A stretch of 34,175 nt of DNA, from NCBI GenBank assembly GCA_026397115.1, contig JAPLVM010000044.1, forward strand, positions 1 through 34,175. The letters are read 5' to 3'. This DNA is from Patescibacteria group bacterium (GTDB lineage: Bacteria > Patescibacteriota > Gracilibacteria > JAPLVM01). The notes below the pieces were generated by a model. The model made no database searches, had not been told where the DNA came from, and was given only the letters and a program-made list of their open reading frames with translations. Positions 1 to 34,175 of the stretch are shown piece by piece. The translations under genes and the position numbers were made by a program. Positions within the stretch are counted from its first letter, which is position 1, and each line of letters starts with the position of its first letter.

Positions 1-45
1 ATATGCAAATCCTTTAGTTTCGAGCAAATTAATTATTCGATATGT

Positions 46-741
46 TTAGGAGATTATGAACAGGCTCTTATGCAACAAGTTGGTGCAACCGATGCAATTC
101 GAACAGTCTACGCAGTTCAACAAAAAATATGAATTACGACATTGTTGGCAGTTTTGACTATAAAGCAAATTATAACAATCATGGCAGTTGATACATTCGT
201 AGCACAATTCGTCATCGCTCCCATAATATAAATCGATAGAGCTTCTTACTTTTCTTATTCCTCGACTATAAAAACTATCTTCATTATGCGAACTGTTAAA
301 AAGTAAATAACAGTTTTTATTCCAACCAGCCATGTTTGTGAAGTCGCTATTCTCGCTATTTTGATTAAATAAACCCTCAGCCGGAATCTGATCTAGAAGT
401 TCAACGAATTGCTCTGTGAATGAACGGCTAAAATTAAAGCTCATTGTAATTTCAGCACCATCCCATTTGTCGCTCCACCAACATTCATGACAATAAACAG
501 GACATCTTGAACCTGGTTGATAAGCAGTAACTACCTGTTTTTTGCATAAATCGCACGCTCTCTTATACAAATTTCTTTCATTCCGAAAAGCCGCCCTTCT
601 TTGTTTACGGCAATCTGGGCACAAAGTCGGGGCGGGAACCACAAACTTATGACTATTAAAAGTCGGTGAAACCCTGTCATAAAAAGATAGGTCTTGCGCC
701 GTAATTTCAAACTGCGATTGGCATTTGGGACAGGTGGACAT
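46..741 (-). CDS. Truncated (231 aa) paralogue of the Cys-rich zinc-ribbon protein family: N-terminal module plus first Cys block only. Possible gene remnant or pseudogene.
   Basis: Aligns with the first ~230 aa of the 561-565 aa neighbours (CPKCQSQFEIT..FYD..LCPDCR..FRNERNLYKR.CDLC..VYC.ECWWSDKWD). It stops at ..CTNLLHKSLFIIS* where full-length copies continue ..NL..K.YC..NE. I see no continuation in other frames in bases 1-45. Confidence 0.6.
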   Translation of the reverse strand: MSTCPKCQSQFEITAQDLSFYDRVSPTFNSHKFVVPAPTLCPDCRKQRRAAFRNERNLYKRACDLCKKQVVTAYQPGSRCPVYCHECWWSDKWDGAEITMSFNFSRSFTEQFVELLDQIPAEGLFNQNSENSDFTNMAGWNKNCYLLFNSSHNEDSFYSRGIRKVRSSIDLYYGSDDELCYECINCHDCYNLLYSQNCQQCRNSYFLLNCVDCSNCIGCTNLLHKSLFIIS

Positions 742-823
742 TGGAAATTTAAAATTTTGAATTTAGTAGAGACGCATTGCATGCGTCTCCTTATTTCGTA
801 TTTTGACGCGTCTTTGTATTGCA
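742..823 (+). repeat. Conserved intergenic element, copy 1: AATTTAGTAG, then the 9-bp-stem palindrome GAGACGCAT-TGC-ATGCGTCTC (769..789), then palindrome GACGCGTC (805..812)
   Basis: Near-identical to 2576..2650. It lies directly upstream of the start codon of the minus-strand gene at 46..741. Confidence 0.8.
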
Positions 824-847
824 TTTAATAAACAGGTAATCCCGCGC

Positions 848-872
848 AGGGAATGGTTTGAAACCATTCCCT
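848..872 (-). terminator. Hairpin 5 nt downstream of the stop of 878..2575 (AGGGAATGGTTT-G-AAACCATTCCCT)
   Basis: Perfect 12-nt inverted repeat read directly from the sequence. No clean U-tract follows on the minus strand, so intrinsic-terminator function is uncertain. Confidence 0.45.
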
Positions 873-877
873 ACCAT

Positions 878-2575
878 TTAATAAACCTTTTTTAGATAAC
901 ATGCTTCGCAATAGACCTTCTCATCACGATCTGGCGCATAAGAACTTTCGAAAACAAAGTCGCATCCTTCACTATCACATTTTCTCCTCCATAAACGATT
1001 CGGATTGCGCAACTTAATTCTATTCGCATGACGAATGTCAGGATGCAAATTCGGAATCGGTAAATTCATCTTCCGATAAAACTCCAGTTCTAATTTCTGA
1101 ATCACAAAAGGACGCTTTGTTTCAGCGCATTCAATCGCCCACTTCAAAATTTCATCTGGCACTTTCTTGATGTCATCTAAAATTGACAATTTACCAGCTG
1201 GAATAATTTTTTCTACCTTTGGAATTTCTATTTGAAGATCTCGCCACTGCCAGCCATTTTTCAAAACCTCACCTTTTTCAAGGGGAAAATATTCTTGCGC
1301 CGCAGTTTCATTGTAAACCGATGGCGATATATTTACTGGAAAAAACTCACCCCAAGATTTTTCTTTACGCATTTGCTCAATAATCTGAGGCACCAGTTGT
1401 TCATATTCTTCCTTGCTATATTGTTTATTTAAAATGCAATATTGGTTATGACGGAGGCCGATACTACCGAAAGAATTTCCCGCAGAAAAACAATTTTGGC
1501 AATAAAGAAAATCATGACAACCATTCCATGCTTGGGCACAAAATTGTAAATTAAAATCATCAATCCCAGCGTTTATGCTTTCATAAATAAGTTCAGCACC
1601 ACGCCCAGCTGTACTGCAATCCATACAAAATTTTGCGCCTCGCCAAACGTGTTCGCCATACCGGCATCCCTCAGCATCGTTGGCATGAAAACATCGATAG
1701 CAATCCTTTGCATTAAAGATATAATCTCCAATACAATTTTCACCATTTTCAATCTGAGCATACTTTTTAATCTGATGTTTATTAAAATCAGCAAACTTAG
1801 TTTTCAAATTACTAAGTTCTTTATAGCTACCAAAATTCAACTCAGCCATCTTCTTCTCGTACTCTTCCTTTTTCAACTGCTCATTCCACAAGCAATATTG
1901 CTTTTGACTAAGATTTGTGCAAAAGGCACAGTATGAACATCCAGCACAACTATTCAAAAACCAGGAGTTATCACAGTTACGACAATTTTGTAAAAATCCG
2001 CTGCCATAACAATTGCGACAATTCTCTAATTCATATCCAAGTTCACACTCATCAACATAATTACAATCAACTAAATCACGACATTGCTGTAGCCAATAGC
2101 CGTATAGACAATCCTCATTATTAGAACTTTCAAACACCAAATAACAATCTCTACAATCAGCAATCAAGCTACAAAAATCACAGTTTTCCGTATTTGCGCC
2201 CAGCATAGCCATTTTAGGAACCTTATTTTGCACCTCTGCAAACTGCTCGAAAAATGATTGATTCAAATCAAAATTTTTACCATGATCTAAAGCATTCCAT
2301 TTATCTGACCACCAACATTTCTGACAATAAACAGGAAACGCCGCATCTCTCGAAAATATGGATATAATATTTCTTTTGCATAAATCACAGGGTCTTTTGT
2401 ATAAATTTCGTTCATTTCGAAAAGCTAATCTCCTGTGTTGCCTGCATTCCGGACAAAGTGCAGGTTCTGAAATTTGGTATTTCTTGCCATTAAAAATTGG
2501 GGAAATTTTGTCGTAAAACAGTAAATCGTCTTGGGTGATTTCAAACTGTGATTGGCATTTGAGGCAGGTGGGCAT
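878..2575 (-). CDS. Cys-rich zinc-ribbon protein, array paralogue (565 aa), unknown function
   Basis: ATG-initiated 565-aa ORF with about 41 Cys by my count. Four N-terminal CxxC pairs, two central Cys-rich blocks and a C-terminal C..C/CxxC ribbon. No signal peptide or TM segment. Paralogous to 2687..4372, 5300..6979 and 6993..8690. Confidence 0.85.
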   Translation of the reverse strand: MPTCLKCQSQFEITQDDLLFYDKISPIFNGKKYQISEPALCPECRQHRRLAFRNERNLYKRPCDLCKRNIISIFSRDAAFPVYCQKCWWSDKWNALDHGKNFDLNQSFFEQFAEVQNKVPKMAMLGANTENCDFCSLIADCRDCYLVFESSNNEDCLYGYWLQQCRDLVDCNYVDECELGYELENCRNCYGSGFLQNCRNCDNSWFLNSCAGCSYCAFCTNLSQKQYCLWNEQLKKEEYEKKMAELNFGSYKELSNLKTKFADFNKHQIKKYAQIENGENCIGDYIFNAKDCYRCFHANDAEGCRYGEHVWRGAKFCMDCSTAGRGAELIYESINAGIDDFNLQFCAQAWNGCHDFLYCQNCFSAGNSFGSIGLRHNQYCILNKQYSKEEYEQLVPQIIEQMRKEKSWGEFFPVNISPSVYNETAAQEYFPLEKGEVLKNGWQWRDLQIEIPKVEKIIPAGKLSILDDIKKVPDEILKWAIECAETKRPFVIQKLELEFYRKMNLPIPNLHPDIRHANRIKLRNPNRLWRRKCDSEGCDFVFESSYAPDRDEKVYCEACYLKKVY

Positions 2576-2650
2576 TGGAAATTTTAAATTTTAAATTTAG
2601 TAGAGACGCATTGCATGCGTCTTTATATTTCGACGCGTCTTTGTATTGCA
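2576..2650 (+). repeat. Conserved intergenic element, copy 2: AATTTAGTAG, then palindrome AGACGCAT-TGC-ATGCGTCT (2604..2622), then GACGCGTC (2632..2639)
   Basis: Aligns with 742..823 with only a few substitutions and one small indel. It lies directly upstream of the start codon of 878..2575. Confidence 0.8.
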
Positions 2651-2655
2651 ACGCT

Positions 2656-2675
2656 GGGCCAAAAATTTTTGGCCC
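2656..2675 (-). terminator. Hairpin GGGCCAAAAATTTTTGGCCC, 12 nt downstream of the stop of 2687..4372
   Basis: Perfect 20-nt palindrome with a GC clamp and an A/T-rich centre. Confidence 0.45.
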
Positions 2676-2686
2676 GTACGTGATAA

Positions 2687-4372
2687 TTAATATACAGCCT
2701 CAAGATAGCATTTTTCACAATAGACAGTTTCAGGTCTGTCCGGAGAATAGGATGTCTGAATAGGAATATTACATTTATTACAGGTTCTGTTCCAGAGTTT
2801 TCTAGGATTACGAAGAGATAATCTGTCTTTGTGTCTTTGATCAGGATGTCTTTTAGGAAGAGGAAGATTATGCTTTCTATAAAAGTCTAATTCTTGTTTG
2901 ATTATTCTAAATGGTTTATGTGTTATTTCACATTCAATTGCCCAATCAAGAATTTGATCTGGTATTTCTGAAATAATATCTGGTAATTTATCGGCTTTAA
3001 CTATCTTTTCTACTTTAGGAAAAGGAGCTTCATAATCACTCCAGTTGAATCCTTGTTCTTGCGCTTGCTTTTTCGTAAGAGGAAAGTATTCCTGAGCTAC
3101 TGTTTCATTGTAACCAAAAGGACTGAGGCTTGGGTGAAAAAATTCTCCCCATTCTTTAGTTTTCATCATATGCTCAATTATCCTTGGCACCAATTCTTCG
3201 TATTCTTGCTTAGAATACTGTTTGTTCAAAATACAGTACTGTTTATGGCGAAGACCGATTGAGGCAAAAACATCATGGCAGCTGCGGCACCATGAAGAAT
3301 AATAAATGTTTGCACATTCATTAAAAGTGCAATCGCAACAAATAATGCGATAAGCGCCATCGCCGCAAGCCTGACATTCATACACAAGCTCTGCTCCTGT
3401 GCCGCCCCATGCGTCAACATCATAACAATCTTTGTAATTATATCCATCGTAAACAAAAGCGCAGCTTTGGCTGTTTTTTACGTTAAAACAATTCTTTAGA
3501 TCCTTTGATTTATTGAGATAATCCCCAAAGCAGTTTTCGGTTTGCATCCCATTCATATACTTCTTCGGTAAAATGTGTGAATGACCTTCCAAAGCACCTT
3601 TTGCTATGTTAATTTGCAGAGACAGGTCAAGCGTAAAATTGTTTATCTTTTGCAAATATTCGTCTTTTGAACATTTCTCATTAAAGAAATAGTATTGCTT
3701 ATTACGTAAATTCACGCACCCGAAACAGAACGAACAATTAATACAATCGCGAAGGAACCATGCGTTTGAGCATCCTTGGCAATTATATGTGAAGCTACAG
3801 TTATAACAATCGATTAAATTATCACATTCATAGCACAATTCACATTTATCGATATGACAGCAGTCTACGCAATTACGATTGTGGTAGGAATGACTTAGAT
3901 AAAGGCAATCTTGATTATGGTCAGCTTCGAAAATGAGATAACAATTTTTATTTCTAGCCGAGAAATTCACATAATCGGAATTTTCATTAAAATCATTTTG
4001 CAGGGATGGATGGGGAACCGTCTCATTGAAATCTTTAAACTGTTCAAAAAATGGCCGGCTAAAATCAAAGTCACGACCTTTTTCGATCGGATCCCATTGA
4101 TCCGATAAATAAAATTTTTGCGTGTATATAGGTATAGTTTTGTCCGGTGAATAAATTGATAAAATTTTCTCGTCTGTTGCATCGTCTTTTCTCCAATATA
4201 ATTTGCGTTCATTTCTAAATGATAGCCGTCTTTTCTGCCTGCATTCTGGACAAAGTGTAGGCTCTTGAACTTGGTATTTCTTGCCATTAAAAACTGGAGA
4301 GATCTTGTCGTAGAATAATAAATCCTCCGGCGTGACTTCAAACTGCGATTGGCATTGCGTGCAAAAATTCAT
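2687..4372 (-). CDS. Cys-rich zinc-ribbon protein, array paralogue (561 aa), unknown function
   Basis: 561-aa ORF with the same architecture. The C-terminal ~190 aa are very similar to the other copies (YCILNKQYSKQEYEELVP.II..M.K.KEWGEFF...SP.GYNETVAQEYFPL ... WAIEC..T.KPFRIIKQELDFYRKHNLPLPKRHPDQR). Confidence 0.85.
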   Translation of the reverse strand: MNFCTQCQSQFEVTPEDLLFYDKISPVFNGKKYQVQEPTLCPECRQKRRLSFRNERKLYWRKDDATDEKILSIYSPDKTIPIYTQKFYLSDQWDPIEKGRDFDFSRPFFEQFKDFNETVPHPSLQNDFNENSDYVNFSARNKNCYLIFEADHNQDCLYLSHSYHNRNCVDCCHIDKCELCYECDNLIDCYNCSFTYNCQGCSNAWFLRDCINCSFCFGCVNLRNKQYYFFNEKCSKDEYLQKINNFTLDLSLQINIAKGALEGHSHILPKKYMNGMQTENCFGDYLNKSKDLKNCFNVKNSQSCAFVYDGYNYKDCYDVDAWGGTGAELVYECQACGDGAYRIICCDCTFNECANIYYSSWCRSCHDVFASIGLRHKQYCILNKQYSKQEYEELVPRIIEHMMKTKEWGEFFHPSLSPFGYNETVAQEYFPLTKKQAQEQGFNWSDYEAPFPKVEKIVKADKLPDIISEIPDQILDWAIECEITHKPFRIIKQELDFYRKHNLPLPKRHPDQRHKDRLSLRNPRKLWNRTCNKCNIPIQTSYSPDRPETVYCEKCYLEAVY

Positions 4373-4479
4373 GATTTGTTTTAAAACAATTATAAATTAA
4401 ATTATATCTACTTGCTACATTGACACCAAATTTGAACTACGGCTGGTCGTTATAGATAAAAAGCTTCGCATAGATTAAT

Positions 4480-5235
4480 TTAATTTCTTATCAGATAAAA
4501 CACATAACTATAATATTCATAATATTTCTTAAATATGTCGATTTCTCTTTGCACCGAGGAAATGCATTTCAGAGCCTCATCATTGCCCAAATATTTTTGC
4601 TCCAATATTTTTAATCGCTTTTCAATTGGAAAATAGTATTCATCAGCCCATGTATTTGGAGGAAGGATTATTTTATCTATCAGATTATATCCTTCTTGTT
4701 CGATTTCTTTTACATAATCTCGTATATGTAAAACTTCATTTCCCGTCTCGTATCTCCAATAATCACGTAGTTTCTTCGGCGGATTCTCCTTTATCCAGGC
4801 AATATGCGAAAATGCAATGCATGAATCATTTTTTAGATATTTTCTCCAAGATCTTAAACCGTTCTCTATACCAATTATAAAAATGGAACCCTCGGCCCAA
4901 ATAACATCAAAGGCCAAGGCACTATATGGCAAGTCAAACATAGAAACATTTTCAACCTTTATCTTCTTTCCCAAATGATTTTTATCGATCTTCACCGATA
5001 ATTCATCCAGAAAAGGCTGATGCGTATCAATTGATGTAATCTTCACGTTATCGAACTCCGCTAATTTCATTGATTGTCTCCCAGGACCACAACCAATATC
5101 TAAAATATTATAAAAATCTTTTTTGGTGGCTGTTTTGATAATATTAAAAACCTTTTCAGTATAAAAATCGCTTCCCGGTCCTTGTCTTGGTAGGCTTTGG
5201 TGAATTTCCCAAAAAATTTTTCCCTTATCTGCCAT
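4480..5235 (-). CDS. Class I SAM-dependent methyltransferase (251 aa)
   Basis: Motif I ILDIGCGPGRQS, followed by an acidic residue at the end of beta-2 (ITSIDT) and motif post-I/II spacing typical of Methyltransf_11/25-like enzymes. Substrate cannot be told from the sequence. Confidence 0.8.
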   Translation of the reverse strand: MADKGKIFWEIHQSLPRQGPGSDFYTEKVFNIIKTATKKDFYNILDIGCGPGRQSMKLAEFDNVKITSIDTHQPFLDELSVKIDKNHLGKKIKVENVSMFDLPYSALAFDVIWAEGSIFIIGIENGLRSWRKYLKNDSCIAFSHIAWIKENPPKKLRDYWRYETGNEVLHIRDYVKEIEQEGYNLIDKIILPPNTWADEYYFPIEKRLKILEQKYLGNDEALKCISSVQREIDIFKKYYEYYSYVFYLIRN

Positions 5236-5299
5236 TTTTATTAAAAGAATTAAAGGTGATATATTGTAATCTGTTGACTAAAAAAAATGTCTAAAACGC

Positions 5300-6979
5300 C
5301 TAATAAATCTCCTCTTGATAACACTTCTCGCAATAAATTTTACGCTGGCCTCTTTTATATACAGTTTGAACTGGCTGTCCGCACTTTGAACACGCAATCT
5401 CCTGCAAATCTTTAAACTCTAGTATCTTAGACTTTTCCTTAATCCTTTCAAATGGCGATACACGAGGAATTGGCAAATTATTCTGCCTATAATAATCTAA
5501 TTCTTGCTTAATAATACGATATTTTTTGCCACTCACAGTACACTTTAAAACAGCTTGTAAAATGTCGTCTTGCACATCACGAATATGATCAGGAATCTGA
5601 TAGATCGAGGCGAACGATTCAACTTCATCATCTTTCCAGTCTAGACCTCTAGCTAATACTTCCTCCTTAGCTAAAGGAAAAAAATCTTGCGCTTCACTTT
5701 GATTGTAATAAAAAGGAACAAAAGATGCTGGAAAAAATTGACCCCATTCACAGGCTTGTCCCGCGTAATCTTGATGAAGCGGGGTCTTTTTCATATGGCT
5801 AATAATACGTTGTCGCAGATCAGAATATTCAACCGGATTATATTGCTTATTAAAAATACAGTATTCTTTCTTTTTAAGACCACAACACCCAAAACAGTTG
5901 CTACAACCTAAGCAAGCAAACATGCAATATTCCAGATTATTCGGATTCGGAAAACACTCTGCTGAAAATTTGGTGTTATAACCATTAGTTCCAACGCTAC
6001 TGCAATTGTATATAAGCTCCGAGACATTCCCAAAAGCAAAATAAAATAAACAACTTTTCGCTTCGTTAATATTAATGCAATATTCCATATCCTCGGCGCT
6101 ATTTACCATAAAACAATTTTGAGCATTTTTAGTATTATTCAAAAAATTACCACTGGAGTTTTCATTATTTTTACCTTGTAAATGTTTCACTGCTAGGCTC
6201 TCTTTGACCGACGCCCACTTAGCTTGCTCAGAAACCAAAACCTTGTAGCTACCGATATCTATCTCGCTCATCCTTTTCTTATAATCATCCTTGCTCAACT
6301 GTTGATTGTAAAAACAATACTCCTTTTTATACAAATTCGCGCATCCAAAACAATCATTGCAGCCTTGGCAGTTGTAAAGAAAATAAGAATCCGCACAATC
6401 ATGACAATATTCAGAAAACTTCAAATTATGACAACCTTTGATACTGGCACACTCATAACACAATTCTGAATCATAAGCTGAAATGCAATCAATTAAATTT
6501 TTGACTCTATAAATAATTTTGCAAAACATACAATCTTCGCCATCCACGCCACCAAAAACAAGATAGCAATTACGCTGTTGCGACACACCATTACAATAAT
6601 CACTATTTTCTAAAGTATGCTTCTGCACGCTTAGATTTGGCCAAGGCATTTCCCTGAGCATATCTGCAAACTGTTCAAAAAATGGCCTATTAAAATCAAA
6701 ATCGCGACCATATTCTAAACCATCCCAAACATCAGAATTCCAAATATCAACCTCATAAACTTTCAAATTCTTCTCTGGAGGTATGTAGCTTAAAATCGGT
6801 TTTTTCGAATAATCACAAATTGAATTATAAAGATACTGCCTATTGCGAAACAAACATAAAATTCTCATCCGTTCATTCGGATGAATAGTGGGCATAGGCA
6901 AATCATTATCAGCACAGTATTTTTTCTCCGCCTCGGAAACAACGAAAGTCTTACCAGTCTGTCTACATATCTGTTGCAT
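5300..6979 (-). CDS. Cys-rich zinc-ribbon protein, divergent array paralogue (559 aa from the ATG at 6979)
   Basis: The ORF track runs 5300..7075, but that start overlaps the upstream gene by 83 nt. The ATG at 6979 (MQQICRQTGK..) lies 13 nt after the upstream stop (6993). Central and C-terminal regions are homologous to the other copies. The N-terminus lacks the first CxxC. Confidence 0.8.
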   Translation of the reverse strand: MQQICRQTGKTFVVSEAEKKYCADNDLPMPTIHPNERMRILCLFRNRQYLYNSICDYSKKPILSYIPPEKNLKVYEVDIWNSDVWDGLEYGRDFDFNRPFFEQFADMLREMPWPNLSVQKHTLENSDYCNGVSQQRNCYLVFGGVDGEDCMFCKIIYRVKNLIDCISAYDSELCYECASIKGCHNLKFSEYCHDCADSYFLYNCQGCNDCFGCANLYKKEYCFYNQQLSKDDYKKRMSEIDIGSYKVLVSEQAKWASVKESLAVKHLQGKNNENSSGNFLNNTKNAQNCFMVNSAEDMEYCININEAKSCLFYFAFGNVSELIYNCSSVGTNGYNTKFSAECFPNPNNLEYCMFACLGCSNCFGCCGLKKKEYCIFNKQYNPVEYSDLRQRIISHMKKTPLHQDYAGQACEWGQFFPASFVPFYYNQSEAQDFFPLAKEEVLARGLDWKDDEVESFASIYQIPDHIRDVQDDILQAVLKCTVSGKKYRIIKQELDYYRQNNLPIPRVSPFERIKEKSKILEFKDLQEIACSKCGQPVQTVYKRGQRKIYCEKCYQEEIY

Positions 6980-6992
6980 AGCTGATTTATAA

Positions 6993-8690
6993 TTAAAAAA
7001 CTGTCTTCTGATAACACTCCTCGCAATAAATCTTTTCTGGACGGTCAGGTGCAAACGGCGTTTCAAACTCAACACTACAGCCGAGGTTAGCGCAGGAACG
7101 GTGCCACAAACGCAAAGGATTAAGCTGTTTTAATCGCATTTCATATCGCAAATCAGGATGCAATCGAGGAAGGGGCAATCCAGCGCGACGGTAAAATGCC
7201 AGCTCGGCTTTTTGAATGATAAATGGCCTCTTGGTTTCCGCGCACTCAATCGCCCAATTCAAAATTTCATCAGGCACCTCTGAAATTGAAATTGGTAATT
7301 TGGAAGCTGGAATAATTTTTGCTACTTTTGGAATTTCAATTTTCTCATCAAGCCATTCAAATCCATGTTGAACCGCTTTTTCTTTTGTTATGGGAAAATG
7401 ATCATAGGCAATACTTTCATTATAAGCAAATGGCGAAATGCTAGAAGGAAAAAATTTTGCCCATTCACCTGTCTTTTCCATGTGTGAAATAATCTTTGCA
7501 ATCAGTTCACTGTATTCCTGTTTAGAATATTTTTTATTAAAAATGCAGTATTCTTGATGATTGTTCAGGCCATGGCATCCAAAGCAATTTTTAACATTCA
7601 TACAACTTTGACAATAAATCAGATTCTCGCACGCCCAAGATCGATGAGTAAAAAGACAAGAATAAGTGTCATTACCTATTTCACCGCAGTTATAAGCAAG
7701 ATTGATATTTGATCCCCACACAGATACATCCTGGCAGTCTTTGATACCATATTTGAGCCAAGCACAATATTTGCAATCTTCAGCGTCTTTCACAATAAAA
7801 GACTGGCTGCAATTCTTGCAATTTTCAAGCATATTACCCACCGACGCCTCACAGCTCAAAATATTCGCATATTTATGCGGAACCGAAAGATATATCTCAT
7901 AAGCTCTTTTTTTTGTATCTTCTATCGATGACGGCGTAAAGAAAAAATCTCTTAATCTATGTTCATATTCAGCGCGAGTTAATTTTTCATTAAACCAATA
8001 ATACTCTTTATTTCGAAGCTCACTACAACCAAAACAATTTGAACAACCATAACAGTAATGACAAAAATGACAGTTATTACAATCCTTCAAACTACGAGAG
8101 AAAAATGAATAATAGCAATTTATACCATCAACACATTCATAGCATAATTCCGCATGGTCTATATCTCGACAGTCAAAGCAATCACGCGAATACCACAATC
8201 CAGTGCAATACATGCAACACTCGCTTCCAGCAGCGTTAAAACACAGGTAACAGTTTTTTAGGCTATTACACCCATTGCAATATTCAGAATTTTCCATGCC
8301 CATAGTATCAACAAACGCGTGCGGATGAGGAACTTCGAGAGCCATTTCTCGAAATTGCTCAAAAAATTGCCTATTAAAATCAAAGTCACGACCCTGCCTC
8401 AATGGATCGTAATATTTGTCATCATGCCAAGCACTTATATGGTACACAGGAAATTTCACATCAGGCCTATGAGCTGAAATTATTGTTCTGCCTGTCGCAT
8501 CACACTTTCGTTTATAAATTTTACGAATATTACGAAAAGAAAGTCTGTGTATCAACCGACATTCTGGGCACATTTCCGGCTCAGGAATCGCAAATTTCTG
8601 ACCATTAAAAATTGGCGCAACTTTATCATGAAAAACACGATCTTCAGGGGCAACTTCAAACTGCGATTTACACTTTAAACAAGTTTTCAT
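6993..8690 (-). CDS. Cys-rich zinc-ribbon protein, array paralogue (565 aa), unknown function
   Basis: 565-aa ORF with N-terminus MKTCLKCKSQFEV.PED..F.DK..PIFNG.K...PEP..CPECR. The C-terminus WAIECAETKRPFIIQKAELAFYRRAGLPLPRLHPDLR is near-identical in pattern to 878..2575. Confidence 0.85.
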   Translation of the reverse strand: MKTCLKCKSQFEVAPEDRVFHDKVAPIFNGQKFAIPEPEMCPECRLIHRLSFRNIRKIYKRKCDATGRTIISAHRPDVKFPVYHISAWHDDKYYDPLRQGRDFDFNRQFFEQFREMALEVPHPHAFVDTMGMENSEYCNGCNSLKNCYLCFNAAGSECCMYCTGLWYSRDCFDCRDIDHAELCYECVDGINCYYSFFSRSLKDCNNCHFCHYCYGCSNCFGCSELRNKEYYWFNEKLTRAEYEHRLRDFFFTPSSIEDTKKRAYEIYLSVPHKYANILSCEASVGNMLENCKNCSQSFIVKDAEDCKYCAWLKYGIKDCQDVSVWGSNINLAYNCGEIGNDTYSCLFTHRSWACENLIYCQSCMNVKNCFGCHGLNNHQEYCIFNKKYSKQEYSELIAKIISHMEKTGEWAKFFPSSISPFAYNESIAYDHFPITKEKAVQHGFEWLDEKIEIPKVAKIIPASKLPISISEVPDEILNWAIECAETKRPFIIQKAELAFYRRAGLPLPRLHPDLRYEMRLKQLNPLRLWHRSCANLGCSVEFETPFAPDRPEKIYCEECYQKTVF

Positions 8691-8810
8691 TGGCTATATT
8701 ATGCAAGTAAAATCATTTTACAGATTTCATTACAACATTGTCCAATAAAATAAAAAATATTTATTATGTTAAAATAGCGCTGAAAATGCGAATCTAAAGT
8801 TGCGGCAAAT

Positions 8811-8901
8811 GGAGAGATGCCAGAGTGGTTGAACGGGCCGGTCTCGAAAACCGGTATTCCGCTTTGCGGGATCGAGGGTTCGAATCCCTCTCTCTCCGCC
8901 A
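8811..8901 (+). tRNA. tRNA-Ser (anticodon CGA), CCA encoded
   Basis: Acceptor stem is GGAGAGA/TCTCTCC and the anticodon stem-loop is CCGGT-CTCGAAA-ACCGG. It has a long variable arm, a T-arm GAGGGTTCGAATCCCTC and discriminator G plus CCA. It aligns well with E. coli tRNA-Ser as I recall it. Confidence 0.93.
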
Positions 8902-8947
8902 AATATGATGAACCATATTACTACATATAATTTAATCTAACTAAAAC

Positions 8948-9376
8948 ATGCGCTTGAATTACCTAATCCCAGCAGGATATATTTTAGCGTTAATCCTAGC
9001 GATCACGGGTTGCGCCAATACCAAAACAAAAGATTGCGAAACAATTGATAGGGTTAACTTGAACTTACCTTCTTATTTCTTATACGCCGACAAAAACATT
9101 GATATTCCTGAAAATTTACTTGTTTTTGGTCCAGCAATCTCACCAAACATCTTCGAAAATGAAATCATCTATAAAACAAACGGTTGGAATTTTTATTGCA
9201 AATCAAACTCAAAACCAGCACAAAAAATTGAGTATTTTTACTATAGCAAAGCCTGTATTATGGGGGCATGGCGTTATCGCTACGCCTATATTTGCGATGA
9301 CAAATATTATATTCTTGACGGCAGAGATGCTGGAGGCGTAAGACTATATGGACCATTTGACATCGCAAGCCAATAA
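8948..9376 (+). CDS. Small lipoprotein, unknown function (142 aa)
   Basis: Signal peptide with lipobox LAITGC. Confidence 0.6.
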   Translation: MRLNYLIPAGYILALILAITGCANTKTKDCETIDRVNLNLPSYFLYADKNIDIPENLLVFGPAISPNIFENEIIYKTNGWNFYCKSNSKPAQKIEYFYYSKACIMGAWRYRYAYICDDKYYILDGRDAGGVRLYGPFDIASQ

Positions 9377-9414
9377 AAAAGTCGTAAAAAAATAATCATT
9401 ATAAAATTTTGAAA

Positions 9415-11115
9415 ATGCTGAAAGACCAGATAATTAAACTGCTCATCAAAAAAAATATTATTACGGAAACCGAATCCTCTCATATCAGCGATGAGGGGCT
9501 GGAAGAATTTATGGTGAGAAGAGCAAATGACCTTAAAAAAATCCCCAAAACAATACCCAAAGAGCAAGCAGAAAAAATAAGAAGGATGCTTAGTTTAGAC
9601 TCACGCGAGAACAAAAAAGACAGGCCAGAAACAAGAAAGAAGGAAATCGAAAAAATCATACTGGAAATGCGCTCATACCTGAAACAATTTCAAACTAAAT
9701 GTCCTGAAGTAATCGGGATGATCCTTCTTGGAAGCAGAATTAATCCAAATAAAATTCCTTCTAAAAACAGCGATATTGATACAGTATTAATCCTGAAAGA
9801 AGGGTTCGAAGCAACTTCAAAAACAAGGGACGGACAGGCAATGGTTTGGAAATTAAGATCTTTTTCAGATAGCCTACTCACTGATTCTGGCTTGCAAGTT
9901 GAATTGGACGAATTCTACACAGCTGATAGATTTTTCGAAAAGCTAGATTCTAACGAGGATAAGAGCAAACTAATATGGGGCTGGCACCCAAAAGCAATAA
10001 GGTATATAGGAAGCAATATTGATGGAATGAATGAGGCTCAAGTCCAAACTCGCATTTTGCAAGCGCTGAACTCAAAAAAAATGCGAACGCTCAGAGAAGA
10101 AGTCATTACCAAAGCCAAAAAAACCATCTCAAAATATCTCTGTATGAAAAAAAATCATTCTACAAATAAACCCGCAAAAGAGCAGATCAATAAACCAAAA
10201 ATCATCACCTCTTACATTAACCCTGATTTGGACGCAGTGGCTTGCATCTTTGCCTATCAAGAATTTCTAACAAAAACTGGTTCTAAAGTAAAAATATGGC
10301 TAAATGGCAAACCACGCGACGAAGCCAAATTCATCATCAAAAAGTTTCATCTAAAACTCCCGAAATCAATAAAAAATCCAGCAAAAATTAATGAATTTAT
10401 CCTAGCTGATGCGAGCGACATACGCGGCATAGATCCAAAAATTCAGCTAAAACAAGTTATAGAAATCATCGACCACCGCGAAGTCCAAGACGCGCACCTC
10501 TTTCCAAATGCAAAAATACAAATCGAAAAAGTCGGCGCCGCAGCCACGCTGATCGCTGAGAAATTTTATGAAAAACGAATTACCCCATCAAAAGAATCTG
10601 CGATTTTACTTTATTCAGCCGTAATTTCAAATACATTAAATTTTCAGGCAAAGGTGGCTACTGATCGCGATCTTAAAATGTCAAAATGGCTTAAAAGCTG
10701 CGTGGAAATATCAGATTCCCTGCCCGAAGAAATGTTTGCCGCAAAATCTAATTTGAATGGCGAAAACTTAAAAGCTCGATTTCATCAAGAATTTGCATGG
10801 TTTGATCTTGCGAGTAAAAAGATCGGGATCGTTCAACTCGAAATTATAAATGGCGAAAAGCTCATTCTTGAGCGACATGCTGAGCTGATAGGAAATCTAA
10901 ATAATATTATAAAAAATTATCGTCTTGATTTCGGATTTGTAACAATAGTTGATCTAAACCACGGATGTAATTGGTTCATGACGGAAAACGCTAATATGCA
11001 AAAAATCCTGCATGAAATTTTCAAGATTAAATTTGAAAATAATGTCGCCGTAAAAAACAGCCTAATCATGAGGAAAGAGCTCGTCCCGCTAATCAAGAAA
11101 TATTTGGAGCAATAA
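9415..11115 (+). CDS. Fusion protein: N-terminal minimal nucleotidyltransferase-fold domain plus C-terminal DHH/DHHA2 domain (family II inorganic pyrophosphatase-like)
   Basis: NTase signature LLGS-x12-DID (nt ~9724-9790). The C-terminal ~300 aa align with family II PPase along their whole length (YINPDLDAVACIFAY; ILADASD; IIDHRE; KVGAAATLI; LYSAVISNTLNF; MRKELVP). The ORF track starts at TTG 9409; the first ATG is at 9415. Confidence 0.75.
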   Translation: MLKDQIIKLLIKKNIITETESSHISDEGLEEFMVRRANDLKKIPKTIPKEQAEKIRRMLSLDSRENKKDRPETRKKEIEKIILEMRSYLKQFQTKCPEVIGMILLGSRINPNKIPSKNSDIDTVLILKEGFEATSKTRDGQAMVWKLRSFSDSLLTDSGLQVELDEFYTADRFFEKLDSNEDKSKLIWGWHPKAIRYIGSNIDGMNEAQVQTRILQALNSKKMRTLREEVITKAKKTISKYLCMKKNHSTNKPAKEQINKPKIITSYINPDLDAVACIFAYQEFLTKTGSKVKIWLNGKPRDEAKFIIKKFHLKLPKSIKNPAKINEFILADASDIRGIDPKIQLKQVIEIIDHREVQDAHLFPNAKIQIEKVGAAATLIAEKFYEKRITPSKESAILLYSAVISNTLNFQAKVATDRDLKMSKWLKSCVEISDSLPEEMFAAKSNLNGENLKARFHQEFAWFDLASKKIGIVQLEIINGEKLILERHAELIGNLNNIIKNYRLDFGFVTIVDLNHGCNWFMTENANMQKILHEIFKIKFENNVAVKNSLIMRKELVPLIKKYLEQ

Positions 11116-11202
11116 CGATAAAAAATAATCAGGAATAAATACGCAAACCATACAATTACAGTACGGCGCAATTTTTATCGCGCCGCATAAAATAAAGAAA
11201 AC

Positions 11203-11934
11203 ATGTACGACCCAGAAAAACATCACCGTCGATCAATTCGACTAAAAAATTATGACTACTCGCAAAATGGCGCGTATTCAATAACCATCTGCGCGCAGAA
11301 CCGCGAGCATTTCTTTGGAGAAATTATTAATGAAAAAATGATTCTAAATGATGCGGGAATAATGGTGAATGCGCAATGGAATGATCTAATAAATAGATTC
11401 AGCAATATTCATTTGGATCAATATATTTTGATGCCAAATCATTTTCATTGCATTCTAATTATTAATGATCAAAATGATTCGAGGCAGGCACAAGAGCCTG
11501 CCCCAACGATAATCAATCCTAGGCAGCCAGATTCAGGGCAGGCACAAGGGCTTGATTTTGATTCAGGGCAGCCACGAGGGCTTGCCCCAACGATAATCGA
11601 GGCAAGTACGGATACCCCTCGTGGGTATCCGTATCCGCATCCGCAGCCATCAAATTTCGGAAATTCTGGGCGGCCACAAAGGCCTGCCCCAACGATAATC
11701 GAGGCCCCCACAAAGAAAACCATCGGCGATATAATCGGAGCATTCAAATCAATTACCACGAACGAATATATCAACGGCGTGAAAAATAAAGGCTGGAAAA
11801 CATTCAATAAAAGATTATGGCAACGAAACTACTACGAACACATCATTCGCAACGAAAATGAATTACACAGAATCCGTGAATATATCATCAATAATCCGCG
11901 TAACTGGGGACGTAATAAAAAATCTAGGAAATAA
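11203..11934 (+). mobile_element. IS200/IS605-type Y1 (HUH) transposase, RAYT-like, 243 aa, with a low-complexity in-frame insert
   Basis: HUH motif MPNHFHCILII and a catalytic-Tyr helix region WQRNYYEHIIRNENELHRIREYIINNPRNW. The N-terminus HHRRSIRLKNYDYSQNGAYSITICAQNREHFFG is typical of REP-associated tyrosine transposases. Confidence 0.85.
11473..11715 (+). repeat. Cluster of GC-rich hairpin repeats inside the transposase ORF
   Basis: GGCAGGC-ACAAGA-GCCTGCC at 11483..11502. Direct repeat GATTCAGGGCAG(G/C)CAC(A/G)AGGGCTTG occurs twice (about 11530-11585). Perfect hairpin ACGGATACCC-CTCGT-GGGTATCCGT at 11608..11632. GGGCGGCCACAAAGGCCTGCCCC near 11668-11690. The tail GCCCCAACGATAATC occurs three times. 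Confidence 0.8.
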
Positions 11935-12006
11935 TTCCGCGCTTTGCGCCCCAATTTATAACGCAATATTCCTAAACGCAAGTCAAATCCAAAGATATCG
12001 AGTCCA

Positions 12007-12034
12007 TTGACAAATAATGAAATTTTTCTAAAAT
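12007..12034 (+). promoter_or_regulatory. Sigma70-like promoter TTGACA-16 nt-TAAAAT
   Basis: Consensus -35 at 12007..12012 and -10 TAAAAT at 12029..12034, about 165 nt upstream of the 12200 start. Confidence 0.5.
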
Positions 12035-12199
12035 GCGGGTGTAGTATGGATCAAAAGAGGGCTTATTAATCAACAGCCCCCAAATCCATATGCCCTATTA
12101 AAATATCGGGAAGGGAAAGATTTTTTGCTTACAAATAGGAAATTATTAATAATTTAGTTTTCTGCTTGTAGGCAAAAAATCTAATTTTACGGAGGTAAA

Positions 12200-12715
12200 A
12201 TGAAAAAATATCTTTTGTTTTGCTTGTTGGTAGTCGCACTCTGTGCGACTACCGTGTTTGGAAATGTAATGGCAGCCGATGTCGGACCGGGATACTACGC
12301 ATTTGGCGAGAGTAATTCCCAGGGCGATGCCATTACCGGTATAATGGTTGGAAATTGGTGGAACACATATTGCAAACTTATGACTATTTCCACTGGTACA
12401 ACCATCATTAATCATCCCCTGACCCAGGAAGCAACCGACAACGCGAACACTTATACGATGGATGTACGCGGCAAAACGATCGGTTTAGAAGAAACATCTT
12501 CCGTGTGGACAAATGAAGCAGGCGGTAACAACGTCGGGGCTTATCATTACGGTGGCGTATTTTCAAATGTAATTGTGGCAGCGACGGACTATGCGGCCTC
12601 GAACGAGGCATGTACTATGTCTACCACCGGGTCAAAGTGCACCGACGCCAAAGACACTGGACCTGGATGGAAGTGGTTAAATAATAATTATACCAAAATG
12701 GATATCCCCGGTTAA
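12200..12715 (+). CDS. Secreted protein, unknown function (171 aa)
   Basis: Signal peptide MKKYLLFCLLVVALCATTVFGNVMA and a strong SD (GGAGGT) upstream. Confidence 0.7.
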   Translation: MKKYLLFCLLVVALCATTVFGNVMAADVGPGYYAFGESNSQGDAITGIMVGNWWNTYCKLMTISTGTTIINHPLTQEATDNANTYTMDVRGKTIGLEETSSVWTNEAGGNNVGAYHYGGVFSNVIVAATDYAASNEACTMSTTGSKCTDAKDTGPGWKWLNNNYTKMDIPG

Positions 12716-12744
12716 ATCAAAAATCCCACGCGAGAACAAGGCAT

Positions 12745-12824
12745 CTCCCCTTCCCGAAACAAAAACAAAAAAGAAATACCCGTTGAAGGAAGGGGAGCTG
12801 ACCTTATGTCAACTTCCCTTTTTT
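12745..12824 (+). promoter_or_regulatory. Three-segment alternative hairpin: A CTCCCCTTCC (12745..12754), B GGAAGGGGAG (12788..12797), C CTTCCCTT plus T-run (12813..12824)
   Basis: A:B is a perfect 10-bp pairing. B:C is AAGGGGAG/CTTCCCTT, 8 bp with one G-U, followed by TTTT, which is terminator-like. Confidence 0.4.
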
Positions 12825-12937
12825 ACTTTCCATTTCTCACCAAGCTCACCAGTTTTTTCAAGATACCCGAAAAAACTAGCCTTTGATTCCAAGCAAAACT
12901 TAGTATAAAATACCCCCAGAATTCACACATCCACAAC

Positions 12938-14443
12938 GTGCCAACGAAAAAAAACACCTCAAAAATATCATCAGCCAAAATTGATAAACCCAAAAAACGA
13001 GTCGCTAAGCCGCAAGCAAATAAAGAAAGCGACACTGAGATTGCGGTAATTGTTAAAAAACCGATAACCAAAGTCGAAGAAGAAACCTTATTCCATAAAA
13101 AACCATCAAGCGAAACCAAGCCATTCCAATCAGATGAAATTTCAAGCAAGGAGCCTGAGCCAAAAGCAGAGGACCAAAATAAGCAAAATCCGATTCAGAA
13201 ATTTCAAATGCGCATCTCGCATTCCGGCAAAAAAGCACTTGCTATTTTTATTGCGCTTGCAGTTTGCTTGATCCTTTTGATTTCATTTATAACCCTTCCA
13301 ACCGCAACAATCTACATAGAGCCACGAACCACTGAGGAAATCTTTGCGACAAGTATTACATTTGCTGATCGCACAATCAATCAATATGACCTCTTAACTG
13401 AAAAGCCGAATTACATAGCTACAGAGACTCTGAGCTACACACTTGAGCTAACCAGTGAATATCCAGCGACAGGTGAGCTTTTTGAAGGCAAACCAGCACG
13501 CGGAGAAATCACTATTTACAACCGCGGTACAAAACCAAAAACATTTGTTCCAAGCCGCTTCAAAACACAAGATGATTTACTCTTTTGGATAGAATCAGAA
13601 GTCAAAGTACCAGAGCGTCTTGATGACGCAACCCCAGGATCAATTACAGTGCCAGCGCATGCCGCTGACTATGACACATTTGGCAGACCAATCGGCACTC
13701 GTGGCAATATACAAGCTGGTCAACAACTGACAATGCCGGCAATTCCATATCTCTCACCATTGCTTTATTACGGCGTAAATCATAAAGCATTCACTGGCGG
13801 CACAGCAATTAGCTCAAAAATCGTTCTTCAAGAAGATCTTGATCTTGCTCGTAAACGCATCGAAGAAGAGCTGACCAAAAAGACTATGAAACTAATGGAT
13901 GAGAAAATTATTGCACGCAACAAAGCTGAAAACCGCAATGATACTATGCTCATGGTAGATGGCAGTTATGATTACAAGGTTGAAGAGGTAAAAGTTGATA
14001 AAAACCTATTAGGTCAAAAACGTGCAACTTTTCCGGCCACTATAAAGTTAACTGTTACTGGGCGCGTATATAACCGCGATGATTTATACAGAATACTTGT
14101 TTCTGGGCTTCAGAGCAGAATCACGCCTGGCATGCATTTGGGCAAGGTTGATTTTTCAGGCATGGAAATGAACATTGCCGAACGCAATATCAAAAAAGAG
14201 CTCATCCGTATAAATACTGAAATACGCGGACTTACAATTTACGACTTTGATCCAGAAAATGAAACCGGTCAAGAGATGACAAAGCGCATCAGACAAAAAC
14301 TTGCTGGCCAGCAAGTTACATGGGCTGAGAAATATCTGCAAAACCTAACAGAAGTTGAAAACGCTGACATTGTTACATGGCCGTTTTGGCGAGATAAGCT
14401 GCCATCAGTAGAAAATAACATTGAAATTAAAGTAAAAAACTAG
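12938..14443 (+). CDS. Membrane-anchored protein, unknown function (501 aa): Lys-rich N-terminal tail, one TM helix, large extracytoplasmic domain
   Basis: GTG start in the ORF track; the first ATG is in frame at 13208. TM segment ALAIFIALAVCLILLISFITL. No motif I can name. Confidence 0.6.
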   Translation: MPTKKNTSKISSAKIDKPKKRVAKPQANKESDTEIAVIVKKPITKVEEETLFHKKPSSETKPFQSDEISSKEPEPKAEDQNKQNPIQKFQMRISHSGKKALAIFIALAVCLILLISFITLPTATIYIEPRTTEEIFATSITFADRTINQYDLLTEKPNYIATETLSYTLELTSEYPATGELFEGKPARGEITIYNRGTKPKTFVPSRFKTQDDLLFWIESEVKVPERLDDATPGSITVPAHAADYDTFGRPIGTRGNIQAGQQLTMPAIPYLSPLLYYGVNHKAFTGGTAISSKIVLQEDLDLARKRIEEELTKKTMKLMDEKIIARNKAENRNDTMLMVDGSYDYKVEEVKVDKNLLGQKRATFPATIKLTVTGRVYNRDDLYRILVSGLQSRITPGMHLGKVDFSGMEMNIAERNIKKELIRINTEIRGLTIYDFDPENETGQEMTKRIRQKLAGQQVTWAEKYLQNLTEVENADIVTWPFWRDKLPSVENNIEIKVKN

Positions 14444-14476
14444 CCTGCCCAAGCACTCTTGATTTAAAGTAAAAAA

Positions 14477-14508
14477 TAGGGTACATTTCACAGTAACCCT
14501 ACTTTTTA
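14477..14508 (+). terminator. Intrinsic terminator after 12938..14443 (TAGGGTAC..GTAACCCTA followed by CTTTTTAT)
   Basis: Stem with one bulge followed by a T-run, 34 nt after the stop. Confidence 0.55.
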
Positions 14509-14517
14509 TCAACAAAA

Positions 14518-15117
14518 ATGTCTGCTTTTGAAATCCCTACGCTACCATATTCAACAAGCGCGCTAAACCCATACATTTCAGCACGCACCCTCGAATTCCA
14601 CTATGGCAAACATCATGTCAACTATATGGAAAATCTAAATAAATTGATCGCAGAAACAGAAATGGAAAATCTGGATTTAACCTCCCTTATCCAAAAAACC
14701 GCAAATGAAGACCACCGCATCAATGTCTTTAACAATGCCGCTCAGGCCTGGAACCACACTTTTTATTGGCGCGGAATGAAACAAGGCGGAGGCGGTCAAC
14801 CATCCGCAGAGCTTGAAGAATTAATTAATAAGAGCTTTGGCAGTTTGGAAAAATTTCAAGAAGAATTCAAAAAAACAGCTTTAAATCATTTTGGCAGTGG
14901 CTGGGCTTGGCTAATAATAGAAGATGGAACACTCAAAGTAATGTCAACCAGCAACGCAGATACTCCAATTGCTCACGGACAAAAGCCTCTTCTCACAATT
15001 GATCTTTGGGAGCACGCGTATTATATAGACTATCAAAATAGACGCGCAGAATATATAGACATGTTTATAAATAAGCTAATTAACTGGAATTTTGTGCTGG
15101 AAACGCTCAAAGACTGA
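14518..15117 (+). CDS. sodB: Fe-type superoxide dismutase
   Basis: LPY..ALNPYIS..TLEFHYGKHH, NNAAQAWNHTFYW, GSGWAWL and DLWEHAYYIDYQNRRAEY are hallmark Fe/Mn SOD motifs. The AAQ.WNH pattern favours the Fe type. Confidence 0.93.
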   Translation: MSAFEIPTLPYSTSALNPYISARTLEFHYGKHHVNYMENLNKLIAETEMENLDLTSLIQKTANEDHRINVFNNAAQAWNHTFYWRGMKQGGGGQPSAELEELINKSFGSLEKFQEEFKKTALNHFGSGWAWLIIEDGTLKVMSTSNADTPIAHGQKPLLTIDLWEHAYYIDYQNRRAEYIDMFINKLINWNFVLETLKD

Positions 15118-15145
15118 TTTTAAAGATTGAATTTTTGAAGAAGGC

Positions 15146-15196
15146 TTACGCACCGTTCGCGTCTGGAACTGACTTTAGGACGTCTTTTGCATTGAT
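15146..15196 (+). repeat. Possible degenerate copy of the AGACGC-palindrome element
   Basis: TTACGCACCGTTCGCGTCT ... GGACGTCTTTTGCATTGA resembles AGACGCATTGCATGCGTCT ... GACGCGTCTTTGTATTGCA of 742..823 and 2576..2650. Aligned by eye only. Confidence 0.3.
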
Positions 15197-15583
15197 TATG
15201 ATGCTTCGAAACCATCAAATCAATCGCCTCAAATGTTATATCATCGATAATCTTTTACAGATAACCAATTCTAAAGTCTTAAGCGTGAAAGAGTATAAGT
15301 AACGCCAAACTGGCTTTTTTAAAATAAATTTCGTAAAATAACCTTGTTCAACTCTTAAGGCGCGCAAAAAACTTATATCCTGAAATACTCTAAGCTTCTG
15401 TCATTCTGAACCGGTCTTCCCAGGTGAAGAATCTACATAAATTCATCACTCGGACTATCGAGCGTAGCGAAAAACACCCTATATAACTACTTGCCATAGA
15501 CTCTTCCCCAGATAAATCAAGGTCAGAGTGACAAAATTTTCTTGTATATACAAAATACTTTCAGCCACCAGCTAACCGCTAAA

Positions 15584-16423
15584 ATGATAAATTATAACGC
15601 TATCATTTCAATCATATTCCCAAATTATCAAACAGCATCAATCAGCGCGCTGATTTTATTGATCTTGGCAATCATCATAATAATCGCAATTATTAAGCGC
15701 CGCTCATGCCGTCGCCAAGAAATCCTCCGCGACAAGGAAAAAGCATTATCCGAAGCGCGTTTACACTCAATCGAAAATGCAACAAATAGCGCAACAACCG
15801 ATGCCATAATCGAACACGCCGAATCAAGCCAGAATCAGCAAAGTACAAAAAAACGTGTTCGTAACGCTGAAATTAATCGCATATTACGCCGCGTTGAAAT
15901 TTTAATGGCTCGCGATAATTTTGACGAAGCTGAACGCCTTTTAATTGAAATCGTCGCTGACGATGAAAATAACAAAAAAGCATACGGTTTTTTGGCTGAA
16001 ATCCATCTGCGTAGACAACTCCCCGCAAAGGCAAAACTACTTGCAGAAAAAGCACTTGAGCTGGATCAAAACAATGCTATGGCTCATCATGTTCTCGGTC
16101 AAATTTATTTTGCCGAGGGAAATATGGACCTAGCGCTACAAGCCTATAAGCAGCTGGCTGAAATTGATCCTAAGCGCGCAACGAATCATTTCATTCTAGC
16201 GCGTCTTCTAAACGAAACTGGCGATCATGACGCAGCCAAAATTAGCCTGGAAAAAGCCTTGTCGCTTTCACCGCGTAACCGCGAGATAATATTGGCAATG
16301 GCAGATCATTTACATTCGTATGCTCCAAGCCTTGAATATATACAATTTTTGCAAAAAGTCGCAGCCTTTATGCCTTATGATGAAGAAATAAGACAAAGAT
16401 TAGACGCTGTTGGCGGCACATAA
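15584..16423 (+). CDS. TPR-repeat protein with an N-terminal TM anchor
   Basis: TM segment ISALILLILAIIIIIAII followed by TPR-like repeats (A..LAEKALELDQNNAMAHHVLGQIYFAEGNMDLALQAYKQLAEIDP...). The ORF track starts at TTG 15542; the first ATG is at 15584. Confidence 0.7.
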   Translation: MINYNAIISIIFPNYQTASISALILLILAIIIIIAIIKRRSCRRQEILRDKEKALSEARLHSIENATNSATTDAIIEHAESSQNQQSTKKRVRNAEINRILRRVEILMARDNFDEAERLLIEIVADDENNKKAYGFLAEIHLRRQLPAKAKLLAEKALELDQNNAMAHHVLGQIYFAEGNMDLALQAYKQLAEIDPKRATNHFILARLLNETGDHDAAKISLEKALSLSPRNREIILAMADHLHSYAPSLEYIQFLQKVAAFMPYDEEIRQRLDAVGGT

Positions 16424-16488
16424 TCTAACAGCCGCTTGTTTAACCCAACCCTTTACCTTACAATATTCGCACTTATTCACTCACAAAA

Positions 16489-16944
16489 ATGGCAAAAATC
16501 TCACCGAAAAAAGAACTCCAAAAAATCATTGACCTGATGCAGGTCGATCTAGACCACATAGAAGAAGACGCTGAAGACAACACTGTCAACCTTGATATTA
16601 TTACGCCTGCCCATGCTCAATTCTACGGCCAACGCGGCCGTACATTTGATGCTCTCCAGCATTTATTAAGAGTAATTCTTTGGAAAAAAGGCCTCTCTGA
16701 ATATATAAATCTTGATTTAAATAGTGCCAAAAAAACGCAATATGACAAAGTACGGGAGCAAGCACGACAAGCAGCTGAAAAAATTACGAATGACAAGGAT
16801 CACGGCGATCTGCCACATATGAATCCTACTTTTAGACGCATTGCACACTTAACTATAAAAAATGAATTTCCAGATCTGCAAACAGAGTCAATCGAAGAGC
16901 ATGGCTGGAAATTTGTACGCATATCCAAAAAAGATAAATCCTAA
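16489..16944 (+). CDS. jag: Jag/KhpB-like RNA-binding protein (KH plus R3H domains)
   Basis: C-terminal R3H-like motif MNPTFRRIAHLTIKNEFPDLQTESIEEHGWKFVRI. The size and position fit short Jag homologues. Confidence 0.6.
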   Translation: MAKISPKKELQKIIDLMQVDLDHIEEDAEDNTVNLDIITPAHAQFYGQRGRTFDALQHLLRVILWKKGLSEYINLDLNSAKKTQYDKVREQARQAAEKITNDKDHGDLPHMNPTFRRIAHLTIKNEFPDLQTESIEEHGWKFVRISKKDKS

Positions 16945-16959
16945 TTTTCCGATATAATC

Positions 16960-18792
16960 GTGCCAACACCAAACTCGCCACAAATACCCAAATTTTCCTG
17001 GAAAATATTTTTAATTACCCTAGTTATTTTACTTGCGGTTTTTGGTGCTTATTCATACTCACAAATAGAAGAAGTTGACAAAAATGTGCAAGAAACCTCT
17101 CTGTCAGAAGTTATAACAAAGTCCAAAAATGGTGATGTGACTAAAATAGATGCCTATGATCAAGATTTGGTCGCTACGCTAAAAGATCAAACCAAAATTC
17201 GCTCTCGCCGCGAATCATTTTCAAATCTAGTTGACCTTGGCATTGACCCAAGCAAGACTGAAATCGTCATCCATGACACCTCAAAAGGACAGCTATTTTT
17301 CTCGCTCGCCGGGAATATATTGCCATTTATCTTAATTTTCGGCTTACTATGGCTATTCATGCGCAAGATGGGCGGTGGCGGAATCCTTGGCGGGCTAACA
17401 GGCGGCATGAAAGAAGACGGCGAAAACGCACAAAAATCTCAAATCAATTTTAAAGATGTAGCTGGCGTAGAAGAACCAAAACAAGAACTGATCGAAGTTG
17501 TTGACTTCCTGAAAAGTCCTCGCAAATACCAGCTCATGGGAGCAAAAATTCCCCGTGGCGTTTTACTCGTCGGCCCACCAGGAACAGGAAAAACACTTTT
17601 AGCCAAAGCTGTTGCTGGTGAAGCTGGAGTGCCATTCTTTCATATTTCCGGCTCTGAATTCGAAGAAATGTTTGTCGGTGTCGGCGCTTCTCGCGCACGC
17701 ACTTTATTTGCCAAAGCCAAACAAACCGCTCCTTCAATCATTTTTATTGATGAATTGGACGCCATTGGCAAATCTAGAGCACAAACCCCAGTCGGACATT
17801 CAGCCTCTGACCAAACCTTAAACCAAATCTTGGTGGAAATGGACGGCTTCGGACCAAGAGAAAATGTAATTGTATTGGCTGCAACAAATCGTCCGGATAT
17901 TCTAGATCCAGCGCTACTTCGCCCAGGCCGTTTTGATCGGCGCATAGTTTTAGACATGCCGACACTGTCTGAACGCCATGAAATCCTCCGCGTACACGGC
18001 CGTGGCAAAAAACTAAATCCAAAACTTAACCTCAAAAGAATCGCCGACATGACAGCCGGGTTTTCCGGCGCTGACCTGGCAAACCTGCTAAACGAAGCTG
18101 CCATAGCAACAGTTAAAAATAAAAAACCATTTATTTCCGAACGAGAAATAGACATGGCACTAGAAAAAATCGTGCTTGGCCTAGAAAACAAGTCATGCGT
18201 TCTCAGCGAAGAAGAAAAGAAAATCACAGCTTATCACGAAGCTGGACACGCCCTAGTCGCTTTTCAAATGCCAGCTGGTAAAAAAATTCGCAAGATTTCC
18301 ATCATGTCTCGTGGCCACAGCCTAGGCTCCACATGGACAGTATCTGAAGAAGACCGCCATCTACATTCCATCGATGACTTTGAATCTGAATTAGCGCATT
18401 TACTTGGCGGACGCGCCGCAGAAGAGCAAGCCTTTAAAAAAATCACAACCGGTGCTACGAACGATCTGGAACGAGCTACAAAGATCGCGCGAGCCATGGT
18501 CGCTGAATATGGCATGTCCTCACTCGGCATCACCTCATATTCAGATCAAGAGGTAAATCCATATCTACGCGGATTATCAAGTGCTCGGCCATTTTCAGAA
18601 GAAACAGCCGCCAAAATAGATAAAGAAGTCACAAAAATTATCAATCACGCTTATAACATAGCAAGCAAAGTCCTTCGTAAAGAAAAGAAAAAATTGGATA
18701 GTCTGGCAAAAGAATTATTGCAGAAAGAAATGCTGACCGAAGAAGATATTCAGAGGATTTTAGGACAAGGACGTAAGGCCATAAAAATGTAG
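16960..18792 (+). CDS. ftsH: ATP-dependent zinc metalloprotease FtsH
   Basis: Two N-terminal TM helices, Walker [24 protein letters not shown], Walker [33 protein letters not shown] and zinc site HEAGHAL. GTG start. Confidence 0.95.
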
Positions 18793-18800
18793 GGGTTAAA

Positions 18801-18832
18801 AAATTTAGTAGGGGGCTAAAAACTTTTAGCCC
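18801..18832 (+). repeat. AAATTTAGTAG followed by hairpin GGGCTAAAA-AC-TTTTAGCCC, nested in an outer GGGGTT/AACCCC pairing (18792..18844)
   Basis: It has the same AATTTAGTAG leader as the elements at 760..769 and 2594..2603 but a different palindrome. It lies immediately after the ftsH stop and may also act as its terminator. Confidence 0.55.
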
Positions 18833-18898
18833 ATCCAAACCCCCGCCAATATCTTTTTACCGCCTTGCCGACATCCAGCAACAAACATCCAGCAGCCA

Positions 18899-18985
18899 GC
18901 CCAGATGGTGGAATTGGTAGACACGCACGCTTCAGGGGCGTGTGGGAGTAATCTCATGGAGGTTCGAGTCCTCTTCTGGGCACCA
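18899..18985 (+). tRNA. tRNA-Leu (anticodon CAG), CCA encoded
   Basis: Acceptor stem is GCCCAGA/TCTGGGC and the D-loop is GGAATTGGTAGAC. The anticodon stem-loop is CACGC-TTCAGGG-GCGTG. It has a long variable arm and a T-arm GGAGGTTCGAGTCCTC. Confidence 0.93.
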
Positions 18986-19028
18986 GAAAAGAAGAATAAG
19001 AATGGAGCGTTTTCAATATACTTGAAAG

Positions 19029-19060
19029 CGTCGGCTCGAGGATAACACCTCAAGCCGACG
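19029..19060. terminator. Bidirectional hairpin between tRNA-Leu and the convergent gene 19072..19560
   Basis: CGTCGGCTCGAGG-ATAACA-CCTCAAGCCGACG, a 13-bp stem with one mismatch. Confidence 0.5.
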
Positions 19061-19071
19061 TCAATGGTCAC

Positions 19072-19560
19072 CTAAGACGGTCTCAATAATGTCGAGAGGT
19101 CTAGATAGGTAATGTCTACCATCATTTTTTGTTTTTCCTCATATAATTGTTGCCATACTTGCGTTATTTGTCGCTCCCTGCCCTCAGCGGTTATAGCTCC
19201 GGCGCCAAAGGCGGAAATAATTTTCTCCCGCTTTTCACGCGCATTATCTTTAGCCTGCCCTATTTTTACAGACACATCGAAAAACACTTCAGGAATATTA
19301 ACATCAACCCAGTTCTCACTACTATCTTCATTCAAAACCACTTTTTGGCCTGAAGCATTATTGATAGACAGTACTTTGAGACATCGACCGTTATCAATAT
19401 TGAAATGGTAGTCGATCCTAAGCGTAGCTTTGATCTCAAGGTTCTGCATTGTAACTGGCACATTAAAACAAAATGTCAGTACATCATTCTCGAAATGAAC
19501 TTCGTCTGCTATAGTGTAATCGCTGAGCTCCAAGGTTAATAACGATTGTTTTTGACCCAT
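19072..19560 (-). CDS. Hypothetical cytoplasmic protein (162 aa)
   Basis: ORF preceded by a strong SD (AGGAGG, 6-nt spacer). No recognisable motif. Confidence 0.6.
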   Translation of the reverse strand: MGQKQSLLTLELSDYTIADEVHFENDVLTFCFNVPVTMQNLEIKATLRIDYHFNIDNGRCLKVLSINNASGQKVVLNEDSSENWVDVNIPEVFFDVSVKIGQAKDNAREKREKIISAFGAGAITAEGRERQITQVWQQLYEEKQKMMVDITYLDLSTLLRPS

Positions 19561-19680
19561 TTTGGTCCTCCTAATATTGTTAATTTACTATTTATTTTCG
19601 CGGCATAAGAACGGAATTTTAGTCCTAAATTCCAAAACCCGTCAACAATAAAATTGTTTATAATTTTCTGATCAGTCCTC

Positions 19681-21753
19681 TCACTCCACCTCCACCCTCA
19701 CACTCTCACTCCCAGCCACCCCTCGCGCTTCAATTTCCAAACTGCCACTTTCCTCAGGTCTCCAAGAAATATCAGCCCCGCTACCAACGGAAATCCCATC
19801 AGCAAACCACTCCACTTCTGAACTTGCTTTCAAAAAAATCTGCGTGTCATCATCCAGTAAAAACACATCACCATCATGCGGAGATAAAATTAAACTCTGA
19901 TTTTCCTCCAATAGAACATTTTTAGCCTCAGTAAAATCATCGCCGCTCAAACCAAACTCAATCTGTCCATTGTCATTATATTCCTCAAGCAAATCAAACT
20001 GCCACAATGTGTTTTTATTATACTTGGAATTCAAAAGCAAATTTACAACCTCATGCAGGATTGCTCCTGCTCCAGACTGCCCAGAAACCCCACTCATTGC
20101 CTCATTACGCGCATTACCAATCCACACACCAACCAAAAAATCCGGTGTATAACCAATTGCCCAGCTGTCATGAAATTCGCGCGAAGTACCGGTTTTTATG
20201 GCTACTGCTTTTGGAAAATTTAGATCGCTTCTTAGTCCAAATTGATCACTAGCAGTAACCCGATCAAGTAAGATTTTATTGATAAGTTGCGCTTGAGATT
20301 TATCAAACACTTTTTTATCTAAGCCAAAAATTTCTTGACCTTCAGAAATTTTCAATGGATAAAGATGTCCTTGATTTGGAAAAATCGTGAAATAATAAGT
20401 CAAATGCAATAAATCCATTTCCAGCTGTCCAAGCGCAATTCCAAACTGATAATCTGTAAGTTTTTGGCTTGGCTTAAATTCCAAAACATCAGTCAAAAAG
20501 CCATAAAACTTATCAAGGCCAACAAATTCCAAAACCTTCACCGTTGGCACGTTCAAGCTATTTGACAGAGCATAATGCAAATTTACCAAACCATGATATT
20601 TGTAATCATAATTTTTTGGATAAAACGAAAACCCATGTCCAGTCTCATAACGATACTCTTTATCTTCAATCAAAGTATATGGCCGCAAACCCGATTCAAA
20701 CCCATTCGCATAAATAAATGGCTTCACAGTTGATCCAATAGCTCGCGGCTGTCTCGTCATATCAATCTGATAACCATTGAAATCTGCGGACGGATCAGGC
20801 GTCCCCAAAGAAGCCAAAAGCTCATTTTCCGGTAATTTAATAACTACAACCGCGCCATTTTCCGCTTTTTCCCCAAGCCTCGCCCAAATATTTCTTTGCA
20901 TTATTTCCCGTATTTTTACAGTCAAATCTTCATCAACAGTCAGCTTGCAAGTCGCCGGGCAATCTAAACCCAAAGATTGCATTTCAAAATAGCTATCTTT
21001 TGAGACTACCTGATTAAAAGTCTCTTTTTGGAATAAGATTTCCTTTTCAGTAAGTTCGACCTGACTTCTGGACGAAATTTCCAGTCTATCAGACAGGTTT
21101 TTTACAACATTAGAATTATTTTTCAAAAAAGGATTAGTTCTCGATGGACTAGAAATAGTAGCCAAAAGCTGCAATATTTGAGCCTTATTCAGCATTTCCA
21201 AAGTCACTCCGAAGTAAAACTGACTGGCTAAGTTCAATCCAGATATTTTGTTCCCAAAATAAATCGAATTCAAATACATCTGTAAAATTTCTTCTTTAGA
21301 CAAATTCATTTCCAAAGCAATCGCGTATAAAGTCTCCTGTAATTTATTTTCCCAAGAACGGTTTTGCTCATGGCCAAGGAGTATTTTAGTCAACTGCTGA
21401 GTAATCGTGCTCGAGGCTATGCGGGAATTTCCTATAAACATTCTGAAAATGGCTCGGCCAACACTCACTGGGTTTACTCCAAAATGCATATAAAAATATT
21501 TATCCTCCTTTTCCAAAAGCAGCTCAGCAAAATCAGCGGGCACAGTATCTAGCTTTTGGCTTAAATAACCAGTTTTGTTTGGTTCAATGCGAATAATCTC
21601 GCCATTGCGATCATAAAAAATACGCGAAAACTGTGCCTCATAGATTCTCACTAAATCATGAGAAACATCAGCACTCATGAAAAAGCTTGTACCAACAAAT
21701 GCTAGAGCCAAAACCGCTATCAATATTAAAATAATCTTTTTTTTCATGCGCAT
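19681..21753 (-). CDS. Class A penicillin-binding protein (GT51 transglycosylase plus transpeptidase)
   Basis: GT51 motifs EDKYFYMHFG, SSTITQQL and YLNSIYFG. Transpeptidase motifs STVK, SNS and KTGTS. N-terminal TM anchor. Confidence 0.9.
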   Translation of the reverse strand: MRMKKKIILILIAVLALAFVGTSFFMSADVSHDLVRIYEAQFSRIFYDRNGEIIRIEPNKTGYLSQKLDTVPADFAELLLEKEDKYFYMHFGVNPVSVGRAIFRMFIGNSRIASSTITQQLTKILLGHEQNRSWENKLQETLYAIALEMNLSKEEILQMYLNSIYFGNKISGLNLASQFYFGVTLEMLNKAQILQLLATISSPSRTNPFLKNNSNVVKNLSDRLEISSRSQVELTEKEILFQKETFNQVVSKDSYFEMQSLGLDCPATCKLTVDEDLTVKIREIMQRNIWARLGEKAENGAVVVIKLPENELLASLGTPDPSADFNGYQIDMTRQPRAIGSTVKPFIYANGFESGLRPYTLIEDKEYRYETGHGFSFYPKNYDYKYHGLVNLHYALSNSLNVPTVKVLEFVGLDKFYGFLTDVLEFKPSQKLTDYQFGIALGQLEMDLLHLTYYFTIFPNQGHLYPLKISEGQEIFGLDKKVFDKSQAQLINKILLDRVTASDQFGLRSDLNFPKAVAIKTGTSREFHDSWAIGYTPDFLVGVWIGNARNEAMSGVSGQSGAGAILHEVVNLLLNSKYNKNTLWQFDLLEEYNDNGQIEFGLSGDDFTEAKNVLLEENQSLILSPHDGDVFLLDDDTQIFLKASSEVEWFADGISVGSGADISWRPEESGSLEIEARGVAGSESVRVEVE

Positions 21754-21824
21754 ATTTTACATCAAGTATTGAAACATCACCTCCATCAACATATAATCAT
21801 TATGTAAATTTTTAACCTAAAAAC

Positions 21825-22556
21825 ATGACTAAAAATCCGCTCATCGCGATTCTCACTTTTGCTCTGATAGTAGCCCTCGCCGGTTGCACAGCAACCAAAC
21901 CAACATCTGAAAATAACGACTCCTCAAAAACAACTGACCCAGCTTCTTCCTTTGAAACCCAGCCAGAAAAAGATATTACAGCCAGCCAAGAAGACCCAGC
22001 CCTACAAACAATCAAACACTACTACGAACTTCTCGGAGCAAAGAATTTGATGGCAGCCTATGAAATAACTCAAAAAGAAGTACCTTTTGATACGTTTAAT
22101 TTTTGGTATCAAGACCTTTCAGCTGTGAGTCTAAAAGACATTCAGAAAAAGGCCGATGGGACTTATTCATTCATATCTGAGCTCACAGAAGGAAGGATTC
22201 GTACTGAATATCAAGTGGAAATGACCGCTGACAACGAAAAAATTCTTGATTCCAAAAGTAGTAAGACAAAAACGATTAACATGGACACCTGGCCATCATA
22301 TAAAAGCGACGAATATGGATTTGAGCTCAAATATCCATTTGGCTGGCGCTATTCCTGGGACACGCCAAAAGGCGTAGGCAAAGGAATCACTGTTACTTTT
22401 TGGCCATTTGATAATGCTATTTACAACGAGAAAAACCCTGCCATCTTCTTCACTTTCTCACTAAATGGCGGAGATGAATGGAGCGTCGCTGCCAAAGATG
22501 ACGCGAGTATTCTTCAGGCTCTAAATGATATGAAGGGCCTGGCGGTTTACTTCTAA
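21825..22556 (+). CDS. Lipoprotein, unknown function (243 aa)
   Basis: Signal peptide with lipobox LAGC. Confidence 0.65.
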   Translation: MTKNPLIAILTFALIVALAGCTATKPTSENNDSSKTTDPASSFETQPEKDITASQEDPALQTIKHYYELLGAKNLMAAYEITQKEVPFDTFNFWYQDLSAVSLKDIQKKADGTYSFISELTEGRIRTEYQVEMTADNEKILDSKSSKTKTINMDTWPSYKSDEYGFELKYPFGWRYSWDTPKGVGKGITVTFWPFDNAIYNEKNPAIFFTFSLNGGDEWSVAAKDDASILQALNDMKGLAVYF

Positions 22557-22667
22557 TAAAATTGCCAATCAAAACAGAGCTTCGATAAACTTGGAAGTAT
22601 GATCATAAAAATTCGGGATAAAATTTATTCAGCCCTCTAAGAAATTACAAAAAATGCTTGCTTTAAA

Positions 22668-22710
22668 GTGTCCGGTCAAGCAATAGCTAATGCTACACCT
22701 GACCGGACAC
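22668..22710. terminator. Bidirectional hairpin GTGTCCGGTCA..(21 nt)..TGACCGGACAC between convergent genes
   Basis: Perfect 11-bp stem, followed by TTATTTT on the plus strand. Confidence 0.55.
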
Positions 22711-22721
22711 TTATTTTGGTT

Positions 22722-22922
22722 CTAAGAATGTTTCGCCAGAAAATCTGTTGCTTTATCGAATGTTTTTTTACAGGCAAGACACCCATTCAAATGCCCTAAC
22801 GCGGCGTCCCAAGCTTCATTCGTAAAGCTAGAACTGTTGCCATCCACCAACGCGGCCATTGCGCACTCCCCAAGATGGCCATTCTCGAAAAGTTCACCAA
22901 CCTCAATAAGGTGATCACACAT
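22722..22922 (-). CDS. Small HxxxCxxC (ZAS / zf-HC2-like) protein, 66 aa
   Basis: LVDGNSSSFTNEAWDAALGHLNGCLACKKTF matches the anti-sigma zinc-finger pattern (..LDGEL....R..VE.HL..C..C..). I prefer the ATG at 22922 because it has GGAGGTG 6 nt upstream and overlaps the upstream stop in ATGTGTGA. The ORF-track start at 22994 would overlap the upstream gene by 80 nt. Confidence 0.6.
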   Translation of the reverse strand: MCDHLIEVGELFENGHLGECAMAALVDGNSSSFTNEAWDAALGHLNGCLACKKTFDKATDFLAKHS

Positions 22923-23313
22923 TTTGGGCACCTCCATGAGGGCTAATCTCGTCGAGGATATCGCGAAATGTTCCATAGCAATGTGGGCAACCATTCATGT
23001 GATTTTTCAGCCGCAGTAAATCACCGATATCCACCAACATCCATAACCCATTATCGAGAAGCATTCCGTCGCCAATAATACGCATTACTTCGCACAACTG
23101 TCGCGCGCCATCGGCAGACAGACATCCTCCACCTTCGAGGAATAACAATCGCGTTTTTTTGGCTGGTACGAAATCATCGCTTAAGCCACCATTGCCGATT
23201 GAAGACCTGAAAACATGAGCGAAATGTTGCAGATAGACGCAGCTTTCATGCGCCAGACTATTGTCGAGCAGATTAAAAGATATTACATCAATAACCCATT
23301 CCAACTTACTCAT
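22915..23313 (-). CDS. HxxxCxxC-containing protein, 132 aa, unknown function
   Basis: C-terminal LKNHMNGCPHCYGTFRDILDE parallels the motif of the downstream 66-aa protein. Strong SD GAGGAGG upstream. Confidence 0.65.
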   Translation of the reverse strand: MSKLEWVIDVISFNLLDNSLAHESCVYLQHFAHVFRSSIGNGGLSDDFVPAKKTRLLFLEGGGCLSADGARQLCEVMRIIGDGMLLDNGLWMLVDIGDLLRLKNHMNGCPHCYGTFRDILDEISPHGGAQNV

Positions 23314-23435
23314 TATAAATTCCTCCTCTTCTTTAACTGAGTATTTTAATTCAATTTATATTTAGCTTTTTGTAGTTCCAAATTTAACCAAATTCCCTCA
23401 CCCCTGTCAACCCAAAAATTTACAATAACAAAAAT

Positions 23436-23464
23436 TTGACAAATAATCACCTATCACATATACT
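23436..23464 (+). promoter_or_regulatory. Sigma70-like promoter TTGACA-17 nt-TATACT
   Basis: -35 at 23436..23441 and -10 at 23459..23464, 37 nt upstream of the 23501 start. Confidence 0.5.
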
Positions 23465-23500
23465 ACCCCCCCAATTTTTTAAAATCTTTATATATTCAAC

Positions 23501-24010
23501 ATGAAAACTGTCTCCCAGACAGCAATTATCGCTGTCATTGCCGCAACTCTTTTAATTACATCAATCCCTGCACAAGCACAACAACTGCAAATTGATAACA
23601 TCAATATAACCAAACAAGAAGTCTATATCCCCTTATCAACACTTTGCCCAAATATTTGGGACGGCTATATCGGCGCAGACAACACTCGCTATTGCCTGGC
23701 ATATTGCTATCTTGATCACCGCACTCACGACTGCACATTTACTGTCAACGGATGCCCAGATTCACCAAACAGCTACCTCGGTGATGACAACCGTTGCTAC
23801 TGCAAAGACGGACTCAACTGGAACGATACTGAAACCTCTTGTGTAAGTCCCAAACCTGCCTGTGGCAATAATGCTTTTCTAAATGGAAACGGCAGATGCC
23901 AATGCAATTATGGATATAAATGGATGATGAACGGCGAAGACTGCACTAAAGCCACAAATCCAATTAAGAAGAAAAACCGCCAACCACACGAATTCTTTCC
24001 TTGGTACTGA
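23501..24010 (+). CDS. Secreted Cys-rich protein (169 aa)
   Basis: Signal peptide ..SIPAQA-QQ. Repeated R(C/Y)xC..G..W..(D/N)...C motifs: RYCLAYCYLDHRTHDC, RCYCKDGLNWNDTETSC, RCQCNYGYKWMMNGEDC. Confidence 0.7.
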   Translation: MKTVSQTAIIAVIAATLLITSIPAQAQQLQIDNINITKQEVYIPLSTLCPNIWDGYIGADNTRYCLAYCYLDHRTHDCTFTVNGCPDSPNSYLGDDNRCYCKDGLNWNDTETSCVSPKPACGNNAFLNGNGRCQCNYGYKWMMNGEDCTKATNPIKKKNRQPHEFFPWY

Positions 24011-24065
24011 TAGGACAACTGGTTGCAACCAGTTGTTGACTATAATTACTTTGATGTAAACGACT

Positions 24066-24092
24066 AGAGACGCCCATTCGGGCGTCTCTTTT
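24066..24092 (+). terminator. Intrinsic terminator AGAGACGCCC-ATTC-GGGCGTCTCT followed by TTT
   Basis: Perfect 10-bp stem followed by a T-run. It shares the TAGAGACGC arm with the elements at 742..823 and 2576..2650. Confidence 0.7.
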
Positions 24093-24173
24093 GTAAATTG
24101 TTATAAGCCTCGAAAAATCCGTATACGACTTTCATCGCCTTATGATAGAATATCCTTTGCATTACTCTATAAA

Positions 24174-27100
24174 ATGGCCGATAAATTCAACCTCATCTCC
24201 AATAACAAACCTACTGGCGACCAACCGCAAGCAATTATTAAACTTACCGAAGGCATTGACTCAAAAACTCACGACCAATTGCTGCTAGGAGTAACCGGCT
24301 CCGGCAAAACTTTTACCATGGCCAATGTAATCAATCATGTACAGAAACCAACTCTAGTCATGGCTCATAACAAAACACTTGCCGCCCAGCTCGCCAGCGA
24401 ATTTCGTGAACTTTTTCCAGAAAACGCAGTTGATTATTTTGTTTCATACTACGATTATTACCAGCCAGAAGCATATATTGCCAAAAGCGATACCTACATT
24501 GAGAAAGAAACCACTATCAACGAAGAAATAGATAAATATCGCCACAAAGCTACTTATGATCTTTTAACCCGCCAGGATGTAATTGTCGTAGCCTCAGTTT
24601 CGGCAATATACGGACTTGGATCACCAGAAGATTATATTGGTCTAGCCGTTACTGTGAGCAAAGGACAGAATATAGCTCGTGATGATTTTTTGCGTTCGCT
24701 GATCGCCATCCAATACCGCCGTGATGATTTTAAATTTTCTCGCGGAGCATTTCGTGTCCGAGGTGATATAGTCGAGGTTTTTCCGCCTATGTCTGATTCT
24801 GCTTTCAGACTTGAATTTTGGGGCAATGAAATAGAAAAAATCCAAGAAACCGATCATCTAACAGGACAAATTTTGAATGACGTGAAGCAAATTCTTTTCA
24901 TTCCTGCTAAACACGCCATTACCTCAGAAGAACGCATCGCTGAAATATTGCCAAAAATAAGGGAGGAAATGGATCTGCGCACAGCCGAGCTTAAAGCCAA
25001 TGGCAAAATCGTCGAAGCGCAAAGACTCATGCAAAGAACAATGTATGACATGGACATGCTTAAAGAAACTGGCTATGTAAATGGCATTGAAAACTATACA
25101 CGCTATTTAACCGGCGTCATGCCTGGTCAGCCGCCTTATACTTTACTTGATTTCTTTCCAAAAAAACCAGATGGCACTCGCGATTTCCTGCTTTTCATAG
25201 ATGAGTCACACATGACCGTGCCGCAGATCGGTGCCATGCATGAAGGTAATCTCTCCCGCAAACGCCAACTTGTCGAATACGGCTTCCGGTTGCCATCATC
25301 TTACGACAACAGGCCACTGACCTGGAAAGAATTTGAAGAGCGCATGCCACAAACCATTTATGTGAGCGCTACTCCGGGACACTATGAACTTTCAAAATGC
25401 GGGGTAAAAGGAGACTTATATGAATGGTTGAAAAATAATGAGTATTCTGAAAATGCCAATGATAAACTCACCAATCAGTGGTTTGTAATTAGGCACGGCG
25501 AGGCTGACCATAATATCACTAAAACTTATGTTAATGATATAAATAAAGATAATTCTCATTTAACCAAAAAAGGTATTAGGCAAGCCAAGGAATCAATTAA
25601 AGAATTAAAAAGGCTTGGCATAACTAAAATGTTTGCTTCAGACTTTATCCGTACTCGTGAAACAGCTGAAATTGTATCTGCTGGATTAGAACTGGAAACT
25701 ATTTTTGATCCACGGATTAGAGAAATCTTTCGCGGCGACTGGGAAGGAACGGTTTATGATCCACCTCCGCGAGACTGGGACAAGTGGGCCGAAAATATAG
25801 ATTTTGCCGAAACGGGTGAAACGCAAAAACAGGTACGCCGAAGAATGAAAGATTTTATCTTAGAAAAGAACCAGGAATTATCTGGAGAAAAAATATTGCT
25901 TGTATCACACAGCGGCTCCATGAAATGCTTGCTTTCAGAATTGCAGGATAAATCTTATCCGAAGAAGATACATGATGAAATGCGTAACTGCGAGATACAA
26001 AATTTTTCATCTATCGTTGACAGCTATTTGAATTCGTCAAATCAAAAGCCAAAAGTCATTATCCTGCACGGAGCGCCAACAAAAGATCGAAGCAATGAGC
26101 CAAATTATGTTCCAGATAATGTTCGCCATTGGCTCGGCTGGCTTAAAGAAAATCTTGAACAAAATGGATTTTCTGTCACAAATCCACAAATGCCTATTCC
26201 ATGGCAACCCGAATATGAAAATTGGAAAAAGGAAATCGAAAAACTGGATATTGACGAAAATACTACTTTGGTTGGAACAAGCGCTGGCGGTACATTTTGG
26301 GTCAGATGGTTAGGCGAAACTAAAAAACGGGTTAAGAACCTGTTTTTAATTGCCCCATCAAAAATAAAGTGGGAAGAACGTCATTATCTTAATGATTTTG
26401 TTAATTTTGAAATTGATCCAGAAATAAAAAATCGCGTTGAAAACATAATAATTTTTGTATCAAACGATAGCCCAGGTATCATTCAAAGTTGTAAAATTTA
26501 CAAAAAAGCACTTTTAGCCAAACTCATTAAACTCGAAAATCGCGGACATTTCACTGCCTTCAATAACCCTGAAAACAAAAAATTCCCTGAACTCCTAAAA
26601 GAAATTCTACATTATACTAAAGACCTGAAACGAAAAAAAATAGAGTTAGGCAATAAAAATAATGATCAAGAAACACCTAGAATAATCCAACAAATTATTA
26701 GACCTACCGGACTTCTTGACCCAGAAATCTCTATTCATCCAATTGATGGACAAATCGACCATTTACTTGAAAAAATTCGCCTACGAATTAAGGCAGGTGA
26801 AAGAACACTTATTACAACTCTTACCAAAAAAACATCTGAAAAGCTTACTGACTTTCTGCGAGAAAATGGATTTAAAGTTGAATATCTACACAGTGAAGTT
26901 GAAACCCTAGACAGAATTAAAATACTCCGCGATCTTCGCCTCGGTGAAATTGACATAATCGTTGGAATAAACCTACTCCGCGAAGGAATTGATCTACCTG
27001 AAGTTTCACTCGTTGCCATTCTCGACGCTGACAAAGCCGGATTCCTGCGTTCGCGCGATGCGCTCCTTCAAACCATAGGCAGAACCGCCAGAAACGTAAA

Positions 27101-27437
27101 CGGACAAGTCATAATGTATGCCAACATAATTACACCTGCTATGCGCCAAGCCATTGACGAAACCAACCGCCGTCGCAAAATGCAAGCCGCATATAATGAA
27201 AAACATCACATCACTCCAACAACGATTATCAAAAAGATCGCTGATCTTGAATTTAAAAAGGCCGAGGGCCTCAAGAGAGAAAAACGGAAGAAAGAGGAAT
27301 ACTTTACATATCTCGACGACGATGGAAAACAGAAATATATTGGGGAGTTGGAGCGTCAAATGGATCTTGCCGTGCAAAATATGGAGTTTGAAAAAGCTGC
27401 TGAGCTCAGAGACGAGATTGCAGAGCTTATGAAGTAA
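24174..27437 (+). CDS. uvrB: Excinuclease ABC subunit B (UvrB) with a ~424-aa two-domain insertion (1087 aa in total)
   Basis: N-terminal part: [42 protein letters not shown]. C-terminal part: [70 protein letters not shown], and a UVR motif at the end. Confidence 0.93.
   Translation: [1087 protein letters not shown]
25404..26675 (+). other. In-frame insertion within uvrB: histidine-phosphatase (PGAM-like) domain (~25476..26009) plus alpha/beta serine-hydrolase domain (~26049..26618)
   Basis: PGAM-like domain: RHGEADHN (RHG at 25491), [22 protein letters not shown]. Hydrolase domain: [14 protein letters not shown], GxSxG nucleophile elbow GTSAGG (26274), late D (FVSNDSP) and GHF. The flanking residues YELSKCG and [15 protein letters not shown] are contiguous in ordinary UvrB. 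Confidence 0.8.
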
Positions 27438-27535
27438 CAGATCATTTTTGAAAAACCCCAACATAATTAATGGATGAAGGGGTCTTCCAAGTATGCTAAC
27501 AATTATACAATCAGGTTAACGTGAAATTCAAACTC

Positions 27536-27985
27536 TTACAGACACAAACCATCCTTACAGCTATTGCATTGAAAATTGTAGGTTTGAACTACGGGACCAG
27601 TAGATTTACTGTAGCAATAACTGTCTTCTTCAAAGCATTTGCTACCAGCGCATGAGTTAACCATGGTTCTATTAAGCGCATCCTTGATACGCGCTGTATA
27701 GCATTGATCCTTAAAGTTTAGCTTGGCAATCTTACCTTGGGCATTTTTAAAAGTCATGGTGGCTACTCCTTTTACATTTGCAACCTTACCGTCATCTGAA
27801 TCTTGACATTTTGTAGCATCATAACCTGTAAGATTTACATTACCATCAGCCATCATTGCGTCACCTTCACCGGAAGTCACATCTCCGGACAACCAGCTCG
27901 GATTCATACGTACGCCGATAACAGCAATCACAGCAATTGCAAGTATGACGGCAGCTCCGATAATAGTTTTAGTTTTTGTTTGCAT
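27536..27985 (-). CDS. Membrane-anchored or secreted Cys-containing protein (149 aa)
   Basis: N-terminal hydrophobic helix IIGAAVILAIAVIAVIGV and 8 Cys in the C-terminal half. Strong SD AGGAGGTG. Confidence 0.65.
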   Translation of the reverse strand: MQTKTKTIIGAAVILAIAVIAVIGVRMNPSWLSGDVTSGEGDAMMADGNVNLTGYDATKCQDSDDGKVANVKGVATMTFKNAQGKIAKLNFKDQCYTARIKDALNRTMVNSCAGSKCFEEDSYCYSKSTGPVVQTYNFQCNSCKDGLCL

Positions 27986-28054
27986 TTTTTAATTCACCTC
28001 CTTTCTATTTCGTATAATTATACTGAAAAAATCGCTTGAAATCAATGAAAAACC

Positions 28055-30025
28055 TTATTTTTTGTCAATATTGATTTTTTTGGTCACCTCAGCTGTCTTT
28101 CCATCAAGATCTCGAACCATAAGATACACCTCATAACTCCCAGCCGCGTTATAAACATGCCTCACATGAGGCTCTTCAGTTACTGCATTTGCCCCATCAC
28201 CAAAATCCCATTGATATTTTTGAATATTATTATCAGGATCAGATGACGCTCCTGCATCAAAATCAATCTCCAAATCGCTAATTTCATCTGCACGAAAATC
28301 AGCTGTCGGAGCTACTGGAACAATATGAATTTTTGACAAAGACGATTGATAAAAACCGTCATATTGCCCACCAGATTCATCAGTTGCAGACAATCGTATT
28401 TCATATTCACCAAGCTCAGCAAAACGATGCGTAATACGACGACCACGCATTAACACTGACCCATCACCAAAATCCCAAGTAAAAGACATTCCACGATCTG
28501 AGCCGTCTGAGCGCAAAGAAGGAGCCGCATCAAAAGTAAATACTTGGTTGCGATAACCTTCTTTTGGGTCTGAGGTAAAATCAGCCACAGGCGCGCCAGA
28601 ATCAGACACAAAAACGCGATATGAATCAGATGCTTTACGATTATTTTTATCAACCGCAGATAAGCTCACTGTATAAATTCCAGGCTGACTAAATGTGTGA
28701 GAAACCACTTTTTTGCCAGCGCCATTCTGCCCGCTAGACCCATCGCCAAAATCCCAAATATAATTACTTACAATAGTCTCATCCAAACCAGTCGAAGAAT
28801 AATCTCCTGCGTGCGCTGTAAACATAAAATCCGCAGGCGCAATTTTAATCTTATCAGTATTTAAAATTTCAACTGATAAAAGCGATTCCAAAACGTATTC
28901 AATTTTTTGCGACACCTGATATTTATATTCATCACCACCAGAATAATAATTATAGCTATTATTATTTTCATCCTTTTTTACGCGCGCCTCACATTCAATA
29001 TTATAAGTTCCAATTGCCGGTAAAGTATACCAGCCAAAAGTTTTATTTGCTGACGTATTTTCGTCCTTTTTTTCAAAAGTAATCTCTTGATCGTCAACTC
29101 GCCATGCGAATTCTTGCTCGCCTGATGAATAAAATTTAGTTTTACTGGCATCTAAATAAACATGCGCTGGATACTTTTTATCAGGCACAATCTCGCAAGA
29201 AACCTCTGGGGCCTTTTCAGAAATAGTGACTTTATAAGCTTTATTCGCCAAAGTATCAGAATTTATTGCAGTCAGATTCAGATCATAAGTTCCTGGGGCA
29301 TCATAAGACAAAATAGGGTCTTTACCAGCAATGTCATAATCATTAGCTGCCACACCATCGCTATCAGAATCAATCGCCATATTTGTATCCCAAACAAAAT
29401 AATCACCATTTTCAACCTTTAAATTAATTTGAAACTTTTCATTCACATATAAATCCTGCACAGGCTGACCATCAACACTATAAGACAGACCAACAAATTT
29501 AATCGCTCCTGTATGCGGTAACACTTTTGGCTTATCAGTTTTAGCGCCATTCGCATCAAGCTCAACCGGAGTTCCAACGATCAAATGCGGGCTAACTTCA
29601 CTATCAGCAATAACTGTGCGTCCAGTTCCAGCCGCATTAACAAAGCTTGCGGAACCAGAAACAATTGCCGTAGCACCAGTTCCATTTTTACTCAAATCTA
29701 TGCCAACTTTACCGGTTCCAAAACTTGTAGCGCCAGTATTGGAAAGAGCGCCTTCTTCCTTTACCGCAGATCCTGAGCCCATCAGGTTTGTTGTTTCTTG
29801 CTGTGTTTGACTCTCTTTTATGACTTCCGGCTCATCAGCTGAAAAAGCATTAATCACAAAAATGCTGATGATACCTAAAATAAGCATGCCAACACCAAAC
29901 GCAACCACTCGTAAATAACGACCAGACTCTTCAACACTTTCCGAGCGCCAAGCGCGAAAGCCGCCAAGCCCAGCAAAGGCTGCTCCTCCGACAATAAATA
30001 TAATTGGGAAAATAATTGCAAACAT
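28055..30025 (-). CDS. PKD-repeat membrane protein (656 aa)
   Basis: Two N-terminal TM helices and at least three PKD signatures: WDFGDGSSG, WDFGDGSV and WDFGDGAN. Confidence 0.8.
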   Translation of the reverse strand: MFAIIFPIIFIVGGAAFAGLGGFRAWRSESVEESGRYLRVVAFGVGMLILGIISIFVINAFSADEPEVIKESQTQQETTNLMGSGSAVKEEGALSNTGATSFGTGKVGIDLSKNGTGATAIVSGSASFVNAAGTGRTVIADSEVSPHLIVGTPVELDANGAKTDKPKVLPHTGAIKFVGLSYSVDGQPVQDLYVNEKFQINLKVENGDYFVWDTNMAIDSDSDGVAANDYDIAGKDPILSYDAPGTYDLNLTAINSDTLANKAYKVTISEKAPEVSCEIVPDKKYPAHVYLDASKTKFYSSGEQEFAWRVDDQEITFEKKDENTSANKTFGWYTLPAIGTYNIECEARVKKDENNNSYNYYSGGDEYKYQVSQKIEYVLESLLSVEILNTDKIKIAPADFMFTAHAGDYSSTGLDETIVSNYIWDFGDGSSGQNGAGKKVVSHTFSQPGIYTVSLSAVDKNNRKASDSYRVFVSDSGAPVADFTSDPKEGYRNQVFTFDAAPSLRSDGSDRGMSFTWDFGDGSVLMRGRRITHRFAELGEYEIRLSATDESGGQYDGFYQSSLSKIHIVPVAPTADFRADEISDLEIDFDAGASSDPDNNIQKYQWDFGDGANAVTEEPHVRHVYNAAGSYEVYLMVRDLDGKTAEVTKKINIDKK

Positions 30026-30040
30026 TGAAATTTTTTAAGA

Positions 30041-30748
30041 TTAGGATTCAGGAATAGGCTGGCAGCAGCTGTCAATGCAAGTACCTTGCTTGTTGAAACC
30101 GTTAACCTTTATATATTTACAATCCTCTTCTGCGCCACATGACCCATAATCACATTCAAAACTTGGGAAAGGATCCTCTATCGGTTGGCAGCATCCATCA
30201 GTACAGATTCCTTCCTTGAGTAAGCCATGCACCTGTATCAAAACGCAATCCAAATTGCTCTCGCATATTTTATACTCACACCCAGTCGTTCCAGGTGTAG
30301 CATTATCCACATCAACATTACCAGAAGGCAAACCCTTAACCAACAAGCGAGTTAGCGCAAAGGCAACTGTCACAATAACCAAACCAAAAATAGCATATCG
30401 CATGGAAGCCAATCCCTTTTTCGCTTTATCAGCATCGCTCCAAGCAGTCAAATATTCCCATCCGCTATAAAAAGCCGCTACCAAAAGCATGACAGCCACA
30501 AAGCCCAGGAAAAAATCAAGATATTTACGCACAGAAACCATAATATCATAATCCTCACCACCAGAAGCAGTCAGCGCATTATCATAGCGACCAGCAGAAG
30601 GCATCCGAAATCCAGAATCAAATGAGTTCCACGCAGGAAAAGTCCCTTGCGCAGCCATAGCCAAAGGCATATTCAAAATCACCACGCACAAAGCTATCCA
30701 CCCTAGAAATCCTGCTATTTTTACTGAAAATTTGTTATTAAACTTCAT
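30041..30748 (-). CDS. VirB2/TrbC-like (T4SS-pilin-like) membrane protein with two C-terminal 6-Cys modules (235 aa)
   Basis: Signal peptide, then a two-helix hairpin GFVAVMLLVAAFYSGWEYLTAWSDADKAKKG...AIFGLVIVTVAFAL. The tail is CEYKICESNLDC...GICTDGCCQPI followed by CDYGSCGAEEDC...GTCIDSCCQPI (nt 30053..30280). Confidence 0.65.
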   Translation of the reverse strand: MKFNNKFSVKIAGFLGWIALCVVILNMPLAMAAQGTFPAWNSFDSGFRMPSAGRYDNALTASGGEDYDIMVSVRKYLDFFLGFVAVMLLVAAFYSGWEYLTAWSDADKAKKGLASMRYAIFGLVIVTVAFALTRLLVKGLPSGNVDVDNATPGTTGCEYKICESNLDCVLIQVHGLLKEGICTDGCCQPIEDPFPSFECDYGSCGAEEDCKYIKVNGFNKQGTCIDSCCQPIPES

Positions 30749-30755
30749 GTTTATT

Positions 30756-31175
30756 TTACTTGATTAGATCCTTAATCACTGTATTTATAATCGCATAAGC
30801 GCCAAAAATAATCATTGCTCCTACTACAACTTGCCAGATAATTTTTCCTGATGTCTTGGTTTTATCAGCATCACCCATAGCTGACAAACTCTGCCAAGCC
30901 GCATAAATAATATAAATCAAGGCTACAACAGCAATAAATCCTACCGCCCAGTTTGTCCAATAAATAATTACATCTTGAGCTGTACCCTGAGAAGCCTGTT
31001 CTTGCTCCTTATCTGTTGAATACAGGAACTGATATCCTTGGCCAGGCTGAGCCTCACGTGGAATAGCCAAACCATCATTTTGAGGAATTTGACTAAACTG
31101 AGCAGCTAAAGTTGGAGTTACTCCAACTAATAATGCAAGTGATAGTCCGATACCAGCCAGCAGATACTTAATCAT
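30756..31175 (-). CDS. VirB2/TrbC-like (T4SS-pilin-like) membrane protein, no Cys tail (139 aa from the ATG at 31175)
   Basis: Signal peptide, then WTNWAVGFIAVVALIYIIYAAWQSLSAMGDADKTKTSGKIIWQVVVGAMIIFGAYAIINTVI. The ORF-track TTG start at 31193 abuts the upstream stop; the ATG at 31175 is preferred. Confidence 0.65.
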   Translation of the reverse strand: MIKYLLAGIGLSLALLVGVTPTLAAQFSQIPQNDGLAIPREAQPGQGYQFLYSTDKEQEQASQGTAQDVIIYWTNWAVGFIAVVALIYIIYAAWQSLSAMGDADKTKTSGKIIWQVVVGAMIIFGAYAIINTVIKDLIK

Positions 31176-31193
31176 TTTTATTGTTACAAACAA

Positions 31194-31700
31194 CTATGAT
31201 CCTATGCCGCAACAACCTTGTTTAGTACAATTATGAATTACAAGCCCACCATACTGCTTACAATCAGCATCCACGCGACACGGATATTCGCAACCCTTAC
31301 CCTTAATGAAGGTATTAACAATCGCATACGCAGAAATAATGATTATAATTCCAATAATGGCCTGTATAATGATATTTGTACCTTTTTTCGTGCCATCCTC
31401 ATCTCCTGCAGCAGTCATGTACAAAAAGCCACCATATACAATAAAGCCAATCGCAACTACAGCCACGAATCCAAGCGCAAAGTTAGTCCAGCCAACAATA
31501 GCATCTATTAAAGAAACATTACCAGTCTCAACTCCTTGCAAATCTTGAAACTCCTCAGGAATTGAAAAAGATAATGGCTCTTTATTAGCATCACAGCCAT
31601 AAACAGAATCACAGGTTCCAACCGCATAAACGCTGGAAATGCTAACCAATCCAAAAAACATTACCGCAATCGAAACTATAAATATCCAAAACCTAGACAT
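31194..31700 (-). CDS. VirB2/TrbC-like (T4SS-pilin-like) membrane protein with one C-terminal 6-Cys module (168 aa from the ATG at 31700)
   Basis: Signal peptide, then WTNFALGFVAVVAIGFIVYGGFLYMTAAGDEDGTKKGTNIIIQAIIGIIIIISAYAIVNTFI. The tail is CEYPCRVDADCKQYGGLVIHNCTKQGCC (nt 31197..31295). Confidence 0.65.
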   Translation of the reverse strand: MSRFWIFIVSIAVMFFGLVSISSVYAVGTCDSVYGCDANKEPLSFSIPEEFQDLQGVETGNVSLIDAIVGWTNFALGFVAVVAIGFIVYGGFLYMTAAGDEDGTKKGTNIIIQAIIGIIIIISAYAIVNTFIKGKGCEYPCRVDADCKQYGGLVIHNCTKQGCCGIGS

Positions 31701-31732
31701 ATTGATGTTTATTTTTAACAATTTTTCATTTA

Positions 31733-31761
31733 ATTATATCAGACTGAACCTGAAAAAACAA
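31733..31761 (-). promoter_or_regulatory. Candidate promoter for the pilin-like operon: TTGTTT-17 nt-TATAAT with an extended -10 (TGATATAAT)
   Basis: Read on the minus strand between the rpsA stop (31795) and the 31700 start. Confidence 0.4.
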
Positions 31762-31794
31762 TCTTTTTACCAAAAGTTTTAGTTGGGTTGGGGT

Positions 31795-33114
31795 TTATTT
31801 ATCAGCTTTTTTCTTGACCACCTTTTTCACGATCTTCTTGTCAGGTACTGACTTATTCGACTTTGACTTTTCTTCATCTATGCTAATTTCCTCTTCGTCC
31901 TTTGCTTTTTTAGCCTTAATCTTCTTGCCATCTTCTTTCTCTTCTTCCGAAGAATCAACTGCTGTGCGTTTCTTACCCTTTGACCCAGGTTTAAGCTCTT
32001 TAATGCTAAGACCTATACGATGATCTTCAAGCTGAATATCAATAATTTTCGCCTTTACAATATCGCCGATTTTCACAACATCTTCGACTCTATTTGGCTC
32101 AGGATCAGCAAGCTCAGACTTATGAATCAAACCATTGACCTCATCATTTAATCTTGCAAAGGCGCCATAATCAACTATCTGTGCAATTGGACACTCAATA
32201 ACATCGCCCAAACTAAATTTAGAAGCAGCTGTAACCCATGGATCCTCAACTAATCTCTTCATTGAAAAAGCAACCCTATTTATATCAGCAGACAAAACCA
32301 TTACTTCAATTTCATCCCCTTCACGAGCATAATCGCGTGGATTTTGTACTCTTTCCCAGGCAATCTCAGAAATATGCACGAGTCCCTCAATACCTCCAGG
32401 AATAGAAATAAAAATACCAAAATGTGAAAATCCTGAAACTCTGCCTTTGATAATCTGACCGGCAGACAGTTTATCCAATATTTTAGTGCGCTCGCCTTCA
32501 TGTGCTTTACGTTCGGAAAAAATCAATTTTCCCTGCTCCTGATCAGCTACCATTACGCTTACTTTCAAGTCCATGGCTATCAATTTCTTCAACTTCTCCA
32601 AAATCATCTCTGAATTTGAATTTTCCACGCGAGGATAGTGTTGCGGCATCAGCTGAGAAACAGGAATAAAACCACGAATACCATCCATATCACAAATTAA
32701 ACCACCACGATTTGCCACTGTTGGCTTAACTTTGAAAGTATCGCCGCTCTGGATCGCCTTCTTAAATCTATCCCAAGCTGAAATCTGCGTAGCCTTACGC
32801 AAAGAAAGAATAAAATTACCGTCTTCATTTTCTGGCTCAACAAGTACTGCTTGAATTGGATCGCCAACTCTCAAACTGGCAGCTGTACCCAAAGAATCCT
32901 TTGTCTCACGTCCAGGAATAAGCCCTGTAAACATACCGTCCATCAAATCTACAATAATCGCATTTTTTGTGATTGCAGTAATAACGCCGGAGACAAGATC
33001 ACCAAGCTTAGCATCAAAAACCTGTCCTTTTTTTTGCGACAGTAAATCATCCATGGAAGATTTGGCAGGTTTTTGGATTTTGATGTTGGCGTTGGCTTTA
33101 GTTTGGGTAGCCAT
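31795..33114 (-). CDS. rpsA: 30S ribosomal protein S1 (four S1 domains) with a Lys/Glu-rich C-terminal tail
   Basis: Repeated S1 OB-fold signatures (G..V.G.V......G..V......GL.H.SE....) occur four times. The tail is KKRTAVDSSEEEKEDGKKIKAKKAKDEEE...KKVVKKKADK. Confidence 0.85.
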   Translation of the reverse strand: MATQTKANANIKIQKPAKSSMDDLLSQKKGQVFDAKLGDLVSGVITAITKNAIIVDLMDGMFTGLIPGRETKDSLGTAASLRVGDPIQAVLVEPENEDGNFILSLRKATQISAWDRFKKAIQSGDTFKVKPTVANRGGLICDMDGIRGFIPVSQLMPQHYPRVENSNSEMILEKLKKLIAMDLKVSVMVADQEQGKLIFSERKAHEGERTKILDKLSAGQIIKGRVSGFSHFGIFISIPGGIEGLVHISEIAWERVQNPRDYAREGDEIEVMVLSADINRVAFSMKRLVEDPWVTAASKFSLGDVIECPIAQIVDYGAFARLNDEVNGLIHKSELADPEPNRVEDVVKIGDIVKAKIIDIQLEDHRIGLSIKELKPGSKGKKRTAVDSSEEEKEDGKKIKAKKAKDEEEISIDEEKSKSNKSVPDKKIVKKVVKKKADK

Positions 33115-33141
33115 GATTAATTATAAAAAATTAAAAATAAA

Positions 33142-33167
33142 ATATGCAGTAAAAACTGCCTGCATAT
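33142..33167 (-). terminator. Intrinsic terminator after 33200..33460 (ATATGCAG..CTGCATAT, then a T-rich run on the minus strand)
   Basis: 8-bp stem. The plus-strand A-rich run at 33125..33141 is the minus-strand U-tract. Confidence 0.55.
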
Positions 33168-33199
33168 TTTAAGTTAAGACTGGCAAAATGACAAGACTT

Positions 33200-33460
33200 T
33201 TACAAAAACCAGTAATTAACAATGCCAAGAGCTGTTATCGTGGTAAAAATCAGTGTTGTGACCAGAATCCCAATTTGTCCTGCCTGCCTATATGCCTTCC
33301 ATGATGAATATAGCCAAAATGGCTGCGCACACAAATTGATTATCAACCCAAACTGAGGATATTTCAAAGATGTTGCAATCTGCGCGCCAATAGTCAGCCC
33401 AGGAAGAGCAAATTGCGCAACTGAATTAAATACCTTTTCTTTATTAATTTTACTTTTCAT
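33200..33460 (-). CDS. Small membrane protein with three predicted TM helices (86 aa)
   Basis: Hydrophobic segments VAQFALPGLTIGAQIATSL, FGLIINLCAQPFWLY and IGILVTTLIFTTITALGIV. Confidence 0.55.
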   Translation of the reverse strand: MKSKINKEKVFNSVAQFALPGLTIGAQIATSLKYPQFGLIINLCAQPFWLYSSWKAYRQAGQIGILVTTLIFTTITALGIVNYWFL

Positions 33461-33465
33461 AATTC

Positions 33466-33843
33466 TTAAAAATAACTCTTGCCATCAGGACATTCATGCT
33501 TAGTTATTTGCATCTGATACTCTGGATCATAGATTTCAATAATTTTATACTTTCCAGATGTTGTCTGCGTATCTTTTGTCGTGCCTTCTATGGTTTGCGC
33601 AAGCATGATTATTTTACCCCAATATAACCATTTGCCATTGATGTTCTGAACCAAAAAACATCTTGTTGGCGCAGTATGGAAAACCCTAGCACCAGATTTT
33701 TTGGTAAATTCAAAAATCATGTCAGCTATATCAGCCAACTTGATAGGATCGCGTTGATGCTTTTCCAGATTTAAAATAGCTACTGGAAAACCTTGTTCCG
33801 TAGTAATTTGAAGAGTGTCGTTTAATTCAATAAAACTTCCCAT
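33466..33843 (-). CDS. Hypothetical cytoplasmic protein (125 aa)
   Basis: Clean ATG ORF packed 5 nt from the next gene. No motif I can name. Confidence 0.55.
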   Translation of the reverse strand: MGSFIELNDTLQITTEQGFPVAILNLEKHQRDPIKLADIADMIFEFTKKSGARVFHTAPTRCFLVQNINGKWLYWGKIIMLAQTIEGTTKDTQTTSGKYKIIEIYDPEYQMQITKHECPDGKSYF

Positions 33844-33862
33844 TTATATAAAAGAATAAAAC

Positions 33863-34175
33863 CTAATACTGGCCTAAAATCTCAAGAATATTATTTGAAA
33901 GCTTTTCAAATTCCTCTTTTGCTTTTTCAATATTTTCCTTTGTGCCCACTTGACGCGCATCAACTAAATCAGAATCAAGATCAAATATTGCTACGCCTAA
34001 TTCTTGGCACTTAGCTGGAATCCGACCATAATCCTGAATGGTTTGCAAAGGCTCTTTCCAGCTTGCCTGAACTAAACCATTTCGACAGTGTTTTTCAGAT
34101 AAAAACGTTTTAACCTTTTCAGGAATCTTCTCTATCCACGCACGATGATCAGCAATAGGCTGTTTTCCATAAACA
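33863..34175 (-). CDS. Hypothetical protein, 5'-partial (continues beyond the window end)
   Basis: The frame of the 33863..34048 ORF stays open for all 42 codons up to base 34174 (..VYGKQPIADHRAWIEKIPEKVKTFLSEKHCRNGLVQASWKEPLQTIQDYG..), so the TTG at 34048 is probably not the true start. Confidence 0.5.
   Translation of the reverse strand, partial: VYGKQPIADHRAWIEKIPEKVKTFLSEKHCRNGLVQASWKEPLQTIQDYGRIPAKCQELGVAIFDLDSDLVDARQVGTKENIEKAKEEFEKLSNNILEILGQY

Follow-up and report, generated by a model that had tools for sequence, protein, structure and literature searches.

The window, meaning the whole stretch of DNA analysed here, is 34,175 nt of a Patescibacteria contig and uses the standard genetic code; TGA terminates four of its genes. 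Open reading frames on the minus strand of 46-8690 comprise four full-length Cys-rich copies of one protein type, a 231-aa copy and one methyltransferase gene, confirming the gene set (565, 559, 561, 565 and 231 aa plus the methyltransferase) proposed in an earlier sequence-only reading of this DNA. A tRNA-Ser gene and housekeeping genes lie upstream of the array, the contig ends downstream of it, and a T4SS_pilin protein is encoded at 31194-31721 of the window. The array reads, from its first gene:

6993..8690, minus strand: family copy D, 565 aa, the first gene of the array (ORF, 43 Cys, family HMM match)
5300..6979, minus strand: family copy C, 559 aa when counted from its first ATG, 37 Cys
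4480..5235, minus strand: class I SAM-dependent methyltransferase, 251 aa, with a Methyltransf_25 match
2687..4372, minus strand: family copy B, 561 aa (ORF, 39 Cys)
878..2575, minus strand: family copy A, 565 aa (ORF, 41 Cys), the copy used for modelling
46..741, minus strand: 231-aa copy, possibly truncated, with the N-terminal module and most of solenoid 1 (20 Cys)

Intergenic gaps along the array are 13, 64, 107, 111 and 136 nt. Cys makes up 6.6-8.7% of the five copies, each with 11-18 CxxC, and our recount returned the 41 Cys previously given for copy A. The other copies share 35-48% protein identity with copy A (copy D, 45%). Copy C retains only C5, C22, C42 and C55, most of its N-terminal zinc-ribbon Cys being gone, and copy B is without the second N-terminal Zn site (C63/C66/C84/C87). 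The copy C ORF stays open up to a GTG at 7075, a start that would overlap the upstream gene. Only 45 nt separate the stop of the 231-aa copy from the contig end, and similarity to the family fades about 30 nt ahead of that stop; the copy may be truncated. Its 5' end and leader (655-798) are 81% identical to 2489-2632 of copy A. Candidate regulatory signals accompany the genes:

8715..8744, minus strand: promoter-like site (TGGACA, 18 nt, TAAAAT) upstream of copy D; 10/12, a consensus match only
2656..2675, minus strand: perfect hairpin GGGCCAAAAATTTTTGGCCC directly after the copy B stop (2687-4372)
849..871, minus strand: hairpin GGGAATGGTTTCAAACCATTCCC directly after the copy A stop (878-2575)
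769..789, no strand assigned: palindrome GAGACGCATTGCATGCGTCTC, leader of the 231-aa copy
2603..2623, no strand assigned: palindrome GAGACGCATTGCATGCGTCTC bar a single mismatch, leader of copy A

The two hairpins are those that had been described as closing the 4372->2687 and 2575->878 units. The palindrome at 769..789 may serve as operator or terminator, and one resembling GAGACGCATTGCATGCGTCTC also precedes a family gene in L034, a locus of another genome that holds the best relative of copy C (52%, against 37% for its best match within the array).

Zinc-finger ends and β-solenoid cores

Full-length proteins consist, in order, of a basic double zinc-finger module, a narrow β-solenoid, a variable helix, a second β-solenoid, a highly conserved acidic helical segment and a second zinc-finger module. 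The main parts, in copy A, are:

2297..2569, minus strand: N-terminal double zinc-finger module, residues 3-93; basic, with co-varying Cys tetrads and Pfam and PDB matches
1799..2170, minus strand: first Cys/Ser-ladder β-solenoid, residues 136-259, including a capping motif and helix; period-3 Cys lattice, all-β model
1364..1726, minus strand: second β-solenoid, residues 284-404; a duplicate of the first, closing with the most conserved motif, YCILNKQYSKEEYE
881..1132, minus strand: C-terminal double zinc-finger module, residues 482-565; basic

The C-terminal module repeats the N-terminal one, since hhalign aligns the two ends with 99.5% probability (E 2e-22); by the same comparison the second solenoid duplicates the first (99.9%, E 5e-31). 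The N-terminal module of copy A combines a zf_Tbcl-like ribbon with a zf_Tbcl_2/LIM-half-like finger, and end modules matched zf_Tbcl_2 (12/18), zf_Tbcl (8/18) and the second half of a LIM domain (E 2e-4), with weak matches of single modules to prokaryotic metallothionein and rubredoxin. Near-invariant Arg/Asn residues recur in both (R45, R49, R53, N54 and R56; R515, R519, R523, N524 and R531). Family-wide median net charge is +3 for the N-terminal and +6 for the C-terminal module, while acidic values are found for the two cores (-4 and -3) and for the helical segment (-8). Column homozygosity in a 496-sequence alignment is 0.45-0.49 at the termini and 0.33-0.37 in the cores, bearing out the earlier impression of conserved ends around a variable middle. 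The proteins are predicted to be soluble: the four full-length copies contain no transmembrane or signal-like segment (maximum 19-residue hydropathy 0.74-1.14), as had been claimed.

AlphaFold2 modelled full-length copy A with pLDDT 83 and pTM 0.83, and its core alone with pLDDT >90, nearly all β and in a 6-residue rhythm; Foldseek returned β-helix or solenoid proteins and nothing else. Within the cores, 81% of Cys-Cys spacings of up to 40 residues are divisible by 3 (32% in shuffled sequences). At lattice positions 86% of residues are small or hydrophobic; the remaining two phases have 21-34%. Core Cys are replaced mainly by Ser, then by Val/Leu/Ile, and pairs of them reach a phi of 0.35 at most. 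Because of this period-3 lattice, the exchange with Ser, Val and Leu and the lack of co-variation, the roughly 25 core Cys, at inward-facing, every-third-residue positions, look like buried ladder residues and not metal ligands. By contrast, the Cys of the end modules co-vary tightly (C66/C84/C87, phi 0.98-0.99; C486/C511/C514, 0.70-0.97; C4/C7/C41/C44, 0.74-0.88), and Zn(Cys)4 behaviour, judged by co-variation, appears confined to those modules. The sequence-only reading had taken the Cys pattern to fit a metal-stabilised scaffold; that description holds for the terminal zinc fingers and fails for the core Cys. The CxxCxxCxxC at C210/213/216/219 and the C371/C380 caps are highly conserved and may form a metal site.

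A large and ancient Patescibacteria family

This very large family, which has no name, is near-exclusive to Patescibacteria. Matches number 6,835 among 90%-identity clusters and 5,784 among 50%-identity clusters (2,489 of the latter with E 1e-30 or better), and at least 595 family stretches were confirmed in GTDB species genomes. No model in Pfam, NCBIfam or PADLOC covers the core, in keeping with the earlier view that the family is uncharacterised; some members carry the automatic JGI name 'Zn ribbon nucleic-acid-binding protein'. Tandem arrays of the family turn up in dozens of independently assembled genomes, so that the survey of relatives called for earlier upholds the array.

In multi-copy loci, 182 of the 211 proteins resemble a protein from a different genome more closely than any of their neighbours in the array, which argues that the paralogues are ancient orthogroups and not fast-diverging copies, and the ratio of within- to between-orthogroup identity is even along the whole protein. 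Of the family once described as expanded and diversifying, only the expansion is therefore retained.

Array neighbours: TrmB-like regulator and VirD4-like ATPase

Two recurrent partners, overlooked in the sequence-only reading, emerged from 82 loci: a TrmB-like gene (28/82) and an ATPase (22/82). One or the other accompanies 31 of 42 arrays of at least three copies and 2 of 27 single-copy loci; where both ends of the array are visible, a partner is found in 18/24. The ATPase follows the last family gene after 15-365 nt, and in a reciprocal test with ATPase orthologues picked independently, by the length of their contigs alone, all four had 2-6 family genes directly upstream together with a TrmB-like gene. 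Arrays of at least three copies in relatives belong to a conserved cluster, with a divergently transcribed TrmB-like winged helix-turn-helix gene upstream and the same-strand ATPase immediately downstream. No particular orthogroup holds the ATPase-adjacent position. Neither partner is present in the window itself, where the downstream side of the array is the contig end. Single-copy members occur without the ATPase in two syntenic settings (argS, a ~83-aa ORF, the family gene and ileS; frr, rseP, the family gene and ddl).

The ATPase matches PF02534 (E 1e-11), TrwB_AAD_bind and TraG-D_C, with TrwB as the best PDB match; Walker A and B motifs are present in 23/26. This P-loop enzyme is strongly conserved and carries an N-terminal DUF8128 domain, and most of the ATPases examined have no transmembrane segment. 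No virB4-type channel gene was identified beside the arrays in the loci examined, where neighbours were clustered and few were annotated. Because the ATPase has no membrane anchor and no virB4-type gene was identified by the arrays, its presence does not imply export. Patescibacteria have 5,713 homologues of VirD4 type, of which only 148 lie near virB4, and exaptation has been left open (PMC12102498).

Candidate functions

The best overall explanation, to which we give an even chance, is that family members are alternative clients of the orphan coupling-protein-like ATPase: either cargo passed on by this coupling-protein-derived enzyme or specificity adaptors for it. On this view, docking or nucleic-acid binding common to all members would fall to the basic, conserved zinc-finger ends and to the conserved 375-435 segment, and the targets of individual paralogues would differ through their variable solenoid surfaces. 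Expression would be under the control of the TrmB-like protein, and the methyltransferase would have no role. The adjacency of array and ATPase may also reflect co-regulation only.

A possible, though doubtful, alternative is that the proteins bind nucleic acids autonomously through their Arg-rich treble-clef ends, the paralogues being independent regulators, chaperones or housekeeping factors that share regulation or history with the ATPase and TrmB-like genes and no client relationship. The basic end modules with their near-invariant Arg/Asn would suit such a role, as would the JGI name and those single-copy members that have translation and cell-wall genes, but no ATPase, as neighbours. However, that name is automatic, the cores and helical segment are acidic, and the two-way linkage of array and ATPase (31/42, 4/4) exceeds chance adjacency.

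By analogy, the paralogues might instead be effectors recruited by the VirD4-like ATPase to a Patescibacteria T4SS and delivered onto or into host cells, which we consider unlikely. The array of signal-peptide-free paralogues immediately preceding a T4CP homologue, a conserved, positively charged C-terminal module and the window's T4SS_pilin protein (31194-31721) are consistent with this, as is a T4SS for which Patescibacteria have no relaxases and no known substrate (PMC12102498). Against it, the ATPase is without a transmembrane anchor, the arrays had no recognisable virB4 or other channel gene beside them, and epibiotic growth did not require the T4CP in the single Patescibacteria strain tested (PMC12102498). 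Moreover, the orthogroups are ancient and evenly evolving, unlike typical host-interaction effectors; zinc fingers and rigid solenoids unfold poorly as substrates; and single-copy members keep housekeeping synteny.

It is very unlikely that the family serves as a metal store, redox buffer or polyferredoxin-like Fe-S protein whose ~40 Cys chelate Zn, Fe, Cu or Fe-S clusters along the core. The 7% Cys, the many CxxC, the conserved 210-219 motif and the weak metallothionein and rubredoxin matches invite that idea, but the core Cys, unlike the terminal tetrads, are individually dispensable, solenoid 2 retains its fold with far fewer Cys, and there is neither a CxxCxxCxxxCP motif nor a Pfam ferredoxin-family match.

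Scarcely credible is a single system, advanced in the sequence-only reading, in which the SAM methyltransferase (Methyltransf_25, E 7e-11, 43 bits; cut-off 27 bits) modifies the Cys-rich proteins or their targets. Its gene lies between copies on the same strand (gaps of 64 nt upstream and 107 nt downstream) and has a weak PADLOC match to mad2, confined to the SAM-binding domain. Yet the survey of relatives, named beforehand as the refuting test, found a methyltransferase relative in 0 of 81 related loci (tblastn), no methyltransferase cluster exists among 211 genes adjoining family members, and the nearest homologues (at most 47% identity) come from unrelated phyla: Latescibacterota, Thermoplasmatota, Bacteroidales, Nostoc and Methanolobus. 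The proposed linkage to the array is thereby refuted. Other arrays are interrupted by different genes (an MFS transporter, an ORF6N-domain protein, a GNAT fusion), and the methyltransferase looks like an insertion unrelated to the array.

Assembly artefact or decaying junk (mis-assembled repeats or pseudogenes) has virtually no chance of being the explanation, despite the possibly truncated copy at the contig end and frequent family gene fragments in other arrays: DNA repeats shared between copies are short and only 60-84% identical, so the array is not an assembly duplication, the copies are just 35-48% identical in protein, the four full-length ORFs are intact and have orthologues kept across species, and arrays occur in dozens of independent assemblies.

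Canonical coupling proteins have an N-terminal membrane anchor, which the array-linked VirD4/TrwB-like ATPase lacks. The layout of array and ATPase is what the exported-effector reading likens to that of Bartonella, in which tandem bep effector genes adjoin virD4.

A large family of Cys-rich paralogues

The window is a contig of an NCBI MAG that bears the label 'Patescibacteria group bacterium'. Six consecutive minus-strand ORFs fill its positions 46-8690, confirming the layout described by the sequence-only reading: four full-length copies and one short copy of a Cys-rich protein, with a methyltransferase gene among them.

Features of the window
6993-8690, minus strand: family copy D, ORF of 565 aa
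5300-6979, minus strand: family copy C, ORF of 559 aa from the first ATG, open up to a GTG at 7075
4480-5235, minus strand: SAM methyltransferase, ORF of 251 aa
2687-4372, minus strand: family copy B, ORF of 561 aa
878-2575, minus strand: family copy A, ORF of 565 aa
46-741, minus strand: putatively truncated family copy, ORF of 231 aa
8811-8901, plus strand: tRNA-Ser(CGA), about 65 nt past the promoter-like site of the first array gene, on the opposite strand
18899-18985, plus strand: tRNA-Leu(CAG), farther on than tRNA-Ser(CGA)
28055-30025 and 30041-30748, minus strand: PKD-repeat protein neighbours of the T4SS_pilin gene

The gaps between these ORFs measure 13, 64, 107, 111 and 136 nt along the array; a promoter-like site lies ahead of the first gene (6993-8690), and the hairpins reported after copies B and A are indeed present 3' of their stops. 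The window uses the standard genetic code. Its five family proteins hold 43, 37, 39, 41 and 20 Cys (6.6-8.7%) and share 35-48% identity with copy A. None of the four full-length copies contains a hydrophobic segment (maximum 19-residue hydropathy 0.74-1.14), in agreement with the claim that they have neither signal peptide nor transmembrane helix. The stop of the 231-aa copy lies 45 nt short of the contig end, with family similarity lost about 30 nt ahead of that stop. Other family copies of the same MAG are P0076 and P0100.

A near-perfect palindrome, GAGACGCATTGCATGCGTCTC, occurs at 769-789 and 2603-2623, in the leaders of two window copies. Around it, the leader and ~85 nt at the start of the coding sequence (655-798 and 2489-2632) share 81% identity, against just 47% for the proteins overall, which suggests local gene conversion or a common operator/terminator. 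A palindrome resembling it precedes a family gene in L034 (L-numbers denote related loci of other genomes with family genes); upstream regions of family genes across loci share no general operator motif, the window palindrome recurring only there.

The remaining window genes are housekeeping (DHH phosphoesterase, SOD, KhpB/Jag, FtsH, PBP, UvrB and an S1-domain protein), and an Rfam search of the window found the two tRNAs and no other RNAs. At 11203-11934 (plus strand) lies a 243-aa ORF that probably encodes a transposase, either degenerate or divergent: positions 56-121 alone of the IS200-like Y1 transposase profile PF01797 align to its C-terminal part (E 2e-6). In UvrB (24174-27437, plus strand, 1,087 aa) the helicase lobes are separated by an insert of ~360 aa, in which Ser_hydrolase (residues 650-795) follows His_Phos_1 (residues 437-609, E 2e-34). 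His_Phos_1 is also inserted, at residues 507-675, in the isoleucyl-tRNA synthetase of L026 (12319-15795), and blastp links some part of the window UvrB with tRNA-synthetase genes of L054 (12342-15917) and L062 as well. Its presence inside two unrelated housekeeping enzymes, UvrB and a tRNA synthetase, suggests that His_Phos_1 is a mobile insertion domain.

The family itself is very large. Matches numbered 6,835 among 90%-identity clusters, and among 50%-identity cluster representatives 5,784 at E <=1e-3 and 2,489 at E <=1e-30; the 150 best representatives listed are mostly ~530-600 aa long, with a few up to 808 aa. GTDB species genomes hold at least 595 confirmed family stretches. Most of the 80 best loci bear Peribacteria, Peregrinibacteria or Gracilibacteria labels, with genetic code 25 in some, and a few family loci among the GTDB stretches carry Paceibacteria-type labels. 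The family was not found on viral contigs, apart from a single marginal match at a contig end. One full-length member (47% identity), in L010 (DUGF01000091.1), comes from a MAG labelled 'Candidatus Micrarchaeota archaeon UBA10214' and reflects either mis-binning or transfer to a DPANN archaeon. Members are named 'hypothetical protein' or given generic zinc-ribbon labels in databases, and we found no published account of the family in the literature searched. The Cys-rich proteins of Ca. Peribacter riflensis are a different set, being large and mostly signal-peptide-bearing or extracellular (PMC4736985). In genomes of ~1 Mb, many Patescibacteria nevertheless spend 10-20 kb per locus on this family, a major unexplained investment in a lineage of poorly understood host dependence.

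Profile-profile comparison revealed two internal duplications: residues 3-93 (numbering of copy A) are homologous to 482-565 (probability 99.5%, E 2e-22), and residues 136-259 to 284-404 (probability 99.9%, E 5e-31). From N- to C-terminus, each protein consists of an end module, a core, a variable helix, a second core, a conserved acidic helical segment and a second end module. Median net charge is positive in the end modules (+3 and +6) and negative in the cores (-4 and -3) and the 385-480 segment (-8). Conservation is highest at the termini, as the sequence-only reading had noted, and in a 375-435 motif.

In each end module a CxxC-x17-CxxC finger, like the second half of a LIM domain, comes after a zf_Tbcl-like ribbon, and this second finger aligns with the LIM domain of CRP1 (E 2e-4). 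In PDB searches with single sequences and profiles, the last zinc finger alone found a match, of the LIM-half type. In a 496-sequence family alignment, C66/C84/C87 are jointly present in 24% of members (phi 0.98-0.99), C4/C7/C41/C44 and C486/C511/C514 co-vary (phi 0.74-0.88 and 0.70-0.97), and C533/C538/C556/C559 are ~95% conserved. The sets C4/C7/C41/C44, C63/C66/C84/C87 and C533/C538/C556/C559 are present and are gained or lost as units (phi 0.74-0.99); the terminal Cys thus behave as four-ligand sets, two CxxC pairs per finger, of a predicted metal site.

The best scores of the window copies stay under the curated cut-offs (22.6 against 24 bits for PF13451, 21.5 against 27 for PF23477, 21.8 against 36 for TIGR04272), and sub-threshold matches to zf_Tbcl, zf_Tbcl_2 and TIGR04272 sit only at the protein's two ends. 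PF23477 matches at E <=0.1 in 36 of 46 family members (best E 1e-6). From their sequences, then, the end modules are divergent relatives of these domains and not curated members. The core is covered by no Pfam, NCBIfam or PADLOC model in searches of the six window proteins and the 46 family members. Domain fusions are uninformative: the only one, P0238 (731 aa, from the representatives search), has a GNAT acetyltransferase domain (PF00583, E 3e-8) N-terminal to the full family body and may be either a true fusion or two genes merged in gene calling.

A TrmB-like regulator and a VirD4-like ATPase beside the arrays

Clustering the neighbours of family genes yielded two recurrent partners: a TrmB-family regulator of ~255 aa (wHTH, PF01978, E 2e-11), mostly divergent from and upstream of the arrays, and a VirD4-like ATPase of ~747 aa, mostly directly downstream on the same strand. 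The canonical order is TrmB-like gene (reverse), family genes, ATPase. The ATPase lies beside family genes in 22 of 82 loci, and one or other partner accompanies 31 of 42 arrays of at least three copies, compared with 2 of 27 single-copy loci; among arrays of at least two copies with both ends visible, 18 of 24 have either partner. We also ran the test in reverse, with four ATPase orthologues selected solely for lying on a long contig, and each of the four came with a TrmB-like gene and, immediately upstream, with 2-6 family genes. The linkage extends to loci labelled Liptonbacteria, Staskawiczbacteria and code-25 Gracilibacteria. In the window itself neither partner is seen: upstream of the array are tRNA-Ser and housekeeping genes, and ATPase adjacency is not visible because the contig ends 45 nt downstream.

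The ATPase matches T4SS-DNA_transf, TrwB_AAD_bind, TraG-D_C and DUF87, with DUF8128 at its N-terminus; its P-loop domain matches PF02534 and PF10412, its best PDB match is TrwB, and 23 of 26 ATPases retain Walker A and B motifs. Scores against VirD4-like, TraD and CedD models are well under cut-offs. A TM-like segment is absent in most of the 26 hits (three exceptions, in L016 and L070), and in the loci examined the gene is not beside virB4 or a relaxase gene, so we rejected a canonical type IV coupling protein. Known anti-phage defence was likewise discarded: PADLOC gave only generic-domain matches for the ATPase (mad8, HerA) and none for the family, viral contigs do not carry the family, and the ATPase is 67-78% identical between orthologues across species, its neighbours being family genes, the TrmB-like gene and housekeeping genes. 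Elsewhere in the window, ~22 kb from the array, a T4SS_pilin protein (PF18895, E 9e-9; 31194-31721, minus strand) is encoded beside PKD-repeat proteins; by this sequence match, pilin-like genes of type IV secretion are present in the organism.

A survey published in 2025 counts 5,713 VirD4-like homologues in 2,918 Patescibacteria genomes, only 148 of them near virB4; most copies lie away from virB4, thousands apart from any secretion machinery, and its authors left their role and their exaptation open (PMC12102498). The partner ATPase is one of these orphan homologues. The passages searched in that paper mention neither the ATPase neighbours nor a zinc- or Cys-rich family ('zinc' occurs 0 times), and the link between the family and the orphan ATPases appears unreported in the literature searched. 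The cluster of TrmB-like gene, array and ATPase offers a concrete candidate partner for these thousands of orphans and makes their role testable.

We propose that the family proteins are alternative clients of this coupling-protein-derived ATPase. Their basic zinc-finger ends and the 375-435 motif would form a common docking or nucleic-acid-binding element, the surfaces of the predicted solenoid cores (next section) would be the part specific to each paralogue, and the TrmB-like protein would control expression. Read from gene order and sequence, this scheme as a whole seems to us evenly balanced between right and wrong. Its stronger form is more tentative, possible but not probable: that this family supplies the orphan VirD4-like ATPases with their missing partners, an anchor-less motor working alongside at least ten ancient zinc-finger/β-solenoid paralogues that may serve as host-delivered cargo, via a relaxase-less T4SS, or as cargo-selecting adaptors. 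If true, these would be the first candidate substrates or specificity factors for a Patescibacteria T4SS.

Two other readings start from the same proteins. They could be autonomous nucleic-acid binders, a reading to which the basic zinc-finger ends are open and for which the recurrent ATPase neighbour has no part; we consider it unlikely. More doubtful still is that they are exported T4SS effectors, argued by analogy with the Bartonella virD4-bep arrays; the gene arrangement resembles that case, and the ATPase mostly lacks an anchor.

Predicted solenoid cores, paralogue history and the methyltransferase

Metal or Fe-S binding by the core Cys, a third reading of the family proteins, is very unlikely. 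High Cys content and CxxC density, which would favour it, are alone no sign of metal binding, and here the core Cys barely co-vary (phi <=0.35) and are replaced mostly by Ser, then by Val, Leu or Ile. No ferredoxin-family Pfam match was found among 46 family members, and a ferredoxin-, polyferredoxin- or metallothionein-like core was rejected on these grounds. All Cys-bearing columns of core 1 (136-259) share a single period-3 lattice whose super-period is 12 residues (144, 156, 168, 180, 192, 204, 216, 228 and parallel series), and 81% of core Cys-Cys spacings of up to 40 residues are multiples of 3, compared with 32% in shuffles. Lattice positions are 86% Cys, Ser, Ala, Val, Thr, Gly, Leu or Ile; the other two phases are 21-34% so and rich in charged or polar residues. 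Core 2 (284-404) keeps the fold with fewer Cys. The metal-stabilised scaffold proposed in the sequence-only reading thus survives for the terminal sets, which co-vary as ligands, and not for the core lattice, although C210/213/216/219 and C371/C380, which are strongly conserved, may form a capping metal site.

A core-only AlphaFold model built from 120 sequences gave both cores a pLDDT above 90, nearly all β, with a 6-residue strand-turn rhythm. Regular repeat, inward small or hydrophobic residues and all-β prediction together are those of a β-solenoid, and we read the modelled cores as two very narrow β-solenoids with Cys/Ser-ladder interiors, bracketed by true zinc fingers. Foldseek matched the core model only to β-helix and solenoid proteins (AlgE4, tailspikes, MfpA/Qnr, Ag43) at TM-scores of ~0.1, so the model has no specific structural relative; the full-length model (pLDDT 83, pTM 0.83) matched nothing in PDB or BFVD at E <=0.001. 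This narrow β-solenoid, with its Cys/Ser ladder, is predicted with confidence and has no counterpart among solved structures; if true, a cytoplasmic solenoid of this 12-residue kind would be a new fold class.

The paralogues are ancient by sequence comparison. In multi-copy loci, 182 of 211 proteins have their best hit in another genome (median identity 55.5%, against 44.2% within their own array), as do three of the four full-length window copies (50-54% elsewhere, 37-48% inside the array); the exception is copy D (45% within, 44% elsewhere). Clustering gave many orthogroups, mostly with about one member per locus. Their order along arrays is loosely conserved (e.g. k-j-e); a fixed order was rejected, and no set orthogroup lies beside the ATPase. 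Arrays of the code-25 Gracilibacteria L003 (JAGXIW010000003.1), L004 and L059 alternate two orthogroups (a g a g a g ...), a sign that a two-gene unit was amplified recently; the arrays of Peribacteria, in contrast, are ancient and mixed. The idea of diversifying paralogues did not stand up: the ratio of identity within to between orthogroups is 1.2-1.4 in all protein regions, and the cores are just less constrained, not specifically diversifying.

The embedded gene does encode a class I SAM-dependent methyltransferase, as claimed, judging by its matches to Methyltransf_25 (43 bits, cut-off 27), Methyltransf_31 (34.6 bits) and Methyltransf_11 (34.8 bits) and a DIGCGPG motif of the GxGxG type. 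No NCBIfam equivalog matched at cut-off, and a PADLOC mad2 match is limited to the SAM-binding domain. That it forms one system with the Cys-rich proteins, for which its place inside the array speaks, is scarcely credible: tblastn and blastp found no relative in 81 related loci, and the 211 genes adjoining family members include no methyltransferase cluster. Its nearest homologues (<=47% identity) are spread across Latescibacterota, Thermoplasmatota, Bacteroidales, cyanobacteria and methanogens, and other arrays have interlopers of their own (an MFS transporter, ORF6N-domain proteins, a GNAT fusion). On this sequence evidence the methyltransferase is not a partner, and a specific methyltransferase system does not exist. 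An assembly artefact, which tandem copies might suggest, has a negligible chance, since DNA likeness between window copies is confined to short stretches of 60-84% identity. Overall, the observations of the sequence-only reading were borne out and its interpretation was partly supported.

Relation to known systems

The family is undescribed and lineage-specific; its elements, treble-clef zinc fingers and a β-solenoid with a Cys/Ser ladder, are known ones in a combination that is new. The first element resembles zf_Tbcl (PF13451), zf_Tbcl_2 (PF23477) and the TIGR04272 CxxC-x17-CxxC 'probable treble clef', which correspond to the ribbon and finger of the end modules; of 46 full-length members and 18 isolated modules, 36 and 12 respectively match treble-clef models (best E ~1e-6), whereas window copies reach 14-23 bits against cut-offs of 24-27. 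The known domains, themselves uncharacterised, are found mostly in small stand-alone proteins, whereas here two modules surround a 400-residue body without a model.

For the cores, the nearest analogy, of form only and not homology, is the beetle antifreeze β-helix of the Tenebrio molitor type, a secreted, disulfide-bonded protein with 12-residue Cys-rich coils (TCTxSxxCxxAx). Both are very narrow and Cys/Ser-filled, with small inward residues every third position and a 12-residue super-period, but the family proteins are cytoplasmic, lack a signal peptide, do not keep Cys as disulfide pairs and have flanking zinc-finger modules; neither sequence nor Foldseek searches matched the two. The sole Foldseek matches of the core were pentapeptide-repeat proteins (MfpA, Qnr) and right-handed parallel β-helix proteins (AlgE4, phage tailspikes), at E 4e-4 to 1e-2. 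The modelled cores share with pentapeptide proteins the form of a soluble, acidic rod; the structures do not truly superpose (TM-score ~0.1, rmsd ~17 Å), and the repeat is 3/12 residues, compared with 5/20 or about 22 in those proteins.

Type IV coupling proteins can have dedicated clients, such as the tandem bep effector genes with Bartonella virD4 and the IcmS/IcmW/LvgA adaptors of Legionella DotL. The partner ATPase differs from VirD4, TrwB and TraD in lacking a membrane anchor, with DUF8128 in its place, and, in the loci examined, in having no adjoining channel genes or relaxase; the family is unrelated to Beps or Icm adaptors. What the two arrangements have in common, as seen in related loci, is a T4CP-family P-loop ATPase adjoining tandem soluble paralogues with conserved positive ends.

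Follow-up and report, generated by a model that had tools for sequence, protein, structure and literature searches.

Among the described systems closest to the proteins reported here, the antifreeze protein of Tenebrio molitor (TmAFP) is a secreted right-handed β-helix with 12 residues per coil, in which Cys residues serve as i/i+6 disulfide partners and a T-x-T face binds ice, and the pentapeptide-repeat proteins of the Qnr/MfpA type are acidic proteins that act by mimicry or binding instead of catalysis. Known members of the finger families PF13451 (zf_Tbcl) and PF23477 (zf_Tbcl_2)/TIGR04272 are mostly small stand-alone proteins. Zinc binding by small proteins of Methanosarcina with the pattern CxxC-x17-CxxC was measured by ICP-MS (PMC12704099), and this was the only paper found in the literature on the Pfam/TIGR finger names. 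Large Cys-rich proteins have also been described in Peribacteria; these average 1,655 aa in length, and because most of them carry signal peptides, an extracellular location is predicted for them (Anantharaman et al. 2016, PMC4736985). The locus described here lies in a 34,175-nucleotide stretch of DNA (the window; contig JAPLVM010000044.1 of assembly GCA_026397115.1) from a Patescibacteria group bacterium of the Gracilibacteria. The ORF at positions 878..2575 (minus strand) encodes a 565-aa protein containing 41 Cys (protein A), and its domains are arranged in the order of end module, block A, block B, and end module (M-A-B-M), with an acidic connector after block B.

The N-terminal ~95 aa of protein A are homologous to its C-terminal ~90 aa by both Smith-Waterman alignment and hhalign. 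The Smith-Waterman score of residues 1-100 against residues 471-565 was 92, compared with 28±5.4 for 500 composition-preserving shuffles (z=11.9), none of which reached the real score, and the aligned regions share the motifs F-x-I, L-x-FY, P-x-P, (C/H)P-(E/D)-x-R, RN-x-x-L-(Y/W)-x-R-x-C, and VYC-x2-C. Residues 101-243 (block A) and 244-395 (block B) aligned with a score of 131 against 38.5±7.4 (z=12.4-13). When all Cys residues were held fixed in the shuffles, z was 10.2 for the two ends and 10.0 for the two blocks. In the profile-profile comparison by hhalign, with profiles derived from 46 family members, the probabilities were 99.5% (E=2.4e-23) for the two ends and 99.9% (E=7.2e-33) for the two blocks, and none of the cross-controls (N vs A, N vs B, C vs A, C vs B, and connector vs any) exceeded 1.2%. 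An earlier note on this DNA had claimed that the two ends share one skeleton, that the core is two-fold, and that the whole layout arose by duplication, and these claims are borne out. The alternative that both resemblances are a side effect of Cys-rich composition would agree with the absence of off-diagonal matches in self-BLASTP, but the similarities exceed both the composition-matched and the Cys-fixed backgrounds (z=10-17 even with Cys positions fixed), and the hhalign E values of 1e-23 to 1e-33 were accompanied by clean negative controls; this explanation is refuted and can be practically dismissed. The mirrored domain order is, to judge from these alignments, the product of two separate ancient internal duplications, and both are older than the radiation of the family because family-level profiles still match. 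The term pseudo-symmetric, previously applied to these paralogues, is appropriate for the domain order M-A-B-M only; domains in mirrored order need not be related by a two-fold axis in the structure.

The four other copies described here from the window are also encoded on the minus strand. The four-part layout recurs, as had been noticed, in paralog B (2687..4372; 561 aa, 48% identical to protein A; A/B z=13.4, N/C z=14.5) and paralog D (6993..8690; 565 aa; A/B z=16.1, N/C z=4.5), and it is also found in paralog C (5300..6979; 559 aa from the ATG at 6979; A/B z=16.8, N/C z=9.0). A truncated copy, E (46..741; 231 aa), comprises the N module and most of block A and ends 45 bp from the contig end; no continuation of the protein was found in other frames. 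Paralog C has lost the ligands of N-terminal finger 1, with HPNER in place of CPxCR. Replacement of its N module by a C-type module was considered and rejected: the N-terminus scores 62.9 bits with the N-module HMM vs 46.5 bits with the C-module HMM, and all 37 N-termini score higher with the former.

The end modules are predicted pairs of treble-clef zinc fingers (zf_Tbcl + zf_Tbcl_2 type), with Pfam matches below threshold. The proposal of a zinc-ribbon module at both ends therefore stands with respect to the presence of related modules, but the Pfam models point to treble-clef fingers and not to classic zinc ribbons. N-terminal finger 1 (2411..2575, minus strand; residues 1-55; zf_Tbcl type) contains C4, C7, C41, and C44 in the arrangement CxxC-x33-CxxC, in line with the PF13451 knuckle pattern of two CxxC ~30 residues apart and one Cys4 site, and is followed by the Arg-rich helix CRQHRRLAFRNER. 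Cys covariation, parity, and tetrad counts were obtained from 266 homologues, in 236 of which all four of these Cys are kept; positions 7 and 44 covary with a phi of 0.84. In the full-length AF2 model, the pLDDT of this finger is ~92, with a helix at residues 42-50. N-terminal finger 2 (2291..2410, minus strand; residues 56-95), with C63, C66, C84, and C87 in the arrangement CxxC-x17-CxxC, is intact in protein A, and its whole tetrad is lost in 72% of the family: CCCC was found in 74 of the 266 homologues, the ligands being gone otherwise, and C66, C84, and C87 covary with phi values of 0.96-0.98. The same C-x2-C-x17-C-x2-C spacing that spans residues 63-87 of protein A is present in copy B, and PF23477 matches residues 56-89 of the sister copy at 46..741.

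At the other end, the homologue of finger 1 (1001..1165, minus strand; residues 471-525) aligns to residues 3-60 of the N module. In protein A its ligands are lost (C483, T486, H511, and I514), and the motifs F-x-I, EL-x-FYR, LP-x-P, HPD-x-RH, and RN-x-x-LW-x-R are retained; a complete CCCC occurs in only 50/266 homologues, with phi values of 0.71-0.95 among positions 486, 511, and 514. C-terminal finger 2 (881..1000, minus strand; residues 526-565; zf_Tbcl_2/TIGR04272 type) contains C533, C538, C556, and C559 (C-x4-C-x17-C-x2-C), all of which are kept in 258/266 homologues, and protein A terminates 6 residues past the last Cys. At the inner-finger sites (63, 66, 84, and 87; 483, 486, 511, and 514), tetrads are retained or lost as a whole (phi of 0.71-0.98 among varying ligands). 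The usual state, seen in 53% of the homologues and exemplified in the window by paralog D, is an intact Cys4 site only at the outermost finger of each end; protein A contains three intact Cys4 fingers. PF13451 gave no match in protein A and 22.6 bits in copy E, below the gathering cut-off of 24 bits, and matched 6 of the 46 family members at E<0.01. PF23477 gave 18-21.5 bits in the window copies, below the 27-bit cut-off, and matched 33 of the 46 members at E<0.01 (best E=1.1e-6), and TIGR04272 gave 14.5-21.8 bits in the window copies, below the 36-bit cut-off. The only matches from sequence searches of the PDB were marginal ones between the last finger and LIM domains (E=0.0024 with a profile).

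Each central block is predicted by modelling to be a narrow β-solenoid of ~8 coils, with 12 (block A) or 13 (block B) residues per coil. Block A (1841..2290, minus strand; residues 96-245) consists of a cap helix (FFEQF..VP), ~8 coils of 12 residues (window positions 1889-2185, minus strand; residues 131-229), a C-cap with the sequence CxFCTNLxxKQYCLWNEQ..KEEY after the coils, and a helix. The (D/N)C-x2-C-x(5-9) units pointed out in the earlier note are real and resolve to a strict 12-residue register, in which core Cys recur at intervals of three residues and form four in-register ladders; rows of 12 read [C]-x-[YF]-[C/L]-x-[DN]-[C]-x-x-[C]-x-[DN]. The normalised period-3 power of Cys frequency was 28, and the period-12 power of column entropy was 9.1. 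The AF2 model of block A alone (pLDDT of 84.8 overall and 90-97 in the coils) shows coils in which the DSSP string 'EEEEEEE--E--' recurs every 12 residues, and the Foldseek matches of this model, although weak and generic (best E=3.8e-3), were all β-helix proteins. These results agree with the previous suggestion that the Cys runs form a solenoid or β-helix. Block B (1361..1840, minus strand; residues 246-405) comprises a helix, ~8 coils of 13 residues (window positions 1433-1750, minus strand; residues 276-381) with fewer Cys than those of block A, a conserved cap, and a helix at residues 388-404. The period-13 power of its entropy was 5.7, and DSSP bridges were located at residues 305, 318, 331, and 344. 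Roughly one-third of the Cys are gone from block B, and still it is the better conserved half at the cap: the end of the block, FGCVGL..YCILNKQYSKEEYE plus helix 388-404, is the most conserved stretch of the protein, and residues 369-405 show the lowest mean column entropy of any region (1.3).

The acidic connector (1166..1360, minus strand; residues 406-470) reads EWGEFFP...SP..YNET.AQEYFP...W.D...PKVEKIIPA. Residues E407, G409, F411, F412, S417, F419, Y421, N422, E423, A426, P431, W444, and P464 are nearly invariant, the AF2 pLDDT is 85-93, and hhalign detected no similarity to other parts of the protein. The full-length AF2 model of protein A has a pTM of 0.83, with a pLDDT of only 56-76 in the coil regions. 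Foldseek searches with this model found nothing in the PDB (best E=1.3) and only weak matches to 'zinc-ribbon domain protein' in BFVD, and the core is covered by no Pfam, NCBIfam, PADLOC, or PDB entry.

Cys accounts for 15% of the block A coils, CxxC units recur every 12 residues, and in the last coil of block A each of C210, C213, C216, and C219 (C-x2-C-x2-C-x2-C) is 83-94% conserved. Together with a DsbA-like gene behind the array at locus L001, these features would suit a core that is a metal or redox device, i.e. a zinc or iron-sulfur ladder, a metallothionein-like buffer, or a disulfide-braced helix as in insect antifreeze proteins, with metal or redox chemistry as its function. We consider such a device very unlikely. 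Core Cys change individually to Ser, Leu, or Val, mostly to Ser, and the patterns CCSC, SCCC, CSCC, and CCCS are all common. Their phi values are at most 0.42 and strongest between stacked positions 12 apart, vs 0.71-0.98 for the varying inner-finger ligands, and the coil Cys count is even in only 49% of the 266 homologues. The lower Cys content of block B, despite its better conserved cap, and the predicted cytoplasmic location of the proteins also argue against it. Because single substitutions, weak covariation, and 49% even parity contrast with the all-or-none finger tetrads, the core Cys do not appear to be ligands. They look like small, inward-pointing packing residues and not like metal ligands or obligate disulfide partners, the inward orientation of the ladders being what we infer from the periodicity and the substitution pattern. 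The zinc or disulfide ladders earlier envisaged for the core are not supported by the single Cys swaps, the low phi values, and the parity. C210, C213, C216, and C219 could form a genuine metal site.

The host genome (945,720 bp; 0.95 Mb) contains 50 pieces of this family, 37 of which are full-length, and these occupy 72,735 bp or 7.7% of the DNA. Nearly all full-length copies are intact. The median identity among the copies is 41%, and protein A is 54-56% identical to foreign homologues vs at most 48.5% to any paralog in its own genome; the copies are, as far as their sequences tell, anciently diverged. More than 6,800 homologues, all unnamed, were found, and the family has 3,761 representative clusters. 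Neither a signal peptide nor a membrane segment is present in the paralogs, and their sequences are those of soluble proteins (the maximum Kyte-Doolittle score over 19-residue windows has a median of 0.97). Although Patescibacteria genomes are minimal, 7.7% of the DNA in this one goes to some 40 old and intact copies of a single uncharacterised protein. The family now has a defined anatomy in which probable ligand Cys can be told apart from packing Cys, and with its old, intact copies it becomes experimentally approachable.

We estimate at roughly 55% the probability that these soluble ~565-aa proteins, with finger pairs at both ends, two solenoids, and a connector, act as a diversified binding scaffold, as we infer for their function. 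The invariant ends and connector would provide a function common to all copies, i.e. nucleic acid binding via the Arg-rich finger helices or partner docking. The variable solenoid face (coil positions 5, 6, 8, and 9) would confer on each old paralog its own target, and the paralog set would therefore constitute a repertoire of recognition scaffolds. These four coil positions are more variable than the others, which could reflect solvent exposure instead of specificity. The charge pattern is mirrored and consistent across the 266 homologues, with ~+3 to +4 in the fingers and ~-5 in each solenoid. This basic-acidic-acidic-basic order, the Arg-rich finger helices, and the lack of an ATPase adjacent to the arrays in this genome are compatible with stand-alone nucleic-acid-directed factors, in which the acidic solenoids mimic DNA like MfpA/Qnr, the basic fingers grip nucleic acid or a target that binds DNA, and the proteins, working without a partner ATPase, regulate or inhibit DNA enzymes of foreign or host origin. 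This is an unlikely reading, because the net charge of each solenoid is only ~-5 and neither Pfam nor Foldseek linked the proteins to pentapeptide-repeat or other known families of DNA mimics.

In the genomic neighbourhood, none of the genome's three TrmB-like genes is more than 2 kb away from an array, and two are direct neighbours in divergent orientation. Many TrmB-like genes of relatives are likewise close to arrays; this link is absent from one relative family (f28). The large ORFs flanking the arrays of this genome are presumably housekeeping genes, resembling, by reading of the sequence only, those for RelA/SpoT, ThrRS, IF-2, RpoC, UvrD, and SecD. PADLOC-DB, a library of profiles for known anti-phage defence systems, yielded no match for the three paralogs tested; at the level of shared domains, a neighbouring methyltransferase matched mad2 (4.7e-13), and the ATPase at L001 matched mad8 (5e-13) and HerA. 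We discarded the idea that the embedded methyltransferase is functionally linked to the family: no other methyltransferase lies beside arrays in the neighbour clusters of this genome or at L001/L002. In 9 of the 14 sampled relatives and at L001, an array has a VirD4/HerA-like ATPase ORF (~750 aa) no more than 2 kb away. The VirD4-like genes of this genome (on contigs C10 and C11) adjoin no assembled array.

The VirD4/TraD-like ATPase gene directly beside the arrays of relatives, the very large and old repertoire in a reduced genome, and the frequent occurrence in Patescibacteria of orphan T4CP genes at a distance from virB4 (PMC12102498) make it conceivable that the paralogs are cargo, i.e. 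effectors or DNA/RNA escorts passed by a type-IV-coupling-protein-like ATPase to a secretion or transfer channel and into the host bacterium of the episymbiont, as an effector arsenal. We regard this as rather improbable: the array-adjacent ATPases have no obvious N-terminal membrane anchor, the C-terminus of the paralogs is a tightly conserved structured zinc finger and not a disordered charged secretion signal, the ATPase is not adjacent to the arrays in this genome, and it also scores as HerA/mad8-like and phrog_5156, so that a secretion role is only putative. For the binding scaffolds that we favour, the adjacent TrmB-like regulators probably control the arrays, and in many relatives the proteins probably serve the hexameric VirD4/HerA-like ATPase encoded nearby as its clients or adaptors. 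A more speculative and doubtful extension is a CPR-specific repertoire of dozens of long-diverged zinc-finger/β-helix proteins that is switched on by dedicated TrmB-like sensors and passed on by orphan VirD4-like ATPases, to be delivered into the host bacterium or to act on it. If true, it would correspond, in an episymbiont, to the effector arsenals that intracellular pathogens possess and would supply a substrate for the many 'orphan' coupling proteins of Patescibacteria. The family is not mentioned in a Gracilibacteria metaproteome paper or a CPR T4SS paper, and the recurring TrmB-like and VirD4/HerA-like links offer a handle on how symbionts interact with hosts or mobile DNA.

Compared with known solenoids, the central blocks resemble TmAFP (PDB 1EZG/1L1I) in having very regular coils of 12 residues around a very narrow core in which small residues, mainly Cys and Ser, take up one position in three; the Foldseek match of block A to 1l1i was weak (E=0.22, TMt 0.31). 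Unlike in TmAFP, the Cys are spaced i/i+3, the pairing signal is absent (phi at most 0.42, 49% even), the coil consensus contains no TxT, and the protein has no signal peptide and is predicted to be cytoplasmic. This 12-residue Cys/Ser-ladder helix has no close PDB counterpart by Foldseek and may represent a new type of short-repeat solenoid of interest for protein design. Like pentapeptide-repeat and hexapeptide left-handed β-helix proteins, the blocks are predicted cytoplasmic bacterial β-solenoids with very short repeats, but the Cys-frequency power at periods 5, 6, and 18 was close to background (≤0.5) in both blocks, in contrast to the periods of those families (5/20 and 6/18), and the Pfam pentapeptide and hexapeptide models gave no match. 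The only library profile matching the solenoid blocks was that of a phage family, phrog_15341 (276 positions), which has the length of the two-block core alone; it matched 37 places in the genome (best E=1.5e-9), weakly and only in the solenoid blocks, with some matches across both. No homologue was found in 50,697 phage genomes by tblastn, and only one marginal locus was found in IMG/VR. The Cys-rich proteins of Peribacteria (PMC4736985) belong to the same bacterial group and share a Cys content of ~7% and an organization in gene clusters, but the paralogs described here are ~560 aa long and lack a signal peptide; identity with that different, large, secreted set was rejected. The end modules share with PF13451 and PF23477/TIGR04272 the CxxC...CxxC treble-clef patterns, the F-x-[IF]-[TS]-x-x-[DE]-x-x-FY motif, and the basic helix behind the second knuckle. 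In contrast to the mostly small, stand-alone members of those families, the fingers here are fused two by two, such a pair is present in duplicate at the two ends of one chain, and usually only one of the two fingers in a pair still has its ligands.

Six minus-strand genes fill the leftmost 8.7 kb of the window, which is an entire 34,175-bp contig from an assembly of Patescibacteria (CPR): an incomplete family copy (E, 46..741), the gene of the finding (A, 878..2575), copy B (2687..4372), a class I SAM methyltransferase gene (4480..5235), and copies C (5300..6979) and D (6993..8690). The products of A to D are 559–565 aa in length and contain 6.3–7.6% Cys. In protein A, the first 100 aa aligned with the last 95 aa with a Smith-Waterman score of 92, compared with 28±5.4 in 500 shuffles (z=11.9), and residues 101–243 aligned with residues 244–395 with a score of 131 versus 38.5±7.4 (z=12.4). 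The Cys-rich composition, named in the earlier note as the refuting condition, might itself produce such likenesses and was addressed by a stricter shuffle in which all Cys were fixed and the remaining residues shuffled; z was still 10.2 for the end modules and 10.0 for the central blocks (A and B), and the N-vs-A and C-vs-B control comparisons stayed at background. An artefact of composition is therefore extremely improbable. Copies B, C, and D behaved alike (A/B z=13–17, N/C z=4.5–14.5), and the same layout, as proposed, is found in 2687..4372 and 6993..8690. The family as a whole agreed: when sub-alignments of 46 members were compared profile against profile, the N module matched the C module (probability 99.5%, E=2.4e-23) and block A matched block B (probability 99.9%, E=7.2e-33), whereas seven control pairs reached probabilities of at most 1.2%. 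These results establish a four-part mirrored architecture born of two duplications, both of which are older than the radiation of the family.

The Cys columns of the central blocks occur at every third residue and stay in phase across about 100 residues, giving Cys frequency in block A a normalised period-3 power of 28, and column entropy has a period of 12 residues in block A (power 9.1) and 13 in block B (power 5.7). Block A can be written as about eight 12-residue rows, [C]-x-[Y/F]-[C/L]-x-[D/N]-[C]-x-x-[C]-x-[D/N], closed by a terminal cap (CFGCxNLxxKxYCIxNxQxSKEEY), and block B parallels it row by row with one more residue per coil and fewer Cys. The full-length AlphaFold2 model (pLDDT 82, pTM 0.83) left both blocks nearly without regular secondary structure, except for bridges at residues 157, 162–163, 169, 174–175, and 187 in block A and 305, 318, 331, and 344 in block B. 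Block A modelled by itself, using an alignment of the 37 paralogs of this genome, yielded coils with pLDDT 90–97 and the DSSP pattern 'EEEEEEE--E--' every 12 residues, flanked by an N-terminal and a C-terminal helix. A Foldseek search of block A against the PDB returned no significant neighbour; 49 of the 50 matches listed are beta-helix proteins, including AlgE4, phage tailspikes, pectin lyases, and RP2/CAP, and the 12-residue Tenebrio antifreeze protein (TmAFP) scored E=0.22. The best match was the SV2B-BoNT/A1 complex, the matched part of which we take to be the beta-helix luminal domain. A narrow beta-solenoid is thus well supported as the fold class, in agreement with the earlier suggestion of a solenoid, but no one specific relative has such support.

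The Zn or disulfide ladder also suggested for these Cys runs is not supported when set against the finger tetrads of the end modules, which served as the internal positive control for ligand behaviour. Core Cys are swapped one by one, most often for Ser and then for Leu or Val, and at residues 186/189/198/201 the patterns CCSC, SCCC, CSCC, and CCCS are each common. The strongest correlations among them (phi ≤0.42) mainly link positions 12 apart, i.e. stacked neighbours, and the coil Cys count of block A ranges from 6 to 21 and is even in only 49% of sequences. These features argue against fixed Zn tetrads and obligatory disulfide pairs, and a metal or redox function of the core is unlikely, although a real metal site is possible at the last block A coil alone (C210, C213, C216, and C219, conserved in 83–94% each). 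Judging from periodicity and substitution pattern, the core Cys fit the role of small residues that point inward and stack as ladders inside a very tight interior. The central blocks are solenoid cores with Cys/Ser ladders.

Pfam and NCBIfam matches to the end modules were all sub-threshold and all to treble-clef zinc-finger models, namely PF13451 (zf_Tbcl) over the first ~50 aa and PF23477 (zf_Tbcl_2)/TIGR04272 (CxxC-x17-CxxC) over the next ~35 aa and the final ~35 aa, indicating that each end is a pair of fingers. Among 266 aligned homologues, ligands were intact in 236 for N finger 1, 74 for N finger 2, 50 for C finger 1, and 258 for C finger 2; the most frequent state (140/266) retains the outermost finger alone at either end, and protein A has three intact fingers. 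When an inner finger is lost, its variable ligands vanish together (phi 0.96–0.98 for 66/84/87 and 0.71–0.95 for 486/511/514), demonstrating that the sites are all-or-none, with four ligand sets acting as units. Small CxxC-x17-CxxC proteins of Methanosarcina bind zinc as determined by ICP-MS (PMC12704099), and by analogy the present proteins would do so as well. Two copies, C (5300-6979) and C74:14851-16527 of this genome, have an N finger 1 without Cys ligands (..LPMPTIHPNERMR..) that resembles the C-terminal module. A module swap was rejected because the HMM score is still N-type (62.9 versus 46.5 bits), and the resemblance reflects decay in parallel.

More than 6,800 proteins, all of ~560 aa and none functionally named, matched at E≤1e-3 in a word-indexed search; they derive from Gracilibacteria, Peregrinibacteria/Peribacteria, and other Patescibacteria. 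In an exhaustive HMMER search, 3,761 clusters (50% identity) matched, and one diagnostic peptide was found at 595 or more loci of species representatives, nearly all labelled Peribacteria, Peregrinibacteria, Gracilibacteria, or other CPR. The family is present in 16 of 301 genomes sampled evenly across the phylum. The present genome (assembly 90% complete) is the extreme case seen, with 50 pieces, including 37 open copies of full length, on 21 contigs (C9, C12, C21, C23, C24, C27, C30, C34, C42, C45, C50, C57, C61, C69, C70, C74, C76, C78, C85, C86, and C95), occupying 72,735 bp or 7.7% of the 945,720-bp assembly. Because pieces are often found where contigs end, the arrays probably fragment the assembly, and the actual copy number may exceed this count. 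Pairwise identity among copies is 23–62% (median 41%), array neighbours are scarcely closer than other pairs (41 versus 39%), and protein A shares 54–56% identity with proteins of other organisms and at most 48.5% with any paralog of its own, which marks the copies as ancient paralogs preserved intact in very large number. Three copies (C70:10757-12388, C70:14234-15799, and C61:414-2054) form a divergent subfamily scoring ~380 bits versus 640–880 for the others, with low scores for both end modules against the family HMMs of the N module (45–57 bits) and the C module (43–58 bits). One full-length member lies on DUGF01000091.1, which bears the label 'Candidatus Micrarchaeota archaeon UBA10214'; wrong binning of this contig seems more likely than a truly archaeal member. 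Gracilibacteria homologues in GCA_028688895.1 (locus L002) are read with TGA=Gly (code 25), and the present genome uses the standard code, with a TGA stop in 2 of the 37 copies.

All three TrmB-like regulator genes (~260 aa) of this genome adjoin arrays: those at C95:5323-5526 and C30:13620-13814 are divergent and adjacent, and that at C86:6798-7001 is 1.9 kb away. TrmB-family genes also lie beside arrays at L001:1-353 and L002:9091-9861, loci of other organisms, and, often divergently, in many relatives. An ORF for a VirD4/TraD-like soluble ATPase (~750 aa) is located no more than 2 kb from an array in L001 (2167-4542) and in 9 of 14 sampled genomes (G244:C8, G082:C4, G287:C31, G031:C15, G073:C14, G199:C1, G119:C151, G027:C15, and G165:C6), against an estimated chance expectation of about one case, given 1–3 VirD4-like genes per ~1-Mb genome and arrays making up a few percent of each. 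Neither of the two VirD4-like genes of the present genome adjoins an assembled array. The ATPase carries an N-terminal DUF8128, and because it also gives HerA/mad8-like scores and a strong phrog_5156 match (E=4.8e-68), a VirD4-type role for it is tentative.

The methyltransferase within the array matches, over its methyltransferase domain, the PADLOC profile mad2 of the MADS defence system (E=4.7e-13). It appears incidental, no second methyltransferase adjoining an array in the neighbour clusters of this genome, L001, or L002. Copy E ends within the block A cap, 45 bp short of the contig end; its final 8 residues depart from the family without continuation in any other frame, and the truncation stems either from pseudogene formation or from the edge of the assembly. 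A near-identical minus-strand block, TGCAATACAAAGACGCGTC...GAGACGCATGCAATGCGTCTC, lies upstream of E (742-823) and A (2576-2650) but not of B or D. It includes GACGCGTC as well as a perfect hairpin whose arms are 9 bp long, and may serve as an operator.

No copy contains a membrane-like segment (median maximum Kyte-Doolittle 19-residue window, 0.97), and the whole family shows a mirrored distribution of net charge (fingers +3.2/+4.2, coils -4.6/-5.1, connector -3.9). Conservation peaks in the block B cap and helix (369-405), with the fingers and the connector (406-470) next, and is weakest in the segment between the blocks and in the coils of block B; within coils, positions 1, 3, and 10 vary least and positions 5, 6, 8, and 9 most. 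The conserved ends and connector may provide an activity common to all copies, with the variable solenoid face setting the target of each; the many Arg residues in the finger helices point to binding of nucleic acid or of a partner. Expression would be under TrmB-like control, and in many lineages the proteins would partner the VirD4/HerA-like ATPase. Export cargo, intracellular adaptors, and DNA mimics are candidate roles at the level of sequence.

Compared with known systems, the core shares with TmAFP the coil length and small residues at every third position but lacks its defining disulfide and T-x-T features, and it is neither a pentapeptide nor a hexapeptide repeat. The sole profile touching the core, phrog_15341, is a phage family without assigned function whose length approximates the two-block core, and its matches in this genome are confined to the solenoid blocks. 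The fingers are similar to PF13451 and PF23477/TIGR04272 but fall under their cut-offs. This undescribed family combines known parts, a short-repeat beta-solenoid and treble-clef fingers, in a likewise undescribed architecture.

What the first reader, a model, noticed from the sequence alone, without database searches (positions are those of the whole stretch)
9415..11115. Nucleotidyltransferase fused to a family II pyrophosphatase-like DHH/DHHA2 domain with substituted catalytic residues
The C-terminal ~300 aa are collinear with Bacillus-type family II inorganic pyrophosphatase as I remember it. GHQNPDTD corresponds to SYINPDLD, VDHNE to ADASD, IDHH to IDHR, ISDSL to ISNTL, and SRKK to MRKE. 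On that alignment the first His, the second His of the DHH motif and a metal-binding Asp are replaced (Y, R and N). The enzyme may therefore be inactive or have a new specificity. It is fused to an N-terminal ~245-aa region with a minimal NTase signature (G-S-x12-D-x-D, then ELDEF). An in-frame ATG at 10144 sits at the domain boundary, so two products are conceivable. NTase plus DHH phosphoesterase in one chain suggests synthesis and degradation of a nucleotide-derived molecule such as an oligonucleotide, cyclic nucleotide or nucleotidylated substrate. That idea is speculative.
Basis: partly seen in the sequence, partly recalled or inferred. Interest (0 to 1): 0.6.

Follow-up and report, generated by a model that had tools for sequence, protein, structure and literature searches.

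The report
One-off NTase fused to variant pyrophosphatase-like enzyme
In one ultra-small (Patescibacteria) bacterium, two complete genes that are normally separate are joined into one reading frame: a rare nucleotidyltransferase-fold protein and a pyrophosphatase look-alike whose altered active site is conserved across its whole clade. The join is seen only here, so it is a weak clue to function.

Summary
ORF 9415-11115 (566 aa) has a C-terminal DHH/DHHA2 domain that matches family II pyrophosphatase in sequence and in predicted fold. H9, H98 and D149 are replaced by Y, R and N. K205 is also replaced (A), and motif II DHN reads DAS.

These replacements are not decay. They are fixed in 105-120 of 120 relatives, nearly all of them stand-alone ~312-aa proteins, named by their sources as Patescibacteria with one DPANN archaeon. 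The signature fits none of the three known DHH subfamily-2 classes (pyrophosphatase, exopolyphosphatase, Prune). Genomes carrying the clade have ordinary pyrophosphatases at the background rate, and this genome has an H+-PPase. The domain is therefore probably an active phosphohydrolase with another substrate.

The N-terminal 243 aa is a confident Pol-beta-type nucleotidyltransferase fold with an intact GS/DxD/D set. It belongs to a rare, unnamed family that is otherwise mostly stand-alone.

The fusion occurs nowhere else in the databases searched. The two families are not neighbours elsewhere, and the join lies exactly where one gene ends and the next begins. TGT at 10141-10143 is one substitution from TGA, directly before ATG 10144. 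Functional coupling is inferred only. Interest is moderate.

The parts
9415..11115 (+). Whole fused ORF, 566 aa from ATG 9415 (TTG 9409 is an alternative start). Stop TAA at 11113-11115.
9415..10143 (+). N-terminal domain, residues 1-243. Rare unnamed family with a Pol-beta-type nucleotidyltransferase core (about residues 70-200) flanked by helical segments.
   Evidence: AlphaFold pLDDT 95.3. Foldseek top hits are nearly all NTase-fold proteins. 13 of 41 family members hit Pfam Polbeta PF18765. 44 representatives among 1.84 billion proteins.
9730..9780 (+). NTase signature: G106-S107 (9730-9735), twelve residues, then D120 (9772-9774) and D122 (9778-9780).
   Evidence: D120 and D122 are invariant in 41/41 family members, G106 in 39/41 and S107 in 40/41.
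9907..9909 (+). D165 in VELDEF on strand beta-3, the candidate third catalytic carboxylate.
   Evidence: D in 12/13 close homologues and 18/41 of the wider family. Strand 162-169 in the model.
10141..10200 (+). Junction and linker. TGT (C243, 10141-10143) is one substitution from TGA. In-frame ATG at 10144. A8 homopolymer at 10147-10154. About 19 residues of low-confidence linker (MKKNHSTNKPAKEQINKPK).
   Evidence: Stand-alone N-domain homologues stop 3 residues before to 6 residues after residue 243. Stand-alone DHH homologues start about 8 residues before the Tyr. Linker pLDDT is 62-75. Sequence.
10201..10620 (+). DHH domain. Motif I Y267-x3-D271-x-D273 (10213-10233). Motif II D332-A-S (10408-). 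Motif III D-H354-R355 (10474-10479).
10630..10632 (+). N406, in the place of the metal ligand D149 of PpaC (motif IV, ISNTL).
   Evidence: N in 118/120 relatives. Also.
10726..11100 (+). DHHA2 domain. A461 (10795-10797) stands in place of K205. R553-K554 (11071-11076) equal R295-K296.

Best explanation
The ORF is a lineage-specific, end-to-start fusion of two complete genes that are normally independent, in a 0.95-Mb Patescibacteria genome. It most likely arose by loss of the stop codon between two adjacent co-directional genes.

The N-terminal part is a rare Pol-beta-superfamily nucleotidyltransferase with an intact GS / DxD / D set. By inference it transfers an NMP from an NTP to an unknown acceptor and releases pyrophosphate.

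The C-terminal part belongs to a clade of DHH/DHHA2 enzymes (its named members are Patescibacteria plus one DPANN archaeon) that is the closest sister of family II pyrophosphatase. Its active site carries a conserved alternative set: Tyr and Asn replace two metal ligands, Arg replaces His98, Ala replaces Lys205, and motif II reads DAS. By inference it is an active two-metal phosphohydrolase acting on a small substrate with a phosphate-bearing leaving group, such as a short polyphosphate or a nucleotide-derived phosphoanhydride. It is not the cell's housekeeping pyrophosphatase.

In the fused protein the hydrolase probably acts on a phosphate-containing product or by-product of the transferase (inference). 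It is equally possible that the two halves simply travel together.

Shown: the two folds, the motifs, their conservation, the uniqueness of the fusion and the position of the junction. Inferred: catalytic activity, substrates and any coupling.
For: Folds and homology:
- Searches give the C-domain relationship. The clade profile scores E 1e-52 against PPase II, 1e-6 against PPX1 and 1e-3 against NrnA-like proteins.
- Searches give the N-domain fold and motifs.

The variant active site is fixed, not decayed:
- Y in 114/120, R in 120/120, N in 118/120 and A in 105/120 relatives. D13, D15, D75 and H97 are kept in 120/120, and R295 in 118/120.
- More distant fused relatives keep Y and N together with an intact DHH, and the PPDK-type ones also keep K205. 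The Tyr/Asn pair therefore coexists with an otherwise PPase-like site.

It is not the housekeeping PPase:
- This genome has an H+-PPase.
- Genomes with a match to the clade at E <= 1e-30 carry family I PPase (5/17 against 152/383, p = 0.46) and H+-PPase (8/17 against 190/383, p = 1) at the background rate.

The fusion joins two whole genes:
- N-domain homologues end within 3 residues before to 6 residues after residue 243.
- DHH homologues begin just before the Tyr.
- The linker is predicted to be disordered.

Links to nucleotide and pyrophosphate chemistry in relatives:
- NUDIX is fused twice, in opposite orders (P0070, P0169).
- NUDIX is the immediate upstream gene in the only same-class genome that carries the clade (L015).
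- A cytidylyltransferase-like domain plus a PPDK-like module is fused to a Tyr/Asn-type DHH/DHHA2 domain in P0205.

DHR in motif III is compatible with activity. Prune proteins carry DHR and are exopolyphosphatases (PMC3022644).
Against: - No biochemical data exist for either family.
- The fusion is a singleton on one MAG contig and could not be checked against reads.
- The partners of the DHH clade are heterogeneous. They include a methyltransferase, an S51 peptidase, a histidine phosphatase, PHP and a 2-thiouracil desulfurase. This genome also nests a histidine phosphatase and a serine hydrolase in UvrB. Fusion may therefore carry no functional meaning.
- Both His98 and Lys205 are lost. From memory, the H98Q variant of the B. 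subtilis enzyme is nearly inactive, which is why it was used to trap substrate in 2iw4. Loss of catalysis cannot be excluded.
- The third NTase carboxylate is conserved in only 18/41 of the wider N-domain family.
Confidence: 0.55

Rival explanations
1. Two genes rather than one. The true sequence has a stop at the junction (for example TGA where TGT now stands at 10141-10143, or a frame change in the A8 run at 10147-10154). Alternatively the fused ORF is a recent non-functional read-through variant in the population. In either case the DHH protein would start at ATG 10144 as an ordinary stand-alone 323-aa clade member.
For: - The fusion is unique among billions of proteins.
- The junction lies exactly at the natural end of one gene and the start of the next.
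- TGT is one step from TGA and is immediately followed by ATG.
- With one extra A in the A8 run, the N-domain frame would reach TAA at 10166-10168 (read).
- Most genes of this genome lack a Shine-Dalgarno sequence and have A-rich leaders like the one before 10144, so independent initiation there is plausible.
- Some stand-alone homologues are 323-328 aa long.
Against: - As assembled, the frame is open for 566 codons.
- Substitution errors in consensus assemblies are rare (general knowledge).
- With an A9 run the DHH part would have no canonical start codon downstream of the new stop.
- Fusions of this DHH clade to other enzymes are well documented in multi-member clusters, so a real fusion is unremarkable.
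Confidence: 0.2
2. Writer-eraser or make-and-break module. The NTase nucleotidylates a target or makes an oligo- or cyclic-nucleotide signal, and the DHH/DHHA2 domain removes or degrades it.
For: - DHH-family enzymes include nanoRNases and cyclic-dinucleotide phosphodiesterases (Foldseek list).
- The top fold hits of the N-domain include protein-AMPylating enzymes (GlnE, MNT) and the signal-making HalB.
- There is a weak PADLOC hit to the candidate defence NTase PDC-S09 (E 4e-4).
Against: - The nucleic-acid and cyclic-nucleotide DHH enzymes carry a DHHA1 domain with a GGGH motif. This protein has DHHA2 and is far closer to PPases (E 1e-52 against 1e-3).
- The genome already has a RecJ-like protein and two DHH/DHHA1 (GGGH) NrnA-like proteins.
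- The two families neither co-occur nor neighbour each other elsewhere.
- No effector, HEPN or other defence gene lies nearby.
Confidence: 0.1
3. The C-terminal domain is a non-catalytic pseudo-enzyme, a phosphate or nucleotide sensor or a scaffold. Here it would regulate or localise the NTase.
For: - Four of the ten canonical PPase active-site residues are changed, including His98 and Lys205.
- The score is well below the NCBIfam equivalog cut-off.
Against: - Five metal ligands (D13, D15, D75, H97, and N at position 149) and the phosphate-binding R295 are kept in 118-120 of 120 relatives.
- The replacements are themselves invariant and chemically able to act as ligands or phosphate binders: Tyr, Asn and Arg.
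- The pattern looks like a remodelled catalytic site.
- DHR occurs in active Prune enzymes.
Confidence: 0.12

Closest known systems
Family II (Mn/Co-dependent) inorganic pyrophosphatase PpaC, e.g. B. subtilis 1k23 / 2iw4 / 1wpm
   Same: Same two-domain DHH + DHHA2 fold (TM 0.81-0.87). Collinear over about 300 residues. D13, D15, D75, H97 and R295-K296 are kept.
   Different: H9 is Y, motif II DHN is DAS, H98 is R, D149 is N and K205 is A, all fixed across the clade. The score is 151.7 bits against the 283-bit equivalog cut-off. It coexists with ordinary PPases. Here it is fused to an NTase domain.
Prune-type short-chain exopolyphosphatases (DHH subfamily 2)
   Same: DHHA2 architecture and DHR instead of DHH in motif III. 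This shows that DHR is compatible with catalysis (PMC3022644).
   Different: According to PMC3022644, Prune proteins carry DHH in motif II and exopolyphosphatases carry Asn in motif I. This clade has DAS and Tyr. By sequence it is far closer to PPases than to PPX1 (E 1e-52 against 1e-6). No Prune sequence was compared here.
Minimal nucleotidyltransferases and KNTase-like enzymes of the Pol-beta superfamily (MNT antitoxin 7ae9, ANT(4') 1kny, GlnE 3k7d)
   Same: hG[GS]-x12-DxD plus a third Asp on the expected strands. The core fold is matched by Foldseek (probability 0.8-1.0) and by profile hits at the motif.
   Different: All matches are weak: no Foldseek E <= 1e-3, TM normalised to the query <= 0.40, and the window protein is below Pfam thresholds. 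There are extra helical segments of about 70 N-terminal and 35 C-terminal residues. No HEPN partner is present. The substrate is unknown.
Other fusions of the same or neighbouring DHH/DHHA2 clades (NUDIX-DHH P0169, DHH-NUDIX P0070, PHP-DHH P0170-P0176, CTP_transf_like-PPDK_N-DHH P0205)
   Same: A small nucleotide- or phosphate-handling enzyme is joined in frame to the Tyr/Asn-type DHH/DHHA2 domain.
   Different: Those fusions recur in multi-member clusters (up to 32 sequences). The NTase fusion is seen once. The partner family differs.

Membership tests
Family II inorganic pyrophosphatase (PpaC) | DHH + DHHA2 two-domain fold, collinear with solved PPases | tested here: met
   Pfam. phmmer against the PDB E 2e-25. 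Foldseek TM 0.81-0.87.
Family II inorganic pyrophosphatase (PpaC) | Score over the NCBIfam equivalog cut-off (NF003877, 283 bits) | tested here: not met
   151.7 bits.
Family II inorganic pyrophosphatase (PpaC) | Metal ligands His9 and Asp149 | tested here: not met
   Y267 and N406. Y in 114/120 and N in 118/120 relatives.
Family II inorganic pyrophosphatase (PpaC) | Motif II DHN and motif III DHH (His98) | tested here: not met
   DAS and DHR. The class definition is taken from PMC3022644.
Family II inorganic pyrophosphatase (PpaC) | DHHA2 substrate-binding residues Lys205, Arg295, Lys296 | tested here: inconclusive
   K205 is A461. R295/K296 are kept as R553/K554.
Family II inorganic pyrophosphatase (PpaC) | PPi hydrolysis | not testable with these tools
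   Indirect evidence only. Genomes with the clade have other PPases at the background rate.
Prune / PPX1 exopolyphosphatases | Asn in motif I. For Prune, DHH in motif II plus DHR in motif III. For PPX, DHN plus DHH. | tested here: not met
   Tyr in motif I and DAS in motif II. Only the DHR is shared. The clade profile against PPX1 gives only E 1e-6.
NrnA / GdpP / Pde2 / RecJ (DHH-DHHA1 nucleases and phosphodiesterases) | DHHA1 domain with GGGH motif | tested here: not met
   The C-terminal domain is DHHA2. Profile E is only 1e-3 to TM1595. Foldseek TM is about 0.5.
Pol-beta superfamily nucleotidyltransferase fold | hG[GS]-x9-13-Dh[DE] motif plus a third carboxylate | tested here: met
   G106-S107, D120, D122 and D165. 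D120 and D122 are invariant in 41/41.
Pol-beta superfamily nucleotidyltransferase fold | alpha/beta core fold matching solved NTases | tested here: met
   The model has pLDDT 95. Foldseek top hits are nearly all NTases, with probability 0.8-1.0, but the best E is 3e-3 and TM normalised to the target is 0.5-0.6.
Pol-beta superfamily nucleotidyltransferase fold | Pfam family threshold (NTP_transf_2 or Polbeta) | tested here: not met
   The window scores 14 bits against a cut-off of 21. 13/41 relatives hit Polbeta at E < 0.01, and the best scores 26.1 bits against a cut-off of 26.9.
MNT-HEPN toxin-antitoxin or defence NTase systems | Adjacent HEPN or effector partner, or a match to a defence model | tested here: not met
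   The neighbours are tRNA-Ser, a putative lipoprotein and an IS200-like (Y1) transposase. PADLOC gives only a weak PDC-S09 hit.

The most novel reading that the evidence does not exclude
The Tyr / DAS / DHR / Asn clade is a fourth functional class of DHH subfamily-2 enzymes, so far seen in ultra-small symbionts. It would have a rebuilt binuclear metal centre (a Tyr + Asn ligand set) and a substrate that is not pyrophosphate. In this reading the window's fusion is real and reports the physiological partner. A Pol-beta-type nucleotidyltransferase and the hydrolase would form one bifunctional enzyme that makes a nucleotidylated or polyphosphorylated product and then trims it or recycles its by-product.
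Probability: 0.15. Interest if true: 0.7.

Novelty: new variant of a known kind. Interest (0 to 1): 0.4.

Why it matters
Two uncharacterised protein families of Patescibacteria meet in one polypeptide.

The DHH/DHHA2 clade has at least 120 sequence clusters at 90% identity. Its conserved active-site signature fits none of the three described classes of its subfamily, so it is a clear target for enzymology. It may reveal a new substrate or metal chemistry in organisms whose nucleotide and phosphate economy is poorly understood.

The NTase fusion, the recurrent NUDIX fusions and one NUDIX neighbour point towards nucleotide- or polyphosphate-linked substrates. This narrows the list of substrates to assay.

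The fusion itself is a singleton and may be only a read-through of two adjacent genes. Its value is as a hint, not as a system.

Tried and rejected
- Alternative genetic code (TGA read as sense, as in some same-class relatives): rejected. Table 11 gives dense coding, and TGA ends normal-length genes such as SOD.
- Conserved neighbourhood of the N-domain family: contexts differ. They include TK/GatB, CSD with a 2'-5' RNA ligase, DprA/TopA, and a glycosyltransferase cluster in one subclade. None includes a DHH gene.
- Paralogy of the gene next to P0127 with the N-domain: rejected (hhalign probability 0.6%).
- Conserved neighbourhood of the DHH clade: variable. Examples are a ZnuABC/Fur operon with malic enzyme, a cupin with a Zn-peptidase, polysaccharide genes, and POR with flavodoxin.
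- 'The clade replaces the housekeeping PPase': rejected. There is no depletion of family I or H+-PPases in genomes that carry it.
- Defence-system or phage origin: PADLOC gives only a weak hit and PHROGs none. The viral fold library gives only weak NTase-like hits.
- Internal promoter or terminator at the junction: none on the + strand.
- Literature on this clade or on NTase-DHHA2 fusions: nothing found in the searchable library.
- The first metagenome scan, with the wide alignment A1, failed for lack of a conserved stretch. It was repeated with the closer alignment A3.
Full report
WHAT IS THERE

The window is typical ultra-small-bacterium DNA. Its genome is 0.95 Mb in 95 contigs, about 90% complete, and uses the standard genetic code. 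One open frame runs from ATG 9415 (or TTG 9409) to TAA 11113-11115 and encodes 566 aa. It lies between tRNA-Ser with a small putative lipoprotein gene on one side and an IS200-like (Y1) transposase gene on the other.

C-TERMINAL HALF

Pfam finds DHH and DHHA2 above threshold. The best NCBIfam model is Mn-dependent inorganic pyrophosphatase, at 151.7 bits against a cut-off of 283. phmmer aligns residues 265-562 end to end with B. subtilis PpaC at E 2e-25. A profile of the clade scores 1e-52 against family II PPases, 1e-6 against yeast PPX1 and 1e-3 against an NrnA-like phosphodiesterase. The AlphaFold model (pLDDT 93.8) superposes on closed-form family II PPases with TM 0.81-0.87.

Three independent alignments (phmmer, MAFFT, hmmalign) give the same catalytic columns:
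- H9 is Y267.
- D13, D15, D75 and H97 are kept.
- H98 is R355.
- D149 is N406.
- K205 is A461.
- R295/K296 are kept.
- Motif II DHN reads DAS.

THE SUBSTITUTIONS ARE A CLADE SIGNATURE

The protein search returned 232 relatives. The 120 listed are 40-50% identical to this half, and almost all are stand-alone proteins of 312-328 aa. Their sources name them as Patescibacteria (Parcubacteria, Dojkabacteria, Berkelbacteria, Buchananbacteria) plus one DPANN archaeon.

In these 120 proteins the counts are:
- Y in 114, R in 120, N in 118 and A in 105.
- The retained Asp and His ligands in 120.
- R295 in 118.

This is purifying selection on a remodelled site, not decay.

According to PMC3022644, DHH subfamily 2 splits into three classes:
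- pyrophosphatases: His in motif I, DHN, DHH;
- exopolyphosphatases: Asn in motif I, DHN, DHH;
- Prunes: DHH in motif II, DHR in motif III.

The signature here (Tyr, DAS, DHR, Asn in motif IV) fits none of them. DHR in Prune shows that an Arg at this position is compatible with catalysis.

More distant relatives keep Tyr and Asn together with DHH, and the PPDK-type ones also keep K205 (PPDK-type fusions P0177 and P0179; PHP fusions with DHHK). The Tyr/Asn pair therefore appears to be the older change, with R98 and A205 a later one.

IS IT THE CELL'S PYROPHOSPHATASE?

This genome lacks a family I PPase but has a full H+-translocating PPase. In an even sample of 400 Patescibacteria genomes, 17 besides this one match the C-domain at E <= 1e-30. 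The weakest of these matches (27-30% identity) may be ordinary family II PPases rather than clade members.

Those 17 genomes carry ordinary PPases at the background rate:
- family I PPase: 5/17 against 152/383, p = 0.46;
- H+-PPase: 8/17 against 190/383, p = 1.

Twelve of the 14 genomes with close matches (E <= 1e-50), counting this one, have another PPase. The clade is thus a sporadic accessory enzyme and not a replacement PPase.

The genome also holds a RecJ-like protein and two DHH/DHHA1 (GGGH) NrnA-like proteins. The nanoRNase role is therefore probably already filled.

N-TERMINAL HALF

On its own, the N-terminal half scores only 14 bits against Pfam NTP_transf_2. A full HMMER scan of 1.84 billion representatives finds a small family of 44 representatives. 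Nearly all are stand-alone proteins of 250-290 aa annotated as hypothetical, for example in Candidatus Uhrbacteria.

Conservation in the family:
- D120 and D122 are invariant.
- G101, G106, S107, R108, K113, S119 and W188 are nearly invariant.
- D165 is kept in 12 of the 13 closest members.

The AlphaFold model is confident (pLDDT 95.3, pTM 0.90). Its Foldseek hits in the PDB are almost all nucleotidyltransferase-fold proteins: GlnE, MNT antitoxins, kanamycin and spectinomycin nucleotidyltransferases, HalB, Pol beta and poly(A) polymerases. All these hits are weak. The best E is 3e-3, and TM normalised to the target is 0.5-0.6 for the minimal NTases.

Thirteen of 41 family members hit Pfam Polbeta, and seven hit NTP_transf_2. 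The family profile aligns its GS...DxD stretch onto an MNT antitoxin. The NTase fold with a complete catalytic set is supported. The family is new and unnamed, and its substrate is unknown. It occurs in 3 of 400 other sampled genomes, and none of those has the DHH clade.

THE FUSION

No other protein in the two large collections joins the two families. About 25 loci with N-domain homologues, each with up to 5 kb on either side, contain no DHH gene. All other sampled DHH-clade genes sit in open frames of 308-338 aa.

The stand-alone N-domain proteins end between 3 residues before and 6 residues after the window's residue 243. The stand-alone DHH proteins begin about 8 residues before the Tyr. 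The roughly 19 residues in between are predicted to be disordered. The ORF is therefore two whole genes joined end to start.

At the join the DNA reads TAT CTC TGT ATG AAA AAA AAT:
- TGT is one substitution from TGA, which would end the N-domain at ...KYL and leave ATG 10144 as the start of a 323-aa DHH protein.
- An A8 run follows. With one extra A, the N-domain frame would reach TAA at 10166-10168, but the DHH part would then have no canonical start codon.

I rate a true single ORF at about 0.8 and a sequencing or assembly artefact, or a transient variant, at about 0.2. Most genes here lack a Shine-Dalgarno sequence and have A-rich leaders like the one before 10144. A second product starting at 10144 therefore remains possible.

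WHAT THE FUSION MEANS

I repeated the protein search with a padded query so that only proteins of 396 aa or more were candidates. With Pfam scans it shows the DHH clade and its near relatives fused to:
- NUDIX, twice and in opposite orders;
- histidine phosphatase;
- a methyltransferase;
- an S51 peptidase;
- PHP, in seven clusters of up to 32 members;
- 2-thiouracil desulfurase;
- a PPDK_N plus phosphohistidine module, which in P0205 is preceded by a cytidylyltransferase-like domain.

In the only same-class genome that carries the clade, the gene lies 47 nt downstream of a NUDIX gene.

Several partners make or handle pyrophosphate or nucleoside polyphosphates: NUDIX, nucleotidyltransferases of two folds, and PPDK-like modules. 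This fits a role in removing or trimming a phosphate-bearing product. Other partners do not fit. Coupling is an inference with modest support.

COMPARISON AND NOVELTY

The C-domain works like a family II PPase in fold and probably in two-metal chemistry. It fails the family's defining residues and its curated score cut-off, so it should not be annotated as PpaC. The N-domain is a new, rare branch of the Pol-beta NTase superfamily.

Earlier notes of this scan had already flagged the variant DHH clade in other genomes. One follow-up reached the same 'fixed, not decayed' verdict. I reached that verdict independently, before reading those notes.

What is new here:
- the NTase partner;
- the catalogue of fusion partners;
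- the graded series of signatures;
- the test against other PPases.

I found no publication on the clade. Overall this is a new variant of a known kind. It is of moderate interest and needs biochemistry.

Noticed in passing
window 24174-27437: UvrB carries an in-frame insert holding a histidine-phosphatase domain (His_Phos_1, residues 437-609) and a serine-hydrolase domain (residues 650-795) between its helicase lobes. A relative of the DHH clade (P0165) is fused to the same His_Phos_1 family.
   Followed up: partly
L015 1489-3425 (genome G006, same class): The DHH-clade gene lies 47 nt downstream of a co-directional 321-aa NUDIX-domain gene. NUDIX is also fused to the clade in P0070 (C-terminal) and P0169 (N-terminal). 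The association recurs.
   Followed up: partly
proteins P0170-P0176 (about 600 aa, up to 32 members per cluster): Recurrent PHP-domain plus DHH/DHHA2 fusion with the signature Tyr, D(T/A)NN, DHHK and Asn, and no Lys205.
   Followed up: partly
proteins P0177, P0179 and P0205 (954-1133 aa): PPDK_N plus PEP-utilizer (phosphohistidine) module fused to a Tyr/Asn-type DHH/DHHA2 domain that keeps DHH and Lys205. In P0205 a cytidylyltransferase-like domain is added at the N-terminus, while elsewhere it is a separate 189-195-aa gene product.
   Followed up: partly
L011-L013, L036-L039, L043-L045: In one subclade the stand-alone N-domain (NTase-fold) gene sits inside a glycosyltransferase cluster (epimerase, GT2, DUF2304, N-domain, GT2, GT4, GT4). 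Its stop nearly abuts the start of the next GT2 gene. This hints at a cell-envelope role for that subclade.
   Followed up: partly
protein P0139 (513 aa): An N-domain homologue carries an extra N-terminal region with an HEFAH (HExxH-like) motif and a weak Peptidase_M41 hit.
   Followed up: no
L047 378-4451: One stand-alone DHH-clade gene directly follows a Fur / ZnuA / ABC metal-uptake operon. This may bear on its metal dependence.
   Followed up: no
window 11203-11934: IS200-like (Y1) transposase ORF directly downstream, with a low-complexity insert between its N-terminal part and the Pfam-matched C-terminal part.
   Followed up: no
genomes G029, G034 and G019 (same class): Matches to the DHH query contain in-frame TGA codons (19, 2 and 1). 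This suggests some same-class relatives read TGA as sense, unlike this genome.
   Followed up: partly

Follow-up and report, generated by a model that had tools for sequence, protein, structure and literature searches.

Two hydrolase domains nested in frame in the hinge linker of a Patescibacteria UvrB, a case of recurrent enzyme nesting in housekeeping proteins of ultra-small microbes

Why would a UvrB contain two further enzymes between its RecA-like lobes, and do they serve the repair protein that carries them? The question is raised by an open reading frame (ORF) of 1087 amino acids in the window, by which we mean the whole 34,175-nt stretch of Patescibacteria DNA analyzed here. The first-pass annotation had taken this continuous ORF for a UvrB, and profile searches bore this out: with the NCBIfam UvrB equivalog NF003673 (cutoff, 743) the protein reached 954.8 bits over two segments, residues 4-409 and ~834-1087, and with TIGR00631 (cutoff, 750.1) it reached 935.1 bits, while Pfam matched UvrB_inter, Helicase_C, UvrB, and UVR in the host parts. 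UvrBs from the PDB aligned on either side of the insert at ~60% identity with no host residues missing, query residues 3-406 corresponding to chain residues 3-401 and query residues 834-1087 to chain residues 404-657. The N-terminal host part (Table 1) holds helicase domain 1a/1b with Walker A GSGKT, the beta-hairpin YYDYYQPEAY, UvrA-interaction domain 2, the DESH box, and motif III SATPG, and the insert lies in the hinge linker directly past this last motif. NCBI names the protein only "histidine phosphatase family protein" (Patescibacteria group bacterium), so that a genome survey based on the public name would score this organism as lacking UvrB.

Table 1. Features of the uvrB gene and its nested cassette, in window coordinates
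Feature	Coordinates	Strand	Basis or remark
Complete uvrB ORF, 1087 aa	24174..27437	+	Continuous frame; NCBI MAG protein P0154, 100% identity
UvrB N-terminal part, aa 1-407	24174..25394	+	Pfam, PDB alignments, invariant columns, AF2
Lineage-specific linker extension (KCGVKGDLYEWLKNN-E)	25395..25441	+	Also in insert-free P0155; 3′ end is repeat copy 1
Direct-repeat copy 1, AAAAATAATGA	25431-25441	+	End of linker extension
Inserted cassette, 1224 nt (408 codons)	25442..26665	+	Copy 1 taken as native, copy 2 as insert end
His_Phos_1 (PF00300) domain, aa 437-609	25482..26000	+	Pfam, PhoE alignment
Inter-domain linker, aa 610-624	26001..26045	+	No repeat pair here
Alpha/beta serine hydrolase (PF06821), aa 625-815	26046..26618	+	Pfam, RBBP9/YdeN alignment, family HMM
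Lys/Asn-rich C-terminal linker of cassette	26619..26665	+	Ends in repeat copy 2
Direct-repeat copy 2, AAAAATAATGA	26655-26665	+	In frame with copy 1
UvrB C-terminal part	26666..27437	+	Helicase domain 3 (motifs IV-VI, QTIGRTAR), then UVR (UvrC-binding) domain

Significant Pfam matches supported the earlier assignment of the insert to a histidine phosphatase followed by a YdeN/RBBP9-like hydrolase, and the motifs quoted for both were all present in the translation. The first guest matched His_Phos_1 with an E value of 1.7e-34 (119.6 bits; cutoff, 21.7). Its RHG, Asn, Arg (IRTRETA), Glu (IREIFRGDWEG), and His (VSHSG) aligned with those of PhoE (1h2e/1ebb), and the catalytic residues predicted for a branch-1 histidine phosphatase are intact. 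Scores for specific equivalogs of the family fell below the NCBIfam cutoffs (CobC, 90.4 versus 162.9; GpmB, 74.4 versus 261; PspA, 64.7 versus 350; SixA, 25.4 versus 74.5), and the closest relatives of the domain were nested in IleRS. The second guest matched Ser_hydrolase at residues 650-795 (E value, 2.5e-12; 47.5 bits; cutoff, 22). Its Ser (GTSAGG), Asp (SNDSP), and His (RGHF) aligned with GHSSG, STDDP, and CGHF of RBBP9, which hold the Ser75/Asp/His triad, and with YdeN; judged from this alignment, the putative Ser-Asp-His triad of the nested hydrolase is intact. By HMM, YdeN (PDB 1uxo) and RBBP9 (PDB 2qs9) belong to the same PF06821 family, but the window hydrolase reached only ~25-30 bits against these solved structures and falls in a Patescibacteria/DPANN subfamily that is linked to leuS by adjacency and nesting and has conserved motifs of its own, HWxxWL, WxPxYxxWK, and FPELL. 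Against an HMM built from free-standing members only, it scored 223.5 bits, where free-standing representatives span 93-324 bits. RBBP9 is a serine aminopeptidase that requires a free alpha-amine (PMC8866121).

Are these enzymes peculiar to this UvrB? A survey for the same insertion and for free-standing copies, as the first-pass annotation had proposed, found the hydrolase nested in two more UvrBs and abundant as a separate gene. The free-standing gene, of ~190 codons, is common in Patescibacteria and DPANN archaea and often abuts leuS; the family gave 3130 matches at E ≤ 1e-20, with Patescibacteria and Nanoarchaeota as source names, and its members abut or overlap housekeeping genes in the orders LeuRS/hydrolase, hydrolase/LeuRS, M24/HIT/hydrolase, and RtcB/hydrolase/Archease. 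Nested in frame, the hydrolase was found in LeuRS (many cases, at two sites), in IleRS, in the Der GTPase, and in a GT2 glycosyltransferase, and His_Phos_1 was found in IleRS in one to four copies. Several enzymes may share one host: a LeuRS (L006) carries Ser_hydrolase, editing, NUDIX, and a second Ser_hydrolase domain, and two IleRS proteins carry Ser_hydrolase with His_Phos (P0105) and NUDIX with His_Phos (P0060). The two other UvrBs, P0006 and L009, come from independent assemblies and carry the hydrolase in the same region, without the phosphatase; in L009, the insertion site differs and lies ~20 residues downstream. In the hydrolase tree, the three UvrB-hosted copies were not monophyletic, an exclusive clade of any two of them appeared in 0 of 200 bootstraps, and the nearest neighbor of the P0006 hydrolase was LeuRS-hosted in 192 of 200. 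The hydrolase has invaded UvrB in at least two lineages, probably three, and the window gene is one case of a little-noticed nesting of the same enzymes inside housekeeping proteins of ultra-small microbes. The order phosphatase-then-hydrolase was found in no other protein in sequence and metagenome searches, which also yielded no cassette donor; no close relative of the two-domain cassette came up in one metagenome scan, and another, run with the hydrolase profile, added only 2 loci. A single-sequence, word-indexed search with the insert as the query gave 4 matches but missed the self match, and its counts are therefore lower bounds.

A role in end-processing or regulation, which had been floated earlier, would make the insert an accessory of repair: the phosphatase could trim 3′-phosphates or blocked DNA ends, the hydrolase could remove adducts, or the insert could gate the ATPase allosterically. 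The location of the insert in the linker between the two ATPase lobes, catalytic motifs suggesting that both enzymes are active, and the repeated entry of the hydrolase into UvrB would fit such a role. A precedent exists in the mycobacterial RNase HI/CobC-type acid phosphatase (NCBIfam NF005567, "bifunctional RNase H/acid phosphatase"), in which a branch-1 histidine phosphatase is likewise covalently joined to a nucleic-acid enzyme; that protein, however, is an end-to-end fusion rather than a nested one, and the window domain matched the model weakly (63.3 bits; cutoff, 326) and is not a member. LeuRS and IleRS are much commoner hosts of these domain families than UvrB, and Der and GT2 are hosts as well, the neighbors of free-standing copies are translation and tRNA genes rather than repair genes, the nearest UvrB manages without the insert, and the other two insert-bearing UvrBs do so without the phosphatase. 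Since LeuRS, IleRS, Der, and a glycosyltransferase habitually carry the same two families in frame, the comparative evidence does not favor a repair role, which we consider unlikely; the guests presumably function independently of repair. The strong association of the hydrolase with LeuRS suggests a translation-linked function, in which case its presence in UvrB would represent either functionless hitch-hiking or a second use.

When and how did the cassette arrive? The closest UvrB, P0155, is 75% identical, has 675 residues, and presents an empty site, and the UvrB parts of the window protein are 72-76% identical to it. Among the best 120 UvrB matches, only the window protein carries an insert. 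An insertion of ~424 residues at 25404-26675 had been proposed, between flanks held to be adjacent in ordinary UvrBs. The two-enzyme hinge insertion stands, but the N-terminal boundary had been set ~12 residues too early, and the first ~12-15 residues assigned to the insert are also present in P0155. The alignment of the two linkers (P0155, ...YELAKTGVEGDLFTFLKNKK...; window, ...YELSKCGVKGDLYEWLKNNE...) shows that the extension is common to the insert-free protein, and the true insertion is therefore 408 codons. With the edges taken from P0155, the host without its insert has 679 residues, not the 663 calculated before, and fits the empty site to within one residue. In the window protein, the 408 inserted residues come directly after WLKNN, and the junctions read ...KNN|EYS... 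on the N side and ...NKNN|DQE... on the C side.

Exactly at both insert edges we found a perfect, in-frame 11-nt direct repeat, with a chance probability of about 0.001-0.005 when tested against four nulls. The observation is a single one, made in A-rich linkers encoding Lys and Asn. Because of the repeat, placement of the insert at 25431-26654 is equivalent to that in Table 1. No such flanking repeat was present at the 11 other (older) nested loci tested, no repeat pair marked the internal boundary between the two domains, and no inverted repeat paired the ends of the insert. A 10/11 repeat at the edges of the insert in the L001 LeuRS was set aside as uninformative, since it overlaps the conserved FPEL motif of the hydrolase domain itself. 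The 11-nt repeat could represent a target-site duplication. We rejected a transposable element or insertion sequence, as the insert encodes two hydrolases only and no transposase. The statement that its base composition resembles the rest of the gene holds in part: the GC content of the insert (0.359; GC3, 0.306) is below that of the two UvrB flanks (GC, 0.429 and 0.415) but inside the span of the other genes on the contig (0.33-0.44), and in synonymous codon usage the insert is in keeping with the contig. With codon usage this native-like, a foreign origin by composition was rejected.

Taken together, these data make it probable, in our view, that uvrB captured a promoter-less two-enzyme passenger cassette in a single recent event, and that the cassette is not a repair-specific module. 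A 1224-bp cassette for two autonomous enzymes, first the branch-1 histidine phosphatase and then the YdeN/RBBP9-type serine hydrolase, would have entered the uvrB of a Patescibacteria MAG, probably once and fairly recently. It would have landed, with the reading frame kept, in a surface linker particular to this lineage that connects RecA-like domain 1a with domain 3. Translation would yield a single 1087-residue polypeptide whose complete UvrB core keeps nucleotide excision repair, while both enzymes loop out of the hinge as passengers on Lys/Asn-rich linkers and borrow the transcription and translation signals of UvrB. Their chemistry may be a general house-cleaning of phospho-esters and of aminoacyl esters or ester-amides, not specific to repair. 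The window gene is one instance of something that recurs among ultra-small symbionts (Patescibacteria/CPR and DPANN archaea): hydrolase genes that normally stand free, close up against housekeeping genes and most often leuS, become nested in frame, again and again, in the linkers between domains of housekeeping enzymes. The repeat on either side suggests microhomology-driven integration, in which a circle entered at a short match or replication switched templates. As neither a donor nor another protein of the same domain order was found, it is the repeat that argues for entry in one event.

The history could also have run the other way, with a cassette that was old in this UvrB lineage being deleted precisely, between direct repeats, in the lineage of P0155. 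Short direct repeats do promote precise deletions, in codon usage the insert looks entirely native, and P0155 has kept the unusual linker extension around the site. The remaining close relatives (64-61% identity; Gracilibacteria, Peregrinibacteria, and others), however, lack both the insert and the extension, the repeat sequence is not kept at the P0155 site, and a perfect 11-nt repeat would be unlikely to persist for long in a fast-evolving linker. We find this history improbable and infer that the direction was gain rather than loss.

Does the capture leave a working UvrB? If it did not, the gene would be a decaying relic that serves only to express two hydrolases, a prospect to which the NCBI pipeline name, with its mention of histidine phosphatase alone, the mechanical sensitivity of the hinge, and the lack of any uvrA or uvrC within the window would lend some color. 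The conservation of the host parts relative to P0155 and the PDB UvrBs, an equivalog score far over the cutoff, and an open frame kept across 3.3 kb speak against decay. In an alignment of 35 UvrBs (A7), moreover, the helicase, beta-hairpin, and UVR motifs of the window protein, catalytic and DNA-binding alike, all fell within invariant columns (G39-K45, Y92-Y101, D343-H346, S398-T400, and Q966-R973). A full-length AF2 model was confident for the UvrB core on both sides of the insert, with pLDDT values of ~80-93 in the N-terminal part; pLDDT was <50 for the insert, where the model is uninformative. A crippled UvrB is therefore very unlikely, and the full-length protein is presumably made, with both parts active. 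UvrB binds ATP at the interface of domains 1a and 3 (PMC3458569), which makes the hinge mechanically important, so that the insert may affect UvrB activity.

A chimeric join of uvrB to unrelated hydrolase genes during assembly might be suspected, as this is one metagenome-assembled contig, the exact protein was seen on that contig only, and no second copy of the identical cassette was found; but both junctions lie in one surface loop with the frame exactly restored, the excised sequence matches the P0155 empty site, codon usage is that of the contig, and similar nesting occurs in the independent assemblies of P0006 and L009 UvrB and in LeuRS, which renders an artefact highly improbable. An intein-like or other intervening element, excised at the protein or RNA level, is scarcely credible: the in-frame position within an essential conserved gene and the terminal Asn of the insert would suit one, and splicing would leave the junction peptide ...EWLKNNDQETPR... 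in a ~75-kDa UvrB, but no Intein_splicing, Hint, or LAGLIDADG match was obtained in the ORF at E ≤ 0.1 with Pfam, Rfam intron models gave none (a single sub-threshold snoRNA match of 23.8 bits versus 50, E = 0.75, was a chance one), an N-terminal Cys/Ser/Thr and a penultimate His are lacking, Asp follows the junction, the site is a variable linker rather than a conserved active-site motif, and the guests are ordinary enzymes with conserved catalytic residues. The earlier view that no intein is present thus holds.

Among known systems, inteins resemble the captured cassette in lying in frame in essential genes and in occurring sporadically among close relatives, here in the window UvrB and not in P0155. 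The cassette differs from them in having no Hint fold, splicing residues, or homing endonuclease and in presumably not being excised. The LeuRS CP1 editing domain and the insert of E. coli GyrB are likewise complete autonomous domains that interrupt a host and are retained; the window guests, in contrast, are two unrelated generic enzymes that are also abundant as free-standing genes and appear repeatedly, at various sites and in a number of hosts with no relation to one another. Aminoacyl-tRNA synthetases as hosts and compact domains as guests are known to be preferred in domain insertion (PMC13114784; see also PMC2995079). Searches of the literature on UvrB and histidine phosphatases, on in-frame insertions in CPR bacteria, and on domain insertion in aminoacyl-tRNA synthetases or Patescibacteria yielded no combination of UvrB, His_Phos_1, and PF06821.

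Rickettsia palindromic elements are short, non-enzymatic repeats that form DNA-level repeat families and lie in frame in housekeeping genes, where they are tolerated in surface regions of the protein. The nested enzymes share this location and tolerance but have 190-200 residues and 40-55% mutual identity, and no DNA-level repeat family was detected for them. A bolder proposal, which we regard as doubtful, is that Patescibacteria and DPANN archaea have a guild of relocating "nesting" genes without promoters, made up of the PF06821 hydrolase, a histidine phosphatase of branch 1, and a NUDIX hydrolase. They would move between and into housekeeping genes over evolutionary time through microhomology-mediated integration, surviving only where translation is coupled between neighboring genes or where they fall in frame in the linker between two domains. 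This would be an intein-like genomic niche without splicing, in which guests stay active inside the host protein, and the window UvrB would be its youngest example, in which the 11-nt repeat survives as an unbroken scar of integration.

With or without such a guild, the repeated embedding of the same two or three small hydrolases in LeuRS, IleRS, UvrB, Der, and a glycosyltransferase, together with their position next to leuS as separate genes, points to either an unrecognized functional partnership or a distinctive form of gene capture. A partnership could consist of aminoacyl-ester or aminoacyl-nucleotide clean-up attached to LeuRS; the alternative is a mode of gene capture suited to genomes with few promoters. 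Empty and filled sites at 75% identity, with the repeat intact, offer a rare snapshot of a domain insertion in the making. The UvrB hinge after motif III and the second site ~20 residues downstream show a natural tolerance of insertions of 190-410 residues, which is of interest for protein engineering. Clustering at 50% identity can conceal nested proteins of this kind behind ordinary representatives.

The window ORF matched the NCBIfam UvrB equivalog model at 954.8 bits (cutoff 743), the match being split between aa 4-409 and about 834-1087, and is a bona fide UvrB. The window is an entire NCBI MAG contig of a 'Patescibacteria group bacterium', in which this protein's annotation is 'histidine phosphatase family protein' only. 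Solved UvrB structures aligned at ∼60% identity on both sides of the insert with no residues missing (9gy7 chain 3-401 with query 3-406, and 9gy7 chain 404-657 with query 834-1087; the B. caldotenax structures 2fdc and 1d9z gave the same outcome), which upholds the first-pass annotation's reading of a UvrB split by an insert. The break falls two or three residues past SATPGxYEL (helicase motif III), ahead of a stretch starting with V(E/Q), in the linker joining the RecA-like domains 1a and 3. The interface of these domains is the ATP site, and ssDNA crosses there (PMC3458569). In an alignment of 35 UvrBs, Walker A, the beta-hairpin aromatic cluster, DESH, SAT, and motif VI were invariant columns that included the window protein, and the UvrB_inter and UVR domains were found with Pfam. 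AlphaFold2 run on this alignment returned both UvrB parts confidently (pLDDT mostly 80-93); pLDDT was <50 in the insert region, where the alignment has no depth. A small extra insertion was also seen at 25149-25166 (aa 326-331), reading FFPKKPDGTRDFLL versus FFPxDFLL in most relatives; P0155, the closest UvrB, has a shorter version there, FFPKKDWLL.

Features of the window contig and gene arrangements at free-standing hydrolase loci
Feature	Location	Strand	Remarks
uvrB ORF, uninterrupted frame, 1087 aa	24174-27437	+	ORF translation
His_Phos_1	aa 437-609	+	Pfam, E 1.7e-34
Ser_hydrolase (PF06821)	aa 650-795 (family HMM envelope 625-815)	+	Pfam, E 2.5e-12
Perfect direct repeat, 11 nt, AAAAATAATGA	25431-25441 and 26655-26665		Both copies in same frame (K-N-N-E/D)
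Tandem paralogue array	46-741, 878-2575, 2687-4372, 5300-7075, 6993-8690 (span 46-8690)	-	
DHH/DHHA2 phosphoesterase	9409-11115	+	Recognisable domains only from aa ∼265
IS200-like Y1 transposase	11203-11934	+	Pfam Y1_Tnp on aa 165-231 only
L017: LeuRS then hydrolase			2-nt gap
L010: hydrolase then LeuRS			8-nt overlap
L019/L020: M24 peptidase, HIT, hydrolase			Overlapping; free His_Phos_1 gene nearby
L022/L023: PNPOx, hydrolase, then CDC48			
L024/L025: unknown ORF, hydrolase			AlaRS gene 5 nt away, opposite strand
L026/L027: RtcB, hydrolase, Archease	3608-5983 (L026)		2-nt gap and 4-nt overlap
L021: hydrolase among NUDIX and PEP-utilizer genes			∼175-200 nt from neighbours

Among the best 120 of 8000 scored UvrB matches, the window protein was the sole bearer of an insert, and the closest, P0155 (75% identical, 675 aa), was uninterrupted. 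Common to both is a lineage-specific linker extension, YELAKTGVEGDLFTFLKNKK in P0155 versus YELSKCGVKGDLYEWLKNNE in the window. At the DNA level, the filled site encodes WLKNNE, 408 codons, and then DQE..., and the empty site of P0155 encodes F plus 19 contiguous residues. The segment absent from P0155 is exactly that bracketed by the 11-nt repeat, whose copies are spaced 1224 nt apart, and removal of one copy with the intervening DNA leaves a UvrB of 679 aa. The hinge insertion proposed in the first-pass annotation therefore stands, but its edges do not: the insert is now the repeat-bracketed 1224 nt (408 codons), the extension being shared with P0155. Repeats of ≥11 nt between two boundary windows of this kind were rare, in this single case, under all four nulls: window pairs drawn at random from the gene or contig (P = 0.0009), shuffles keeping local composition (P = 0.002), and identical geometry slid along the locus (P = 0.005) or the contig (P = 0.002). 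No repeat pair was found at the internal boundary between the phosphatase and hydrolase domains, as would be expected if the two entered together as one unit. Nor was a comparable flanking repeat found at 11 other nested loci, whose repeat-free edges fit a greater age and lend the repeat no independent support.

Insert GC was 0.359 (GC3, 0.306), compared to 0.429 and 0.415 in the UvrB flanks and 0.33-0.44 in the contig's other genes, and its synonymous codon choice fitted the contig no worse than that of the flanks did. The earlier description of a composition like the rest of the gene was thus correct in that the insert lies within the contig's gene range and codon choice fits, but not in GC, which is below the flanks. 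Judged by GC and codon usage against the contig, there was no sign of recent import from a compositionally different genome.

Both guest domains retain recognizable catalytic residues in alignments: RHG, Asn, the Arg of IRTRETA, the Glu of IREIFRGDWEG, and the His of VSHSG align with PhoE, and GTSAGG, SNDSP, and RGHF match the Ser/Asp/His positions of RBBP9 and YdeN. Because the phosphatase domain reached none of the NCBIfam equivalog cutoffs for CobC, GpmB, PspA, and SixA, we left its substrate unassigned. The hydrolase scored 223.5 bits against an HMM trained on free-standing relatives only, whose representatives range from 93 to 324. The one characterised PF06821 member, RBBP9, is a serine aminopeptidase that needs a free alpha-amine (PMC8866121); by analogy, an enzyme of this kind might hydrolyse aminoacyl esters or aminoacyl-nucleotides. 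As had been noted from the absence of intein blocks, no Hint/intein domain was detected with Pfam and the junction residues are not intein-type; an intron was likewise rejected, with no Rfam intron match.

We searched 1.84 billion cluster representatives exhaustively with the insert (HMMER) and obtained 9094 matches; none had its two-domain arrangement, and in many a single guest domain was embedded in a long protein. The window protein was absent from these results and from a word-indexed search with its own insert, yet it is present in the protein collection (P0154). Since it was not returned, nested proteins can hide in clusters represented by ordinary homologues; they seem to be absorbed there and undercounted in representative-based censuses.

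We surveyed hosts by Pfam scans of long proteins among the matches and by a scan of one genome per GTDB species. PF06821 was nested in LeuRS at two sites, one on each side of the CP1 editing domain, in Falkowbacteria, Kerfeldbacteria, Parcubacteria, Saccharibacteria, other Patescibacteria, a Bdellovibrionales-labelled MAG, and a Woesearchaeota archaeon, accounting for 9 of 12 genome loci (one genome per GTDB species). Further hosts were IleRS-type synthetases, a GT2 glycosyltransferase, and the Der/EngA GTPase, in which it separates the two G domains. Two other UvrBs carried the hydrolase: in P0006 it is the only guest, in the loop that holds the insert in the window, and the linker extension is absent; in L009 it lies ∼20 residues downstream of the window site, after IIRPTGLIDPEVEIRP. 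The closest long relatives of the window His_Phos_1 were all IleRS-type synthetases with 1, 2, or 4 copies. Mixed loads included Ser_hydrolase plus His_Phos in the IleRS P0105, NUDIX plus His_Phos in the IleRS P0060, and, in the most heavily loaded host found, the 1378-aa LeuRS of L006 (2739-6872; MAG labelled 'bacterium'), Ser_hydrolase, editing domain, NUDIX, and Ser_hydrolase.

Several loci carry peculiarities of their own. The 880-aa bacterial-type UvrB of L009 (JAGVXH010000004.1) is in a MAG labelled Candidatus Pacearchaeota archaeon, reflecting either horizontal uvrB transfer into an archaeon or a binning/labelling issue under this DPANN label. At L001 (2677-5825), the hydrolase-bearing LeuRS was called as two ORFs (635 aa and 410 aa, 8-nt gap), broken shortly past the nested domain with a NUDIX gene directly next; this is either a frameshift/assembly error or a genuinely split LeuRS. 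The hydrolase-bearing LeuRS of L005, nearly identical to P0001, is in a MAG labelled uncultured Bdellovibrionales (CAZKWX010000001.1). None of the other 12-locus labels names a group outside CPR and DPANN, and the contig may be one from Patescibacteria that was binned wrongly.

A rough NJ tree, built from 103 hydrolase domains, interleaved the nested copies with the free-standing ones. No two UvrB-hosted copies formed an exclusive clade in any of 200 bootstrap replicates, and P0006 had a LeuRS-hosted nearest neighbour in 192 of them. On these results, independent invasions of UvrB number at least two, given the differing sites, and probably three.

The hydrolase profile retrieved 3130 proteins at E ≤ 1e-20; almost all of the best 120 were stand-alone ∼190-aa genes, from Patescibacteria and Nanoarchaeota where source names were available. 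At six of eight distinct free-standing sites examined, the hydrolase abutted or overlapped a same-strand neighbour; the ORF list showed no close partner at L014. At L026/L027, it is wedged between rtcB and archease, which as a rule work as a pair; immediately upstream of rtcB is a LAGLIDADG ORF. Because the hydrolase adjoins LeuRS on either side and nests in it at two sites, LeuRS is its habitual partner.

The most economical account of the nesting is that small hydrolase genes would rely on expression signals of adjoining housekeeping genes and would have moved again and again over evolutionary time. Copies would persist where they lie between genes or where an inter-domain linker tolerates them in frame, as do the CP1 hinges in LeuRS and IleRS, the Der linker between GD1 and GD2, and the UvrB hinge between domains 1a and 3. 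The window UvrB would be a young example with two guests at once and a possible microhomology scar, the guests being passengers and UvrB staying a repair protein. Two rivals keep an appreciable probability: that the insert is a repair-specific accessory, and that the insertion is old and was lost in the P0155 lineage. We give no appreciable probability to a UvrB crippled by the insertion, to a chimeric assembly, or to excision of the element. That PF06821, His_Phos, and NUDIX form a 'nesting gene guild' of relocating genes we consider unlikely. Domain insertion as such is frequent, with aaRSs known to be favoured as hosts (PMC13114784). A literature search, with most subscription journals outside it, found no paper on enzymes nested in UvrB, on PF06821/His_Phos/NUDIX nesting in CPR/DPANN synthetases, or on leuS-hydrolase linkage.

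Elsewhere on the contig, the tandem array comprises four Cys-rich paralogues of ∼560-590 aa and one 231-aa truncated copy, sharing a zinc-ribbon-like N-terminal start, CxxC...CPxC, and a C-terminal motif, KPFxIxKxELxFYRKxxLPxPxxHPxxR; Pfam gave no match for the one copy scanned (878-2572), nor for the N-terminal ∼260 aa of the DHH/DHHA2 phosphoesterase. The Y1 transposase has an apparent in-frame interruption of ∼75 aa, rich in Pro/Gln/Gly, with the internal repeat APTIIxxP three times; this stretch appears to be another in-frame insertion on the same contig as uvrB.

What the first reader, a model, noticed from the sequence alone, without database searches (positions are those of the whole stretch)
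30041..31721. Three tandem VirB2/TrbC-like pilin paralogues carrying 0, 1 or 2 copies of a C-terminal 6-Cys module
All three proteins share a signal peptide and a two-helix hairpin: W(T/.)N....GF.AV........Y.G...(L/M)(T/S)A..D.D..KKG.......(I/V).G..I.....A(I/L), with a short charged loop. This is the layout of conjugative-type (VirB2/TrbC) pilins, and of the T4SS-pilin family described in CPR genomes as I recall it. After the second helix, which would be extracellular in VirB2 topology, the first gene adds one module, C-E-Y-x-C-x5-C-x10-C-x5-CC. The second gene adds none. The third adds two, CEYKICESNLDC..GICTDGCCQPI and CDYGSCGAEEDC..GTCIDSCCQPI (30053..30280). A modular, disulfide-knot-like tip on pilin subunits would be a way to vary the adhesive end of a filament. 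No VirB4, VirB6 or VirD4 genes are in this window.
Basis: partly seen in the sequence, partly recalled or inferred. Interest (0 to 1): 0.6.

Follow-up and report, generated by a model that had tools for sequence, protein, structure and literature searches.

The report
Pilin-like proteins with six-cysteine tails
Three neighbouring genes of an ultra-small (Patescibacteria-type) bacterium encode pilin-like membrane hairpins of a type IV secretion system, and two of them end in one or two copies of a small six-cysteine module that I could find nowhere else; it is probably a disulfide-locked surface decoration, so the pilin family is known but this tail is new.

Summary
Three tandem minus-strand genes (P1 31194-31721, P2 30756-31193, P3 30041-30748) share a signal peptide and a two-helix hairpin. 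They carry 1, 0 and 2 copies of a C-terminal 6-Cys module.

The hairpin belongs to Pfam PF18895 (T4SS_pilin, VirB2-like). P1 passes the curated cut-off. P2 and P3 are confirmed by 31-50% identity among the three hairpins (each at least 40% to P1), by a class-specific HMM (63, 51 and 36 bits) and by AlphaFold (hairpin pLDDT about 90).

The 0.95-Mb genome has about 13 hairpin genes, one VirB4-like ATPase and two VirD4-like ATPases, all on other contigs.

Tandem VirB2-like pilin arrays are already published for Patescibacteria. The 6-Cys module is not. It matched no Pfam family, 1.84 billion representative proteins, about 460 genomes of the phylum or two DNA-pattern scans of public contigs. It gave no significant fold match either.

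Topology places the module outside the cell. Mature Cys counts are even (8, 0, 12).

Relatives in the same class often fuse the same hairpin to huge C-terminal PKD-repeat ectodomains, sometimes with small Cys modules directly after the hairpin. Here a PKD protein is the next gene.

Best reading: decorated pilin-like subunits displaying disulfide mini-domains. An adhesive role is inferred, not shown.

The parts
31194..31721 (-). P1: pilin-like gene with one C-terminal 6-Cys module. The ORF runs from TTG 31721. The likely start is ATG 31700, giving 168 aa, a signal peptide of about 26 aa (cleavage after VYA) and a mature protein of 142 aa with 8 Cys.
   Evidence: ORF list. PF18895 35.7 bits, above cut-off. 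Start and promoter read. Signal peptide and Cys counts.
31308..31499 (-). P1 two-helix hairpin (T4SS_pilin domain). The loop is AAGDEDGTKKG.
   Evidence: Genome-wide PF18895 scan. Kyte-Doolittle segments.
31209..31292 (-). P1 6-Cys module CEYPCRVDADCKQYGGLVIHNCTKQGCC (C-x3-C-x5-C-x10-C-x4-CC), net charge 0.
30756..31193 (-). P2: bare pilin-like gene, 145 aa from a TTG that directly follows the P1 stop (or 139 aa from ATG 31175). It has no Cys and no C-terminal module. Hairpin at 30780-30983.
   Evidence: Class-specific hairpin HMM 51.5 bits.
30041..30748 (-). P3: pilin-like gene of 235 aa with two C-terminal 6-Cys modules. Signal peptide about 32 aa (AMA|AQ). Hairpin at 30344-30520. The mature protein has 12 Cys.
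   Evidence: AlphaFold hairpin helices 69-100 and 106-139 at pLDDT about 90.
30188..30280 (-). P3 module 1, CEYKICESNLDCVLIQVHGLLKEGICTDGCC(QPIED). It follows a 17-aa linker after helix 2. Net charge -5.
30062..30154 (-). P3 module 2, CDYGSCGAEEDCKYIKVNGFNKQGTCIDSCC(QPIPES). Net charge -4. AlphaFold on this module alone gives mean pLDDT 81, with one short helix and four short strands.
31733..31761 (-). Promoter-like site upstream of P1: TTGTTT, 17 nt, then TGaTATAAT (extended -10). It lies in the 73-nt gap after the S1 protein gene.
   Evidence: Read by eye. The consensus scan did not list it because the -35 matches only 3 of 6 positions. Function is inferred.
28055..30025 (-). Next gene, starting 15 nt after the P3 stop and in the same frame, separated by TAA-TCT-TAA. 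It encodes a 656-aa membrane protein with an N-terminal two-helix hairpin and no signal peptide, followed by about 4 PKD domains. It is probably co-transcribed.
   Evidence: PKD_4 6e-49. Sequence. Its N-terminal hairpin shows no detectable homology to pilin hairpins. Its first 260 aa have no relatives in the database.

Best explanation
P1, P2 and P3 are paralogous VirB2-like 'T4SS_pilin' (PF18895) subunits of the type IV secretion apparatus typical of Patescibacteria.

Proposed steps:
1. Each protein is exported by a cleavable signal peptide.
2. It inserts as a helix-loop-helix hairpin with the short charged loop on the cytoplasmic side and both ends outside.
3. P2 is a bare subunit.
4. P1 carries one, and P3 two, roughly 31-aa modules on the outward-facing C-terminus. 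Each module's six cysteines form three disulfides, giving a rigid acidic-to-neutral mini-domain.
5. If the VirB4-type machine encoded elsewhere in the genome extracts the hairpins into a filament or stalk, as it does for VirB2 pilins, the modules would stud the outer surface and act as a stabilising or host-binding decoration.
6. They would work together with the PKD-repeat membrane protein encoded directly downstream.

What is shown: family membership, topology logic, modular copy number, conservation of the Cys frame, and the absence of the module elsewhere.

What is inferred: disulfide bonding, filament assembly, co-transcription with the PKD gene, and any adhesive role.
For: - Family. PF18895 is above the cut-off for P1 and sub-threshold for P3 and P2. 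NF045849 gives 26-34 bits for all three. A hairpin HMM from nine same-class proteins gives 63, 51.5 and 36 bits. The closest relatives of P1 are all PF18895 proteins.
- Fold. AlphaFold predicts helices 69-100 and 106-139 at pLDDT about 90.
- Topology. A positively charged N-terminus, a signal-peptide h-region with A-x-A-type cleavage sites, and two hydrophobic helices put the C-terminus outside.
- Cysteine parity. Mature Cys counts are even (8, 0, 12).
- Selection. The two P3 copies are saturated at third codon positions, yet keep all six Cys plus Y, D, G and CCQPI.
- Module model. pLDDT is 81 in all five models.
- Machinery. There is a VirB4-like ATPase on contig C72 (P-loop_TraG 98.9 bits) and two VirD4-like hits.
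- Precedent for C-terminal cargo on this hairpin. Nine proteins from other genomes (eight from same-class genomes, one from the unclassified metagenome contig L025) have the hairpin near the N-terminus followed by a long tail: 671-3109 aa in the eight same-class ORFs and about 1500 aa in L025. In the seven for which Pfam results are in hand the tails carry PKD repeats, 6-9 matched stretches in five of the six scanned here. Two of them carry tandem small Cys modules directly after the hairpin.
- Literature. The T4SS and its pilin array are essential in Southlakia epibionticum (PMC10633639). VirB2-like arrays of 2-11 genes occur in 383 Patescibacteria assemblies, and no adhesin was found (PMC12102498). 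In solved pili the loop faces the lumen (PMC12037004).
Against: - P2 and P3 fail the Pfam gathering score on their own.
- The trio is not next to virB4, which lies on another contig. No VirB6 or VirB3 was identified.
- No VKOR or DsbA-type oxidase was found in the 90%-complete genome. The only related find is a thioredoxin-fold (CPHC) domain fused to a DsbD_TM-like membrane domain (25.7 bits, just below the 27.1-bit Pfam cut-off), a type usually working in the reducing direction.
- The module is known from a single genome, so there is no comparative evidence on its function.
- No filament made of PF18895 proteins has been seen in any organism.
- Fold searches with the full model return only generic helical hairpins.
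Confidence: 0.6

Rival explanations
1. The hairpin is only a membrane anchor. P1 and P3 would be ordinary bitopic-like surface proteins that hold small disulfide domains at the cell surface, and the neighbouring protein would hold PKD repeats there. They would never be polymerised by a T4SS. The trio would be a set of envelope proteins that merely share ancestry with pilins.
For: - The trio is not linked to virB4.
- The same genome has multi-hairpin proteins with 3 or more hairpins in one chain on contig C46. These cannot be simple pilus subunits.
- Relatives attach ectodomains of up to about 3100 aa to one hairpin, which is hard to pack into a VirB2-type helical filament.
- No PF18895 filament has been observed, and the CPR filaments solved so far are of another kind (Pam pili, PMC13278184).
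Against: - The hairpin retains the VirB2-like layout and loop.
- Pilin arrays are essential and sit inside the T4SS cluster in S. epibionticum (PMC10633639).
- Bare subunits such as P2 sit next to decorated ones, which fits a major-subunit plus minor-subunit arrangement.
Confidence: 0.27
2. The Cys module is a C-terminal pro-piece. As in TrbC and TrhA pilins, whose C-terminal residues are clipped at maturation, the tail would be cleaved off and released as a free 6-Cys peptide. It could act as a defensin-like toxin or a signal towards the host bacterium.
For: - C-terminal processing of VirB2-family pilins is established. TrhA loses 5 residues and a similar process is reported for TrbC (PMC12037004).
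- The Cys order C..C..C..C..CC recalls beta-defensin-type peptides (my own recollection, not tested).
- The best, non-significant, Foldseek neighbours are scorpion CS-alpha/beta toxins.
- There is a weak Nodulin_late (NCR peptide) hit, E 0.2-0.4.
Against: - The modules are neutral to acidic (net charge 0, -5, -4), unlike cationic antimicrobial peptides.
- No stand-alone copy of the module was found in any search.
- No recognisable cleavage motif was seen, and no dedicated TraF-like maturase was looked for.
- All structural and HMM similarities are above E = 0.1.
Confidence: 0.08
3. The cysteines bind metal (a Zn or Fe-S type cluster) rather than forming disulfides. Alternatively, the similarity among the tails is a chance or low-complexity effect.
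For: Six clustered Cys can bind metals. No dedicated disulfide oxidase was found.
Against: - The predicted location is extracytoplasmic.
- There are no His or CxxC pairs typical of zinc ribbons.
- There are three copies with the same frame and additional conserved non-Cys residues, despite saturated synonymous sites.
- The pattern occurs only here among 3798 open frames (60 aa or more) of the genome.
Confidence: 0.04

Closest known systems
VirB2-like pilin arrays of Patescibacteria T4SS (Pfam PF18895 T4SS_pilin), e.g. the essential pilin genes in the S. epibionticum T4SS cluster SEML1_0006-0019; 441 arrays of 2-11 genes reported in PMC12102498
   Same: Same domain family. Signal peptide plus helix-loop-helix. 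Tandem, strongly diverged paralogues (here 31-50% identity in the hairpin). Small genome with VirB4 and no obvious relaxase context.
   Different: Published arrays are described as plain small pilins. Here two of the three carry a modular 6-Cys C-terminal extension. The trio lies apart from virB4 and next to a PKD-repeat protein.
Classical conjugative pilins VirB2/TrbC/TraA/TrhA (Pfam PF04956)
   Same: Same topology: signal peptide, two hydrophobic helices and a short charged loop. The termini lie on the outer face of the assembled pilus. A C-terminal segment beyond helix 2 exists in some precursors.
   Different: PF04956 scores only E about 0.2 here. There is no sequence match to solved pilins. 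Classical C-terminal segments are short and are removed or cyclised, not folded Cys-rich domains.
Hairpin-PKD fusion proteins of the same class (loci L207-L214) and of metagenome contig L025, found here
   Same: Same hairpin (P1 is 28% identical to the L025 protein across signal peptide and hairpin). Cargo sits at the C-terminus of helix 2. PKD repeats are present in the same gene or operon. In L213 and L211 small tandem Cys modules directly follow the hairpin.
   Different: There the cargo is 670-3100 aa in one chain. Here the chain stops after 1-2 mini-modules and the PKD repeats are on a separate protein with its own, non-homologous-looking, two-helix anchor.
Pfam DUF7107 (PF23416)-type 4-Cys repeats, C-x5-C-x5-C-x4-C
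   Same: Position directly after the pilin hairpin. Tandem copy-number variation (5 and 2 copies in relatives). Shared C-x4-D-C core (hhalign, 9 columns).
   Different: Four rather than six Cys, no terminal CC, and a much shorter third loop. hhalign probability is only 22%. The window modules give no DUF7107 hit in Pfam at a reporting limit of E 10 (HMMER's filters drop most matches above about 0.1).
Small disulfide-rich miniproteins (beta-defensin-like C..C..C..C..CC frame; CS-alpha/beta scorpion toxins; plant NCR peptides)
   Same: Size of about 30-40 aa, six Cys, a predicted short helix plus a small beta-sheet. The top Foldseek hits are scorpion K+ channel toxins at TM about 0.5.
   Different: No significant sequence or structure match (E 1.6 or worse; Nodulin_late E 0.2-0.4). 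Lacks the CxxxC/CxC signature of CS-alpha/beta. Acidic rather than cationic. Covalently attached to a membrane hairpin.

Membership tests
Pfam PF18895 T4SS_pilin (VirB2-like pilins of CPR and monoderm T4SS) | HMM score at or above the gathering cut-off (26.6 bits) | tested here: met
   P1 scores 35.7 bits and 38.6 bits in the genome scan. P3 (20.7-23.5) and P2 (10.3-13.7) are below the cut-off alone, but their hairpins are 40% and 50% identical to that of P1 and score 36 and 51.5 bits with a same-class hairpin HMM.
Pfam PF18895 T4SS_pilin | Signal peptide followed by two hydrophobic helices joined by a short charged loop | tested here: met
   Hydropathy segments and A-x-A-type cleavage sites. 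AlphaFold helix-loop-helix at pLDDT about 90.
Patescibacterial T4SS pilin array | Tandem divergent pilin genes in a genome that encodes VirB4 | tested here: met
   Three tandem genes. VirB4-like 943-aa ATPase on contig C72 (P-loop_TraG 98.9 bits, AAA_10).
Patescibacterial T4SS pilin array | Location near virB4 or other T4SS genes (true for about 58% of assemblies in PMC12102498) | tested here: not met
   No T4SS gene was found among the 24 larger ORFs of the 34-kb contig that were scanned, and the genome-wide searches place VirB4 on C72 and the VirD4-like genes on C10 and C11. The assembly is fragmented (95 contigs), so true distances are unknown.
Conjugative pilin in the functional sense (VirB2/TraA) | Polymerises into an extracellular lipid-containing filament | not testable with these tools
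   Needs microscopy or biochemistry. No PF18895 filament structure appeared in the literature searches.
Pfam PF04956 TrbC/VirB2 | HMM score at or above the cut-off (27.9 bits) | tested here: not met
   12.5 and 12.0 bits for P1 and P2, none for P3.
Pfam DUF7107 (for the Cys module) | HMM or profile match over the module | tested here: not met
   No Pfam hit for the isolated modules at a reporting limit of E 10, although HMMER's filters drop most matches above about 0.1. hhalign to the 4-Cys repeats of relatives aligns 9 columns at probability 22%.
Defensin-like, CS-alpha/beta or knottin miniproteins (for the Cys module) | Characteristic Cys signature and a significant fold match | tested here: inconclusive
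   The Cys frame is C-x3/4-C-x5-C-x10/13-C-x3/4-CC. The best Foldseek PDB hits are scorpion toxins at E 1.6-3.6 and TM 0.4-0.5. BFVD gives nothing. Disulfide connectivity is unknown, and no AlphaFold DB library was available.

The most novel reading that the evidence does not exclude
In Patescibacteria the VirB2-like hairpin may be a general display handle for the essential T4SS. Its outward-facing C-terminus, and in other lineages its N-terminus, would carry exchangeable cargo ranging from 30-aa disulfide mini-domains (this window) to 3000-aa PKD-repeat adhesins (relatives). These decorated subunits would be the host-binding adhesins that published surveys reported as missing. This window would show the minimal and 'split' form: hairpin plus Cys modules, then the PKD protein as the next gene in the same frame. 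The 6-Cys unit would be a lineage-specific new fold that sets host specificity.
Probability: 0.3. Interest if true: 0.75.

Novelty: new variant of a known kind. Interest (0 to 1): 0.5.

Why it matters
The T4SS and its pilin array are essential for the epibiotic life of the only genetically tractable Patescibacterium. What the system touches on the host is unknown, and a 3,035-genome survey found no adhesin.

Pilin-like subunits that carry folded extracellular cargo are concrete candidates for the contact surface. The cargo here is a copy-number-variable 6-Cys mini-domain. In relatives it is huge PKD-repeat arms.

The window gives a very small, experimentally convenient example: 30-40 aa modules that can be synthesised or expressed, tested for disulfide pattern and binding, and used as epitopes to ask whether PF18895 proteins really form filaments.

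If the module is merely a lineage-specific ornament of one uncultured genome, the practical value is modest.

Tried and rejected
1. Word-based search of 5.8 billion proteins. P3 found only itself. P1 found 14 plain PF18895 pilins without the module.
2. Exhaustive phmmer of the tandem module against 1.84 billion representatives. There were four hits besides the window's own P3, all repetitive low-complexity proteins with summed repeat scores and no 6-Cys frame. I rejected them as spurious.
3. Module profile in 60 same-class genomes and 400 phylum genomes. The only hits were weak (E 8e-4 to 0.1 per genome). The two from the phylum search that I inspected (L203, L204) lie in short frames with no pilin hairpin upstream and without the full 6-Cys frame; L203 also overlaps a longer ORF in another frame.
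4. The search for related loci with the module alignment in genome contigs and metagenome contigs found nothing.
5. Degenerate DNA pattern for the Cys frame gave 50 genome hits and 116 metagenome hits. All were out of frame, interrupted by stops, or in unrelated Cys-rich or eukaryote-like repeats. None lay downstream of a hairpin. The pattern required TGT for the first Cys, so TGC-starting copies would be missed.
6. Pfam, NCBIfam and PDB-sequence searches of the modules and the hairpin profile found no domain for the module and no solved relative.
7. Foldseek with the full P3 model returned only generic helical hairpins. The archaeal conjugation pilin 8dfu was at rank 27, E 2.6.
8. I tested the idea that the window's PKD protein starts with a degenerate pilin hairpin. 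hhalign, Pfam and the class HMM all fail to support it, so I left it as a topological resemblance only.
9. I tested the idea that P1-P3 belong to a special 'fusion-type' hairpin subfamily. The same HMM scores the 13 hairpin-bearing open frames of the genome, several of them higher than P1, so I rejected it.
10. I looked for a disulfide oxidase. There is no VKOR and no DsbA-type hit.
11. The 978-aa protein between the multi-hairpin genes on C46 could not be identified.
Full report
**What is there**

The window is a whole 34,175-bp contig (C69) of a 946-kb, 95-contig, roughly 90%-complete genome. On the minus strand, downstream of a ribosomal protein S1 gene (31795-33114), lie three tightly packed ORFs:
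- P1, 31194-31721
- P2, 30756-31193
- P3, 30041-30748

They are followed after 15 nt by a 656-aa protein with about four PKD domains (28055-30025).

The P1 stop is directly followed by the P2 TTG. P3 starts 7 nt after the P2 stop. The PKD gene is in the same frame as P3, separated by TAA-TCT-TAA-AAA-ATT-TCA.

A TTGTTT-17-TGaTATAAT promoter-like site lies at 31761-31733. That makes the ATG at 31700 the likely P1 start, giving 168 aa (read). The fifth gene (27536-27985) has its own TTGATT-17-TATAAT box and a GGAGG ribosome-binding site. It is probably a separate unit.

**The hairpin**

Each protein has three parts:
- a positively charged N-terminus with a signal-peptide-like hydrophobic stretch and a small-x-small cleavage site (VYA|V, LAA|Q, AMA|A);
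- a 35-45 aa hydrophilic segment;
- two hydrophobic helices joined by a short D/E/K-rich loop.

Support for family membership:
- Pfam PF18895 (T4SS_pilin) scores 35.7 bits for P1 (cut-off 26.6), 20.7 for P3 and 10.3 for P2. PF04956 (TrbC/VirB2) is only marginal.
- NCBIfam NF045849, the mycoplasma-ICE pilin-like conjugal protein, gives 26-34 bits for all three, below its cut-off of 40.
- The hairpins are 50% (P1-P2), 40% (P1-P3) and 31% (P2-P3) identical.
- An HMM that I built from nine hairpins of other genomes (eight of the same class, one from metagenome contig L025) scores P1 at 63, P2 at 51.5 and P3 at 36 bits.
- AlphaFold2, with a 21-sequence alignment, predicts helices 69-100 and 106-139 of P3 at pLDDT about 90.

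Sequence and fold searches against solved structures give nothing specific, because a helical hairpin is too generic. Family membership is therefore well supported for P1 and, through P1, for P2 and P3.

**The Cys module**

| Copy | Sequence | Cys frame |
|---|---|---|
| P1 | CEYPCRVDADCKQYGGLVIHNCTKQGCC | C-x3-C-x5-C-x10-C-x4-CC |
| P3 module 1 | CEYKICESNLDCVLIQVHGLLKEGICTDGCC-QPI | C-x4-C-x5-C-x13-C-x3-CC |
| P3 module 2 | CDYGSCGAEEDCKYIKVNGFNKQGTCIDSCC-QPI | C-x4-C-x5-C-x13-C-x3-CC |

The two P3 copies are 45% identical in protein and 58% in DNA. Third codon positions are only 42% identical, against 65-68% at positions 1 and 2. The duplication is therefore old and the frame has been kept by selection.

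With a cleaved or uncleaved signal peptide plus two helices, the C-terminus is extracytoplasmic. The mature proteins have 8, 0 and 12 cysteines. Even numbers are what all-disulfide domains require.

AlphaFold2 on one module, with the other two copies as its alignment, gives mean pLDDT 81 in all five models. It predicts a short helical turn and four short strands.

**Is the module known or found elsewhere?**

No, by every route I had:
- No Pfam family at a reporting limit of E 10 except Nodulin_late at E 0.4, with the caveat that HMMER's filters drop most matches above about 0.1.
- Exhaustive phmmer of the tandem module against 1.84 billion representative proteins returned, apart from the window's own P3, only four repetitive artefacts.
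- The k-mer search of 5.8 billion proteins found only P3 itself.
- The module profile was absent from 60 same-class and 400 phylum genomes, apart from a handful of weak hits; the two from the phylum search that I inspected have no pilin hairpin upstream and lack the full 6-Cys frame.
- Alignment-derived and hand-written degenerate DNA patterns gave only chance matches in the species-representative genomes and the metagenome contigs.
- Foldseek with the module model gave no significant hit. The best were scorpion CS-alpha/beta toxins at E 1.6-3.6 and TM about 0.5. The viral structure library gave nothing.

The nearest genomes held are only 'same class'. The lineage is isolated, which partly explains why the module looks like an orphan.

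**Context in the genome**

PF18895 hairpins are abundant: about 20 matches in 13 hairpin-bearing open frames. They include pairs on C43 and C47, singles on C34 and C95, and four multi-hairpin proteins on C46 that flank an unidentifiable 978-aa protein.

A VirB4-like ATPase of 943 aa lies on C72 (P-loop_TraG 98.9 bits, AAA_10, weak CagE_TrbE_VirB). Two VirD4/TraG-like matches lie on C10 and C11.

I found no VKOR and no DsbA-type oxidase. The only related find is a thioredoxin-fold (CPHC) domain fused to a DsbD_TM-like membrane domain (25.7 bits, just below the 27.1-bit Pfam cut-off). How disulfides would be introduced is open.

**Context in relatives**

The closest relatives of P1 (up to 57% identity) are plain pilins. 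At most they have short Gly/Ser/Thr-rich tails. Several sit in 3-7-gene arrays, as published.

One relative (P0013) is followed by a 1624-aa protein. Its N-terminus is a signal peptide plus a PF18895 hairpin (27.7 bits) that is collinear with P1 (28% identity, E 5e-5). The rest of that protein carries PKD domains in the precomputed Pfam list.

I followed this up. All 40 sampled genomes of the class have 4-20 hairpin matches. Eight long ORFs (858-3247 aa) from eight genomes have the hairpin near the N-terminus and 671-3109 aa after it. All six that I scanned are T4SS_pilin (above cut-off) followed by PKD domains, 6-9 matched stretches in five of them and one in the sixth.

Other members carry their cargo N-terminally or have 3-5 hairpins in one chain.

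In two fusions (L213, L211) the hairpin is followed directly by five or two tandem 4-Cys repeats of the form C-x5-C-x5-C-x4-C. The L213 repeats hit Pfam DUF7107. These repeats share only a C-x4-D-C core with the window module (hhalign, 9 columns, probability 22%).

So the order 'hairpin, small Cys modules, PKD repeats' found in single chains of relatives is mirrored here by P3 followed by the PKD gene. However:
- two stop codons separate the two genes;
- the PKD protein has its own two-helix N-terminus;
- that N-terminus shows no detectable homology to pilin hairpins;
- its first 260 aa have no relatives at all.

**How it most likely works**

Shown:
- family membership;
- the topology logic;
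- modular copy number of 1, 0 and 2;
- purifying selection on the frame;
- absence of the module elsewhere;
- precedent for C-terminal cargo on this hairpin.

Inferred: the modules are oxidised to three disulfides each and are displayed on the outer face of the membrane. If the VirB4 machine polymerises the hairpins, they would be displayed on the outer face of the filament.

In solved VirB2-type pili the inter-helix loop lines the lumen (PMC12037004), so the termini point outward on every subunit. A C-terminal module would then coat the shaft rather than form a tip, unless P1 and P3 are minor or terminal subunits and P2 is the bulk subunit.

A binding or stabilising role is plausible because:
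- the T4SS and its pilin genes are essential for epibiotic growth in S. epibionticum (PMC10633639; review PMC12857230);
- no adhesin was detected in a 3,035-genome survey (PMC12102498);
- the same hairpin carries PKD-repeat arms in relatives.

None of this was tested here.

**Rivals**

- *The hairpin is only a membrane anchor and no filament forms (about 0.27).* This is favoured by the multi-hairpin proteins and by cargo sizes that seem hard to pack into a pilus.
- *The module is a cleaved pro-piece released as a defensin-like peptide (about 0.08).* C-terminal clipping is known for TrhA and TrbC pilins (PMC12037004). Against it, the modules are neutral to acidic (net charge 0, -5, -4) and no free-standing copies exist.
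- *Metal binding, or chance (about 0.04).* This is disfavoured by the extracytoplasmic location and by conserved non-Cys positions.

**Comparison and novelty**

Tandem, highly diverged VirB2-like pilin arrays in Patescibacteria are published: 441 arrays of 2-11 genes with mean identity 25% (PMC12102498). That part of the finding is already known.

My literature searches found no description of Cys-rich or PKD-bearing VirB2-like pilins. The recently solved CPR 'Pam' pili are an unrelated Ig-fold system (PMC13278184).

Earlier unverified notes of this scan had seen Cys-rich ectodomains on such hairpins in other CPR genomes. My results agree with that theme. They add the C-terminal, copy-number-variable mini-module and the hairpin-PKD fusions.

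I therefore class the finding as a new variant of a known kind. Interest is moderate. The module itself is confined to one uncultured genome and its function is inferred. It does belong to a wider, apparently undescribed habit of hanging extracellular cargo on the T4SS pilin hairpin.

**Limits**

- There was no AlphaFold-DB-scale fold library.
- Model coordinates could not be inspected, so disulfide pairing could not be read from the model.
- The DNA pattern scans required TGT for the first cysteine.
- The genome is fragmented, so the distance from the trio to virB4 is unknown.

Noticed in passing
loci L207-L214 (genomes G001, G003, G024, G016, G027, G030, G040, G026) and L025:8423-13297: Giant proteins (858-3247 aa) consisting of a signal peptide, a PF18895 pilin hairpin near the N-terminus and then PKD domains (6-9 matched stretches in five of the six scanned). 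They occur in at least 8 of 40 sampled genomes of the class. I found no published description.
   Followed up: partly
L213:4169-8440 (protein residues 137-266) and L211:3200-7276 (protein residues 160-211): Five and two tandem 4-Cys repeats (C-x5-C-x5-C-x4-C; Pfam DUF7107 in L213) sit directly after the pilin hairpin and before the PKD repeats. This is the same position as the window's 6-Cys modules, but homology is not demonstrable.
   Followed up: partly
own genome contig C46 (locus L011) 901-7863, minus strand: Four proteins of 280-387 aa carry one to four pilin hairpins in one chain (three of them three or more). They flank a 978-aa protein with no Pfam or PDB match. This may be the core of the T4SS membrane part (VirB6-like?), and it is unlinked to VirB4 on C72.
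   Followed up: partly
window 28055-30043: The PKD-repeat gene starts 15 nt after the P3 stop, in the same reading frame, with two TAA codons between. Its product begins with a two-helix hairpin without a signal peptide. The order is collinear with the fused hairpin-Cys-PKD proteins of relatives, which suggests an old gene fission or fusion.
   Followed up: partly
window 27536-27985 (-): A 149-aa protein with an N-terminal membrane anchor and an ectodomain with 8 Cys. It has its own promoter-like box (28045-28017) and a GGAGG ribosome-binding site, and no family match.
   Followed up: no
window 24174-27437 (+): A UvrB of 1087 aa with a histidine-phosphatase (His_Phos_1) domain and a serine-hydrolase domain inserted between its helicase lobes.
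   Followed up: no
own genome contig C72 (locus L016) 7620-9481: An AAA_21 (AbiEii-like ATPase) and RloB-like gene pair lies directly downstream of the VirB4-like gene. It is possibly a defence or toxin-antitoxin-type module.
   Followed up: no
own genome contig C72 (locus L016) 13073-14164 (-): A secreted thioredoxin-fold domain with a CPHC motif is fused to a DsbD_TM-like (CcdA-type) membrane domain (25.7 bits, just below the 27.1-bit Pfam cut-off). It is the only extracytoplasmic thiol-redox candidate found, and the genome has no VKOR or DsbA hit.
   Followed up: partly
window 31590-31612 (P1 residues C37 and C43 of the 175-aa ORF): P1 has an extra Cys pair (C-x5-C) near its mature N-terminus. 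Distant relatives P0015 and P0016 have a similar pair (C-x6-C) at the same place. It may form a small N-terminal disulfide loop.
   Followed up: no
window 31661 versus 31700 versus 31721: The public gene call for P1 (155 aa) starts at an internal Met inside the signal peptide. The ATG at 31700 fits the promoter and gives a complete signal peptide.
   Followed up: partly
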